Shown here: piece after piece, positions 1 through 64,000 of the stretch | How the letters are laid out: each line of letters opens with the position of its first letter | Position numbering within the stretch: position 1 is the stretch's first letter | Source of the DNA: Octopus vulgaris | Taxonomy: Eukaryota | Length of the DNA stretch: 64,000 nucleotides | Reading direction: 5' to 3' | NCBI GenBank assembly: GCA_951406725.2 | Contig: OX597815.1 | Location: 134,354,001-134,418,000, forward strand | Translations under genes and position numbers: made by a program | The notes under the pieces: model-generated | What the model saw: the letters and a program-made list of their open reading frames with translations, nothing else | Databases searched by the model: none | What the model was told of the DNA's origin: nothing

Positions 1-490
1 CCCACACCATCATCCACACACCTACACAAGCACATACGCACACGTCAAAGTCACCAGTCCCCTTCCACATGCACATACACAGTCTCACAAACACACACGT
101 GCGCCTTTGTTTTGGGATCACCACTATTTTATGTGGCAACATTTGAAATATTGTTGAGGTATATGTGGCTGATGAGGATAAATCAAATATATGTTGGCAG
201 ACATATTTTGAAGAATCTGAAACCGGTACCACATTATCCATTTCTAGGTATTTCATTTTCAGATGTGCTTCCTAGAGGTAAGACAATTTTTTTCATGTTT
301 GTTGCACACACGCATCTTTACTAGTACATACGCAGTGAAACTATACATTAGCATCGTATTTTTTATGTTTGCTATTTTCCAGTAAATATTGGTACTTCGT
401 TGTGCCATTTATTTACTTTTATGTATAATTTTACCCTCACTGGCTATCCTTTACTGGAAAGCAATACTCTCGTATTGCATTACTATTTTC

Positions 491-535
<45 letters not shown>

Positions 536-1377
536 ACAGATTTCTTTAAAACTGAAAATATTATCTTACTTTACAATAGAGACATAAAACTGCAATAGTG
601 TAAGAGATAAGAGATTTCTCTGGGCTTGCATTAGGCAAGAAGATAGAAATTTATTTGACCCATGACATTGCATGAACCTTGGCTATTGTATTAGACGACT
701 GTTGCTTTAAGTATTTTATTTTGATTTTATGTATATGTGTATGTATGAGCCAATGAGGGAGACCTCTACGTGGTAGCTAGGCCTGTTAGAAATAGCAACC
801 AAATCTCCCTCAAAACACCCTGCTGTCTTAATCCGACAATTCTGCCTATTATGTAGTTTGAATGAGAAACTGTAACTAAAGATTAAGATTATTAACCCCA
901 AACTTGGACGGTGTTAATTAGTGGAGATGTTTGGTGATTGTATGTGGTGGTTACTTATGACTGTTTCTTCTACATAAGGATAATTGATTGACAACAAATC
1001 TTAACACAATATATATATACAACTTCAAGTGGAATCGGACATCATAAGAGACACAGAGACAAGAAAGAAGAAAGACAGCATAGCAACGGTTTGGGCTGAC
1101 TGTCATCCTGTACTTCCCTTGTTGCTAGCGAAATGGTATGTGCCAGCTGTCTGAGCAAACATGTTGCTTTCAATGGTGGAACAAACAGGACAAAAAGATT
1201 ACAAAAATAGTGATTCTCACTTTGAAACTAACAATTTTGAAAATCTTTTTAGATTACGGAATGCCCTGCTCTGTCATGTATCCATGTTTAAAATTACAGT
1301 GTGATCGGATGAAGAACACTCAAGTTATATATAAGCACACAAACAGACAGACAGAACAGATTTTATATACTATATAC

Positions 1378-1430
<53 letters not shown>

Positions 1431-1524
1431 GTATATGTACATACTTACACATGCGTCTAACTCCATTTCTTTATTTATCTGTTATACAAAAACATTTCAC
1501 TAAACCCTGGAATTACTACCTTTA

Positions 1525-2502
1525 TAAGTAGGCTGTAACATCCTTGGTACTTATGTGAATTTTTTGCTAATTGTAATTTGAGTAGAATTCTTTGCGCAAC
1601 ATGTGTTCAAGCATTGTCTTGCAAGTGTCTTGCAAGAGAATTGGCCAGTTCTATTGACCAATCTTGGTTGTTTATTTGCAAGTTCATTCATCATTTCATC
1701 CAGTTGATTGATGTATACATCTGCTGTAATTAACTTACACTGGTGTCATCCACTACAGCTTCCTGAAGCTGTAGTGGATAACACCAGTGCTAGACCACCA
1801 AACAAACACCATTAGCTTCTTTGGAGAATATTCTTTTTTGGATTGTGTTTTGGCACTTCGTCTCTATCCAACCACAATGCAGAACACTTGCTATTATTGA
1901 AAGAATCCATTTTCCATCTCATGTAACAATACGATGCAAAAAAGGTTTGCTTTTATGCCATGACAGCAAAGAACAACAAGTTTCAAGATGACGTGTCATT
2001 TGATGCTCGTTCAGTTCATGCAGTACCCGCTTGTCCAGCTTCTTTACCATGCCAATTTGTTTCAGATAGTCCAATATTGTTGGAATCGAAACATCAATCC
2101 TTGATGCTAATTCATGCATAGTTTGAGTTGTATTAGCTTCCACTACAGTTTCCATCTCATCATTATCCAGATCTGCCATGGGGCTGATTTTCAAGAGTAA
2201 AATCATCAGACTGGAACTTCTCAAACCATCAATGTACAGTGCATTCATTCACCACATCTTCCCCAAACACCTGATTGATGTTTTGAGCTGTCTGAATTAT
2301 TGATCTATCCATGGGTTCACAAAAATTGATTTACAAGAGAAAACTCTCAATATAATCCAACACCATGAATTGCATTTTGAAAAGTGATGATGTAACTCTT
2401 CAATTTTGTAAAACAAAGAATGTTTAGGATAAAACATTAGAGTTAACAATTGTCAAACTTTGTGCATAAGAAAATCGGACCTTTCATTCTCAATGACCTG
2501 AT
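1525..2502 (-). mobile_element. Decayed mariner DNA transposon in the FUCA intron
   Basis: ORF 1919-2248 has mariner motifs (..KKLDKRVLHEL ~ WVPHEL; FLHRIVT*DGKW ~ IVTCDEKW). TIR-like end caggtcattgagaatgaaaggtccgatt near 2500. The left end is truncated and approximate. Confidence 0.8.
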
Positions 2503-2566
2503 GGATGGATGGATGCATGTATGTATGCATCATCATCATTTAACGTCCATCTTCCATGCTGGCATG

Positions 2567-2626
<60 letters not shown>

Positions 2627-2821
2627 CACATACAAAATTATGTAATATTTATATATATATTTATAGATAGTATGTACATTCATATTAAAAACTTGTTCTC
2701 ATGTAGTTCCAATTTATCCATTTCATATAAAATCTTATTTATTTCATGTAGAACTTATTATATAAATATTTCATGCAGAATCAAATATCTTTTTTTAACT
2801 AATCACATTAATTTTACCTAC

Positions 2822-2954
2822 CTGACAGTTTCAGCAAGTTCATCAATCAATTGATCAACTGTCAGTAAATCTTGAAGCCTTAAGTTGCGTCTGTAACCCC
2901 AGGAATATCGGTCGATTGTCATGGCATTTTCCCACTTCTTCTTTTGAAGAACAC
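2822..2954 (-). CDS. FUCA: Alpha-L-fucosidase exon 6 (gene continues beyond the window start)
   Basis: ttgcag|GT..GTC AG|gtaggt. Encodes [44 protein letters not shown]. 133 nt, phase 1 to 2. The expected next exon (CGGNLLxNVGP-like) was not seen in 1-2800. Confidence 0.95.
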
Positions 2955-2963
2955 CTGCAAAGA

Positions 2964-3043
2964 AATGTAGAACATAAGGATAATCCAAAAAGATACAAAG
3001 CTAATGTAGAAAATAATGATAATCCAAAAAGATACAAAACTAA
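2964..3043. repeat. ~39-bp tandem duplication at the FUCA exon 6 branch/acceptor region
   Basis: aatgtagaa(c/a)ataa(g/t)gataatccaaaaagatacaaa(g/a)ct is present twice. Confidence 0.8.
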
Positions 3044-3409
3044 TTGCTGCCCTTGAATAAACTCCTATCAAACCTGATCAAGTAGCCCTATGATTAAGGG
3101 CTTTCCTTTCAAGACCATCCTTTCTTTTATCATTCTTAGGAAACATTGTTGAATGTGTCTCTTTTCAAAAATGGAAGGTGTAATTTGAGGAAAATTTGAC
3201 TGTTATTTTTAGCAGGTCATGCAACTATTTAAAGATTCTTTTTTTGGCTCAGTGGTTTCTAAAGCCAGTTTGTTTTCACCTTTTAAAAAATTCTAAAGTT
3301 AACCTATTGTACACTATTTGGAGAGCTAGATAATGGCCACCAAAGACATTTGATACTTTTCACATATGATATTTTTAAAACTAGGACATTAAAAAAATAT
3401 AAAAACATA

Positions 3410-3752
3410 AAATGAATTGTTCCAATGGTAGAACATCTGTCATGTTTATAGATGTAGGTTTGAGTCCCACAGGCACCTTTTGACTTTTTCTATCCAAAAG
3501 TTTTTTTAACCCAATACCTACATGCTATTATTTATAACTTTATCTACTTTGAGTTCCTACCATTATGAATGAATTATCTCAGGTCTCTAGTAGTTTCTAA
3601 ATTATCATGATGCAAACAACATACAATTCTTACTGGTAAAAAAGTTTAGATTCAAGTCCTACAGGCAACCTTTGACTTCTATCAAAAGGGTTTCTTTCCA
3701 CCTGATATTTGCACACTATTATTCATAACTTTATCTACTTTGAGTTCCACCA
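3410..3752 (+). repeat. Two tandem ~185-bp tRNA-like (SINE-like) units
   Basis: A-box-like tccaatggtag and B-box-like ggtttgagtcc. The ending ataactttatctactttgagttc occurs in both units. Confidence 0.55.
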
Positions 3753-3926
3753 TAAAAATAAAATAAAATGAAACTGTGCCATCTTTATCTGAGTTCTAAC
3801 TAGAGATAAAGGAAAAGCTATAAGTTGAAATTAACACATGTTATTGTAAGGGATGTTGTACAACAGAATGCAGAGATACAATTTTTGGTGATGCAACAGT
3901 ACCAACAGTAATAAGGTTTTCTAACA

Positions 3927-4255
3927 GGCACAGACATGGTTGTGTCATATGAAGTTTGTTTCCCAATCACATGGTTCTGGGTTCAGTCCCATTGTATGGC
4001 ACCTGGGGTGTTTTTTACTATAAGCCTTGGGCTAACTAAAGCCTTGTGAGTGGACTTGGTAGACAGAAACTGAAAGAAGCCCATTGTTTCTAACTGGTGT
4101 TGATGTGTTTTCATCCCTATAACTTAGTGATTCGGCAAAAGAGATTGACATACTAAGTACTAAGCTTAAAAAAACAATAAGGTTAATTCGTTCGACTAAA
4201 AGTTTTCAAGGCAATTCACTAGCATGGCTGCAGGCAAATGGTTAAAACAAAAGAT
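3927..4255 (+). mobile_element. tRNA-derived SINE, family A (very abundant in the window)
   Basis: Head tggctgtgtgg..ggttcagtccc, then caccttgggcaagtgtc, a CA/TA tract and tail gactgaaacaagtaaaaga. Other copies near 8590-8730(-), 11740-11900(-), 12370-12965, 14150-14310(-), 15990-16135(-), 23400-23770(-), 35310-35545, 48890-49110, 54365-54460(-). Confidence 0.85.
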
Positions 4256-4899
4256 ATGCATAAGACCACAAATTTGGGGACCAGATTTATTTGCTTAAAC
4301 TGACCCCAGTACTTGAATGGTACTTTATTTTCTAACCCGCCACCTCCACAGAAGGATAAAAGGTAATATTGAGCTTCATAGAATTTGAACTAAGCATGTA
4401 AGGAGCTGATATGTTGTTCAATTCTGCCAATCTAATCCTTTCTCACATAAAGACAAGGCCACAGATTTTGGAGGAAGAGGAGGTGTGAAGCTGATTTCAT
4501 TGACATCATTACATAATTACTGGAATGAGATGATGATTTGGCATGGCTGACTGCTTAGGTTGATGGTATGTTTTGGCGCTCGAGGCAAACATACACATGT
4601 GTGCAGAAATATACAAATACAGATAGAAAAAGTGAGTGTGAGTGTGTGTGTGTCTGAAAGACAGAGAGACAGAAAGAGAGAGAAACATTACAATTTACTA
4701 ATTGAACCTGACATGAACCCTTTCTCTCTCATACACATAAGGATAGACATGCCCAGAGAGAGAGAGAGAGGAAGAGAGAAAGAGAAGGGGAAGAGAACGA
4801 AAGAAACATTAAAACTTGATGTCAAATACATTAGCATTGAATCAGCAACATCCAATAGGCAATGCCAAAATGGCTGTGCCAAATTGTCATATCCCTTAC

Positions 4900-4997
4900 C
4901 TGGATTGTATCTGTCATTACAGTTGAGAAAACTACCATGTTTGCATCGAATATTTTTACCCCATCGGTCATTCACACATACTGTGTCTTTCACAGGA
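4900..4997 (-). CDS. FUCA: Alpha-L-fucosidase exon 5
   Basis: ttttag|T CCT..CCA G|gtaagg. Encodes [33 protein letters not shown], with the NDRWG motif. 98 nt, phase 2 to 1. Confidence 0.96.
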
Positions 4998-6189
4998 CTA
5001 AAAAATAAGTGAATGAATAAATAAATAAATAAAAGGAAAAACACACAAGTATTCTTATTAACTTAATCAACTGTCAAGTGATAATACATTTTCAAAACTG
5101 ATTTTGATGTCTTATTAATAATCCATTTTGGATATCTTACTCCACTCTTGATACAGGTATTTCTCATCAACTGAACCTCTACTTTATTCATCCCCGACTA
5201 TATTCACCACTACCTCAGTCTGTAACCATGGATTACTACTCTCCCCTCACACTCTTCTGAAACTACCCTCTCTCCCTACCCTGATCCCTTGTTTGTATCT
5301 TCTCTCATACTTACCATCATTTGTCTTGAGATGCCCCAGCATCTTGTCACAACCATCTTTATCTTCTTTCCAGCTACACCATTATACAATGCGAGGTAGC
5401 CATGTACCTCCTGTATAGCAAGCCACCTGGGTTTGTACTGCTATCATTCTTTAGCCATCAACAGCTAGCATAAAACCATCTCCCCATTCTCGCCACCACC
5501 CCACTTCATTGAGGGAGCATTTATTGGCTTTCCTGTTCTTTTCTTTCCTTACAGGTTACTTGGCAACCCCACAAGTGCCAACAGCATGAGAAAAGCAACT
5601 AGTACATACTGTAAAATGATTGGGATTAGGGTGGGCATCCAGCCATAGAAACCATGCCAAAGCTGACATCAGATCTCAGCGTAGCCCAGCAGCTCACCAG
5701 ACCCTGTCAAACTGCCCAACTCATGTCAGAATGGAAAATGGATGTTAAATGATGATGATGATAATAACAACAATGGTAATGATGATGATGATGAATGATA
5801 TTTTCTATATGAAGGACACCTAGTTAAGTTTCTTCCAAGACTCTTAGTGTACTGAGTAAAAAATGAACTTTTAATCAATTAATATCAAACCTATAATGAC
5901 AGGGATTCATTAGCATTAATGACAATTCTATAAAATATGAGATACTTCTAATCAAATGATTATATACGTCTTCTATCTCTAAAGTGCCATGTACCAATAT
6001 AACTATAAAATATAGTTATGACTCTTATATATATCCATTGTATTTGTACAGTTTAAAATGTAAACATGTATTCTACATTCAATACTAGGTTAATGCTAAC
6101 ATAATTTAATGCCATTGTGTAATTTATACGTTGTAATTGTAGCTATATTTGTATTACTTCAACTGCTTGAGCAAACTGAACAAAGGTCA

Positions 6190-7050
6190 CCAATCTTGGT
6201 GTTGGAGAATATGGAAGCTGATTCATAAAACAAAGCTTGTAAATAAGATCTAAGGGCACATCACAAACACAGATATAAATGAGTTTTAATGCTGAATCAT
6301 ACTACTAAATATTCAACAACAAATGAAAGTAGCTGTTACCAACTATAATGGTTAGTGACTCTCATATATCCAAGGGTGTGAGGCCAAAGAGCTGGAGGTT
6401 GATGGATAGGGAGGTGAGAGAAGATGAAGGGGAAGACGGGGAGGAGGAGGTTGCAGAAGAAGGAGGGAGAGATGAGGAGGGAGGTGGGGGCAGGGAGACG
6501 TTGGGGGAGATAAGGACATGATGTGGTCTATGAGGATATCAATGGCCAGGAGAGCGGGTACAGAGGTGTAGAGGGAAACTACGTCTAAACTAAAAGGGTA
6601 TTTGCTAGTTTTAAGTATGGAAGGGTCAGGGTCAATATCTTTGAGTTTCATGAAGATTTTGTGGGAGCTGCTGATGTGTCCAGGGATTGTGTGTAGTAAG
6701 GGTTTGAGGAGTTTAGAGAGGAGCCAAGAAATCATATAGAAAGGACCATTAATTCCTGATACTAAGGGTCTGATTTTAAGCTTAGGTCTGGGTTTGAGGG
6801 TTTTTATTAAATAGTAGAAGGCTGGAAGGGTGGTGTTTTTAGATGTGTCGTTCAGTCTAGCCTTCTTAGAGAGATTCCTTTGGTGACAGATGTTGGCCCA
6901 GTTGGTATTGATGGTAGACTAAATTTGGTGAGGTATGATGTTGTGAACCTTTTCGTATAGTGTGGTGTCACTGAGGTTTTCAATAGCTTGTTTGTTGTAG
7001 GTGGGTTTCTCTATAATGCAGAATTCTTTTCCTTTGTCTGAAGGTAAGTA
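6190..7050 (-). mobile_element. Penelope-like element RT fragment (left arm)
   Basis: KIRPLVSGINGPFYMISWLLSKLLKPL...FSLDVVSLYTSVP is a PLE-type RT signature. Confidence 0.75.
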
Positions 7051-8110
7051 CATTACCTACCTTCATAAGAAAATACTAAATCACCTTCACGGAAGGCTCT
7101 CTCAACACATCCTTAATATCACTAATCTAAAAACTAAGCTAGCACAACAAACTGACAATCCAGACACTTCTCTACCATGCTTACACGACATGATAAACCA
7201 ATGCTATTACAATAGACTATTTCATGAGATAGAATGCCTTACAAGAAAGCTCCTCTCCAAACTCCTCAAGCCCTTAGTACACGCATTCCCCGGACACATC
7301 AGCATTTCCCACGAAATCTTCACAAGACTCAAAGATATCGACCACTCCATGCTTAAAAATAACAAATACCTATTAGTTTAGACGTAGTTTCCCTCTACAC
7401 CTCTGTTCCCACTCTCTCAGCCATTAATATCCTCAAAGATCACATCATGTCCTTATTTCCCTCCACATCTCCTTTCCCCCATCTCCCTCCTCATCTCTTC
7501 CTCCCTTCCCTGCAACCTCCTTCTCCCCATCTTCCCCTTCATTTTTTCTCACATCCCCATCCATCAACCTCCAGCTCTTCGGCCTCACACCCTCGGAAAT
7601 ATGAGAGTTACTAACCATTATGGTTGGTAACACCTACTTCTAACATAACGATGTGATTTACAAACAGACTTCTGGCCTACCTATGGGATCTAGCTGGCTA
7701 TCACGTACATGGATAAGCTAGAACACACAGCACTCTACACCTGTCACTCATGCATCTTCAGAGGACCTATACGAGATCATCTGTGGCAAATATGGCGCAT
7801 CCTACAAAGGAAGCACATCAAGAAAACTGCATATATGCATTAAGGAACACATGCAGGCAGACACTTTCGTGAAGAAACATCTATGGAAATGCCAGACCTG
7901 AGAATTCACAGTGCACATCAAGGTAACACAGTGGAATAGGAGCAACCTTAAAATCTCTGAGGCCATCCTCATGCACCAAAAGAAATACCTTTTTATAGCA
8001 ACACCTTTTTGCACATGTCCACTCCAAACATGCTCACACACACGCACATAGGCAACATTCGTTAATTTCTTGAAAATGGGGTCATAACCCTGAAATATTG
8101 AATACAAGGT
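7050..8110 (+). mobile_element. Penelope-like element RT and 3' fragment (right arm, inverted relative to 6190-7050)
   Basis: Homologous LLSKLLKPLVHAFPGHIS..DVVSLYTSVP, then YKQTSGLPMGS (PLE RT motif). Frameshifted. Confidence 0.75.
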
Positions 8111-8192
8111 AAGTCTACATTAATTCATATATTCGTTTTTTTGTGATTTGCCTTGCATTTACTTTGCACTGTTCTGGCCTCACCCATGATCC

Positions 8193-8224
<32 letters not shown>

Positions 8225-8227
<3 letters not shown>

Positions 8228-8563
8228 TGTAGTTGTGATACCCATGCCGGTGACATGTAAAAAGCACCATCCGAACATGGCGGGTCCAGCACCACCTTGA
8301 CTGGCATCTGTGCCAGTGACACGTAAAAAGCACCAACCGATCATGGCTGTTGCCAGCCTCCTCTGGCCCCTGCGCCGGTGGCATGTAAAAAGTATCCACT
8401 ACACTCACAGAGTGGTTGACGTTAGGAAGGGCATCCAGCTGTAGAAACACTGCCAGATCAGACTGGAGCCTGGTGCAGCCTCCTGGCTTCCCAGACCCCT
8501 GTCGAACTGTCCAACCGTCCAACCCATGCTAGCATGGAAAACGGACGTTAAACAATGATGATG
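8225..8563 (+). repeat. RTE-type LINE 3' tail repeat ending in (GAT)n
   Basis: ..gcgttaggaagggcatccagctgtagaaac..aacccatgctagcatggaaa..cgttaaa(tga)n. Related copies near 5560-5790, 13060-13685, 16540-16835, 26000-26200, 33160-33400, 35980-36450, 55720-55850(-). Confidence 0.75.
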
Positions 8564-8782
8564 ATACATATATATATACATACATACACACACATGATAG
8601 GCTTCTTTCAGTTTCCCTCTACCAAATCCATTCACAAGGTTTTGGTCAGCCTGAGGCTATAGAGAAGACACCTGCCCAAAGTGCCATGCAGTGGAAATGA
8701 ACCTGGAAGATTGTGGTTAAGAAGCAAACTTCTTAGCATGCAGCCATACCTCTATGTGTGCATGTGTACATACATAAGTATG

Positions 8783-8816
<34 letters not shown>

Positions 8817-8859
8817 TGTATGCATGCATGCATGCATGTATGTATGTATATATAGGGGT

Positions 8860-9540
8860 GTCACCAGGACTAAGTAGTCAGTCTCCTCCTATTCATCATA
8901 GTTCCCCAAGCCATAACAGAGGAGTTGGCTACCCTTGGAAACTACTATATGTTGATGATCTCATTCTTATACCAGAATCTGTAGAAATTGGAAAAGAAAT
9001 TCCAGGTGTGGAAGCAAAGCCTGGAATCAAAAGGTCTTGATTTAACTAAGTAAAGTCCAAAGTTGTAGTTAGCAAGAAAACAGATAAGACTCTCTTCCTA
9101 CCAGGTAAAAGTCTCTGCTCAATATGTAGAAAGTATATTGGAAGGAATTCCATACAATGTACCCAGTGAAAGGTTAACAGAGAAAGTAGTCTTTATATGT
9201 GGCAGATGCACAGGAACAATAAACACTAAGAAAACAAGAATTAGATTTTCTCAAATGTTCTATTATCTAAGTGACCTAATTAGCAGTGAAATACAATGTT
9301 CTGAAAATATAGTTGTTAGAATGAGAACAATGGAAAAAGTTCAGAGAGCTATTATCTATGTTGGCCAAAAATTTCTCTGTGAGTGCGTAAAAGACAGATT
9401 ATATGATGCTTGTGTATGAACAGCTATGCTACATGGTAGTAAGATGTGGTACCTGAATACAGAGGACAAGTAAGGACAGGAGAGGAATGAAGCTAGTATG
9501 TTACACTGAATGTGCAATATCAGTGTGCATGTAGATGTCA
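8860..9540 (+). mobile_element. RTE-clade LINE RT C-terminal fragment
   Basis: Decayed GVxQG..LSPLLF..PWKLLYVDDL..; later RLYDACVxTAMLHGS..W (RTE-like). Confidence 0.7.
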
Positions 9541-10243
9541 TAGTTCAATATCATGTCAATTGGTCATAGCCCAACATCTTATCTGCTTTCATTAATCTGA
9601 TATGTTTTCATGTTATAGTCCAACATCGTTGTTGTCATTTTGCCTCTATATCTACTACATATTTATGAATATGTCTGTATGTCTGTTCTGGATTTGCTTA
9701 AAAGCAATGAAGAAAGACTCACAAAACCATGTATATTATTATTCACCATCTACTTTGAAATTCATTTCCTTCTATACAGCATCAATGTGCTTGAACTAAA
9801 TTCTGAAATATCTTTACTCAAATACTGTCTTACATGTACACACAATCACTAATATCACATCACATACTCTCTCTCACATGAACCTTAGGTGATAGCTTTA
9901 ATCTGTCATCTAGATACAAACCACCATCTGGAATTTGAGTGCTTTTAGTCTGTTCTATTGCAAGTTTTGGAGGCTGTGAACATGGTCATGGAATCTTGTC
10001 CTCCTTCTTCTGGATAGTTCATGCAAAAAAGCTGAAACTGCAACTTGTAAAATCTCACAAATACCCGCACTTTGTTCTCTCTCTCTTTCACTCATGCTTA
10101 CATACACACATGTACATGTACTACTAGATTTTGTATCAATTGTAAATTAATATAAATATAGATTGTTTAAAGTATCAAGATATGAATTTCCTTTAATTTC
10201 AAAGGTTAACTATTAAACTAAATCAGAATAAACTGAAACAAAC

Positions 10244-10377
10244 CTTTCATTGTATAACCAAGCCAAGAACTGTGTTGAATTCCAATAAGTATCATCACAT
10301 TCCCAGTCACCATCAGACCAAATCACTTCTGGTTTGTATTCCTTAACAATTTCATGAAGCTCTGGTATAGCTTTTGT
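10244..10377 (-). CDS. FUCA: Alpha-L-fucosidase exon 4 (catalytic nucleophile)
   Basis: cag|ACA..GAA AG|gtttgt. Encodes [50 protein letters not shown] carries the GH29 nucleophile Asp. 134 nt, phase 0 to 2. Confidence 0.96.
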
Positions 10378-12152
10378 CTGTCAGTCAAAAACAGAATAAA
10401 GATTTATATGTTTTTATGGAACATGCAAGCCTTTCCAAATAGGCCACAACATGAGAACATTACAAAATTAGAAAAAGGAGTTTCAAATCCAGCATGTACA
10501 CAGAACCAAGTTTTTTGTTTCTAGGTAAATGCTATATCTCAAGTCATAGTTGAATCCTACCATCAGTATTCTTGAGAGAGAGAGAGAGGTGGAGAGGCAG
10601 AATGGGAAACAAGCATATTTTTTCTATGGAGAAACTTGGTTTGGGATAGTTTTATGGTGAATTCCAGTCTTCTCTGAAAATATGTCTGGTCCTGCAGTTA
10701 TCAGTACAAAACAGTCACATATTAACCAATATATATATATATATATATCTTTTTTTAACAAGACACTTTATTTCATGTTGCTCCAGTCCACTCAGCTGGC
10801 AAAAATGAGTACCACCTGCATTTCAAAAGGCCAGCCATATCGTACTCTGTGTCAGGCTGAATCTCTTTGAGAACTATGTTAGAGGGTATACAAGTTTGTG
10901 GAGTGTTCAGCCACTTGCATATAATTTCATGAGCAGGCTGTTACATTGATCGGATCAGCTGGAGCCCTCATCGTTGTAACCAATAGAGTGCATGTGATTA
11001 TATTTTGTACAGATAACAATTAAAATTTCTTCCATCTAAAAGAAATGTTGCTATGTACCTTTGAATGTGTATGTACTTCTACACACATGTCAGTATTTCA
11101 CTATTATTATAACTGCCAATATCTGTACAATTGTGTTGCTATGTATAACTGTTCATGTAAATCATTTCATTTGCCCAGCAAATAAGATGCTTAATAGGCT
11201 TCAGTCAGACATTTGGTCATCATCATTATCATCATCCTTGTTTAATATTCACTTTTCCATGATTGCAAGAGTCAGATAGGATTTGTTGAGGTAGAATTTA
11301 TACAGCCAGATGCCCTTCCTACTGCTAACCCTCACCTGTTTCAAAATAAAGTGATACTTCCCAATGACCAGACGTGTTTTCATATCATTGCCATTATTGT
11401 CTCAACATTTAACATCCATTTTCCATGCTGGCATGGGTTGGACAGCTCGACAGGAACTGGCAAGGCCAGGGTCTGCACCAAGTTCCATAGCCTGTCTTGG
11501 CTTGGTTTCCACAGCTGGATGTCCTTCCTAATGCCAACCACTCCACAGACAGAGGATACTGGGTGCTTTTTACATTGCACCATCACCAGTGCTTTTTATG
11601 AGGCACCAGCATCCACACCAATGCTTTTTACAGAAGATTGGAAATGAAGTACACTGCATGCCAGTAACTTTCGTTTACAGATATCACTTGAAGTCAAGGA
11701 ATAGAGACAATAACACACACACATATACACATAGATAGATATACATGCGTCAACTTATTTCAGTTTTCCATCAAGTGGATTGATTATCCAGGGCTATAGT
11801 AGAAGACACTTGCCCAAGATGCCACACAGTGGGACTGAACCGAAAACCTCATGATTGGGAAGCAAACTTCTTACTACACAGTCACATATGCACCTATTTG
11901 ATATCCAAATAAATCTCTCAAAGAACGAAATTCGTTTGCTCAGTAATTATTGATAAAAGACTTAGTGTTTCAAATTTTAGTAGTTTCTGAAATAACCAGA
12001 AAACAAGCAACCAAACAAATATGATAAAACTGTAGTACCTAGTTTTTTTGCTGGTTGGATATGTTGGATAGAAGTGGAGAGGAACAATAATAATAATAGT
12101 GTTGCATGATAATTTGAATAAACAATTTGATAAAGTGTATGTCTATATGTAC

Positions 12153-12280
12153 CTTAGCAAAGTCATGTGTTGTAAAGTTGGAAGCTTTATCTTTCAAATA
12201 GAGTGGATGAAACCATTCTAATAATGAATGGTATAAGCCGAAATGAACGGAAGTCTTTTTGACAGCTGCAGCGAATTCAC
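12153..12280 (-). CDS. FUCA: Alpha-L-fucosidase exon 3
   Basis: ccag|GT GAA..GCT AAG|gtacat. Encodes EFAAAVKKTSVHFGLYHSLLEWFHPLYLKDKASNFTTHDFAK. 128 nt, phase 1 to 0. Not in the ORF track; translated by hand. Confidence 0.95.
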
Positions 12281-12630
12281 CTGGAATTTAAAATCAAATT
12301 ATAAGACATTCTACTGCAATGAAAAGAATGACAGAACTTTATGCAAAACAGTTTGATAATGATTCATAGTTGCATGGCCATGTGGCTAAGAAACTCAGTT
12401 TGCCACCATGTGGTTTCAGGTTCAATACAACTGTATAGCACCTTCAGCTATTATCTTCTACTATAGTTCTGGGCCAAACCATGCCTTGTGAGTAAATTTG
12501 ATGGACAGAAACTGTATGGAAGACCATGTCTCTGTCTGTGGAGAGGTATGTGTGTGTGTGTCTATCACTCTACCACTTGACAACTGGTGTTGGTTTGTTT
12601 ACATCCCCAAGACTAAGCAATCTGGCATAA

Positions 12631-12837
12631 CCCTTTAGCATTCAGATTTCTTATCCAATGAAAGGCTTATTTATTCACAGTTTTGAATAAATCACAATTT
12701 ATTTTGTAGCTTCAAAATTTCAATGGTGTCCATATATATTATTAGAATGACATTGTAGGGTAGGTGTGAGAGTTTGGATCTGGTTATAAAACAGGTAAAA
12801 TATTTGGGCTGGATATGGCTGATTAAATGCTAAAGGG
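12631..12837. mobile_element. piggyBac-type MITE inserted in a family-A SINE
   Basis: TIR CCCTTTAGCATT/AATGCTAAAGGG, flanked by ATAA and TTAA. It splits the SINE at 12370-12965. Confidence 0.8.
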
Positions 12838-14468
12838 TTAAGAGACTGATAGTATAAGTACAGACTTTAACAAAAGGTAAGTACTGAGGTAGACTCATTG
12901 GACTAAACCCTTCAAGGTGGTTTCCTGGTATGGTTGCAGTCCAGTGACTAAAACAAGTAAAACATTGAACTAGGCTTGCTTTCCATCTCCACACAACTCT
13001 TGTTATCAGAAATCTCTTAGCATGTATGGTAGAACTAATATCATCTAATATTTACATACAAATGCAAAGACCTCTGCTTGCAAAGACTTGTTGATGCAAG
13101 TGAAATCAAAATCGAAATTGAATTTGAAATCGAACCAAATTCGACTGCCACCCATGCCCACCTTCCTCCATTGGACACTAAACTCTGCTTGTGAAGACCT
13201 GTTGGGGCAAGTGAAATCGAAATTGAACCAAATTCGATGACTGGTACCTGTGCCAGTGGAGCGCTAACAGCTCCATCCGAGCGGGATCACTGCCAGAGCA
13301 GCTGTCTGGCTTCCGTGCCAGTGGCACGTAAAAGCCACCATTTGAGTGTGATCATTGCCTGCATCGACCTACTGGCATGTGAACAAAACATTCGAGCGAG
13401 GTCGTTGCCAGTGCTGCTGGACTGACTCCTGTGCAGGTGGCACATAAAAAACATCATCTGAGCGAGGCTGTTGCTAGTACTGCCAGACTGGCCCTCGTGC
13501 CAGTGGCACGTAAAAGCACCCACTACACTCTCGGAGTGGTTGGCGTTAGGAAGGGCATCCAGCAGTAGAAACTCTGCCAGATCAGACTGGAGCCTGGTGC
13601 AGCCATCTGGTTCGCCAGTCCTCAGTCAAATCGTTCAACTCATGCTAGCATGGAAAGCGGACGTTAAATGATGATGATGATGATTTTATTGATCAAATAC
13701 AAGGTCAGTTTTTTATGAAGGAGGACGTAAGGTTGGCAACTGAATGAATTATGGAATATTTTATTTGCACATATTTTATTAATCAAAAGTAAAGTAAACA
13801 CTCATGGAAATAGACCTTAAAATCCAGAAATATAAAACTATATACAGCAACATAGTTAGTTTGGTTCTATTGTTATTGTTGTTGTTTAACCCTAAGCCAG
13901 TGTGAAACCAAACAGAACTTTGATTAAAGGTGTTCTAGCCATGAACACCTCATCTTTTATATTTATGCATAATGTATTTACGACTAACTTATCCAACATG
14001 TCTCCCCACTTTTAAAATGTAAAGTAATGTTTTCACAGGACCACAAACGTTTTTACAGAAGATTGGAAAGAACTCCATTTGCATGAAAGTGACACTTGTT
14101 TACAAATATCATGTAATGTTAAGAGAAAGATACAGTAACACACACATACAATGGGCTTCTTTCAGTTTTCATCTACCAAATCTACATCCAAGGCCTTGAT
14201 CAGCCCTGGAACTATAGTGGAATATACTTGCCCAAGGTGCCACGCAGTGGAACTGAACCCAAGACCATGTGATTGGGAAGCAAACTTCTTACCACACAGC
14301 CACACATACACCTCATTAGCTATATACAGAATATAAGCATACTTTTCGCTTTCTGGATTTAACAAATTAAATATTTTCAAAAGTAGTTAAATGATAATGA
14401 GGTCAAATAAGAATTCCAACAATCAATAATTTACATATGAACACTAATAAAAAAAATGACTTACATAC

Positions 14469-14575
14469 CTACAAGATCTCTGTGAGGTCCAACATCCATT
14501 GAATTCCAATTCCATGATACTTTTGATGGCCAATTTGTGAAACCTTCATGATGTTTGCTTGTTAGTACTACATAT
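14469..14575 (-). CDS. FUCA: Alpha-L-fucosidase exon 2
   Basis: tacag|A TAT..GTA G|gtatgt. Encodes [36 protein letters not shown], with the GH29 KHHEGF motif. 107 nt, phase 2 to 1. Confidence 0.97.
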
Positions 14576-15284
14576 CTGTAAGATAACATAAATTTGTGGT
14601 GAGTTTGGCAGTAAACAAGATTTGATTTTTTTTTTACTAGACACAAAACTATGTTTTAGGAGAGAAATATAACTGATCAGATTCACTATAGAATATTGTT
14701 AGAACTTATTCTATTACTGAGGGTACGTCTTTGTGACGATTTGATCTGCTAGAAATAGCAGTTAAATATACTTCAAATCACATCCTACCATCTTAAAAAA
14801 TAAGGACACATTGGATATTGTAGTTATAGATCTGAGTTACAAAAAGATGGGGGTCTATTAGGCTGTTTTTTTCAGGGCTGATCTGGGACTGACAAACAAC
14901 TTTAGAGAGATGAAAGTTAAAACTGAGCCAAGTGGAATTTAAACTCAGAATAAAGAGACTCAAAATAAAAAATTGTATGGAATGTGTTTCATAGAAGCTT
15001 CTATAATTATTTTATTGTAAAGTTGTTTTTGTTTTGTTGATTGATTTGTTAGTGTGATGATGATGGGCAGATAAGTTACGAGATTTGGGAATCTGTCCAT
15101 ATGTTTGTTGTGGTTGGATGTGGGTCAGAGGTGAATGTGGTATCTGGAGAGGAACAAGCTTTGTGAAACATTTAGGTGTCTTGGGTTGGATTTGTTGAGT
15201 TATCTACATTATTTTTCTAGTATGATATGAGTTTCTTTCGTTCTATAGCAACAAAAAAAAATTTTTTTTACAAAAACTGTTTAA

Positions 15285-15481
15285 CCCTTTAGCATTCAGA
15301 TTATTCTGTCAAATGTAATATTTATTCACATTGTTTCTCATAGTTTCAAGGTTTTGATGATGTCACTATTTATTTTTAAACTGACATTATAGAGTAGTTA
15401 TGAAAGGCTGGATCTGGCTGGCTTGCACATGAAACAGGTAGAATATTTGGGCCAGATATGGCTAGTCTGAATGCTAAAGAA
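15285..15481. mobile_element. Second copy of the piggyBac-type MITE
   Basis: TTAA|CCCTTTAGCATTCAGA...TCTGAATGCTAAAGAA|TTAA. Internal sequence is similar to 12631-12837. Confidence 0.75.
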
Positions 15482-17400
15482 TTAAAGATTAAATAAAATT
15501 TGTCTTAAATGGTTTCACTATATCTCCTAATTTTAAAGCATTTCAAATCTAGAACTTCCCTTCATCATCATTTTAACATCCACCAGTCCTTACTCGCAAG
15601 CGTCAGATGGAACTTGTTGAGTCAGATTTCTTACAGTTTGGTTCTATTGTTGTTGTCTAACCTTAAGTCAGTATTGACCAAACAGAACTTTGATTAAAGG
15701 TTTTCTATCCATGACCACCTCATCTTTTATATTTATGCATAATGTATTTATGACTAACTTATCCAACATGTCTCCAACCCTCACCTTTTTCTAAGTCAAT
15801 ATTTCCCCATGACCAGACATATTTTCACAGAAGATTGGAAACAAAGGACACTGCTTGCATGACAGTGACACTTATTTACAACTGTCATACAATGTTAAAG
15901 AAAGATGACAGTAACACACACACTTCAGCATGGCTGCAGTCAGATGACTGAAACAAGTAACAGAGTAATACACAACACACACACACACACACACAACAAA
16001 CTTCTTTCAGTTTCCAGCTATCAAATCCACCTACAAGGCTTTAGTTGGCCCAGGGTTATAATAGAAGACACTTGCCTAAAGTGCCATGCAGTGAGACTAA
16101 ACCTAAAACCATGTGGTTGGCAAGCAAACTTCTTTATAAACAAATATTAATTTTTTAAGTGAGCAGATGATAAATAATACCACTTATGCAAATGCGTTAA
16201 GCAATGGTCACTATAACTGCCTCCCCTATCCATCTCTATCTACCTTTCCTTAACCCCATCATTCTCTGCTAAATATTGTATCCTAAACATATCTCTTTCT
16301 CTCTTCACCTTTCCCTTCTGCTAACTTTTTAACCACGTAATAAGTATTCCTTTCCTACCCCACTGCATATCATTAACACTTCTCTTTCCCCACTTTTCTC
16401 TCATTCTTAGCCTCTACCTTCAGCTGACCATGAGACACATTTGGCCTAAGTGTACTATTTCTTTACTTCTCCCTCCCCTTCTCTCACTAAAGTATAACAG
16501 GTGAACAAACAAGCAGATTATTATATAGAAAAAAAAACATTCTAGCGGGGTTGTTGCCAGTGCCGCTGGACTGGCTCCTGTGCAGGTGGCACATAAAAAG
16601 CACCATTTGAGTGTGGCCGTTGCCAGTACCACCTAACTGGCCCTCGTGCAGGTGGCACGTAAAAGCATCCACTGCACTCTCGGAGTGGTTGGCATTAGGA
16701 AGGGCATCCAGCTGTAGAAACTCTGCCAGATCAGATTGGAGTCTGGTGCAGCCATCTGGTTCGCCAGACCTCAGTCAAATCGTCCAACCCATGCTAGCAT
16801 GGAAAGCGGACGTTAAACGACGATAATGATGATGATATAGATTCAACCTTTTGCCAAATTTTTGCAGGAAAGTGTTGCATATCAAACACTGATGACGAAT
16901 GACCAGGTCTACGTATTTATGCCACCTCTCAATAAAAAGTTACAGAGAATGATCTTCAACTCAAAAGAAATCATAATCATTAGGTATGGGACCTCAGAAC
17001 CAATAAAGACATCCTCCCTGATCAAATTCCCACCTGAATACTGAAGGAATAGTGTGTGGAACTGGCCATGCCCCTGTGATCCCTATTTCCCTTGTGCTTT
17101 ACTGGAGCTGCTTTTCCAAACCAATGGAAGATTGCCTCTATAACTCCTAAATATATGAGAGACTCTATATCTGATCTATTTCGTGATGTAGCCTATAGCC
17201 ACAAATGACTGTAAGGCTATAGGCTAAACAAGCAATTCATTTATAAAAATTCATTCAGCTTATGACCAAACATGTTATAACGTGATAGACTGTATACAGC
17301 AAGGAATGAAGCCAAATGATTTATATAGATTTTTTAAAGTGTACATTTACAACAGTAATAAGCAAGTGAGATTTGGAGTGCAGAAAAGAGAAAAAAATAC

Positions 17401-17762
17401 TTGGCTCCAGCAGCTTCAAATAAGTTTGCCCATTCTCTAGCATTGAAAAATTCCGTGGTAAATTTCGGCGCAAAATCTGCATAAGTAAAGTCAGGAGGAT
17501 AATTCTTGTTCATAAAATCAACATAATAAGGGTTTTTACTTCCTTTCCAGTACCACCAAAACCACTCGGAACCATAGCTCGGTACGGAGAAAACGCCCCA
17601 GTGAAGAAATATACCAAACTTCGCCTCGTCGTACCATGAAGGAATAATTCTTTTATCAAGAGATTCCCAGTTAGGTTGATATTCGGCATCAGTTTGTTGT
17701 AAAAGAAGAGAGAGTAGAAACAACAAATACAGCCCACACATCCTTGCCGCAGTCGCCATCAT
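17401..17762 (-). CDS. FUCA: Alpha-L-fucosidase (GH29) coding exon 1 (signal peptide and N-terminus)
   Basis: Encodes [81 protein letters not shown] donor at 17400-17399. 362 nt, ends in phase 2. Confidence 0.97.
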
Positions 17763-18009
17763 TTATAACGTGATCAAAATATAATCGAGAGTAATCTCCC
17801 TTGAACAAATATTTTATTTGCATATTTGTTTCTGGCGCTAATTGTTTTATTTGATCTCGTGACCTACTTGTTAAATAGGGTGGAAGAATAACTGGAACCA
17901 GAAGTATAGCCCATAAAAAAAAAGCGCCGTGACACATACCAAACAATTTTTAACACATTTCTGATATTACGCGATATATTTAGTTGTAATGTAACTCTAT
18001 TCTACAATT

Positions 18010-19690
18010 GACTCGTAGCGAAGCCTGGACTGGCAGCCGAACACAACCAGTTTGCCGCTGGAAAAGGTGTCGCAGTATATGACATCCTAGATGACGGGGC
18101 CCTACCACCGTGGAACGTGAAAACTGTCATGCCATCAGGCTTTTTATCGACCCCACTCCCTAGCTCTGCTGGCTCGAGCTGGGAGGGGAAGCCTGCAGTG
18201 TCTAGGCCATGGTTTATGATCTCACTGAGAGCAGTTCCCGATCAGGTTCAGTCTGTTTGTCAGAGTTTCGAACTGGCATAGCCTGGACCTGAGCGTAGAG
18301 CAAATGGTAGGATAGGATCAACAAATCAAGGTTCTTTCGAGGCCACTTGCATCTGGTGGAGTAATGATCACTCCTCCAAGATGAAGGCTGTGAAGCCATC
18401 TACAATATGAATGAGTTCATCACTAGGCTGATCCTCGCCTGAGCAGGAACAACTGGTTGAAAATCATGCAGACACTCTCATTGCATCGTCCAGGTACCAA
18501 ACGCTGAGAGGAGTTACAATGCTACGAACAACGCTGTCCATCCTGAGAATGAAGAAGAGGGAGTCGAATGGATCGCTCTGTTGGACACCAATCAAAGACG
18601 GTATAATCTTGTCCGTAGTTAGAAGCATGCTTGGAGATACGTGTGACAAGTAAGCCAGCAGGTAGGTAGATGGAGTTGGCTTTGAGAAAGTGGTCGCGAC
18701 GCAGACATTCGAAGGTATTTTTCATGTCAAGCTTAATAATCCTTTCTACTGTAGGCACAAGACCTGAAATTTTGTGGGAGGGGGCAAATCGATTACATCA
18801 ACCCCAGTATTTGACTGGTAGTCAATTTATCAACCCCGAAAGGATGAAAGGCAAAATCAACCTTGGCGGAATCTGAGCTCAGAACATAGCTGCAGACGAA
18901 ATACCTATTTCTTTACTACCCACAAGGAGCTAAACACAGAGAGGACAAACAAGGACAGACAAACGGATTAAGTCGGTTATATCGACCCCAGTCCGTAACT
19001 GGTACTTATTTTAATCGACCACGAAAGGATGAAAGGCAAAGTCGACCTCGGCGGAATTTGAACTCAGAACGTAACGGCAGACGAAATACCTATTTCTTTA
19101 TTACCCACAAGGGGCTGAACATAGAGGAGACAAACATGGACAGACATAGGTATTAAGTCGATTATATCGATCCCAGTGCTTAACTGGTACTTAATTTATC
19201 GACCCCGAAAGGATGAAAGGCAAAGTCGACCTCGGCGGAATTTGAACTCACAACGTAACGGCAGACGAAATACCGCTAAGCATTTCGCCCGGCGTGCTAA
19301 CTTTTCTGCCCACTCGCCGCCTTAAATGTCAAGCTTAATAATAAGGTGCTTAGAATCATTCAGTACCAGCTCGGAAGGACAGTGATTGGAGAAGTTTCTG
19401 GCGACGTGGGTGGTTCTACCGAAGCTTCCCAAACTGGTAGATGTTGACCAGTGAGGGTTGGGCTTCGAGCATGCATGCTGTCTTGCCTGAGAGTGTTGCA
19501 GATGACCGCAGCCGAGAGAAAGAGGCAGCTGAGAGCGCATTTGAGGTCCGTCGTGTCAAGCCGACACAAGAGAGATGACGGAAGCAGCCACACCCCAAAC
19601 AACTCCTGATTCTCTTCCACATATTGATGATAGCACCCTGCGGGAATGGGAGTGAAGCGAACAACCAGGCACTATAGCACTGTTCGGCAA
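18010..19690 (-). mobile_element. Decayed CRE-like non-LTR retrotransposon (RT plus RLE endonuclease), split by a SINE
   Basis: LDMKNTFECLRRDH, GVQQSDPFDSLFF and WYLDDA are RT motifs. AGFPSQLEP..DKKPDGMTVF (18200-18120) is the PD motif of a restriction-like endonuclease. Confidence 0.7.
18741..19325 (-). mobile_element. tRNA-derived SINE family B, trimeric copy with a 17-bp TSD
   Basis: Head ggcggcgag..gagttcaaattccgccgaggtcgac, with an internal unit of about 185 bp repeated. TSD ATGTCAAGCTTAATAAT at 18724-18740 and 19326-19342. Other copies near 22220-22390, 30015-30270, 39770-39935. Confidence 0.85.
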
Positions 19691-20159
19691 AGTGGGTGTA
19701 GTAATTTTTTAAGGTCGAGTCAAGCTCGATTGATAATAGTTTTTAGAAGATGGGTGACAGATGAAGTTATAATGCTGATGAGGTGATGGTTGCTGGATTG
19801 AACAAACTAAGGGCTCGAGTTGTGTAGAAAAAGGTGTAAGATGTAGAAGTGGTTGTTGAGTTTGTGCGTGTGTGTTAGTGCGTGCACGTGTGTGTGTCGG
19901 AGTGTATGAAAGGAGAAAGATGAAACTGAGAAAAAAGAAATTTGAAATATGTGAAAATGAATAGATAAAAGTACAATGAAGAGATAGATAGATAGATAGA
20001 TAGATAGAGAGGGGGGAGAGAGAGAGAAATCTGAAGGAAAAGAAATTTGAGATGTTTGAAATCTACACCCCTTTCTCTTTCTGTCGATCACTATATGTAA
20101 CTTGTCTATCCACTAATATGTATGTTTGTATGTATATATATATATATATCTTTATCACG

Positions 20160-20870
20160 TAGTGGATCATATATCCGAAATAGACTCACGCTCTAAAGTT
20201 TGAGCAATAATATCTTTACAGGAAGTTAATTATACAGTCGGTCATAGTCACCGATGGTTTCACATCCATAAAGCGCTTAGCCTTATAGACGACTCATCAG
20301 ACTTCAAAAAATATCATATATTGTCTCAGCCATTAACAAGATGGGGTATCGCCCTTAGATCGGGGTATCGCCCTTATCGACAAACGGGGAATCTCAAGCC
20401 TGCAGCAGGTAGCGTTTAATAGGGTCTTCGGGTTAAACAAGACTTTAAGGATCCTTGCTCACTCTGCTATACAAAGCTTGTATCATCTACTCCCGTTTAT
20501 ATAGAACCCTGGTTGCTCTATGAGCTTCCATTTAATTTCATATGTAGTTCTTTTATCCTTAAGGCGTCACACATGGCAAGTCAAGTCCATGACATAACGT
20601 CTTTCTGGAACCCTAAAAGATGACCTGTTGTTGTACAGGCGTTGCTTAATAGCAGTTCCAACCAAACCAATGTATCTCCAAGCTTGAGTACTGGTTGTGT
20701 TATCGCCTCCGGTGTTTCTTCCGTTGGCGGCCACAGGCCTGATATTGTTGTTGTTACTGCTATCACTACCGTCAGTGCTGTTATTACAGGGCGTGGGTCT
20801 GGTGATACCACTGTTGCTGTTGCAGTAATCATTTGTAAGAATTAGCACTTCCTTCTCTAAGCCTAGATTC
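20160..20870 (-). mobile_element. Penelope-like element GIY-YIG endonuclease end plus terminal repeat
   Basis: WRYIGLVGTAIKQRLYNNRSSF..., then YEIKWKLI..YINGSR*YKLCIAE*ARIL. A hammerhead motif lies in the downstream terminal region. Confidence 0.8.
20246..20303 (-). ncRNA. Type I hammerhead-ribozyme motif in a Penelope terminal repeat (probably inactive)
   Basis: AGT-CTGATGA-[long stem II]-GAA-ACC atc GGT-G-ACT. The core is intact but position 17 is G. The homologous copy at 22110-22165(+) has A there. Confidence 0.6.
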
Positions 20871-21339
20871 GAAATCGAATCCAAGAATCATCGTTCGTCC
20901 AAAGCAATGCAATTAAAGGCGCGAAAATAGGATCTCTTTGTTCTGTCAAAAAGTGATTGATCATCTCCCTTTGACCTGCGACCTTCAGCCATGTCAGGCT
21001 GAGTTCAAATGGACAAATGCTGACCTAAATAAGCACTGTCTCTATTGCAATATGTCTGTTTTTCTAGCTGTCTCAAATATTATAAATACAGGGAAAAACA
21101 GAGAAAGCAAACAATCGCAGCGGAGACGACAGACAGAGAAAGGCTCACAGTATCTATCGACTACTGTTTCGAATGAAACACGCACACACACAAACATATT
21201 CATTTTTAATATGTGTTCTATACAAGCAATTCGTAGCATTTGCTTACATTTGTATGTAGTGTACTTATAACCCTGTAAATAAATCCCTTTTTAATCATGA
21301 AATAGTTTATGTATTTGTTTACATACACACACAACCACT

Positions 21340-22190
21340 ACACATTCCCAGTCACAGTATTAGTGTTGCCTGTTTTGTTGTGGCTGCCATTGGTGTGATT
21401 TCTGGGTGTGGGACTGGTAGTTCCACTGGTGCTGGCATGGCTGTCATCTCCGGCCATGGTACTGGTATTGGTGCTGTGGTCGTAGTTGCTGGTTTTAGTG
21501 TCTCTGCGGCTGCTGTCTCCGCCATTGTCATTGTTGTCGCCAATTAAATGACAGGTCATAGAACAATCAGGTCCTATATAAATGGGAGCAGACAATGCAA
21601 GCTTTGTATAGCAAGGTGGGCAAGGATTCTTACAGACTCACTTGAAACACCATCAAGCAGTACCTCTGCAACCATAAATCCTCATTTAGGATCTCAGAAA
21701 GACATTATATCACATTCTTGGCCAGCCATATATGGCACCTGAAGGATGAAGGGACTCCACATGCAAGATCTTATAAAAGCTGGGTTCCTGCATCTGTGGG
21801 AGCAAACATTGCAAGCTGTGCATAGTGGAATTAGTGAGGATATTAAAGAGCTCCCTCAACCTGGAGAACATCTTAAATTCCAGGGTGGAAGTCTTCAGAT
21901 CTTGTGTACACTTCGGGTGATTCCTATTGAAATCCTGGGACCTACACGCTAACTGGGTGGATTCCGGATAGTGATCTAAGGGAGACAATCCCTTAAGCTT
22001 ATCCTTTCTTTGTGTGTTCAAAACCTAGCCATGATGCGTTTTCTCCTTCCAATATGAAGAGAGGTTATAGGCCACTAGGGTCTGCGTAAAGCCAAGTACA
22101 TGATATAACGTGCTTTATGGATGTGAAACCCTGGGTAGCCCTATGAACTGGCCATAATTAACATTCTCTAAAATAAATAAATATTAGTGC
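21340..22190. mobile_element. Rearranged Penelope-like fragments of mixed orientation
   Basis: 21541-21650(+) encodes IRSYINGSRQCKLCIARWARIL, homologous and inverted to 20440-20550. 22110-22165 repeats gctttatggatgtgaaacc..ataattaac inverted to 20225-20275. A Thr/Asn-rich piece at 21340-21540 is on the minus strand. Confidence 0.7.
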
Positions 22191-22760
22191 ATGAAATGAT
22201 TTACATGTGCAGCTTCATCTGCTGCTATGTTCTGAGTTCAAATTCCGCCGAGGTCGACTTTGCCTTTCATCCTTTCGGGGTTGATAAATTAAGTACCAGT
22301 TACGCACTGGGGTCAATGTAATCGACTTAATCCGTGTGTCTGTCCTTGTTTGTCCCCTCTGTTTTTAGCCCCTTGTGGGTAGTAAAGAAATAGATTTACA
22401 TGTGCAGAAGGGAGTCAGCAGAAAGTAACAATTGTATGCACTGAATAAATGAGAGGAGAAATATTGTTGTTAGTTGAAATGGTCTGTTATTTTACAATGT
22501 AAAATACAATTTCTTCAAGCTATTGCACTACACAGATTATTTGTAGTTCTGTTATCAATTCTATTGGTAGTTAGCTTCATCTATGAATGACTGCAAGAAG
22601 ACAGATAGCAAAAGGAGAGAAAGTGTAAGAGAGTCTACCTCTCTGAGTTGAAAAGTAGAGAGGGTAAAAGTTGTATTTTCCTGGGTGACAAGCCATAAAT
22701 AAAGGTAGAAAAAAAAGAGATGTACTCTTTGAGGCAAATGCCCAATGAAAGTGAACAGGA

Positions 22761-22899
22761 GTAGCTTGCTTACCAACCACATGGTTCTGGGTTCAGTCCC
22801 ACTGCATGGCACCTTGGGCAAGTGTCTTCTGCTATAGCCTCGGGTCAACCAAAGCCTTGTGAGTGGATTTGGTAGATGGAAACTGAAAGAAGCCTGTCG

Positions 22900-22934
<35 letters not shown>

Positions 22935-23115
22935 CCAACATCGCTTGACAACCGATGCTGGTGTGTTTACATTCCTGTAACTTAGCGGTTCGGCAAAAGT
23001 GACCAATAGAATAAGTACTAGGCTTACAAACAATAAGTCCTGGGGTCGATTTGCTCAACTAAATGTGGTGCTCTAGCATGGCCACAGTCAAAATGACTGA
23101 AACAAGTAAAAGAGT
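22761..23115 (+). mobile_element. Family-A SINE, well preserved copy
   Basis: Same head, core and tail as the 3927-4255 copy. It faces an inverted copy at 23400-23770. Confidence 0.85.
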
Positions 23116-25039
23116 AAACCAATTTTGGATTCTGTATTTATATTTTTTTAAACAAAATTAGGTCAGGCTAAACAAAGAATTTTCCATCTATCTTGTCCGA
23201 ACTCTATTTAACCTAAGAATCTTCATTTAAACAATAGAAGTCCTTTAAATGTGTCAGTTGGCTCTAATAAATTTCTGAGTGCAAAGGCCAAAAACAGTAG
23301 GAAGGAATTGTAGAAAAATCTTGATTCAGTTTTGAATCTTGGCCAAGAATCTAGGAAGCTATTTGTTACATATATATATATGATATACTGTGTGTGTATC
23401 TTTTATCTGTTACTTTTTTCAGTCATTAGACTGCAGCCATTCTGGGGCACCACCCTGAAGAACTTGAGTCAAACAAATCAACCCCAATACTTATTTTTTT
23501 AAATCCCCAATGCAAATTCTATCGATCTCTTTTGCCAAACCACTTAAGTTATGGGAATGTAAACATTCAACACCAGTTGTCAAGTGGGACACACACACAC
23601 TCATATATATATATATATACATACACAAAGGCTTCTTTCAACCAAATCCACTCACAAGGCTTTGGTTAACCTGGTACTATAGTAAAAGACACTTGCCCAA
23701 GGTGCCACACAGTGGGACTGAACCTAGAACCATGTGGTTGGGAAGCAAACTTCTTACCTCATAGCCATATACATATATAATATATATACATTGTTACGAA
23801 AATGTTTTACTTGGAAAGGAAAAGTGGATTTTCATTTAAGACTATTGATTTGAACCTGAATCTACAGAATTCCCTTTTAGCATACCTCAGCACTTTCTCA
23901 CAGAGAGACAAGAATTAATAGCTGAGACATTCAACACAAACCGATTTATGTATTCTCCACTTGACCCTTTTAACCCCTCCTATACAAACAATAGCTGATA
24001 GGAGATAAGGAAGATACCAACTGCAGTTCCCATTGTTTTCAGAGTGACATGTCTCTCTTTCTCCTCCTGTTACAATAATTGTAAATAGAGACTCGCTAGC
24101 TAAAATCAGTTAGTCAAAAGAGTTGGTGAGATGAAGATGACAAGCAGCAACTATGATATCTATAACTTTCACTGGCTCACTTTAGAATGACAAGGGTCAT
24201 TCTGTCTTTCTCTGTTGTTGTTGCTGAAATGGCAGGCAGAACATTGGCATCATTCTGTCTTTCTCCTCTATTTCACCGTCTCTATTACCCTTTAAAGGTT
24301 TATTACTACAACTAACGACATAAACAGTAACCAACAACACAAGAAGAAAATGGTAAGAGCGACTTCCCTTTTGCAATGAAACAAGAAAATCCACCTGTCT
24401 TTAAGAACTGATATATATTCAACTATTTGTAACAGCTCTGTGCTTGAACTCTGATATTTTATGACGGCTTGTGTTTAGGACTCAGATGATTATAACAGCT
24501 TTGAGCTGCATTTGATCTGTGTGTTTTATGCCATTCATTTAATACACATCTAAAATCCTACAGGTTGTTGTTTAATTTGCTGTTGCCTTTGTCTAACCCA
24601 TAACGAAATATACATGCACGCACGCACACACACACACATATAAGCACTTCAATTAATCAATGCTCCCCATCATGTCACCCTCCCCTACATCCTATCATCC
24701 ACTGCAGCTCTCCTCCCTCCATGACTTTTCCCCACCGCTTGCAACCCAGAAACCTCTCACTTGTTAACCATTCTTCACTCATTAATACTTTTTTCCATAC
24801 CTTCATGTTACAGTAGTCATCGTTTTCCCTCCCCAGACCACCAAATTATTACTCCTCATGCACTAAGCCTGTTTATCTTTACTCTGCTCCTTCAAGGCTG
24901 TGGTTTAATGGCTAAAACAGGTAAAAGATAAAAGTTTAATGAAAAAATAAACAAAAATAGAGGAAGAGGCATAAATTCCTTTTTTTCATTTTACAATGTT
25001 AAAATCTCTGCAGTTGTCTAAATTTGAAATGTTTACAAC

Positions 25040-25089
25040 AACAAAAAAGAAACAAAAAAGATGAAACAATTGATAAAATATTATTTATT
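25040..25089 (-). terminator. Candidate polyadenylation signal of the BAK-like gene
   Basis: AATAAA on the minus strand at 25089-25084, followed by a GT/T-rich tract (about 25060-25040), about 730 nt after the stop codon. Confidence 0.45.
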
Positions 25090-25813
25090 ATAACATGGAA
25101 TACTTTACACTTTTATATAAGTTTGAAATGAAATTTTATTACTATTATTGAAATTACAATAGTTAGGCAGTCTCCGGCTATTTGATAAATCAATTTGTTT
25201 TTGTTTTAATTTCTTGTTGAAATATAAATGGAATGAATTTTAAGACAATGTAAAGACATATATAATGAGTTAAAGTAACATAAAGTGATATATAATTTCA
25301 CAAATGAAAAGCAGACTACGGATAGCTTCTAACCATCTAGAGAGGAAAGTTGAAAAACCTTTATATATTCCAGGTACAATGACCCAATTTTCAGAAAGAT
25401 AGAGTCAAAGAAATGTGTCAATGAAGACTCTGCTATTTGAATAGCTGAATGGGCTGTAACCTCGTTTCAGTCCAGTGATTGTGCTAACAGTAGCTGACAC
25501 AAGTGTTGTTGGCAATGATGATAAACAACATTGTAGTAGCTGGTGATGGCATTGGTGGTATATGTCCTTTTAGCAGTCATTGACAAGGTGGTGGCTGATA
25601 ATAGCAGCAATAAAAAGTATTATATAATACATTTTAAGATGAAATAAACCGAGATATGAATTTAAAAGATTATATGGTATAAACTTGATTTACATTATAA
25701 TAAAACTAATATATTTATTCCACCCAATTCAGTTTTTTTTTTAAATGTGCAATATAAAATATAATTATGATTTTAAAAACAGAATATCACATTAGAACTC
25801 TAATGAATTTTGT

Positions 25814-25909
25814 CTATGATTTTCTCCACACCAAAAAGCCAGCTATTACTGCAGTAGCTACACCTGCAACCATAATCCATTTCTTAGTTGGTTTTTGAAC
25901 AAGTGCAGT
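25814..25909 (-). CDS. BAK1: BAK-like protein last coding exon (C-terminal transmembrane anchor)
   Basis: ttttgcag|ACT..TCA TAG. Encodes TALVQKPTKKWIMVAGVATAVIAGFLVWRKS*, a hydrophobic helix flanked by basic residues. Joined CDS is 531 nt (176 aa plus stop). Confidence 0.88.
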   Translation of the reverse strand, partial: TALVQKPTKKWIMVAGVATAVIAGFLVWRKS

Positions 25910-26284
25910 CTGCAAAATTTGAAAGAGAAATTAATTTTAATTATCATTATAAGCAAGAATATATAATTATGTTTGGATAGTATAAAGTAATTTTAGTTTG
26001 AGATGCTGGTGCCACATAAAAAGCACTCAGCTCATTCTGCTGGATGGTTGGAAGGGCATCCACTCGTAAAAACCCTGCCAAAACAGACACAGAAGTCTGG
26101 TGCAGTCTCCTACCTGGCCAGCTCCTGTCAAACTGTCCAACCAAAGCCAGCATGGAAGACAGACATTAAATAACAACGACGATGGCGGTGATGACGACGA
26201 CAATAGGATGAAGTAGAAAAAATTGCCTCTTCATGTAGATCTTAAGTTGTCATTTAGCCTTAGGCCAGCCTTGGAGTACCATAA

Positions 26285-26621
26285 CTGGTATTCCATGCTG
26301 CATCTATTTTAGCAATCCAGACTCTATGCAGTAACTCAACTTATAAGCAACAGAAAGTAAATCTGCCTCAAACCACACATTATTTATATATATAAAAAAA
26401 TTAAAATAAAAACAAAACATAAAATAATGTAGTTCAGGTAGACTGTCTGAAGAGGAAAAAGACTTGTCATCTTTTTAATGTTATTGAACTTAGGTATGAT
26501 ATTGTTTGAGGCAGATTTAGCTGCTATTGCTCATAGGCTGAGTAACTGCATGGAGTCTGGATTGCTGGTCAAGCAGTTCTCTTTAATGAAATACTGAAAC
26601 AGATGCAGCATGGAATACCAG
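26285..26621. repeat. Long foldback (inverted repeat) in the last intron of the BAK-like gene
   Basis: Perfect 21-bp outer arms CTGGTATTCCATGCTGCATCT / AGATGCAGCATGGAATACCAG. Inner arms agcaatccagactc..../..gagtctggattgct and taaatctgcctcaaac/gtttgaggcagattta. Confidence 0.85.
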
Positions 26622-27252
26622 ATCAATAGGTATTGAATTAAAAAATGCTATATGCATTTTATTTTGAATTTATTTCAATTCATAACCATACATAAAGCAA
26701 TACTTGTACTTATGAGGCAATATACCCCCTCATGAAGAAACACCCACTTATACCCAATGGCGATGCAATATTCCTATTCATGAGGCAGTTTTATCAGCAA
26801 TCAGAAAGTGAAGATTACAAAAACTTTTGCACATGAAGTAAATATAGTCATAATTTAAAATTATTAAAACATTTAGAACTTTAAGCCTCCAGGAAAGTTA
26901 GCCAGTATTTCATTAGTTTGTAGCACTAAACTCACATCCTCCTATAGACAAACTCCTGCCAATCTCAGTTAATGAGGAATTGGGTGTGATATAGAGAATG
27001 CTGAAGACTGCACCTTACTTCTAAATTCTACAATATTTCTAAAACACTCACAGTAGACTTGCTGAGGTCTTTCTGCTGAAAGTAGACTATAAAAATCAAT
27101 CCTAAAACTGAGTAAATTCTATAATGAGTACAAACATAGACAATGATTATAATTGATTTGGAAGTTCACTATATTAAAAAGATAGAGGTAGAGACAATGA
27201 AGCTAGATTTGAAATTATTTATCAGTTTAGCAATAATGTAAAATAAACTTAC

Positions 27253-27415
27253 CCATCCACCTTGATTATGTATCCATCGTGCAAGACTAATTCCCACAAA
27301 ATTCGTAATACACTTCAGAATTATTTGAAATATTTGTTTCGTAAATCGTTTTAGCAGATAGTATGCAAAGCAGAACACTACCAGTATTCTTCCTAGATTT
27401 GAGCACTTAATTAGG
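27253..27415 (-). CDS. BAK1: BAK-like protein coding exon 3 (BH1 and BH2)
   Basis: ataaag|C CTA..GGA TGG|gtaagt. Encodes LIKCSNLGRILVVFCFAYYLL...ARWIHNQGGW. The phase-0 intron directly after GGW is typical of the Bcl-2 family. Confidence 0.88.
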
Positions 27416-29364
27416 CTTTATGGGAAGATGAAAATAGAGAAAATATTATATCAGAATTTCATTTGATATATAACTTTTTAAAAGTAAAAAAAAAAAAAAG
27501 TAATTTTATGATAGATATTTTATTCCTCCTGCCTCTTGTAATGACTGCATTTTGAGGAATAAATAAAATGGTTCAAACTTTATGGATAACCTTGATATAT
27601 TTAAAATCATATTCTATAAACTTAGTAAGTGGTACAATCACTAGCTATGTTGAAAATTTCTGAAATGTCTTGATAGTGGTAAACAAATATTTTGTAGTAT
27701 CAAAATTGTATTTTTATAGAAAATGAAGGCAAAAAAATCAGGTTAAAAAAGATATTCCCAACAGTGTTCTCCAACTAATTCAAGCAAACCATAGTAGATT
27801 GATAAGCAAATGTTTGTAGATTTATCAACTAGCAGACTTGGTCAGCAGCAGTAATGGATCTTAATGTAGCAATGTTAAAACAATAGCGGTGGAGTTTAAA
27901 CTATCCATCTGTAGATTTTTGAAGTTACTACCCTTCTCTCTAGATATAATAGTGATTTCTTTTGACCAGGAGCAAGAAGCAAGAACAATTTTTACAGGAG
28001 AGTGACAATAATCAGTTTAATAATCCTATTTTAATAATGGTACAATAGTAATGGAATGTTTTGAACAACATTTCTATATTGCTCAGATGGAGTAAATACT
28101 ACACAAGGTTTCCTTTTAATTTGAAAGCACTAGTTTAGGTCTTTTTTTTTTACTCATATAAAAAGGAAAGATATAGGCTAAAGCATACATACACACACAC
28201 ACATATGCACTCACACACACATGCATTTCACCCCCACACAGTTCATCTTCCATCTTTGAAATTTTATTTTCATAACATTTGTCAACCAAAGGTTATGGTA
28301 GAAGATACTTGCTTTTCCTCATCCCACTCCAGATTCCATATTGTGGATTGAACCTAGAACCATATAGCTGTAATATATGCCCATTTACAACATTACAATT
28401 ACTTGAACTCATTGATTTCTTTTGTTTAATTAAAAGATCCTAGTGGAAGCATAATGGCATTGTGAGGCTTTCATGCTTTTAACATGTGCATTTATTGTAT
28501 AAATGAAGAGAAATAGTTTTGAGTAGAGAATGAAACTTCATAGTAACTGTAAGAGGTAGACAATAATTTCTTAACCAAGAATCGAAACCTCAGTTTTCAT
28601 ATTTGCTTCCACTGTTCTTGGAACTTGTACTTAGAATTTATTTGTTTAGCCTGTTATACTTGCCACTGTCTTAGGTGATACAGAGTTTAGTTTAGATAGG
28701 TGCGTTCAGTTTTAATGTCAGTGACCTAGTTCAACTTGGACACAAGTGTAAATTTGAGATACCTTTGAAAAATATTCTCTTTCCTCTGCAACTTCAAGAC
28801 AGTTTACTTCTGTCATTTATGGCAATCTCACATGAAACTTGCATCATTTACCTTCCTCCTTCCACATAAATTTAGTGGCAAACTGATTTAAGCACTGGAC
28901 AACAGATTCTCAACCAAGATTGATTGTCATCCACTAAACAATTTCTGGAATTTCTTTCCAACTTGTCATAGTTGTGTAACTACATAATGGTTGAGTAAAA
29001 TCTCTATGTTACCACTAACTCATGATGAGTTATGTAACTGTTACTTAACTTTTCTTGTTGGGAATATATCTCTTACTATATACATCTCTTTGCTGCAATC
29101 ACCAAAACATTTTTTTCTTTTTGGTCCAACCTATAACAGCATGACAAAGTAGGTGTTAACTAGTGATGAGCAAATCTATATCCAAACCCTATAAACTATC
29201 TCACATCTGAACTCTACAATAGCTAAAGTTTTCCACAAGCAAATGACTATATATGTATATACTAACCAGAATACATATTTTCTAATGATTTAATAGCAGT
29301 TATAGAATATTTGAAATAGTACTGGGGAAAAAGGCAAGTCTTTTTATAGAAAATATTAATAGGA

Positions 29365-29700
29365 GCAGGTGTGACTGTGTGATAAGAAGCTTACTTCCTA
29401 ACCACATGATTCCAGGTTCAGTCCAATTGTGTGGCACCTTGGTGAAGTGTTATCTAATATAGCCTCAGGCCTTGTGAGCAGATTTGGTAGACAGAAAACT
29501 GAAAGAACCCGTCATATGTCTGTGTTTGTCCCCCTGCCATTGCTTGACGACTGGTGCTGGTGTGTTTATGAGACCAATAGAATAAGTACTAGGCTAACAT
29601 AAAATAAGTCCTGAGGTCAATTTCTTTGACTAAAACCCTTCAAGGTGGTGCTCTAGCATGGCCACTGTCAAATGACTGAAACAAATAAAAGAATAAAGAA
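29365..29700 (+). mobile_element. Family-A SINE ending within a few nt of the BH3-exon splice donor
   Basis: Tail gactgaaacaaataaaagaataaagaa abuts taaacttac (donor at 29709). Confidence 0.8.
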
Positions 29701-29709
29701 TAAACTTAC

Positions 29710-29850
29710 TCAACAATGTTTATAAACTGTACAACTAATGAATCACTGTTTATATTTAATAGATTAGCCATAAGCTCAAATCTTTCTCGATGTTCCTCAT
29801 ACACTTTATCTCCAATTTCAGCCAGCTGATTCCCAACTAATACACAGTTT
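29710..29850 (-). CDS. BAK1: BAK-like protein coding exon 2 (BH3)
   Basis: ttgcag|A AAC..GTT GA|gtaagt. Encodes NCVLVGNQLAEIGDKVYEEHRERFELMANLLNINSDSLVVQFINIV. BH3 LAEIGD resembles BAK VGRQLAIIGD. 141 nt, phase 2 to 2. Confidence 0.88.
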
Positions 29851-31246
29851 CTGCAAAATACAAATGATTTTTGAAAGTTAAGTTGATAAATAAATAAATA
29901 AATGAATAAGTAAAAAGATAAAAAAGAAAGAACTTTTCATATAAAGATTCACTGTTGTGTGATATTTAGTATTAAGAAGAAACTAAAGTGAATTATTCCA
30001 AATATAATAATAATCCTTTCTATTATAGACACAAGGCCTGAAACTTGGGGAAGGGGAATAATTGATTACATCGACCCTAATACTCAACTGGCACTTAATT
30101 TATCGACCCTGAAAGGATGAAAGGTAAAGTTGATCTCAGCGGAATTTGAACTCAGTATGTAGCGACAGGTGAAATACCGTCGCTACATAAACACTTCATC
30201 CATACTGTAGTATAACCGTTAAACACTTCATCCATTGTGCTAACAATTCTGCCAGCTCACCGCCTTTCCAAATATAATAATAATGCAGACAAAAAATGTG
30301 AACATTGCCAATGAAAAGATGGACAAGATAATAAAATGCATCAAGTATATGAATTAAACTAAGTAACTACTCACTTGAAATGATTATTCTACCCAAAGTC
30401 ATATTATCACCAATTTTAACATGTACACGCATATGTACTACAAGCACTGCTACCAGGCTTCATCACAACTGCCATTCTCTAAACCAGAGCCATCTTAAGG
30501 CAGGGACCTCATGGGTCCAGGGGTTCAGTTCTGATCTATATATGTTACTGCATACATAAATCAGAACTGGATTTCTGGACCCAAATGCATATGTAACATT
30601 TGCTTTCCAGAATTGGATATTACAGATTAACAAATTAAATCCATAGACAACCATTCCTCATATCACATCTGTAATCTCTATGATAGATTATATAGTTCAC
30701 TTAGGCTGGTAAGCAATGAATTAAGGGAGTTTTGGCTGAAATTTCTTGCAGGTTGAGCAACTGCTTTGAAGTTCCTTCATTGGCTAGAAAAGAGAATTGT
30801 TTTGAGTATGGTGCTTTATGTAATAACAGATTCTATAGTAAGTACATGCAAAGAATCTAATTGTTAGTTTACAAACACTCATCTACCATTAAATACATCT
30901 GGAGAAATATGTGACACTACATGCTAGATATGTGTAAATTTTGAAGATTAGTTTGAATGGAAAATACTTGGGTATTTTAATAAGAGAGACCAAAAAAGGA
31001 GTGATATAAATACAAATGTGAGAAATTTTAAGAAAAAAGCTCAACAATCCACCAATAAGGAAATGTTGGCTGACTAATCTGATGTTTGTTAAAGTTTTTA
31101 CAAGCAAAACATCTACTATTGCAAAGTTCAAGTTGACAGAGTGTACAGCTTAGAGATCGCTCCAGGTTAAAATGCTACTTCTCTGCATTACCCAAAGTCA
31201 GGAAATTTTCAGCACCACCTCGCGTAATATAATACACACACACACT

Positions 31247-32321
31247 CAGGGGTTGGACAAAATAATGGAAACACCTTAAAATTTCAAACAAATTTATTTT
31301 AATATGGGGTAGGACTGCCTTTGGCAGAAATTACAACTTGAATTCTATGAGGTATGGATTCATACAAAGTTTGACTTGTTTCCAAAGGAATTTTTGTCCA
31401 TTCTTCAGCTAAAACAGTCTTCAGTTCTTGTAGTGATAATGGTGGAGGATATTGACTCCTTACTTGTTTTTCTAAAAAGTACCATAAATGTTCAATAATA
31501 TTGAGATCTGGGGACTGTGGTGGCCAGATAAGATGTTCAACTTCTCTAGAATGTTCCTTGTGCCATTCAGTAACAACTTTAGCTGTGTGATTTGGTGCAT
31601 TATCATCCTGAAAGATTGCGTTTCCCTCTGGAAACAATTCCACAACCATAGGATGAATTTGATCAGATAAAATGCTTAAATAGTCTTGACTATTAATTCT
31701 GCCATGAAGGGAAACCATTGGGCCAGCGGATTTCCAAGATATAGCACCCCCATATCACCACTAATCCTTCTCCATGTTTAACAGTTAGAAGAAGGCAGTC
31801 TGGGTCAAATGTTTCTTTTGACTGTCTCCACATGTATACTTGGCCAGTGGTCAGAAATAAGGAAACGGATGACTCGTCCAAGAAAATAATATCCTTCCAC
31901 TGCTCTAGGGACAAATTCTGTAGGTTTTTACTCCACTGTAAAAGCTTTGCAACGTTTGTTATAGGAAGTAGTAGTTTTCTGATTGCAGCCCTCCCATGAA
32001 GTCTGGCTTTGTGCAGCTCCCAGTGAACAGTTTTTGTGGTACACCAAACATTTTGGCTGTTTCCATTATGCTAGTGCCTGCCATACAAGCACCAACAATT
32101 TGGCCTCTTTGAAAGTCCAATAGATCTGTCATTTTAATGAATTTTAATTACCTTTTACTGATGATATCTAAAAATAAAGAGCAATTTTAGAAAAACATAT
32201 TAAGCAACACTAATAATAAATAAAAAAACATAAAAATAAACAAGCTTTTGATGGTTTATAGATATTCCAAAATTATGAATACTATGATGGTAGGCGTTTC
32301 CATTATTTTGTCCAACCCGTG
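31247..32321 (-). mobile_element. Tc1-like transposon (internally deleted, DD34E remnants)
   Basis: TIR caggggttggacaaaataatggaaacacct / aggcgtttccattattttgtccaacccgtg|TA. Motifs FLDES, QDDNAPNH, WPPQSPDLNIIEHLW. Confidence 0.9.
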
Positions 32322-33931
32322 TATGTATACATATATATATATATATAATTCTGATCTGGCAATGTTTTTACAGCTGGATGCTCTTCCTAATGCCAACCAC
32401 TCCGAGAGTGTTGTGGTTACTTTTTATGTGCCAGCAGTACCGGAGCCAGTCAGGTGGGCCTGGCATTGATCATGTTCAGATAGTGCTTTTTATATGCCAC
32501 TGGCAAACAAGCCAGTCAGCAGATACTGGCATATACAAGGGGTTGCTGAAAAGTTCCTAGCATTAAGGGCATAACAAAAGGCAGCTGAAGGCCTAAACTT
32601 CTGAGTTCTTTCACAGGGCTTAGAAAAAATGAAGGACAGCTGTATTAAGTGTGTGAATCTGAGAAGGGAATATGTTGAATAAAATTATAATTAACTGATT
32701 CCCCCATATTTTCTTTTACCCAAAGCCATATAGTACCTTAGTGAATCTTCTAACAGTAACTCCATATCCTACATCTCTAATACATCAGAAAACTAAACAA
32801 ATTTGACTATGAACCAAACATTCCACTCAATATTTTACTCAGCAATTTTCCCAACACTTTAAAGATTCTTTTAGCCCTCGACCTTATAAACCTTCTTTAT
32901 AATATTTTCAAGTTGTTTACTTTCTGAATCATTTGTTAGATTTAATAGTGACTTGAAATACAAGCTTTTTGAACAATACAACAGAACAATGAAACAAACA
33001 GCTAGCAGCAGGCATGCAGTGTTAGTTAACACATAATATAAGAACATGCAAACAGACATACCTGGATACCTGGCACCTTGCTGTACTCAAGAAGACCTGT
33101 ACTCTACAGCAGGAGTGTTAAGGCTGCTCCTCCAGATGAAGAGGAATGACCTGTAAGAATCCTGTGCCAGTGCCACATAAAAAGCACTCATGCTGGTGTC
33201 ACATTAGAGTACTTGTACAGTGCCACATAAAAGCACCCAGCACACTTTGTAAAGTGGTTAGTGTTAGAAAGGGCATCCAGCTATAGAAACGATGTCAAAC
33301 CAGATTGGAGCCTGGTGCAGCTCTCCAGCTTACCAGCTCTGGTCAAACCATCCAACCTATGCCAGCATGGACAATGCATATTAAATGATGATGATGACAT
33401 AAGATTGGTCAGTATACTAGAGCAAAGACCCCCACCCCCATCAAAACTGTGCATAAATTAGAAACCATTATTATTTTTATCATGGATTTATAGCAATTGA
33501 AATAAAGATAAGCTGAATTCATTTGGAATGAAGATGATCCCAATCAGACCAAATAAGTGGACTGATAATGTTAGTAAATAAGATTTACTATAGATATATA
33601 ATTCAGATTTGAAATTTTTGTTGATAAAGTTTGTTTTTTTCTGTTAAAAAATATACAAAATAGGAGCAGTCATGGATGTAAGGTAAGAAGTTTGTTTCTC
33701 AACCACACACACATACAAAGACATATACATAGATATATACATGTGTGCACCCCCACCCTACAGACCAAAGCCTAGTGAGTGGATTTGGTAGATGAAAACT
33801 GAAAGAGGCCCACCATGTATGTGTGTGTATCATCATCATTATCACCATTTAACATCCATTTACCATGCTATATATATATATATATACATTTATATATATG
33901 GGGAGGGACAGTCCACACACATATGTATATA

Positions 33932-35296
33932 CAGTTGCGGCCAAAATGATCAGAACGGTTGCTTTTACTCCGTGTTTTAGTATATTTAATCAGCGAACTC
34001 TTATATTTTGAATTTGTTTACGTGACAGTTCGTTTACTAAACATTAGTAAGAATATTTGCAGTGTACTTAGTTAATATAATGCCACTTACTCCGTTACCA
34101 ATTCGTCAGCATTTTATTAGGCTTTGAAGGAAGGACAATTTAAGTATTGGATCTATTGCAAAGATTGTTAACAAGTCAAAAAGTGTTGTACACGGTATTC
34201 TTAAGGTCTACGATGATTGTAGTTCGTGTGAAGCAAGAAAGTTTACAGGTAGGCCAAGAAAAACGACCAAGAGAGAAGATCGTGCTATGGTAAAGTTGGT
34301 TAAAAAGGACAGATTTAAAACTGCTGCTGCTGTTTCTCAGAAAATGAGCATTGTCTCGTTGTTTAGTTGAACATGACCTACAAGCAAGAGCACCTGCAGT
34401 GAAGCCACTGATCAGCTCCAAGAATAAAAAGTGTCGTCTTATCTTTGCAACCGAACATGTGTTGTGGTCTCAAGAAAAATGGCAAACGGTGCATTTCAGT
34501 GATGAATCTAAGTTTATGCTATTTGGCTCAGATGGGAAAAGTAGGTGAAAAATTGTTGCCTAAATGCCTTAAGACTATTGTTAAATTCGGTGGAGGAAGT
34601 GTCATGGTTTGGGGAATGATATCTGGAGATGGTGTGGGCCCTTTGGTGCGATTACATGGAAAGTTAAATGCAGGAGTTTATAAACAACTTGTAAAAGATC
34701 ATGTCTTGCCTGTGCTGAGAAATTCAACTAAGCGACCACCCATATTCATGCAGGACAATGCCCCATGTCACAAGGCTAAGGTGGGCATGAACTTCCTCAA
34801 GGCTGAAAAGGTTATTGTTATGGATTGGCCAGCTCAAAGCCCAGATCTCAATCCTATTGAAAATGTGTGGAATATTCTAGGAGAACGTTCGAAAGCCAGA
34901 AATCCTAAAACAACTGAGCAATTATGGAATGCCCTTCAGGAAGAATGGAATAAGATCACCCAGCAAGAAATTGAAAATTTAATTTCCTCATGCAGTTGAA
35001 GATGTCAGAGTGTGATTGAAGCTAAAGGGCTTCGCACTAAATATTAAATAATTCCAGTATTCTGTCATTTTTGATTATTTTGTTATTTTTTGGCCGCCAT
35101 GGGTTTTGCAGTAAATCACTAAATCATCCATAACTTTTGTATTATCTTCTCAAATTACACCAAAACCTCAAACAATAAAAAATAATATTGTATTTATTGT
35201 CTGTGAAAATTATAGAATATAAAACAACTTTGATAAAAACTTATACCTACTTTTCTGACGAAAACAATGCCGTTCTGAACATTTTGGCCGCAACTG
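33932..35296 (+). mobile_element. Tc1-like transposon with both TIRs, TA TSD and a disrupted transposase
   Basis: TA|CAGTTGCGGCCAAAATG...CATTTTGGCCGCAACTG|TA. Motifs FSDESKF, QDNAPCH and SPDLNPIENVW are split by frameshifts. Confidence 0.92.
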
Positions 35297-35594
35297 TATC
35301 TATGTGTATGTGTCTTTGTGTGTGTGTGTATGTGTTTGTCCCTCGCCACCACTTGATAACCAGTGTTGGTTTGTTTACATCCCCACAACTAAACAGTTTA
35401 GAAAAAGAGACCAATAGACTAAGTACCAGGCTTTAAAAATAATTACTGTGGTTGATTTGTTTGATCAAAAGCCTTCAAGGCAGTGCCCCAACATGCATTT
35501 CTACATCCAGATATTCTTTCTGACTGAAACAAGTAAAAGATAAAAGCTGGAATATACTAAATAGTTCCTTCATGGAGAAACATAGTGGACTTAC

Positions 35595-35725
35595 GCATCA
35601 ACTTCATCCTTAGAAATAATATCCTTGGCTTCAGAACGAATTTCCTCATTTTCTAACCTTGCTTTCTCCTGGACAAAACCTAGAAATACAGCTTTAGCCT
35701 CCTGAGCAATCAATGCGTAAGTCAT
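35595..35725 (-). CDS. BAK1: BAK-like Bcl-2 family protein, coding exon 1 (helix 1)
   Basis: ATG at 35725 with an in-frame TAA two codons upstream. Acceptor ttcag at 35779. Encodes MTYALIAQEAKAVFLGFVQEKARLENEEIRSEAKDIISKDEVD, ends GC|gtaagt, phase 2. Confidence 0.8.
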
Positions 35726-36449
35726 ACTTTATTTCCTGTGTTTCTAAAGATTTTTCAAATTCAAAGACCAAATATTCTCTGAAATGAAACATAAATAAAT
35801 AATTAGTAAGGATATGAATTTGAAGCAACAAATTATTAAAGTAATATTATTCTTTTAATCATATTTTCTACTCCAATACTTTTAAGGCAAATGATCTACA
35901 TATTAGAAAACTGAAGTAATTGTAAATCATTGGCATTGGCAGTGCCATTATTACTAAGTGCTGATCTCTAACTGTGGAGGGAAGACATGGAATGAGGTGG
36001 TGAAGCATTATCTTTGAATGTTGGGCCACATGGAGGCAATGACTAGTGACTGAGATCTTTGGTGATATGCCGTATTTGAGAAGACCGGTTAAACCAAGTG
36101 AAATCATAGTTGTGGATGATGCTGGAGTCACGAAACTGACACCCGTGCTGGTGGCATGTAAAAAGAACCATTTGAACATTGGGCCTCATGGAGGCAATGT
36201 GGCCAATACTGGTGTCACATATGGAGGCAATAAGATCAATGCTGGTGTCATGTAACTGGTACCCATGCTGGTGGCATGTAAAAGCACCAATTACACTCTT
36301 GGAGTGGTTGGCATTAGGAAGGGCATCAAGCCATAGAAACCATGCTAAATCAAACTGGAGTCTGGTGCAGCCCCTCAGCTTACCAGCCCTAGTCAAGCCA
36401 TCCAACCCATGCCAGTATGGACAACAGACGTTAAATGATGATAATGATG

Positions 36450-37165
36450 ATTTAACATTTATTTTCCATGCTGGCATGGGTTAGAGGTTTGACTGGAGCT
36501 GGTAAGCTGCATGAAGCACCAGTCTGTTTTGGTTTGGTTTCTATGGCTAGATGTCCTTTCTAATGCCAACCACTCTACATAGTATACAAGGCATCGTTTG
36601 CATGACACTGGTGCAGGTGCCTTTTGTATGTCCCATGCACTGGCCATGACCATGATTTCACTTAGCTTGATGTGTCTTCTCAAGCACAGCAAATCACCGG
36701 AAGCTTGGGTCACTTGCCATCACCTTTGTGAGACTCAGCAACTAGAGATCATATTTCACCACCTTCCTGAGTTTACTGTTACTACACGTTCCCTCCACAA
36801 TTAGAGATTGACACTTCTTTATGCAGCTGTTCTCGTCTATATGTATCACATGGCCATACCAGCACAGTCTTCTTTCTTACACACTACATTTGGTGCCTCT
36901 TCTACCCAATTTTTCTTTTAAGACACTTGCACTGTGTTGCACGTGCACAGACATTGCACATCCAACTGAGTATGCTAACGTCATCTCTTTCAAGCCTTCA
37001 CATATCCTCTACAGTCACAGCCCATGTTTTGTTGCTATGTAGCATGGCTGTTTGCACACAGACATCATACAGTCTACTTTTCACTGTGAGGAAGAGTCTC
37101 TTTGTTACAAATAAAGGTAGAAGCTCTCCAGGACACCTTCTTCCACTGCTGAATTGGTCACCTAG
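36450..37165 (-). mobile_element. RTE LINE 3' end (tail-to-tail with a plus-strand RTE tail)
   Basis: Minus-strand translation gives RLYDVCVQTAMLHS..LSWMCNV..LCWYGHV. It ends in a short (CAT)-type tail meeting the (GAT)n tail at about 36445. Confidence 0.7.
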
Positions 37166-37169
37166 GTAA

Positions 37170-37720
37170 TGGAAGCAGGTGGCAGGAGTGACAAAAAATA
37201 AATTTTCAAAATTTTTTTTTTTTTTATTTCACGAAAAGATTCTGAAGACTTTGGTGAAAAACATTGGAAAAAATCCGCCAAAACGGAGAAATTCCAACTC
37301 ATGTGGGCCATCCAATCTGAAACTCCTTTTTCCAGAAATCCACCCCCTTCCAAAAATTTGCCTATAAATTTCTTTGTAATCGTAATCTACACTGTTTGAA
37401 AGGTATTTGAATAAAATATCATTAAAAAATACATATTTTCCAGAAAGTTATGAGGGGGAAAATGTCGGGTCCTGTAAATTTTCCAAAACTCCTCCCCAAC
37501 CCCCCGGAAAAGATTTTCCAACAAATCTTTACATACCTTCAATCTACAGGATATAAGCGATTATTTGGTGAAAGTTTCGTTAAAAAGTATTCATTTCTCT
37601 GGAAGTTATGTGAGGGCTGGATTAAGTTTTCTCACCAAAGGGGCGGGCCAGAGCCCTCATTATAGACTTACAAAACACGTATACAAGTATTTGCTTTATA
37701 ATATAAAATATAAAATATAA
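37170..37720 (+). mobile_element. Non-autonomous Helentron/DINE-like element (candidate)
   Basis: Repeated gaaagttatgag-type blocks and a terminal atacaagtatttgctttatataa. The same motif forms a palindrome at 37839-37872 (subTIR-like). Confidence 0.45.
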
Positions 37721-37887
37721 AATGATGATTTAACATTTATTTTCCATGCTGGCATGGGTTAGAGGTTTGACTGGAGCTGGTAAGCTGCATGAAGCACCAG
37801 TCTGTTTTGGTTTGGTTTCTATGGCTATAAGGGTAAGAACAAATACTTGTATGTGTGTATACAAGTATTTGTACAAAACAAATTATT

Positions 37888-38089
37888 GCAGCACGGATTT
37901 TTGTCAGTGAACAGGTCGCGGTCTTAAAGCCCCGAAAATATTTTGACAAATTAAACTTAAATGTTGAAGTGAATCGAACGGCTTTTGTGTGTTTCTTAAA
38001 TGGCTTACAAACACTTTCCACGCTGCAATTGATTTCGTTTCAGAACACGATCTCAGATCAAATCATTTGCTATGCAAGTACGTATCCGT
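37888..38089 (+). mobile_element. ~200-bp non-autonomous element carrying a hammerhead-like fold (copy 1, 11-bp TSD)
   Basis: Flanked by AACAAATTATT at 37877-37887 and 38090-38100. A closely similar inverted copy lies at 50726-50927. Confidence 0.8.
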
Positions 38090-38546
38090 AACAAATTATT
38101 TATATAAAACAAAACAATTTATTATATAAAATAAATTTAGTAGAATCAGGGGCAATGTTTCGTTTGTAGTAACATTGCCTGATTATCAGCTATTCTTGAT
38201 CTTGCTTTGGATTTAGTAGATTTCATTTTTGAGAATAGCTGCTCATATTTATATGTGCTCGAGTGACATTTTCTTCCTAGCAAAATCTACGATCAAGGGG
38301 AAATTTTCTCTAGGTATTTTCATTAAAAAATATCCAATTGTTTGGAAGTTATGAGGCAACAAAGTCTTGGAGTTGGGTGAGGTGGAGCACAAGTGGCGGT
38401 ATAACTAAATTAGAATATTTTGGAAAAAAAAACTCCTTATCAGGAGTTGTTTTTTTTTAACCTTTATTTTGGACAGAATTCTATTAAAAGTTAGTAATTA
38501 TCACTTTCAAAATATTGTACAATAATAGGAAATTCACGAAACTTAC

Positions 38547-38650
38547 ATGGCAGTTGTTTCAGCGTTACTTGTGTAATCTTTTTCATTTACTATAAATGAA
38601 AGAAACAGGATGTTTAATGCGGCGTACAGATTTCTTGATTCCTGGATCAA
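38547..38650 (-). other. Probable non-coding first exon (5' UTR) of the BAK-like gene; upstream boundary approximate
   Basis: Strong donor CCAT|gtaagt at 38546. A CpG-containing (GC/CA)n stretch lies just upstream. The next acceptor at 35779 leads into the ATG exon. Confidence 0.45.
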
Positions 38651-41215
38651 ACGCGCGCGCACTACCCACACACCAACAAACAAGAACAACCACATACACA
38701 CAGCTAGAGGAATAAGCACGCACGCGCGCGCACACAAACAAGAACAAGCACGCACACACACACAAATAAGAAAAAGCACGCACGCACAACCCATTAGCTT
38801 TCTCTTCCCATTGTCAACTGTCAGTTGACAAGACTCGTAATGAACCCCATACATATAATTAGTTACAGATTGTATATTCTAAGATGTTTATGTTTGGTTG
38901 TTAGCTGGAATTCAGCGGATTAGCAAACATTACTTTGTTGTTCCTCACCCACAAAAATTATTTACTGCCGAAATCAAGTTTGGTGTGAAACTAAATTTAC
39001 TTTTTTTCTCCTTTATGGTGGTGTCAGGAAGTAAATGATTTTTAGATACACTCGTTTATTCATCCGAACTTAACTGAGATGAAATATGTCATAAATAACA
39101 GGGACAAACGAAATATAACCGCCGGAAGTTGTTGACAAACAATAGCAGTAGTTTTATCCAGCTGAATACGTGTCACTGATTAGTTGAAATTACCGAAATA
39201 CGATAACTATAACATGAAATCACTTCGTAAATAGAAACTTTTTTCAACAACGCTAAGAGTAACAGGTGTTCTATAAGACACATTCTACTAGTATCCGAAG
39301 TTCGAAAATGTTTAGTTAAAAAAAAATTAATTTATCGACTTGCCGATCAAAAGAAAAAGATCCATATATGTAATCTAGGAATTCGAAGATATTTTTTTGA
39401 AAGAAATGCATTTTTCAAGGTGCAGTGCGAAACTGCACTAGCCCCCTTTTTTGTGTGTATGTGTATTTGTGTATGTTATGTATGTATGTGAATACGTATG
39501 TACTATATGTATTTTTGTGTATGTTTATGTTTACATTCCTAGCACCACAAATTTAGATCACTTTCTGCAGCAAATTCAAAACAACTGTATTTCACAAATA
39601 AAACTTAAATCTAATTAACCGATTTATATATATTTTTTACGTCTATCACCCCATTGTAACCACCCTAATTATTATCCCACTTTCCACCGCCCCGTCCAAA
39701 GGGGAACAACTGTTGTGAGTACATGAGTGTGTGCGTGCGGATATGTTTACTCCTGAAATAAGTCTAGAAGTACTGATAGAATTGTTAGCACACTAGGCAA
39801 AATGTTTCGCGGCATTTCTTCTGGCTTTATATTCTAAAGTTCCAAAGCTTCCAAGATCGATTTTGCTTTTTATCCTTTCGCCAGTTGAGCACTTATTTTA
39901 CTTACCTCGAAATTGGTGGCCTTGTGCCTATAGTAGAAAAGAGGGCAGATGTCAGCGATAGGTAGCATGCACGAGTTGAAATTTCTGTTTTGATGGGGAC
40001 TTTTCAGCCTTTTTTACACAGTGCCCTTGGAAATGATGAAGAGCATCTTTTTAGCAAAAACAAGTTTAAAAAAAAAAAATGTTTCTCACTTGTCCAGGTG
40101 GTCTTTCATTTTCAGTATTCTCGTTAGCTACATGGTCTTTGTGCATCCGTTGGTTATTTTTATTAATCTGTGTATATATATATATAAAACTGAGAATGTG
40201 TGTCTGTCTGTCTGTTTCCCTAAAACTTGAGAACTACACAATCAATTTCATTCAAATTTTACACATGCTTTACCGGGGAGTGTCATCGGCAAAAAAATCT
40301 TAACTTTTTCCCTAGGGCGACCCCACAGCAATATCATATCTTCTCCACTATTTCAGTATTACGTGTTAAAAGTGAAACAAAAACATCTCTCTTTTGTAAT
40401 GCAGACACTTTCATTTTAATACTGAAACTATTAAAGTGAAAGTATTATATAACAGGATGAACCATTAACAAGTGATCATCCATTTTGCTAGAAGAAGATC
40501 CGCTATGGTCTTATATGCTACACCACTGGTTTTTAATTCATATTAATCAAATCAATATTCAATTTTTCACCCTTATTATGTGTGTGTGTGTGTGTATTAG
40601 CAATTCGTATAAAATTGCATCAATGACTTGAATTTGAATAAGTGGTTTCACATAAATGGGGATAAATTAAAAAGGTTTGTTGTTATTATTACTGTTTGAC
40701 TATTGTAATCACGTTTGTTGGTTCCTCGTCAGGGAAACGTTGTTGTATTGCATTTGTTAAATAATTGTAAACCGTAACCCTCCCCCTTTCGGAGAAGGGG
40801 CTTTGGTTATTGTTTAAAAATTGAATTGTGTCACTGTTTGGGGAAATTTACAATATTTTCACCGTTTTTACGGAAGCATTTTTGTTAAAATGCCTTCGAT
40901 AGAAGAAAGTCAAAAAATGAATTTCGCTGCAGCCGTACACTTCTATACAAGAGGGAGGACAAGATCTAATTGATCGAAATTGCAAGAGACGGGCCTACAA
41001 TTCCAGTCTATTATATATTTTGAGTATTGTTATCACTAGCAATATCAAGATATAACTTTGTATTTTGTATTTTATGTGTAGATGTATATATATAGATGTA
41101 AATGTAATATGTACACATATATATATACACATATATACATGCATAATATATCTACCCATACACACATACGCACACACACACACATACATAGCGGCAGGTG
41201 TGGCTGTGTGGTAAC

Positions 41216-41431
41216 TGTTATGTGTAGTTTGAGTTCTCATGGGATAGACAACCAATTGAAAACCATTGTTATTGTTACGTGTTTATTTACTTTTCATGAT
41301 ACACGGACACGACATTCAGCGTAGTAATACATTATATACTTTACACACAGTTGTACTGTTCACTAACAAATAGTGCCAAGAGTGGGGATGTAGTTTGGCA
41401 TACGCAAACACATAGATATGAACGTGTAACA
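41216..41431 (-). repeat. Gypsy 3' LTR (216 bp), with the polypurine tract AAGAAGGGA at 41440-41432
   Basis: Differs from the 5' LTR by about 3 substitutions and 1 indel (counted by eye). Confidence 0.95.
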
Positions 41432-41699
41432 TCCCTTCTTGAAAAAAAATAAAGGGGTCTTCTGGCAGTGAAGACAATTATGAGTAGTCTCCCTTGCTCT
41501 ATGTATTGTCAGCCTGAGGTGGCAATCCTACAGCAGAAGTCGTGAGATTATTCTGCGTCTGCTTTGTAGTCTAGCTGAATTAGATACTTCTCTTTTCATT
41601 TTCTTTTCTTTAACGGTATCGAACCGGTGGCAGAATATTCTTTCTCCATCTGGTGGATCTTGTGCTTCGCACCGGTGTCTGAGGTGTGTTGTTGGGCTG

Positions 41700-44293
41700 C
41701 TAATAGGTGGTTTGTGCACGTTGGGGTGATGATTCTGTGGGTGTTGTCACTAATGCAGCAGGTGTTGTACACGTTGTCCTCGACAGCTCTGGTGTTGGGC
41801 GGATGTGGGCCCTGTTGCGTCTCAGCTGCCTACCAGATTCCGTTTCTATTATATATGATCTTGGAGTTTCATCTCTACCGACAACCTGTGCTGGGATCCA
41901 TGTTTTAGTTATGGGAACTTGAGTATGCACATGTTGTCCTCCAAGTATCTCAGGTAAATATTGTGCATGTTTGTTGTAATACCTCTGTGATTGTTCTTGA
42001 GTGGCTGCTAGCTTTGCCCTTGTCTCTTCCTGGTCAATAGGAGGTTGGATCTTAGTTGGCAGAGTAGTTTTGTACTTCCTGCCATTTAGCAATTCTGCTG
42101 GGGATTTCATATCAGCTCTCAGTGGTGTCGCTCGTAGGGACAGAAGTGCCAGGTGTGGGTCTTCCTTAGTCTCTCGGCATTTGACTAATGTTCTCTTCAC
42201 TGTCTGCACCTGTCTTTCTATAAACCCATGGCCTTTGGGGTAGTGTGGAGATGAAGTTGTAATATTGAACCCATACTCATCGGCTAGCTTTTTGAATTCT
42301 TGTGATGTGAACTGGGTTCCATTGTCACATATGATCTGCTCTGGTATTCCTTGCTCTGCTAGGAGTCCTCGAGCCACTGTAGTGATTGTTTTGGCTGTCA
42401 GGTCTTTCACTTTTCTCACAAATGGAAATTTGGAGTAGTAGCAGGCCATTATTAAATACCATTCTTGGCCCTCTGTGAATAGATCTACTCCAATAGTTTG
42501 CCATGGCCTTCTTGGGATGTCACTAGATATCATTTCTTCCTTTTGTTGTGAGGTTCTGTACTTTTGACAGATGTGGCATGTAGAAACTATCTTTTCTATG
42601 TCTTTGTACATACCTACCCAATATACTGCTGACTTGGCTCGGAGCTTGCATTTCTCCATTCCGAGATGCCCTTGGTGGATCTTGTCAAGAATATCTTGTT
42701 GCATTGACTTGGATATAATTATTTGGGATCCAGCCATCAGGATTCCATTCTCCACTGATATATCACCATGGATGGCCCAATATTCACGAATCAGGGGTTG
42801 CACCTGATGTCTCTTTTCTGGCCACCCCTGAATCACCATCTGAGTAAGGAGCTGAAGTTCTTCATCTTTGCTGGTCTCCTCTTTGATTTCCGCTAGCTTT
42901 GTGGTTGTCACATTTACAATGTGGTGGACCTTTATGCTTAGTCCTTCCATCTCCTGTTTATCATGTGAGGATAGTCTGGAAAGAGCATCCGCCAATATCA
43001 TGTCTTTTCCTGGCTTGTACCTGATATCATAGTCATATGTTTGAAGCCTTAACAGTAATCTTTGCAGTCTGGCTGGTGCTTTCATGAGGTTTTTTCTATG
43101 TATTTGTTCTAGCGGGCGATGGTCTGTTTCTATATTGAAATCTCTGCCATACAGGTATGTATGGAACTTTTCGCATCCATATACTACTGCCAGGAGTTCC
43201 CTTTCAATATTCGCGTACCTTGTCTCTGTGGGTGAGAGAGCTTTCGAGGCATATGCAATAGGTTTACCTTCCTGTATCAGTGCTGCGCCAACTCCTCTCA
43301 TAGAAACATCGACTTGGAGTGTTACTGGTTTGCGTCTGTCATAGTATTGCAGAGTTGTCTCCTTACTGATGAGCTTTTTGATTGCGTTGAAATCCTGTGT
43401 GTGTGAAGCACACCAATCAAACTCTACGTCATCTTTGTTTAGTTCTCGGAGATTTGCAGTGTGATCGGCCAGCTTGGGTATGAAGGCTCCCATGTAGTTG
43501 ATGAGTCCCAGGAAGCTCCTGAGTTCCTTCCTGTCTTTAGGATCTTTAATGTCTCTGATGGCTTCCACTTTAGCGGGGTCTGGCTTAACTCCCTCTGCAG
43601 AGTATATAATTCCAAAGAATTTGCACTCCTTTTCCTTTATTATACACTTTCTGCATTGAGTTTGATGCCTGCTTGTCGGGTTTTCTCCATAGCTTCATGT
43701 AAATTGAAGTCATGTGTAGTCTCATCCTTGCCATGCACTTGGATGTCATCTGCTATTCCAATTGCTCCCTTGCAGCCTTGGTATGTCTCATCTATTTTGT
43801 GCTGGAAAACATCTTGGCTCACCTTCAATCCAAATGGGAGTCGGTTGAACCGATATCTGCCAAATGGTGTGTTGGAGGTAGTGAGCATGGATGACTCTTT
43901 GTCTATTTTTATATTCCAGTACCCATTGCTGGCATCCAGTTTACTGAATATTTTGGATCCAGCCAATGATGGTGTGATTTCTTCAAGGGTTGGAAATGGA
44001 TGGTACTCCCTTTTTAATGCCTTGTTCAAGTCCCTTGGGTCGAGGCATATCCGTAGGGTACCATTGGGTTTTTCCTTGATCACAATTGAATTTACCCTGT
44101 CTGTTGGTCGTGTCACTTTGGTGATTATTTCCTTTTTGTCCAACTCTGTCTTCAGCTTCTCTTTTAGTTCTAGAGGGATGCGGCGAGGTGGGTGAACAAT
44201 TGGTTTGATATTGGGGTCGACTGTTATATGATATCGACATTTCACAAAGTACCCGACTGTATCGTCAAAGCATTCAGGGTACATGCTTATCAT
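41700..44293 (-). pseudogene. Gypsy pol (RT 43640-44293; RNase H and integrase 41700-43568), frameshifted, protease absent
   Basis: RT motifs LDASNGYW, RLPFGL, IADDI. RNase H motifs LQVDVS, ERELLA, TDHRPL. Integrase motifs HQGH..CHIC, GVDLF, CDNGTQF, GFIER. Confidence 0.92.
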
Positions 44294-44350
44294 TTCCTCT
44301 TCTATTTCTGCTCCTCTTTGAAAATTGGGGCTTGTATCTCTGGGATTTTG

Positions 44351-45085
44351 TTACCCTACACATTTTTCCCAGTGGTTAAGTTTTCCACATGTTTTGCAGT
44401 GTGTACCGAATGCAGGACATTTTTCCCGGTTATTAAATTCATGCTCTGTATCACAGTACTGGCATGTTCTTTGTTTGTGGGTATGTGTCCTGTGCCTAGA
44501 TACAGCATCTACACTGCTACCTAGTGAGCTTGTTTGTAAGCTAAGTGAGGCCATCTGTTTTGTTGTGGCTTCGAATGCTCTTGCAGTGTCTACTGCTTCT
44601 ACCAACTGGAGAGCGTCCTTACCTATTAGTGATTTTTGTACTTCTTTGTGGGCACACCCCCATATTATTTGGTCTACAATTCTCTCCTCCCTGTCTTTGA
44701 ATTTGCATTTCTCTGCAACATTTTTCAGTCTTGACAGGAAATTGTCAATTGTTTCTTGTGGGTCTTGTTTCAGGCCCTGGAATTCGTATCTGTGAATTCT
44801 ATGGTTCGACCTGGGCTCTAGGTGCCTTTCAAATTTCTCAAGAAGTGTGTCTGGGTTATTGCAGTCCGATTCTGACATATCCCAGCTATTGAATTGGTCT
44901 ATTCCTTTATTACCTGACCATAAAAGGATATAGCTTACCTTCTCATCGTCAGTTGTGCCTTTCAGGAAACTTTTGAAAGCTAGTTGGGTTTTCTGTTTAA
45001 ACTTTTTAGATGCTTCCAAAATATCATCGGAGTCCCAATTCATAATCGGATGTAGATTCCGCTGTACGGCGACGGGGGTCGCCAT
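44351..45085 (-). CDS. Gypsy gag with two CCHC-type zinc knuckles
   Basis: QDPQETIDNFLSRL capsid motif. C-terminal CQYCDTEH..CPAFGTHCKTCGKLNHWEKC. Confidence 0.85.
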   Translation of the reverse strand: MATPVAVQRNLHPIMNWDSDDILEASKKFKQKTQLAFKSFLKGTTDDEKVSYILLWSGNKGIDQFNSWDMSESDCNNPDTLLEKFERHLEPRSNHRIHRYEFQGLKQDPQETIDNFLSRLKNVAEKCKFKDREERIVDQIIWGCAHKEVQKSLIGKDALQLVEAVDTARAFEATTKQMASLSLQTSSLGSSVDAVSRHRTHTHKQRTCQYCDTEHEFNNREKCPAFGTHCKTCGKLNHWEKCVG

Positions 45086-45196
45086 CTTGGATCGTCGTGT
45101 TTGTTATCCTAAGACGAAGCGATGTTTTGTTTGTTAATTTCCTGGTTCGTTGCGTTTCTGATTTGTTGTAAAGGCACAGTTTCCGTTTAATTATTT

Positions 45197-45209
45197 ACCG
45201 CTGCCACCA
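45197..45209 (-). promoter_or_regulatory. Primer-binding site complementary to the tRNA-Leu 3' end
   Basis: TGGTGGCAGCGGT directly inside the 5' LTR. It matches the ACCGCTGCCACCA end of eukaryotic tRNA-Leu(AAG/UAG). Confidence 0.8.
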
Positions 45210-45426
45210 TGTTATGTGTAGTTTGGGTTCTCATGGGATAGACAACCAATTGAAAACCATTGTTATTGTTACGTATTTATTTACTTTTCATGATACACGG
45301 ACACGACATTCAGCGTAGTAATACATTATATACTTTACACACAGTTGTACTGTTCACTAACAAAATAGTGCCAAGAGTGGGGATGTAGTTTGGCATACGC
45401 AAACACATAGATATGAATGTGTAACA
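45210..45426 (-). repeat. Gypsy 5' LTR (217 bp)
   Basis: Direct repeat of 41216-41431, followed on the minus strand by the PBS. Confidence 0.95.
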
Positions 45427-45639
45427 TAACAAACTACGTTCCAAACACATGGTCCTGGGTTCAGTCCCACTGTGTGGTGACTTGGCATGTGTCTTCTGCT
45501 GTAGCCTCAGACCAACAAAAGCCTTCTCAGTGGATTTTGTACATATATACAGGCATACATACATATATATACATGCATACGTATATATTCGGCATAAACA
45601 CTCTACCACTACAACTAATAACTGTTGGGAACACTTTCA

Positions 45640-48474
45640 AACCTGCCTTACATTCGAACCGGAATCTCAACGCCCGAGTTTTCCATCTGAAGTTAATCTC
45701 TCTCTCATGGAGCTCATACAAAAAGGGCAAGTCTTTGGGCCCATACAATGTGACATCTACACAATCGAGTGGAAAAAAAGGGGCCTTCCACATGCTCATA
45801 TCCTGCTTTGGCTCTCAGCGAAGATCAATTCCAATGACATCGACAACATAATCTCTGCAGAGCTTCCTGATTCAGCTTTAGACAAAGAACTATACGAAAT
45901 AGTTAAAGCAAACATGGTACATGGTCCATGTGGGCGTGGATTCAACATAAACTCACCATGCTTGAAGGACAGCATATGTTCAAAAAGATTTCCAAGGAGG
46001 TTCCTACAAGAAACTCAGACAGGTGCTGATGGGTATCCATCATACAGACGTAGAAAACCAGAAGACGGAGGTTTCACAGCAACTATCGGACAGCACAATA
46101 TTGATAATATATGGATTGTTCCATACTGCCCACTCCTGTCAAAGACTTTCAATGACCACATCAGCGTTGAGTTTTGCAACTCCAATAAATCCATCAAGTA
46201 CGTTTGCAAATATGTAAACAAGGGTTCTGACGCTGCAATGTTTGGACGGTACATAAGTAGCAACGAGGCTTTCTGGCGCATCTTTGGCTTTCCAATTCAA
46301 CAACGACACCGCGCCATTCAACAGCTTGCAGTGCACCTGGAAAATGGTCAAAGAGTGTACTTCACCGATGCTAATGCTTCTCTGTTGGCAGAGGAACCAA
46401 GGGATAGCACACTCACTGCCTTCTTCAAGCTTTGTCAAGTGGATCCATTCGCTCAAACCTTGCTGTTTCCACAGATTCCATCGTACTACACTTGGAATGG
46501 AAAAAAATGGGCCCCACGGAAATCAGGTCAAAATGTTCATGGATACCCTGGCATTAAGTTTCACACTTGCCTTGGGCGAGTATACACAGTGCATCCCACT
46601 CAACAAGAGTGCTTCTACCTTCGTCTACTGCATGAGATCAGAGGGCCAACGTCTTTCCAGGCCCTAAAAACCGTTCATGGACATGTCTGCACAACATACA
46701 GAGAAGCCTGCTATCGACAAGGTCTGTTAGAAGATGGTGCACAATGGGGTGCAACTTTAGGAGAGGCTGCTTTATCACAATCACCTAAAGGTCTCAGGGC
46801 ACTATTTGCAGTATTACTACAGGTATGCGAACTGTGTGATCCGGTCACTCTATGGCTCAAATATAGAGACAACGTGGCTGAAGACCTTCAGCGCCAAGCT
46901 CAACTGCTCTATCCTGACATGGAGAGTATCAGCAATGAAATCTATAACAAAACACTCATTGACATTGAAGACAGAATTGCTAAACTGGGTAGAAATGAAT
47001 TGTCGACGTATGGCCTGCCACAAGCATTCAGGTCAGGGTTAAATAGCCTTCCCACTGCTGTCATTCGTGAAACAACCTACGACACTCAAGCGCTTTCAAA
47101 GTACATTGTTGAAAATGAGCCTAAATTACTTCCGGACCAGCTGCAGGCCTACAGAACTATTCTTAACAATGTACGCCAACGCGAGGGACGAATCTTCTTC
47201 CTCGATGCTCCTGGAGGGACAGGAAAAACATTTATTACAAAGCTTCTCCTTGCAGAAGTTAGGCAGCATCAGGACATTGCAGTAGCTGTAGCCTCCTCTG
47301 GCATTGCAGCTACTTTGTTACCCGGTGACAGGACAGCACACTCAACTTTTAAACTCCCTCTCAACTTAGCAGCATCCGAAATTCCTTCATGCAATATTAA
47401 CAAAAGCTCAGATCAGGGACAAGTACTTAAAATATGTCATCTAATTGTCTGGGATGAGTGCACTATGACTCACAAAGGAGCTTTGGAAGCATTAGATAGA
47501 GCCCTGAAAGACATCCGAGACTGTCAGGCTCCAATGGGAGGTGTAACGCTTCTGTTGTCAGGTGATTTCAAGCAAACTCTTCCTGTCATTCCGAAAGACA
47601 CTAGAGCAGATGAAGTCCAAGCATGCCTGTGGCATCATGTTACAATCCTCAGTCTCACCACTAACATGAGAGCTCAGCTACACGGCGACAAAATGTCCAC
47701 AAAGTTTGCACAGGACATTTTGACACTTGGTGAAGGCAAGATGCCTCTCGATGCTGCAGGACAAATGGAAGTGTGGTCATTTTCCTCTGTTGTTAATTCT
47801 GTAGATGGCCTCAAAAACAAAGTGTTTCCCAACTTCACACAAAACTACCAAAATCACAATTGACTGTGTGAAAGAGCAATATTAGCTCCAAAAACCGTTG
47901 CTGTTAACAAAATTAATCAACAGCTAATGCATTCTCTTCCCGGCACTATACACACTTACAAGTCTGTTGATACAATTCCAGATATAAATGAATTTCTGAA
48001 CTATCCTCCTGAATTTCTCAATTCACTGGAGCCTCCTGGACTACATCCACACATATTAGCACTTAAAGTTGGAACTCCTGTAATGCTAGTCCGCAATCTG
48101 GAACCACCAAGACTTTGCAATGGAACACGACTGGTGATAAAGAAAATGATGTCACACGTTATCGAGGCGATCATTCTTTCTGGATGTGGAAAAGGTGATG
48201 ACGTCTTTATTCCAAGAATTCCTCTTACTCCATCAGGAGCAGAAATTCCATTTACATTCAGAAGAATGCAATTCTCCCTTCGTGTCAGCTTTGCCATGTC
48301 CATTAACAAATATCAGGGTCAAACCCTCTCTGTAGCTGGTTTTCTCTTGTAAGAGCACTGCTTCTCGTATGGGCAACTGTATGTTGGCTAATCAAGAGTA
48401 GGAACCAAAAGAAACCTTTTTGTATATGCTCCACAAGGAAAAACAAGGAACATTGTTTACAACGAGGTGTTATA
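45640..48474 (+). pseudogene. Helitron RepHel (HUH Rep plus PIF1 helicase), N-terminally truncated, with stops
   Basis: Rep motifs IEWKKRGLPHAHILL (HUH) and KYVCKYVNKG (Y2). SF1B/PIF1 motifs DAPGGTGKT, VASSGIAATLL, WDECTM, GDFKQTLPV, FAMSINK.QGQT. Premature stops at 47863, 48352 and later. Confidence 0.92.
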
Positions 48475-48536
48475 ATCTCAACAGCCAGGAGGTATATACA
48501 TGATCCCCTTTTTTTTTAACAACCTCTATGTACTTT

Positions 48537-48538
<2 letters not shown>

Positions 48539-48597
<59 letters not shown>

Positions 48598-48618
48598 GTC
48601 CATATATATATATATATA
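48539..48618. repeat. (TG)n/(TA)n microsatellite, representative of many
   Basis: Long (TA)n also at about 497-533, 1382-1421, 2575-2623, 8196-8224, 62712-62748. (TATG)n at about 8780-8850. Confidence 0.95.
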
Positions 48619-49722
48619 ACAGAAAAGTTTAATTCTTCAATTGAATGTAACCGGGCAACGCCGGGTATCTCTGCTAGTAATAATAATAATGTGTATGACT
48701 TGGGATGTTTGTCTTGCCTTAGCGTTTGTTGTCCTCTTTAACAAATATATATCTGCTATATTGGAAATCTACAATGGTTCCATAACTCCCCTCTCAGCTA
48801 TGAGCTTGGAGCTCTGGTAATCCGTTACAGCACTTATCCAGCGTACCTAGTTGTTTAGATCACCAGTGATCTAAACCTCCATATTTTGTGTGTGTGTGTG
48901 TGTGTGTCTGTGTTTGTTCCCCCACCAAGCTTGACAACCGATGCTGGTGTGTTTACGTCCCCGTAACTTAGCGGTTCGGCAAAAAGAGACCGCTAGAATA
49001 AGTACTACGCATACAAAAAATAAGTCCTGGGGTCGATTTGCTTGACTAAAAGGTGATGCTCCAGCATGACCGCAGTCAAATGACTGAAACTAGTAAAAGA
49101 ATAAAAGAATTGTATCTATTTCCTATCCATTTTCTAGCCTTTTCTTTCTTCTTGTTTGCAAAACCTTTCCTATCTTTTTCAATCTGTCTTTCTCTCTACT
49201 TATCTGCTTTCTTTCTCTCTTTACTACCCTTCATTTCTTCCTCGGTTTATCTATAGCTGTCAACTACCTCCTGTCTATCTTTATTTCCTTCTTTCTCTAC
49301 ACTCCCTCTTCCTTCCTGCCTGCTCTCCTCAGTTTGTAGGGCTCACCCCCTTCATTTTCTTTTTGGTGCCACATGACCATTCAATATTTCTATCATTCAT
49401 CCTCTTTTCTGTTTGACCATTGCCTAAGTAAAAGGTTTATTTTTTCCAGCTCCAGCCTAGCACTCACTTCATTTCCTTGATCTACCTTTACACTTTTCAT
49501 GTTATCTTTTTTTTTCTGTTTTTATTCCATTCTATTCCATCTTTTTATCCTTCCTTTGAGTTCTTTAGGATATAGTTCCCTCTAACCGTTACTACTAATT
49601 ATATCTTAAAGCCGTAGTATAGGCAAAAGACATCATATATTGACGACTTGCATTCTTTATCTTGTCCTAATTCTGTCCTATTATCAAAAGGTTTCCTGCG
49701 CATATATATATATATATAACAG

Positions 49723-49757
<35 letters not shown>

Positions 49758-50176
49758 ATGCGTGCGCATATTCCTTATGGTTTTGAAAATTGGGATTCCG
49801 ATTTTGACGTATCAAAAGATTCGGTAATCTTTTGGCTACCAAATAAAGTATGCTTTTTGCACTACTCTTTTTTACTGCAAAAATAACCTCCAAAACGCGG
49901 TCGGGTCACACAATTTTGAGGTCTTTAGCTAAGGGAGGCAACTCTGCCAGAACAATCTTTAGGTATTAGATATGATGAGGGAATGAAACTTCGAAGATAT
50001 ACTGTCAACTTTATTAGTATCATTTAGTAGATAAACTTTTAATGTGGAGTATGTTTGTCTGTGCTTTGTTTAGGCCTGAGTTGCTTTTGATGTAGCAGAT
50101 CCACCACAGTTTTTTTTCTTCCTGAAATATTGTAAACCTGTAAATATTGTAAACCCTTTCTTTTGATGAAAGGGTG

Positions 50177-50575
50177 TGTAGTGACGCTACTGTGTAAATT
50201 TCAGCGCACATGGCGCAGAATTGGATTACCTCATGCGCATGCGCAGGAACTGCAACCTGAAAGCCTGACCGCTGAATCGGTCTTATCTGGCAGAGCAGCG
50301 CTAGCGGTCGGACGTGGCTTGACTTTCTCTCAGGGAACAACCCTACGCACAGAGAACCTCACCCCAACGAAACGGGAACGAACACGGAATCATCTTGACT
50401 CGCACGAGAGAACATTGTAACCTGTCCTGTGGATTCGGCTGCCGGTTTCCCCACAAGAAATACATGTGTACATGTTTTGCCTGTAAACCGCAGAATAAAC
50501 CACCACTTACTGTTATTGAAGACAGTCTGACTTTGTTTCTGTTTCTTCTAGTATATTTTACGTCAACTGACCACG
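50177..50575 (+). repeat. CpG-rich candidate solo LTR
   Basis: Starts TGTAGTG and ends GACCACG. Contains a GCGCATGCGC palindrome and an AATAAA near 50494. No clear TSD. Confidence 0.35.
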
Positions 50576-50725
50576 TGTATTTGTTTACATATGATCGTCG
50601 ATTTCTGTAAAAAAACTTTTATTTTTTTTACATATGGTGTTGCGGGGAAATGGGAGAACCGTAACATCGCCAGTCTGGCAAAGTACAGTTTCGTTTTTCA
50701 TTTGACACCCAACAATTTCCAGGTA

Positions 50726-50927
50726 TTACGGAGATGTACTTGCATAGCAAGTGATTTGATCTGAGATCGTGTGCTGAAACGAAAACAATTGCAGCGTAGA
50801 AGGTGTTTGTAAGCCATTTAAGAAACACAAAAGCCGTTCCATTCACTTCAACATTTAAGTTTAATTTGTCAAAATATTTTCGTCGCTTTAAGACCGCGAC
50901 CTGTTCACTGACAAAAATCCGTGCTGC
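50726..50927 (-). mobile_element. ~200-bp hammerhead-bearing element, copy 2
   Basis: Reverse complement of 37888-38089 with few differences. Stem II is intact in this copy. Confidence 0.8.
50865..50915 (-). ncRNA. Minimal type I hammerhead-like ribozyme with a G3:C8 core variant
   Basis: TTTGTCA-GTGAACA-G-GTCGC ggtcttaaa GCGAC-GAA-AATATT-T-TGACAAA: 7-bp stem I, 5-bp stem II, palindromic stem III. Confidence 0.6.
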
Positions 50928-51265
50928 ATCTGAGAAAGTAACAGTTCGTTCGTTATATACATGTATGTGTGTATGTATGTATGCACGCATGTGACAGATC
51001 ACAGACGAAGATAACACTAATTGTCTCGTATGAAATGGTTCACTGTGTTAACTTATGAGGCTCCTGTCAACGACCAAGTCTCTTCAATGTAAACTTATAG
51101 TAACCAAATTTCCCCCACGTAGAAATAAAACATTTCTATGAAGTAAAGGGTTACAGGCGATCTTTCGTTACAAGAACACTACAAACCACTTGTATTTGTT
51201 TACATATGATCGTCGATTTCCGTAAAAAACTTTTATTTTTTTACATATGGGGTTGCGGGGAAATG

Positions 51266-53565
51266 GGATCTTTTGAAGTAATGAAAGCGAAAGAGACTAA
51301 GAGAAAGCGATTGTATGAGGAGGGAAGTTCTTTTGAAGTTACTGTGCATGGGAAGCATTGATGTACATGTGTGTGTGTGTGTGTGTGTTTGATGGGGTGT
51401 GCGAGATAGAAAGTATGGTGTGTAAGTGAAGTGCTTTTGTTAGTGTGTGTGAAGAGAGAGAGATAACTGAAATTTTTTACTCAGGTTTTGTAGTGCGTGT
51501 GTATGTGTGTGTGTGTGTGTGTATGTATGTATCTATGTATGTGTGTGTATGTATCTATGTATGTGTGTGTATGTATCTATGTATGTATGTATGGCCGATT
51601 CAGTGTTTACATTATTTCGAGTTAAAACGAAAGATTACCTTTGCCTGTTTATGTAACGGTCTGCTATGTAGAAAATAATGAGGTTGACTCAATGGAATAA
51701 TGACAGTGATCGAAGATATAGACAATTTTTTTATATTTAATCGTTATATATGCCTTGTCGACTGCTATTGTGCAGCCTTAAATTTCTACTTGTCCTGTTT
51801 TCACCATTATGGCATCATGCAAGGGACTGATACAGTAATGTCCGTTGATGTGACGATGGTGAAATGGTAAGAAAAGGACGGAAGAGTTATAAAATGAGGA
51901 GGAGATATATCCTTCTCATGAGAAAAGAGTTGCATGCAAAGGAAAAAAAAAAGTTAATAGTGTATAGATGTGCACAGAAACTGGGGGCAAGTATGCATAT
52001 ATGCATGTGTAAACATTGTGTTGTGCAGCAAAAGGAACGAACAGTACAAAATATGTAACGAAAAGTGACAAAATCTGATTGGTAATGTCCTGTGTGAAAA
52101 GTCTATGCTGAAAAGTGAGAAAAGGTTAGTTCTCTTGGTTGGGTAGCTGTCCTAAGTGTTGCATTTATGTATGGCAACTGTTTCCCTCGTGGATCTGTGC
52201 ATCGGGTTGCAGTACATGTGGAATGTAATTGGTGTGTGTCCATTGAGTCGGTGACTTCATTCCTTTCGTGTTGTGTTGGGCGTGTGACGATGGAACTGAA
52301 AACTATGCGTCGTGAAAGTTCGTGTCCTATAATTCTTGTTGATGCGACTGGCACGTCCACATCTATTCCATGGTGTTTGTGTGGATTGAGGCATCGTTGG
52401 GATCCACAAAGTTGACACTGTGGTTCACAGTCAAATGGTTGGGCAGGCTTTTTTACGCTCTCCATGAATCTCTGATAATCTTAGTTCCTAGCAATACATG
52501 GCGGATAATAATAGGCAACAATGTTGCTGCACTTCTTTTCTGCACAGGAACTAAGATACATCTCAGACTCTCACGCTCAACCATACCCAAAACCCAGTGA
52601 CCTTCTCGATAAGTACCACGATGATATTTCCTGTGCATGAACTTGGATTCATCGATGCCAGAGAATCTCTACAACAACATCTTCTCCTCCAAGTTGCACA
52701 GGGTGGTCAAAACACCACATAGCACAAACATCGCGGAAGTAATTGTACCAGTTGACAATTGCCTCTGGTCCAATTCCAACTTCACCCATCACAACACTCT
52801 GTTTACATTCAATTATCGCCCAGTAATACATCAACCCGAGGAGACAAGTCAATGGTAGGTGTGAACCCGCGAAAAACGAGTCTCGCCTAATGCTACGAAA
52901 TTGCTTGCAAACAGTACACCTCCACATTTTCCCATCGGATACTGTATTGCGTGATGCAAGGTACATCCGCCCATTACAACATTCCGATGAATTGTGGATC
53001 AATCCCACAGATGCCAGGAATTGGATTGTTGAATCCGCGTTACTCATGGCATGAATGTCTCGCAGATGGTGAGATCTTTGAGTTATGTCATCAACGGAAA
53101 GGACAGATTCAACAATCCTATATCGTCCAGCCATAGTGGGATCTTATGGAAGAGTATAATGATGTAATTAATAGTAATTAAGAAAATGTACAGGAGAGTC
53201 TGTTGCCAGATATGTGTGTGTGCTTGTGAGTCTGTGTTTGTATGCACAGGCGTGTGTGTGCAAAGTTTTGTTTGTGCTTGTGTCTGTACAGGTGCGTGTG
53301 TGCAAAACGAAAATAAAATAAAGATTTTACGTTCCAAAAGTCTCTTCGTTCCAAATGTCTCTTCGTTCTGCAGTAGTAAATGTGGAGAAAGACAGACTGA
53401 AATTGTTAGAGAACTGCGTTCGAGCTAGTTGGAAGTCAAAGAGTGTGGGACATTGTCTGATATCCTAGCAGCCCTTTCTTTACTAAGTCATGAAATGGCT
53501 TGTTCTGTTGATGACAAGTGACTAACTTACTTTCGCTTGGTATGTGTTTGCTTATATTAAGATCC
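51266..53565 (-). mobile_element. Merlin (ISXO2/IS1595-like) DNA transposon with a disrupted transposase at about 52300-53134; boundaries tentative
   Basis: WRCTVC..SIRRDSFF zinc ribbon; VVVEI/DESKF, WVLGMVER, RSAATLLPII, DSWRA, HLTVNHSVNFVDP..HTNTMES. Short inverted ends GGATCTT/AAGATCC. Confidence 0.8.
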
Positions 53566-55359
53566 AGAAGGATAGATATATCATTGAGAACAATAGAGTT
53601 AGGTGTAGTAGAAGAGGTTAGAAAGGGTCAAGTGGTGAAGACATTATTTCGGCCTAGCTAAAGGCATCTGGAAAATGTAAAACTGCTGCCAGAGAATAAC
53701 CATTGGTCCATCGTGGGAAATGTTCTATAGCAGTGTTGATTTAAATTTGTCTATGTTGAATCGAATCCACTTCATGTATGCAAGATTCACTACACATTAA
53801 ACACAAAGAAATTAAAACAATATTCATCGAAATTTCGCCTATTTTTTTTTTATTCTTTTACTTGTTTTAGTCATTAGACGGCGGCCATACTGGAGTGCTT
53901 ATTTTTTTAAAGCCTGGTACTCGTTCTATCGGACTTCTTTTGCCGAACTGCTAAGTTATTTATTTTTTAAATGGCATTATTGAAATAAAAGAGCAGTGGT
54001 GTGGGCTAAGTCGGTGGAGCGTTCGACAAAAAGCCACGCGCTATTTTAGCTGTGTGTCCGAGGGAATTTCGAGTTGAGAATTTTTAGGGATCTGTTTCCT
54101 TGCTTCAGTCAATAGATTGCGGTCAAGCTGGGGCACTTTCTTGTTGAAAAAATAGTCTTTCTTCTTACAAACTTAATTACAAGTGTTCCAGAATATGGAA
54201 TGATTCTTTAAAATAACGAAAGATACAGGAAAAAAAAAAATTCATTTTAATTGTGGCAGTTATTCCGAAGGAGCGATGGGGGGAGGGGGCAAGTTTGTAA
54301 AAACATGAATTTTTGAAAATTTTTTGTTACAGTGCAAATTACATCGAAGGATCGCCATATGGGCGAGGCTATAGAAGAAGACACTTGCCCAAGGTGCCAC
54401 GCAGTGAGACTGAACCCGGAACCATGTGGTTCGTAAGCAAGCTACTTACCACACAGCCAAATGTTTTTTTTTCTTGTCCTAAACAAAAAGGGTAACGTTA
54501 AAAGTTTTTTTTTTAAATCTTTAATTAACTGTCTATTTATTCAGATAATTTAACAATTACATTTATAACACATATGTATATGATACAAACCACTTTAAAA
54601 TACAAACCCCAAACTGAAGAAAACACAAACATGAGCGAGGAAAGAAAAGGAGGAAGAAAAAATATCAGTTCAGTACTAAGTGCTTCAATTGACCGCACTA
54701 CTGAAGCAAACCAACATGTTCGCTGCATTACCACAGGTAATGGTGAGGCTAAGGTGTTGAAACAGCCAAGAGAGTGTTAGGTGATGCCACTCTCACTGGC
54801 GTCACCTAACACCACGGTAAAGTGAGTTACCAATGACAACAAGAACTGTGTTATTAGTTGCCCTACCCCTCCCGACGTTTCAAACGCCATAGACTGGAAG
54901 AAATAATTCACTGACAAATCCTGATACTTAAGAATTTTGTTGTGTTCAACAATGGAAGCAGTAATCCTCTCATTTACAGCAGCACCAAAGATGTGGAAGG
55001 GAGCAAAGGAGTTACAGATTGTGATATCTCAGATAAGGCACCTACCTCTCACTCAGGTACAAAGGATAAGATCCTCTGGTCTCTTCCCATCACTTGTAGA
55101 TAATCCTGCTGGTTCCAGAACTAAGGAGATATTAACTTGAGCTAGGGTCTGCTTAATGATTAAGTGTTATGTATTACTTCTTACATAGGTATAATACCTA
55201 TGTAATCACTTGACCTGTTAGTAATAGCAGCCAAATAGTCAAGTTATACCTTGACTTCTTGAAAAGGATACACTGAATATAGAAACACTGTCCTGAAAAC
55301 AAGACCCGATGGCCATTTCTGAATCGCTCCAGATGAAAATTGAGAAAGCATGATATGAG

Positions 55360-55573
55360 GGAATGCTGTAAAGTTCCTGGTTTTAAGGGTATCATGAAAG
55401 ACCTAGCTGGAGGCCCAACCTTCTGAGTTCTTTTACAGGGCTTAAAAAAACTAAAGGGCTGCTGCAATCATTGTGTGTGAATCTGAGAGGGGAATATGTT
55501 GAATAAAATCATGATTAACCGATCCTCCTGTATTTTCTTTTACCCAAAGCCAGGAACTTTTCAGTACCCCCTC
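55360..55573. mobile_element. Mariner-type MITE (related copy at about 32537-32730)
   Basis: Ends aaagttcctgg / ccaggaactttt..cccctcaTA. The internal block is shared with 32540-32725. Confidence 0.6.
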
Positions 55574-55861
55574 ATATATACTTTTTTGAGGATATTAACA
55601 AATGTTAAGTAAAATATCAATAGCTAATAATAGAGTATGACTGTGTTTCTTACCATTTTAATCATTAATGTAATTGAGAAAGGTAATATGAATTTCAGTT
55701 CCTCCACTCCTTATACCCATCATCATCATCATTTAATGTCAGCTTTCCATGCTAGCATGGGTTGGACGATTTGACTGAGGACTGGCGAACCAGATGGTTG
55801 CACCAGGCTCCAATCTTGATCTGGCAGAGTTTGTACAGCTGGATGCCCTTCCTGTGTATAT

Positions 55862-56818
55862 ATGCTTTTTATAGTGGCCCTCTCAGATATGCCCTCAAAT
55901 GCCCGGATAGTCACTCTGGCAAGCTATGCAGATGATACGAAAGTCTCGCAGAAAATACAGAACCCCAGCGATGTTGCACACCTGCAGCAGGAGTTGGACT
56001 CAATCTACAGATGGGCTGAGGATAATAATATGCAGTTTAATGCTGAAAAATTCCAGGCCCTGCGCTACCAGCATCCAAAACTGAATAGTGAACTTACAGG
56101 ATACACCGGTCCACAGGGAATTTCAATCCCAGAGCCTAAGTCTGTGAGGGACCTAGGTATCGACATGAGTGATGATACCTCTTTCCAAGTGCACATTAGC
56201 AGGATGGCGACAAAGTGTAGACGACTGGCTGGATGGATCCTAAGAACATTCAGAACCAGAGATAAGGAAACCATGATGGTCCTCTGGCGGACATTCGTCC
56301 TCAGCCGCCTAGATTACTGCTCGCAGCTATGGTCACCCACCAGCGTGAAATTAACAGCGGACCTTGAAGCAATCCAGAGAAGATCCACAAAGAAGATCGT
56401 CTCTTTGCGACAGCACAGCTACTGGGAAAGGTTGAAACAGCTAAGACTCTACTCTCTGGAGAGAAGACGGGTGAGGTATGCAGTAATATATGTCTGGAAG
56501 ATCCTGGAAGGAATTGTGCCAAATTTTGGCATTGTAAGCTACACCAATGCTAGAACGGGACGACACTGCATAGTGCCAAAGATCCCAGCAATGCCATCAC
56601 GCTTCAGGACGAGCTTCTGCAACAACCTGGGTTTCAAGGGCCCACAGCTTTTTAATATTCTCCCAAAGAGTCTGAGGAACTTGTACAAAGTAGATGTAGC
56701 GGTTTTTAAATCAAAGCTGGACATCTTCCTGTCGAGAGTCCCAGATGAACCTACCTCATGGCAAGAGGTGCAAATGAGAGTAGCTATATCAAACTCATCA
56801 GCATGGCCGCAGCTCTGA
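55862..56818 (+). mobile_element. 5'-truncated CR1-group LINE (RT C-terminal half, 318-aa open frame)
   Basis: YADDTK, NNMQFNAEKF, VRDLGI, SRLDYCSQLWSP, YWERLKQLRLYSLERRR. Confidence 0.88.
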
Positions 56819-57138
56819 GCTGAAACAAGAAAAACGATATATATATATACAGTATATGATGGTTTGGTTTGCAGCAACCAAATGAAAAAAAAAAACACAG
56901 TATGTGCGTTCTTGGTAAACCATTTCCATCAGTTGTAGCTATTTCACTTATTTCACTTTAAAAATATCTCTGATGTCTTTTAGAAATGCAGTATTTTCCC
57001 TTCATTTCATATACTGCTAATGTTCTCCAGCTGAATATGAATGTCACTCATTTCTCACTGCCATCGTTTATAAATTTGTGATTTTTTAACTGAGTAAAAA
57101 GTCTAGTATTATCGTCACCTGATACATATACTTGATAA

Positions 57139-60100
57139 TCTCTCTCTATATAAAAGGCAGTTTATATGTCTGTGTGTCTGTCAGGTTGTACCCTCGTCCT
57201 GACCGCGGCTTTCAACCAATTCTGATGAAACTTGACACACACATAGCTTAATGTCATAATGTCATAATGTCATAATTCAAAACTAACGCAGCTTTTGAAA
57301 AGTTCCCCCAGTTCTGAAAAAAATCGATAAATTCGACATGGGGTCGAGAATCTAAGCTTATCATATGTTTTCGCAACTTGCAATCGATTTTCACCAAAAT
57401 CATGGTGAAGCTTAATGTTACCCTAAGGAATTTAATTCTGACGTTAGTTTTCCATGCAGTACCTTACCATCAGAAAAAATCGATAAACTCATGCCATTTT
57501 GGGAAATCGCGTTCAAATTCAAGACGATATATTTTCGACAATATCTTTAACAAATTGGCAGGAAGTTTTTTGAAATTCACAGCGAGCATCATGTCTGCTC
57601 CAAGGAGCTATATGGCCCTTTTTATTCCAATAGGATACGTTATTACTGGAAGAAATCGGTTAATTACATCATATGTGGCACACGTAGCAAACTGATTTGT
57701 GTATTAAACACAAACCACAGACGGTCTAGGGGACGCAACTCGACCTTCTTTAACTCTCTTACTCCCCCTAATAACTATCAAACAACTATCGATGATTCAA
57801 TCCACAGGAGGAAATCTAGACTTAATCTTCAAGATATCCCACATACAAACCAAAGATTACATCGAAACCTCCAGACTAACCTAAGTTTTGGTGAACCAAT
57901 TCCTACCAGGAAGAACTAACCTCCGAGACTTTACCACCTACACAGCCACTTCAAGCAGTCAACGAGACAAAACATGACCAGACAACATAACCTTGGCATA
58001 CTTCTGCTAATCGCTGCTGCAGCCGCAAGTTATTCGAATACTTTTTTTTTGTTTAAACTTACTTTATAACTACCACCCCAAACGTTTTACCTTAAATTTT
58101 TGACGTACCCTAAGGGTCGTCGCACGCTACTTGCAAACTCTTGGTTTATTATAAGCCGCCTTTGTCGTGTGCACTAAAAATACCTTTTCCATTGTTTGTT
58201 CAGTTTGGTCACTTTTCGCTTTTTCGTTGTTGTCACTCACATTGCTGCCCGCTTTTTTGCCGTTTTTGTACATTTTTATACATTTTGGGATACTTACCCC
58301 ACGTGTTCCTTTTTATTACACCTTTGCCAAACACATTGCTATCCACCAAAATGCCACCCAAGAAGAGAAGGACCCTCCTCAGCCCTCGGACGGCCAAGGC
58401 ATCGGCTACTAGGGCTAGAAGGGCACGCGAGACCCACAAGGAAACTGCCTTGCGCCTCTCGCAAAAAGCTTCCCGTTCTGCCGCTGCTCAGGCATCTGAA
58501 ACTACTAGCGACCGTTCTACCCGACTTGCAAGGGCCGCAGCGTACAGATTTTCCCTCCGCTCAAGGTTGACGAAAGAGTAACCGTCCAGCCAAAACATGC
58601 GGGCTTCTTCCTGTGCTTCCATCCACAGAGCTCACGAGAACCCCGAACAAGGGCCATTCGGAATGCGGCTTACGCCGCTAGCACCGCCAGGACGCGATCT
58701 GTCGAAACCCCACAGCAGAGGAGAACTCGCCAAGCTGCTGACGCCGCAAACACAGCCATGGCCCGATCTGCCGAAACACCTCAACAGAAGAGAGCTCGCC
58801 GAGCTGCTGACGCCGCAAACACAGCCATGGCCCGATCTGCCGAAACTCCAGACCAACGAACTATCCGGACATCCAGAGATGCCATTAACACTGCTTCTGC
58901 TAGGGCTTCAGAGAGTGCTGAGGCGAGAGCTGAAAGGCTTTCAAGGGATGCCACTGCTACCGCTGTCGCACACGCATCTCAATCTGCTGAGGCACGGCGC
59001 ACTCGACTTGAGAGTATCAACCAATGTCGGGATATCATTCGTGGTGTACGTTCCCCTGCCCCCGCTTTCTGGTCGTCACTAGCATTCAACTACGACGCCA
59101 CAATTAACTTCTTCTCTCACGCATATATCGCGGTCCTCCCGTGAAGGTGGAGGGTAGAATGCATGGCTTGCCGATGTTGCGAGGGTCATTTTCTTGTTGC
59201 AAGCCGTCACGGAGATGAATGTAGGAGTCGGAGCGAAGTTTGGTCTGATTAAGTTTAATGTATAGCAGCCTTTCCGATTCCATTTTGGCGGCCATGTCGA
59301 CGGCGAACTGGTTGAATAGCTGACGACAATGGGGCAATAAGTTGAACTCACCCTCCCTGACCATCTGAGTTCTGCAGCTCCATCAGGTCAATACAATATG
59401 TCTGCAAATATATCAATAAGGGCAGGATGCTGCCATGTTCAGCATCCAGAGGACCACCAGTCGCGACGAAGTGTCCAACTACTTGGCAGGCCGGTACCTC
59501 AGCAGCAACGAAGCGTTTTGGCGCATTTACGGCTTTCCGCTCCATCAGAGACATCTGACTGTGGTGCAGCTTGCTGTACACTTGGAAAATGGACAGCGGA
59601 TTTACTTCATAGAACAAACTGCTGCGCAGGTAGCCACCAACCCTAAAGACACAACGTTGACCGGTTTCTTCAAATTATGCCAACGTGATGACTTCGCTCG
59701 AACGCTTTTGCACCCCCAGGTCCTATCGTACTTCGTGTGGTCTACAACACCTGGCTTCGACGGAAATCCGGCCAAAACGTCGAAGGCTTCCCAGGCGTCA
59801 AGTTTGACTCCTGCCTGGGTCGAGTTTACAACATCCCGCCAAACCAGCAAGAATGCTTCTACCTCCGTCTCCTTCTACATGAGGTCACTGGTCCAACAGG
59901 TTTCGGCAATATACGCACCGTCAATGGAATTCTGTGCGACACCTTCAGGGAAGCATGTATGAGACTTGGCCTTCTAGAGGATGACTCCCAGTGGGACGCC
60001 ACTATGGCAGAGGGCGCTTTACTGCAAGCGTCTTCGGCCCTACGACATCTTTTCGCAATCCTTCTTCAAAAATGTCAGCTTAGTGACCCACTAAGTCTCT

Positions 60101-62227
60101 GGATGAAATACAGGGATGACATGTCGCAGGACTTCTTACGTACGGCTCAGCAACACTGCCCTTCCGTCGAGATCACGTTCACCAACTTCATTTATAATTT
60201 CACGCTTATTTAACTCGAAGACGCTGTCATCGATATGGGTGGCTCTGCTTTAACGGAATACGGCCTTCCACCACCCACACGTGAACACGCCAATGTTATG
60301 TCTGCTGAATTGTTACGCGAAACTTCCTACTGCACTGAGGAACTGCACCAGTACGTCCAAGATAATGAACCACGATTGCTTCCAGACCAGCGCATAGCCT
60401 ACAACACCATCGTAGACTCTGTCAGACAGCAACGTGGGGTGATTTACTTCCTTGACACACCTGGCGGCACTGGCAAACCCTTCGTCACGAAACTAATTCT
60501 GGTGGAGGTCAGGCGCAACACGGACATTGCCCTGGCTGTAGCTTCCTCTGGTATCGTGGCCACGTTGCTTCCGGGTGGCAGAACCGCCCACTCTGCCTTC
60601 AGACTCCCGCTTGATCTGGCAAAGTCCGAGTCACCTATCTGCAACATCACCAAGAACTCAGAACAGGCCGACATTCTGCGCAGATGCAAACTCATTGTAT
60701 GGGACGAGTGCACTGTGGCGCACAAAGGCGCCCTTCAGGCACTGGACAGGTCCCTGCAAGACATCAGAGACTCTATGGCCCCCATGGGAGGATTGACTTT
60801 ACTTCTTTCAGGAGACTTCAGGCAGACTCTGCCTGTTATTCCTAAAGGAACCCGTGGCGATGCCGTGCGCGCGTGCCTTAAGTTGTCAGCTCTTTGGGCA
60901 CATGTGCGGCCCTTGCGCCTCCAATCTAACATGCGCGCGCAGTTGATTGGTGACAGCAGATCCGCTGCATTCTCCAGGGACCTTTTATCGCTCGGTGAAA
61001 ATAGGATGCCGGCTGATGCGGATGGCTGCGTTCAATTGGACTCACTTTGCACCACTGTCGACACTCCTGCTAGCCTCCGAGACGCTGTTTTCCACGACCT
61101 ACAAAACAATTTACGCGACCTAAAATGGCTGGCAGGCAGAGCTATTCTCGCACCCAAAAATACAACTGTCAACTCCATCAATATCCAGCTACTTGAAGCT
61201 ATTCCTGGTGATGTCCACGTCTACAAATCTATAGATAGGACAGCAGACCCCGCCGAGCTTGCCGATTATCCTATTTAATTCCTGAATTCACTTGAACCGC
61301 CAGGCTTGCCGCCACACATCCTGAAGTTAAAAGTCGGTGCGCCCATTATGCTCATCAGGAATTTGGTTCCACCTAAACAGTGCAACGGCACACATCTGGT
61401 TGTGAAACATTTGGCACCACATTTAATAACGGCCACAATACTTACCGGTTGTGGGAAGGGAGAGGACGTCTTCATTCCACACATGCACCTTCAACCGTCG
61501 AGCGCTGACCTACCAATCCACTTCAGGTGTTCTCAGTTTCTTGTTAAACTCTGCTTCGCAATGTCCATCAATAAATCCCAAGGCCAAACGCTACAAGTCG
61601 CTGGGTTACATTTGGGTGAACAGTGCTTCGCCCACGGTCAACTCTACGTGGGCTGTTCACGCGTTGGGAGACGCAATGATGTTTTCATGTTTTCGCCCAA
61701 AGGGACAGCTAGGAACGTCATATACACAGAAGTATTGGAGTGAAGAGAAGGCATTGCAACCTACACATGCGCCTTCGTTCCCTAGAGGGAAAGGACTAGA
61801 TCGGGATTAGTCGTTGCCTACTAGAGGCTCCCGAGCCCCCTTTCGCTAGACTTAAGTTAGGATTAGGTAGGGCTTAGCTGTGGTCCGAACCCAACTTGGG
61901 TTCGGGGGGGGGGGCAGTGTCAAAAGGGCTGGCATGTGCAACCTTATCACCTCTGCCAGTCAAACTCCCAACCCATGCGTTCCTGTCGCGACACTGATCC
62001 AGCAGAACTGGGTTGAGTGTGCTAAACAAAACCAGAAAATGCACTTTGACTGTCATAGATTTTTTTCATGCATGCAAGGGAATGGTGCCTTGAATGCCTT
62101 AATGCCTTTTAGGCTTCATTTTACAAAATAACGGTTCAATGAGTACAAAAAAGGGTAAAAAGGTAAAAGGCACTGCTTATCGACAAAGTTTCTTACATAC
62201 CCGGGCAACGCCGGGCTATGCTGCTAG
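57139..62227 (+). mobile_element. Helitron 2
   Basis: A|TCTCTCTCTATATAAAAGGCAG at the 5' end. 3' hairpin CCCGGGCAACGCCGGG, then CTAG|T at 62224-62227. RepHel remnants inside. Confidence 0.85.
58351..61743 (+). pseudogene. Helitron RepHel with N-terminal 23-aa STPR-like repeats, an internal inversion and frameshifts
   Basis: MPPKKRR start, 69-bp repeats at 58703/58772/58841, [53 protein letters not shown]. Segment 59112-59365 is reversed. Confidence 0.9.
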
Positions 62228-62500
62228 TCCTTAATGAAATTAAAATGTCAGTCAGACTGTACCACAAAACCCAAAATATAACCTAGGAATTCTTTCTGAT
62301 AGACGTTTAACAGTTTGACTGACTGTTCCTATTTCATCTGAGATATTCTTTAATGTACAATTGTTGCCCGTCAAAACCATTTTAATTAAAATTTTATAGA
62401 TTGACACAAAACCATTAATTTTTTGTTTGTTTGGAGTATGTGTGTGTATATATATACATATACAGAGACGTCAGTGGCGGCACCTGCTAGGTCTGACTAC

Positions 62501-62543
62501 GCTACATTGACAAGGGGCAAATACCCTGAAACGCGTCTGTAGC
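62501..62543 (+). ncRNA. Degenerate minimal type I hammerhead ribozyme (Penelope terminal-repeat remnant)
   Basis: GCTACA-TTGACAA-GGGG caaata CCCT-GAA-ACGCGT-C-TGTAGC: perfect stem I, palindromic stem III, GUC triplet. Core CTGACGA has changed to TTGACAA. Confidence 0.6.
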
Positions 62544-62708
62544 TGTCGGACTGGCAGTGTGAAGCGGCTGACCTCCCTTGTTCGAAAGTTATAATGGATA
62601 CAGATTGTGTATCAATAGCTATCTTAAGGCGATGGCCTCATGGAGCTAATCAGCGGCAGCGTTTATTCTTATATCTATAAGAATGCCATATTAATATGGC
62701 GATAACAA

Positions 62709-62754
<46 letters not shown>

Positions 62755-62916
62755 TACATATATATATTTATGTGTGTATTTGAAAGAAAAAGTGAACTTT
62801 GACAGGTATTGAACTCAGAACTCTGAGGTAAGAGAAGAATTAATATAAAGCCTTTAGTCTAGCACTCTACCATTTCTTCCATTCCACTGCTCTGAATAAC
62901 AATAAGCTGCTTTATT

Positions 62917-63242
62917 CCTAAAAGACTCCGCCGGTTATGACGACAAGGGTCCCAGCTGATACGATCAACGGAACAGCTTGCTCGTGAAATTAACGTGCAA
63001 ATGGCTGAGCATTCCACAGACACGTGTACCCTTAACGTAGTTCTCGGGGATAATCAGCGTGACACAGAGAGTGACAAGGCTGACCCTTTGAAATACAAGT
63101 ACAACTCATTTTTGCCAGCTGAGTGGACTGGAGCAACGTGAAATAAAGTGTCTTGCTCAAGAACACAACGCGTCGCCGGGAATCGAACTCACAACCTTAC
63201 GATCATGAGCCGAATGCCCTAACCACTAAGCCACGCGCCCTC
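62917..63242 (-). mobile_element. Full-length tRNA-derived CORE-like SINE (family C) with a 13-bp TSD
   Basis: A box tggcttagtgg, B box gagttcgattcc, then tgtgttcttgagcaagacacttt. TSD AAGCTGCTTTATT at 62904-62916 and 63243-63255. A truncated copy lies at about 10760-10990(+). Confidence 0.88.
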
Positions 63243-64000
63243 AAGCTGCTTTATTAGAAGCCTATTGATTCTAGCATATATTACATTTTGAAAATAGAAG
63301 TGCTGAAAATGTGTTATGGTGACTTCCTGGCATGTCTCAGTCTGCAATTGTTTCTATTTTCAGTTACCTATTCTGCTAATGTCATTGAGGAATGATATGA
63401 TCATCACAACTTCCTATTTGTCATTCTTTGAATAAAATTCTGTTTTGTTATTTTTCTAAAATAAATATATAAATGTTTGTCATTTGTCCTTTTAATTATT
63501 TTATATTACTTTTTCTCTATCTTGTGTTATTGGTTTTGCAAATTGTCAGAACAAGTAACTTCAAAGAATCATGCTCGTCCTATGATCAATGAAGTGGGAA
63601 TAAAATCTTTCAGCCGAGCAGTCTGAGGTTAGTACGGTTACGTAGATTTGACTAGAAACAAAATACGATGCTTCTAATTAGATTAGCATTTTTTAATTAA
63701 AAAGAAAATATGATATAGAACAATTAAGTCCAATTATCATCATTATCACAAATCCTTTAAACAGGAAGTGATCTTAGAGTTTACTCCTGAATACACTTTT
63801 TGTCTGAAGTATCTATTGAATAATTTCATTCTACATTTGTCAATCTTTTGACAGATATTCAGCATCAATAACGATTATATTAAGTTTCTGCAGATTTATT
63901 TCAGCACCCTGTTGTATTCTTTCCATTTTTATTATGTGAGATACGTGACTAGATTACATAACAACCAAGAATGTCTAATTCAATTCACTTAGAAAACTCT

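What the first reader, a model, noticed from the sequence alone, without database searches (positions are those of the whole stretch)
25814..35725. Divergent BAK-like gene with NLGR replacing the near-invariant BH1 NWGR
Seen: four exons splice in frame (phases 2, 2, 0) to 176 aa with BH3 VGNQLAEIGDKV, BH1 LIKCSNLGRILVVFCF, BH2 WIHNQGGW and a tail anchor ending WRKS. Established: this phase pattern and BH3 match BAK rather than BAX, and the BH1 NWGR motif shapes the BH3-binding groove. Inference: a lineage-specific BAK paralogue with no N-terminal extension, a shortened pre-BH1 loop and W-to-L, possibly with altered pore-forming or partner-binding behaviour. The ORF track shows only one exon.
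Basis: partly seen in the sequence, partly recalled or inferred. Interest (0 to 1): 0.7.

Follow-up and report, generated by a model that had tools for sequence, protein, structure and literature searches.

The report
Octopus BAK lacking its conserved tryptophan
This is a real, spliced octopus gene for a fast-evolving version of the cell-death protein BAK that has lost a tryptophan kept by almost all its relatives; it likely still helps open mitochondria to kill the cell, but that is untested.

Summary
Four minus-strand exons (phases 2, 2, 0) give 176 aa, identical to Octopus vulgaris CAI9718231.1, which the database names 'BAX'. Spliced contigs support the junctions in 6 of 6 RNA-like runs laid (all three in 4; the two flanking exon 3 in 2 more), and the Leu codon is in transcripts. 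Trees, fold and intron positions make it BAK, not BAX: it groups with cuttlefish BAK on a long branch. The Trp loss is real and rare (31 of 32 other BAK-clade rows keep it), but Leu is not fixed: O. bimaculoides has NQGR. Published structures pack this Trp against BH2; the residues known to bind BH3 (Gly, Arg) are kept, as are the BH3 core and tail anchor. Best reading: a fast-evolving, still constrained BAK that likely remains a pore-former, with a remodelled alpha3-alpha4 wall (55%). Main rival: a Trichoplax-Bak-like sensitiser (20%). Whether it is a duplicate or Octopus's only BAK could not be tested. No paper cites the accessions. New variant of a known kind; interest 0.35.

The parts
35595..35725 (-). 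Coding exon 1 (M1 to codon 44): helix alpha1 and the alpha1-alpha2 linker; phase-2 donor
   Evidence: joint 29850-35595 in 4 of 4 runs
35726..35778 (-). 5' UTR part of the same exon; AG acceptor at 35779-35780; in-frame TAA two codons before the ATG
   Evidence: (contigs cover 35595-35778)
29710..29850 (-). Coding exon 2 (codons 44-91): BH3/alpha2, alpha3, alpha4; phase-2 donor
29802..29837 (-). BH3 core V49-V60 (L53, I56, G57, D58 = human BAK L78, I81, G82, D83)
27253..27415 (-). Coding exon 3 (codons 91-145): BH1, alpha5, alpha6, BH2; AAG acceptor; phase-0 donor after GGW
   Evidence: (PF00452 E 1.5e-9)
27388..27399 (-). BH1 motif N97-L98-G99-R100; L98 (CTA, 27396-27394) replaces the family tryptophan (human BAK W125)
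27253..27276 (-). BH2 motif W138-W145, intact
25814..25909 (-). Coding exon 4 (codons 146-176 + TAG): predicted tail anchor (about residues 154-173, mean hydropathy 1.65) ending in RKS
25083..25813 (-). 3' UTR, continuous with exon 4 in transcript contigs (ends at 25082-25166 in the four runs)
   Evidence: table 8
38547..38620 (-). Likely upstream non-coding exon (donor GTAAGT after 38547) in a CpG-rich stretch; its 5' limit is unknown
   Evidence: inferred from gene model P0004; not covered by the reads laid

Best explanation
This is an expressed, spliced Octopus gene of the BAK lineage that has lost the BH1 tryptophan and evolves fast, and it likely still works as a tail-anchored mitochondrial pore-forming effector. 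Shown: gene structure, splicing, BAK ancestry via cephalopod BAK, and loss of W (L in O. vulgaris and O. sinensis, Q in O. bimaculoides). Predicted: the BAK fold. Inferred by analogy with human BAK: the tail anchors it in the mitochondrial outer membrane; a BH3 helix binds the groove through the kept G99 and R100; it opens, exposes its own intact BH3, forms BH3-in-groove dimers and pores; pro-survival Bcl-2 proteins hold it in check through that BH3. Inferred effect of the W loss: the W packs alpha5 on the BH2 end of the bundle, so its loss would loosen the closed form rather than destroy the BH3 contact. Together with loss of the equivalents of Y89 and Y108 and a shorter alpha4, this would shift stability and partner choice.
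For: Kept in both octopus lineages: G50, L53, A54, I56, G57, D58 (BH3); F68, L75, F86; N97, G99, R100; F107, Y109; W138, I139, G143, G144, W145. G126 and R127 are the residues whose mutation blocks activator binding or oligomerisation of human BAK, and F93 and I114 also matter (PMC3135403 passages); their equivalents G99, R100, F68 and I89 are kept (alignment). The W contacts BH2 (PMC8814693); Bcl-xL W137A destabilises the core without changing secondary structure (second-hand in PMC12388508). AlphaFold2 mean pLDDT is 83, and the first 20 entries of the structural second look are all BAK (best Z 18.6, rmsd 2.5, 148 aligned). Constraint: O. vulgaris and O. bimaculoides differ at 12 of 70 motif/core sites against 19 of 48 linker/tail sites (Fisher p=0.01); regions were chosen by me and alpha1 and alpha3-alpha4 were left out of that count. 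The full splice form is in transcripts.
Against: No functional test exists. The protein keeps only 26 of 44 BAK-conserved columns, the fewest of the 9 rows scored this way (range 26-34). 8 of 13 conserved columns between residues 63 and 98 are changed against 9 of 30 elsewhere (p=0.09, not significant), so the groove wall is remodelled. O. vulgaris and O. sinensis also have Y61 at the position of BAK N86, which pairs with G126 in dimer formation (PMC3135403); O. bimaculoides keeps N. A polar Q at the W site in O. bimaculoides suggests relaxed constraint there. A BAK with a damaged BH1 that does not form pores has a precedent (trBak, PMC7527217). The tail helix is modelled at pLDDT under 50 (152-165).
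Confidence: 0.55

Rival explanations
1. A BH3-donor sensitiser like Trichoplax trBak. The groove has decayed and it no longer forms pores; it promotes death by giving its intact BH3 to pro-survival Bcl-2 proteins and freeing BAX.
For: The BH3 core is intact while changes gather on alpha3-alpha4 and BH1 (Y89-, Y108- and W125-equivalents, two-residue deletion). trBak has an altered BH1 (ISWRR, PMC8998228) and fails to release cytochrome c but blocks pro-survival proteins (PMC7527217). In Bid and Bfk the W position is replaced and the groove is closed (PMC8814693). An O. sinensis model skips exon 3 to give a BH3-only form (P0006).
Against: trBak lost the Gly; this protein keeps N, G and R in all three species, which suggests a working groove. 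The clustering of changes is not significant (p=0.09). Bid and Bfk lack BH1 altogether. The model matches BAK best.
Confidence: 0.2
2. A redundant duplicate under relaxed selection beside a canonical Octopus BAK; the W loss has no functional meaning and the gene may be decaying.
For: Long stem (1.2-1.3 changes per site). Only 74% identity between two Octopus species. Two different residues at the W site, each 2-3 base changes from TGG. BAK-like duplicates occur in molluscs (several Dreissena records on one contig).
Against: The frame is intact in three species, motifs are significantly more conserved than linker and tail (p=0.01), and the transcript is spliced in six runs. No canonical Octopus BAK turned up, though the searches were too insensitive to exclude one (one search missed even P0001).
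Confidence: 0.12
3. A converted pro-survival or decoy protein that binds BH3 ligands with its groove (G99, R100 kept) but cannot form pores.
For: G and R are kept while other groove-wall residues changed. The short N-terminus and compact size resemble minimal viral Bcl-2 folds; the Atlas lists poxviral clusters only as leads under 0.9.
Against: The BH3 keeps the full pro-apoptotic signature (L-x-x-I-G-D). It descends from BAK, not from the pro-survival group.
Confidence: 0.08
4. It is a BAX, as the O. vulgaris and O. sinensis database names say.
For: Database names. Single-sequence phmmer gives human BAX E 3.5e-8 slightly ahead of BAK 2.1e-7.
Against: AU test rejects Octopus+BAX (p=0.001). The O. 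bimaculoides and Sepia relatives hit BAK first. Fold hits are BAK first. Intron positions fit BAK and not BAX (human exon sizes recalled, not from a call).
Confidence: 0.02

Closest known systems
Sepia (Acanthosepion) pharaonis BAK, CAE1265669.1 (P0067), and unnamed record P0007
   Same: Sister group in both trees (98/94 and 100/98); shared BH3 and alpha5 features; same predicted helix order.
   Different: Only 34-36% identical. Both keep NWGR, the Y89- and Y108-equivalents and the 41-residue BH3-BH1 spacing. Longer N-terminus (14 or more residues before alpha1 against 6).
Human BAK1 (PDB 2JCN, 7M5C)
   Same: Fold (Z 18.6, rmsd 2.5, 148 aligned); BH3 core, N/G/R of BH1, BH2, tail anchor. Three introns at matching places: 9 codons before the BH3 Leu, just before BH1, after GGW (human positions recalled; an exon 4/5 junction just before BH1 is stated in PMC3288346).
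   Different: About 24% identical. W125 to L/Q, Y89 to H/N, Y108 to V, N86 to Y (O. vulgaris and O. sinensis only), two residues fewer at the alpha4 end; no N-terminal extension or its phase-1 intron (recalled).
Trichoplax adhaerens trBak (trBcl-2L4; PMC7527217)
   Same: BAK-lineage protein with a non-canonical BH1 and an intact BH3.
   Different: trBak keeps W and loses G (ISWRR); this protein loses W and keeps G and R. trBak was tested as a sensitiser; this one is untested.
Octopus bimaculoides BAK isoform X2, XP_014769559.1 (P0005)
   Same: Same gene lineage: 74% identical, same deletion, same short N-terminus, exons map one to one on the window.
   Different: NQGR instead of NLGR; keeps N at the N86 position.
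Mammalian N-Bak (PMC3288346)
   Same: A frameshift at the junction before BH1 yields a BH3-only form; the O. sinensis model P0006 does this too.
   Different: N-Bak includes a 20-nt neuronal exon; the octopus model skips exon 3, and that joint was not among the joints shown in my runs.

Membership tests
Multi-motif Bcl-2 family (PF00452) | Bcl-2 domain above the curated cut-off | tested here: met
   52.4 bits against cut-off 31.4, whole profile 1-100
Multi-motif Bcl-2 family (PF00452) | Helical-bundle Bcl-2 fold | tested here: met
   AlphaFold2 pLDDT 83; Z 18.6 to BAK. The alignment used was mostly canonical BAKs, so the model leans towards that fold.
Multi-motif Bcl-2 family (PF00452) | Phase-0 intron after the BH2 GGW, tail anchor on a separate exon | tested here: met
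   a family-wide feature per PMC8998228, so it does not separate BAK from others
BAK subfamily | Descent: inside the BAK clade, not BAX | tested here: met
   BAK clade 99/99 in the 28-row tree and 92/82 in the 52-row tree; AU rejects union with BAX-like rows, p=0.001
BAK subfamily | BAK-type BH3 (G-x-Q-L-A-x-I-G-D) | tested here: met
   G50, L53, A54, I56, G57, D58 kept; R76-equivalent changed to N/K
BAK subfamily | BH1 Gly and Arg that bind BH3 ligands | tested here: met
   G99, R100 and N97 in all three octopus proteins
BAK subfamily | BH1 tryptophan (canonical NWGR) | tested here: not met
   L or Q against W in 31 of 32 other BAK-clade rows. This is a consensus trait with one other exception (P0030); it makes the protein a variant and does not undo descent.
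BAK subfamily | BAK-type positions of the two phase-2 introns | tested here: inconclusive
   Window positions are shown (codons 44 and 91), but the human BAK and BAX exon sizes used for comparison are recalled; no relative's DNA was available
BAK subfamily | Constitutive mitochondrial outer-membrane anchoring | not testable with these tools
   Hydrophobic tail with basic end is present; localisation untested
BAK subfamily | BH3-in-groove dimers, pores, cytochrome c release | not testable with these tools
   needs cell or liposome assays
BAK subfamily | One-to-one orthology with cuttlefish BAK (versus a duplicate) | tested here: inconclusive
   No genome held; branching among Octopus, P0007 and Sepia is unresolved (AU p=0.44); protein searches too insensitive to exclude a second copy
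BAX subfamily | Descent from BAX | tested here: not met
   AU p=0.001
trBak-type sensitiser | Loss of the BH1 glycine | tested here: not met
   G99 kept
trBak-type sensitiser | No pore formation but neutralises pro-survival proteins | not testable with these tools
   needs BAX/BAK-null cell assays

The most novel reading that the evidence does not exclude
This is the only BAK of Octopus, and it has shed three brakes of the closed state at once: the BH1 tryptophan that clamps alpha5 to BH2, the Y89 gate over the groove, and the Y108 site. The result is a primed effector that opens without an activator and is restrained only by pro-survival partners. That would be a natural experiment showing what the near-invariant W does, and a rewired apoptosis switch in octopods.
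Probability: 0.15. Interest if true: 0.65.

Novelty: new variant of a known kind. Interest (0 to 1): 0.35.

Why it matters
The BH1 tryptophan is kept in 52 of 54 non-octopus Bcl-2-family rows examined. My searches turned up no single-residue test of it in BAK, only a triple mutant. A natural, expressed BAK that carries L in one octopus lineage and Q in another gives a ready comparison with cuttlefish BAK to ask whether that residue sets the activation threshold. It also corrects a database label ('BAX'). The importance is moderate: the gene is annotated, belongs to a well-studied family, deviations at this motif are known (ORFV125 SPGR in PMC9027176; trBak; P0030), and no altered function has been shown.

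Tried and rejected
Own-genome search: no genome is held for this window, so a second BAK or a BAX could not be sought directly.

Protein searches for a canonical Octopus BAK: (2 hits of 5 candidates; 4 of 68; 12 of 1878) found none. One search missed P0001, P0005 and P0021, which were in its own query alignment, so absence means nothing. One search lists only 50%-cluster representatives, which would hide one.

Complex prediction of two copies of residues 43-118: no answer (score 0.15, mark 0.32, alignment not used). It is not evidence either way.

Run search: no RNA holder listed on record. The runs are 'RNA?' by guess, and the word shares are likely driven by repeats; only the splice joints were used.

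Assembly error or allele with TGG: rejected. A-to-I editing cannot turn CTA into TGG; it would give CTG, still Leu (reasoning). Other acceptors near exon 3 (27475, 27407, 27394, 27390): not used in the contigs shown. The 232-aa model P0004 joins a Ty3/gypsy gag stretch (45085-44906) to the gene and is rejected as a model artefact.

dN/dS: not computable, as no O. bimaculoides or Sepia DNA was available.

Whether cephalopod and Dreissena BAK-like proteins form a second molluscan BAK clade: grouped at 97/97 in the 28-row tree but not in the 52-row tree. Forcing cephalopods with oyster, scallop and snail BAK alone gave p=0.039; all molluscs together p=0.29. Unresolved, and long-branch pull is possible.

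Literature: accession search found 0 papers. Topic searches listed none on this gene. Octopus was not sampled in the Bcl-2 tree of PMC10959488. The supplements of PMC8998228 and PMC8282340 gave no hit for this gene. Supplements of PMC8917759 and PMC9389742 were not searched, and subscription papers are outside the library.

The Atlas gave only generic Bcl-2 clusters.
Full report
Observation. The gene lies on the minus strand. It is identical to P0001, the Octopus vulgaris record CAI9718231.1, named 'apoptosis regulator BAX isoform X1'. O. sinensis XP_029657984.1 differs at 3 of 176 sites. O. bimaculoides XP_014769559.1, named BAK, is 74% identical. Pfam PF00452 covers residues 53-145 at 52.4 bits, above the cut-off of 31.4.

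Expression. I laid 8 of the 24 listed runs. In one search all three intron-skipping joints appear in 4 of 4 runs (four studies, two organism codes). In one search two more RNA-like runs end exactly at both edges of exon 3, with loose ends that read as exons 2 and 4. Of the other two runs, X20 runs through the exon edges as genomic DNA does, and X19 covers only part of the exon. The runs are labelled RNA only by guess, but exact GT-AG skips show spliced transcripts. Exon 3 is identical to the window in X1, X3, X9 and X16. X15 differs once, at 27327 (Q121E). X10 has one difference whose place was not shown. So the Leu codon CTA is transcribed, and A-to-I editing could only make it CTG. The AAG acceptor is used. 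The first coding exon starts at 35778 and has an in-frame stop two codons before the ATG, so there is no N-terminal extension.

What it is. A phmmer scan of 1.84 billion representatives gave 44 hits. The best after the protein itself are two unnamed records, P0007 and P0008 (41% and 43%). P0008 aligns closely with Sepia pharaonis BAK. I built a 52-row tree (5 of 57 rows dropped as near-duplicates or partial: P0008, P0011, P0032, P0045, P0061) and a 28-row tree. Both join the octopus proteins to Sepia BAK and P0007 (98/94; 100/98) inside the BAK clade (92/82; 99/99). The octopus stem is 1.2-1.3 changes per site. A group of five rows whose profile hits human BAX first lies outside, and forcing Octopus into it is rejected (p=0.001). 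Against this, plain phmmer scores human BAX marginally above BAK, which probably explains the database name. The AlphaFold2 model (pLDDT 83) matches BAK first by Foldseek and by the second aligner (first 20 entries BAK, best Z 18.6). The model was built on an alignment of mostly canonical BAKs, so this is not fully independent. The intron positions fit human BAK1 (phase 2 nine codons before the BH3 Leu; phase 2 just before BH1) and not BAX, by exon sizes that I recall and could not fetch. PMC3288346 (passages) confirms a BAK junction just before BH1. The intron after GGW is family-wide (PMC8998228, passages).

The tryptophan. W is present in 52 of 54 non-octopus rows; the exceptions are P0030 (NLGR, unnamed, BAK clade) and a mayfly protein. 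It is present in 31 of 32 BAK-clade rows and in 9 of 9 named non-octopus molluscan rows. These rows were collected with octopus-based queries. O. bimaculoides has NQGR, so the shared trait is loss of W, not gain of L. Published structure work places this W against the BH2 WIxxxGGW core (PMC8814693, section 3.4 read), while G and R make the BH3 contacts (PMC9027176, passages). Bcl-xL W137A destabilises the core but keeps the secondary structure (Feng 2009, seen only as cited in passages of PMC12388508; PDB 3CVA listed in PMC6540150). For BAK I found only the triple mutant W125A/G126E/R127A (PMC2836074, passages).

Pattern of change. Human BAK numbers come from the alignments, anchored on L78, D83 and W125. 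Kept: L78, I81, G82, D83, F93, L100, F111, I114, N124, G126, R127 and the whole BH2 core. Lost in both octopus lineages but kept in Sepia and P0007: R76, Y89, Y108, W125, and two residues at the end of alpha4 (helix 82-90 in the octopus model against 124-135 in the Sepia model). N86 is Y in O. vulgaris and O. sinensis only. D91 falls near S117 by the intron position. S117E blocks human BAK dimers (PMC3506661, passages), but BAX has Asp at the aligned site and the local alignment is ambiguous, so I give this little weight. Overall 26 of 44 conserved columns are kept (one of the 44 is the start Met, an alignment artefact). The excess of change in residues 63-98 is not significant (8 of 13 against 9 of 30; p=0.09). 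Between the two octopus species, motif and core sites change less than linker and tail (12 of 70 against 19 of 48; p=0.01), which argues for purifying selection.

Mechanism. The most likely reading (55%) is a BAK effector that still works. G126 and R127, the residues shown to be needed for activator binding or oligomerisation, and the groove residues F93 and I114 (PMC3135403, passages) all have conserved equivalents, as do the BH3 face and the tail. The W loss would weaken the contact between alpha5 and the BH2 end of the bundle. From my own knowledge, that end is the part that detaches when BAK is activated. Y89 blocks the groove of resting BAK, and Y108 has been reported as an inhibitory phosphorylation site. 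All three losses point towards an easier-to-open protein, but this is inference; relaxed constraint explains them equally simply. The main rival (20%) is a sensitiser like Trichoplax trBak, which does not release cytochrome c but blocks pro-survival proteins (PMC7527217, passages and one section; PMC7022251, passages). trBak, however, lost the Gly, which this protein keeps. Relaxed duplicate (12%), decoy (8%) and BAX (2%) follow.

Open point. Orthologue or paralogue cannot be decided. No genome is held, the order of branching among Octopus, P0007 and Sepia is open (p=0.44), and the origin of P0007 is unknown. Cephalopod BAK as a whole is already divergent: Sepia is 27% identical to scallop BAK, while oyster and scallop share 62%. 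The bobtail squid has both Bak and Bax transcripts (PMC9389742, passages).

Prior knowledge. The protein is in NCBI and UniRef under a generic, and for two species misleading, name. No paper in the library holds any of six accessions, and nine topic searches listed none on this gene. PMC10959488 (passages; supplement part 2) did not sample Octopus for Bcl-2. PMC8282340 (passages; supplement search) tested only an octopus BCL-2. PMC8917759 (passages) concerns IAPs. Unread supplements and subscription papers could list the gene. The scan's notes held nothing on this gene. One unchecked note reports a BH3-only candidate elsewhere in this genome, which would supply an upstream trigger.

Verdict. 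The feature is real, expressed, and unusual at one well-known motif position. It is a variant of BAK rather than a new system, and the functional consequence is unknown. Interest 0.35.

Noticed in passing
exons 29850-29710 and 25909-25814 (model P0006, O. sinensis): A database model skips exon 3, frameshifts in exon 4 and gives a 107-aa BH3-only, tail-less form, reminiscent of mammalian N-Bak. The window sequence gives the same product with 3 differences. The skip joint was not among the joints shown (391 not shown).
   Followed up: partly
window 26113-27282: Low-depth contigs in X1 and X3 run from exon 3 into intron 3, matching model P0002, which reads through the GGW donor into a different C-terminus; retained intron or pre-mRNA.
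   Followed up: partly
window 31242-32326 and 33915-35313: Two broken Tc1/mariner-type elements with terminal inverted repeats and DDE_3 fragments, in opposite orientation, inside intron 1.
   Followed up: partly
window 17334-17762, minus strand: Alpha-L-fucosidase exon (PF01120, E 3e-41), the downstream neighbour on the same strand; useful as a synteny marker.
   Followed up: no
window 41700-45103, minus strand: Ty3/gypsy-type retrotransposon (gag, RT, RNase H, integrase). Gene model P0004 wrongly fuses its gag start to the BAK gene.
   Followed up: partly
window 45425-48352 and about 58000-61743, plus strand: Two Helitron-like Rep/PIF1 helicase regions, both broken by stops or frameshifts.
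   Followed up: no
protein P0030 (unnamed record): A separate BAK-clade protein also has NLGR, and also Y and H at the N86 and Y89 positions, as in O. vulgaris. It does not group with Octopus. Possible convergence, or a result of searching with the octopus query.
   Followed up: no
   Followed up: partly
window 27278: Run X20 (depth 5.7, one contig) has a difference giving R137Q, next to the BH2 tryptophan; may be an allele, a species difference or an error.
   Followed up: no

Follow-up and report, generated by a model that had tools for sequence, protein, structure and literature searches.

The window analyzed here is a stretch of 64,000 nucleotides of Octopus vulgaris DNA (assembly GCA_951406725.2, contig OX597815.1, positions 134,354,001 to 134,418,000 of the forward strand), and it holds two copies of a short dispersed repeat, one of which carries an intact hammerhead motif with an unusual pair in its core. 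The rest of the window is a mixed neighborhood: the likely first coding exon of an alpha-L-fucosidase gene (17334-17762, minus strand; PF01120, E 3e-41), with the two repeat copies about 20 and 33 kb upstream of it; a Gypsy-like LTR element (41216-45427, minus strand) with 218-bp LTRs that are 98% identical and with gag/pol frames; two stretches (45425-48352 and 58114-61743, plus strand) that we take, from their motifs, to be Helitron-like Rep/helicase remnants; and, at 6327-7880, decayed Penelope-like RT/endonuclease fragments of a distant family, in inverted arrangement (86% between arms). The features of the two repeat copies are as follows, the stems, core, and target-site duplications being read directly off the letters.

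50726..50991, minus strand: copy 1, the 5'-truncated 3' end of a Penelope-like element (about 60 nt of upstream 3' UTR, then the pLTR and the tail)
50953..50959, minus strand: TATA-like box TATATAA, a putative promoter element 23 nt above the probable start, with similar spacing in the full-length copy L190
50927..50932, minus strand: initiator-like TCAGAT, the probable transcription start being its A at 50930
50865..50915, minus strand: minimal type I hammerhead motif with G3:C8, recognized from sequence, fold, and homology to the C3-G8 motifs of a sister family
50915-50909 / 50871-50865, minus strand: stem I
50908-50902, minus strand: hammerhead core GTGAACA (G3 = 50908, C8 = 50903)
50901, minus strand: extra G after the core
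50900-50896 / 50886-50882, minus strand: stem II
50878-50873, minus strand: palindromic AATATT, preceded by GAA and followed by U17 (50872)
between 50872 and 50871, minus strand: hammerhead cut predicted from the motif
50726..50817, minus strand: first ~30 codons of an RT-endonuclease ORF, with the ATG at 50817 as its probable start
50726..50790, minus strand: tail, about 60 nt between two fixed 3' ends, with probable RT start sites near 50788 and 50726
37888..38089, plus strand: copy 2, a solo pLTR plus tail (hammerhead at 37900-37950, G3:C8 kept, stem II decayed)
37877..37887, plus strand: left 11-bp target-site duplication
38090..38100, plus strand: right 11-bp target-site duplication

What is this motif, what carries it around the genome, where did its odd core come from, and does it cut? 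A sequence-only reading of the same stretch had described a hammerhead on the minus strand of copy 1, and every part that it listed is there. The minimum-free-energy fold of the 50865-50915 motif consists of stems I and II (z = -2.35; 5 of 200 shuffles were equally good), and the site is the only one in the 64 kb that passes a descriptor allowing any Watson-Crick pair at 3:8, a descriptor that, with stems equally long, found nothing in 30 shuffled windows. A Watson-Crick 3:8 pair, stems I and II, a palindromic helix III, and an extra nucleotide after position 9 are all present; the literal consensus CUGANGA..GAAA..UH is broken at positions 3 and 8 only, the remaining core letters fitting, so that a CUGANGA search misses the motif, as had been foreseen. 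An Rfam scan likewise gave no hammerhead family at E <= 1, its matches being microsatellite artefacts. The motif belongs with the minimal type I hammerheads of Penelope elements, and its compensatory G3:C8 core is genuine. In the fold, G3 is able to pair with U17, lengthening stem I into a possible inactive trap, and the best cofold of two molecules pairs stems I and II between them without a shared helix III, a result that is silent on dimer activity.

The dispersed character of the repeat stands, and its size does not quite: copy 1 runs past the ~200-bp unit that had been delimited and extends upstream to 50991, into the 3' UTR of its parent, matching the pLTR region of the full-length copy L190 at 90% identity over 272 nt. 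Copy 2 is 94% identical and flanked by the 11-bp direct repeat, as claimed, and the 3' arm of its stem II has decayed to GCCCC, which leaves a single intact motif in the window, that of copy 1. We considered and rejected two extensions of the element: the ~370 nt above copy 1, where 51154-50991 derives from the interior of an unrelated repeat, and an 86-bp direct repeat (50570-50655 / 51185-51268) that belongs to another repeat. The 164-nt piece at 50991-51154 (minus strand), which abuts the 5' end of copy 1, comes from the inside of another young repeat; it is 98% identical to other copies of that repeat, of which some form a tandem array on contig C18, and it possibly records a template jump.

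Across the 2.8-Gb genome, an exact 20-mer over the hammerhead core has 6,323 matches (0 in the control) and 7,640 when the seven core letters are left free, from which it follows that GTGAACA is the family state; both arms of inverted insertions enter these counts. Exact 20-mers from the tail and from just upstream of the repeat have 3,286 and 602 matches. A probe for the RT interior yields 90 candidates genome-wide, and short copies thus exceed RT-bearing ones about 70-fold. Some copies of the element (L155, L156, L497-L501) sit within multi-kilobase or ~700-bp local tandem duplications.

The repeat, present in thousands of copies, is the pLTR and tail of an autonomous octopus Penelope-like element of about 4.4 kb. 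When 30 loci found by the upstream 20-mer were followed, 4 crossed a microsatellite-rich UTR of ~950 nt into the end of an ORF carrying a CxxxCxxC linker and a GIY-YIG domain (PF01541, 24.5 bits; cut-off 22.6), and in long copies an RT with GGAIG and RYVDD motifs precedes the GIY-YIG, one locus (L163) having both within an open stretch of 997 residues. A Pfam scan of the parent protein gave no RVT_1 match; its Atlas neighbors carry RVT_1, HTH_animal, and GIY-YIG. Two copies, L190 and L189, show the full layout of pLTR with hammerhead, ORF, 3' UTR, and second pLTR (in L190, the direct pLTRs lie at 4705-4925 and 8966-9182, and L189 is built likewise), and in both the ORF begins inside the pLTR and its frame continues into the RT. 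By tblastn, the ORF start in copy 1 matches the N-terminal part of the L190 protein at 81% over 32 aa (E 2e-11). The proposal of a separate, non-coding, retrozyme-like SINE therefore does not hold, since the repeat contains the start of its parent's ORF and, in long copies, joins RT/GIY-YIG coding sequence directly; nor are the local Penelope elements the mobilizer, the remnants at ~6.5-7.9 kb in the window sharing no more than 24-34% identity with the parent protein (E 0.4-0.8).

With its single ORF of RT plus C-terminal GIY-YIG, its pLTRs overlapping the ORF start, its tail, and its inverted 5' copies (the last two optional in such elements), the parent has the makeup of an EN+ Penelope-like element. 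Its linker reads CQSNCAVC and is followed by C..C..H..H; a CX2-5CxxC linker before GIY-YIG, with CCHH, is what defines Neptune/Nematis in PMC8557442. This points to the Neptune/Nematis type, an assignment made from the linker, the RT tree holding no named reference PLEs.

How did the core come to be G3-C8? The letters themselves are well kept: among 36 copies that span the motif and were picked by their tail, without regard to the core, G3 is found in 35 and C8 in 33, and core positions differ in 11 of 396 cells vs 265 of 4,152 downstream. A sister family, 54% identical to the parent in amino acids and supported as sister at 100/99 (in an RT tree that used one best segment per locus and dropped segments below 250 aa), has its hammerhead at the same pLTR site above the ORF start, with CTGAAGA or CTGATGA as its core and matching stems. 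Older copies of the sister read GTCA-CTGAAGA-G-GTCGC...GTGAC-GAA...T-TGACAAA and the octopus G3-C8 family reads GTCA-GTGAACA-G-GTCGC...GCGAC-GAA...T-TGACAAA; in the sister copy L222, the 12 core positions differ from that family at 3 and 8 exactly, with Watson-Crick pairing restored. Of 21 loci scanned in metagenome contigs as outgroups, 5 carry C3-G8 and 1 carries U3-A8; the other 15 hold no motif that passes the descriptor, in several cases because the contig ends.

Fifty copies picked by stem II alone tell a similar story: 36 are of sister type, all with G8 (31 C3, 4 T3, 1 G3), and the remaining 14, old and decayed, have C8 in 12, G3 in 8, both in 7, and C3-G8 in none, 5 of the 14 being tied to the G3-C8 family by downstream sequence at z >= 3. 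The older forms are changed at N7, in loop II, and in helix III (4 of 34 loci gave no parse), which means that G3-C8 outlasted much change nearby. The covariation that had been called for is also seen, in that 8 of 15 pairs change on both sides and 4 of 500 shuffles did as well, a figure that, coming from 11 pattern-selected and related natural copies, is not a probability. In other words, with a homologous C3-G8 motif in the sister and C3-G8 in the outgroups, G3-C8 is a derived natural double swap, a single evolutionary event whose product was kept across several subfamilies.

The octopus genome and the metagenome relatives offer further hammerheads beside these. A very young sister Penelope family (L192-L221, e.g., L196), its copies ~99% identical, has a hammerhead core changed to A9C and an ORF of ~1,310 codons that is intact in many copies; the ORF bears a long insert rich in asparagine, like those of rotifer Penelopes. 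At least two more high-copy octopus families (L229-L241) bear canonical C3-G8 minimal hammerheads, often in inverted pairs, and a pattern search has 2,144 matches genome-wide vs 370 in the control. Among the metagenome relatives, apparent core variants follow the ORF in several: U3-A8 in L248, a possible A6C in L242, and a possible G12A in L249 and L250.

The ends of the copies tell us how they were made. Every one of 30 copies selected with the hammerhead 20-mer has its 3' end at one of two fixed sites (14 near position 143, 16 near 203). Of 70 copies selected by their tail, 24 have a 5' end lying at -5..+5 relative to the element start and only 3 reach further upstream; an inverted arm is present in 39, and (TA)n follows in 26. 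These 5' ends pile up 23 nt below the TATA-like box, a TATA-initiator pair in a pLTR having been noted before (PMC3846280). The base just above AGATG, at -4, is G in 16 of 25 junction copies and in 0 of 30 long copies, which all have C or T; genome-wide, the first 100 of 1,381 non-C matches gave 66 G, 27 T, and 7 A, and 9 of the 11 T cases fetched were long copies of the youngest subfamily. The extra G occurs in all three loop-II subfamilies, and it often matches a G of the target or of the inverted arm, so that it is best called enriched and not always untemplated. In L1, an untemplated 5' G has been ascribed to copying of the cap (PMC9341517); in the literature passages searched, no cap-derived G is described for Penelope elements.

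Fixed 3' sites, a sharp 5' end, and an added G together make it likely that the extra G is the signature of a copied cap and that the majority of short copies derive, by internal priming, from RNA that was capped and uncleaved; we infer that most represent in full, as cDNA, the leading 145 or 205 nt of the capped transcript. The predicted cut lies 59 nt below the start, and 49 of the 70 tail-picked copies cross it intact, which says that the template RNA had been left uncut by the hammerhead.

The course of events we picture is as follows. Pol II would initiate at the A of TCAGAT, 23 nt below the TATA-like box of the pLTR; the RT/GIY-YIG protein, to judge from the biochemistry of PAc (the Poseidon element of Anolis carolinensis), would nick AT-rich DNA and begin reverse transcription within the start of the ORF, ~145 or 205 nt from the RNA 5' end. 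Copying as far as that end would then leave solo pLTRs with two fixed 3' ends and one sharp 5' end, the pattern that the genome displays, together with the added G, many inverted 5' parts, TSDs of varying length, and insertion into (TA)n, and priming in the 3' pLTR of full-length RNA would give the much rarer long copies. The hammerhead in this transcript, a C3-G8 descendant swapped to G3-C8, is predicted to cleave the smaller part of the transcripts, probably in dimer form or assisted by the protein, and its cleavage would strip the mRNA of its cap or trim tandem transcripts to unit length; the short copies would need none of it. Taken whole, this account (the pLTR and tail of an autonomous PLE, short copies self-primed from uncut capped RNA, and a G3-C8 core that likely cuts slowly) seems to us probable.

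Does the hammerhead cut at all? An engineered C3G/G8C swap partly rescues a Penelope hammerhead (PMC11167929; see also PMC8495972), and in the octopus family G3 is accompanied by U17 in 36 of 36 copies, which avoids a G3-C17 pair (cf. PMC3884650). If cut RNAs were sometimes copied, 5' junctions should lie exactly at the predicted cut, and 11 of 30 sampled from 133 matches do, for an estimated ~49 copies (95% interval 27-75), compared with ~12, 21, 6, and 11 copies at control positions 52, 58, 65, and 77. The excess is modest, its interval overlapping those of some controls; for 5 of the 11 junctions the assignment is ambiguous, stem I being self-complementary to the inverted arm, and the automatic classifier, whose lower count is the one used, missed 2 junctions visible by eye and scored 4 at the cut as near it. 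On this showing, we lean toward an octopus G3-C8 hammerhead that is still active, slowly.

The strongest competing idea accepts the same Penelope origin and holds that the hammerhead is dead or nearly so, kept as a folded handle (for protein binding, for example) or by inertia. The 49 of 70 copies that read through the cut site favor it, as does the young sister subfamily, where A9C is fixed in 53 of 53 motifs, core drift being evidently tolerated in an active family. So do published observations: insertion by PAc in vitro is unaffected by hammerhead mutants and no RNA ends were found at its cut site (PMC11167929, in the part available), and metazoan minimal hammerheads cleave poorly (PMC4209133). 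A dead handle sits less easily with a difference between L222 and the G3-C8 family that falls at core positions 3 and 8 exactly (by our estimate, ~1 in 200 by chance), with the persistence of G3 and C8 while N7, loop II, and stem III changed, and with the excess of 5' ends at the predicted cut, weak as it is. We think a dead handle somewhat unlikely.

What might a slow hammerhead be for? A cut in the 5' pLTR would decap the ORF and one in the 3' pLTR would sever the ORF from its RT start sites, so a role as a brake on mobility or in the processing of tandem transcripts is likely. A bolder proposal is that an active natural G3-C8 has been kept through a long radiation of octopus Penelope elements and that the genome logs both capped, uncut transcripts (most copies, with the added G) and ribozyme-cut ones (a few per cent, beginning at the scissile bond). 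We offer this tentatively, and with some doubt; if true, the frequency with which Penelope ribozymes fire in the germ line could be read from the genome.

Could the short form instead be a self-sustaining non-autonomous SINE or retrozyme, which regains a TATA-like box on landing in (TA)n, is transcribed, and is mobilized in trans, a modified version of the earlier proposal? The ~70-fold excess of short copies, the sharp 5' boundary, the retained RT start sites, the many copies in (TA)n, and the derivation of vertebrate retrozymes from pLTRs (bioRxiv 10.64898/2026.07.22.740005) would all suit it. However, all three loop-II subfamilies are also found with the upstream UTR, the solo form lacks the TATA box, and internal priming alone accounts for the excess. 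The copy ends lie away from the ribozyme site, unlike those of a retrozyme monomer, and tandem arrays are all but absent: head-to-tail copies were seen in 1 of 60 loci, a local duplication that takes in flank. Neither tandem units nor a non-coding unit without an autonomous parent, the marks of a retrozyme, are found in the octopus family, and a self-sustaining short form is improbable.

Very improbable, too, is a reading of the sharp 5' boundary as a 3' splice site and not a capped start. The boundary does resemble an acceptor (branch-point-like CTAAC, pyrimidines, CAG), and a Drosophila virilis Penelope intron that ends at helix I is a precedent (PMC4209133), but the junction copies keep the AG and share one G above it without a common upstream exon, the TATA-like box stands at the right distance, and (a weak point) assembled contigs of four runs with four organism labels, guessed to be RNA, show no splice joint to the boundary. 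That the repeat is a TIR-type MITE or a chance hairpin, as the inverted arms of many insertions might suggest, has next to no chance, given inverted-arm breakpoints and TSD lengths that vary (neither fixed terminal inverted repeats nor a fixed-length TSD being found), ragged 5' against fixed 3' ends, and long copies that encode RT and GIY-YIG; the variable TSDs expected of a dispersed, retrotransposed family are what the copies show.

Internal priming on capped RNA, with a derived and probably slow hammerhead, is therefore the reading that we carry forward. What is new here is an octopus family, apparently of Neptune/Nematis type, whose minimal hammerhead has G3-C8 by nature and whose copies keep a clear record of internal priming; that pLTRs can hold minimal hammerheads, and that U3-A8 occurs naturally, was already published (PMC4209133, PMC3088659). 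The texts and supplements searched hold only engineered G3-C8 hammerheads, and a natural one may yet stand in print elsewhere. If the octopus motif cleaves, it adds a third 3:8 combination to the natural repertoire, and CUGANGA surveys undercount ribozymes, there being more than 6,000 motif matches from one family in one genome. Genomic support for internal priming on capped, uncut RNA, demonstrated mainly in vitro so far, comes from the G added at the 5' end and the pair of fixed 3' sites, which also explain the origin of solo pLTRs. The data also bear on the question of what Penelope hammerheads do, and C3-G8, G3-C8, and A9C sister families within one genome make a comparison set for a single assay.

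How, finally, does the octopus element compare with what is known? Like the EN+ PLEs of Neptune/Nematis type (Arkhipova 2006, via PMC8557442), it has a single ORF of RT, linker, and C-terminal GIY-YIG with CCHH, pLTRs that overlap the ORF start, an optional tail, a hammerhead in the pLTR, inverted 5' copies, and (TA)n targets; it differs in a tail of ~60 nt (vs 30-40) and in solo pLTRs that outnumber RT-bearing copies ~70-fold. Non-LTR retrozymes (PMC7229834; bioRxiv 10.64898/2026.07.22.740005) are similarly short, hammerhead-bearing, and pLTR-related, but they come as tandem, non-coding units, with type I ribozymes of canonical sequence and with circular RNAs, whereas the octopus repeat is dispersed, not tandem, and has ORF codons and a full-length parent. 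The minimal hammerheads of metazoan PLEs (Cervera and De la Pena 2014, PMC4209133) share with it the extra nucleotide between 9 and 10.1, G10.1-C11.1, a short palindromic helix III, and mostly solitary copies; the 56 representative motifs given there, none from a cephalopod, have C3 in 53, U3 in 3, and G3 in none, in contrast to the G3-C8 of the octopus core. Natural U3-A8 hammerheads (PMC3088659; Cercyon of Schistosoma mansoni, PMC4209133) show that the 3:8 pair covaries in nature, as in the octopus, although U3-A8 takes two transitions by way of a tolerable wobble and G3-C8 takes two transversions through a mismatched intermediate. PAc (Frangieh et al. 2024, PMC11167929) is alike in that its tail is delimited by two RT start sites within the start of the ORF, its hammerhead overlaps the 5' region, and unprocessed RNA is the main template, as it probably is in the octopus. 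The 5' added G is not met in the available part of the PAc account, and G3-C8, which in PAc was an engineered partial rescue, is in the octopus the wild-type state.
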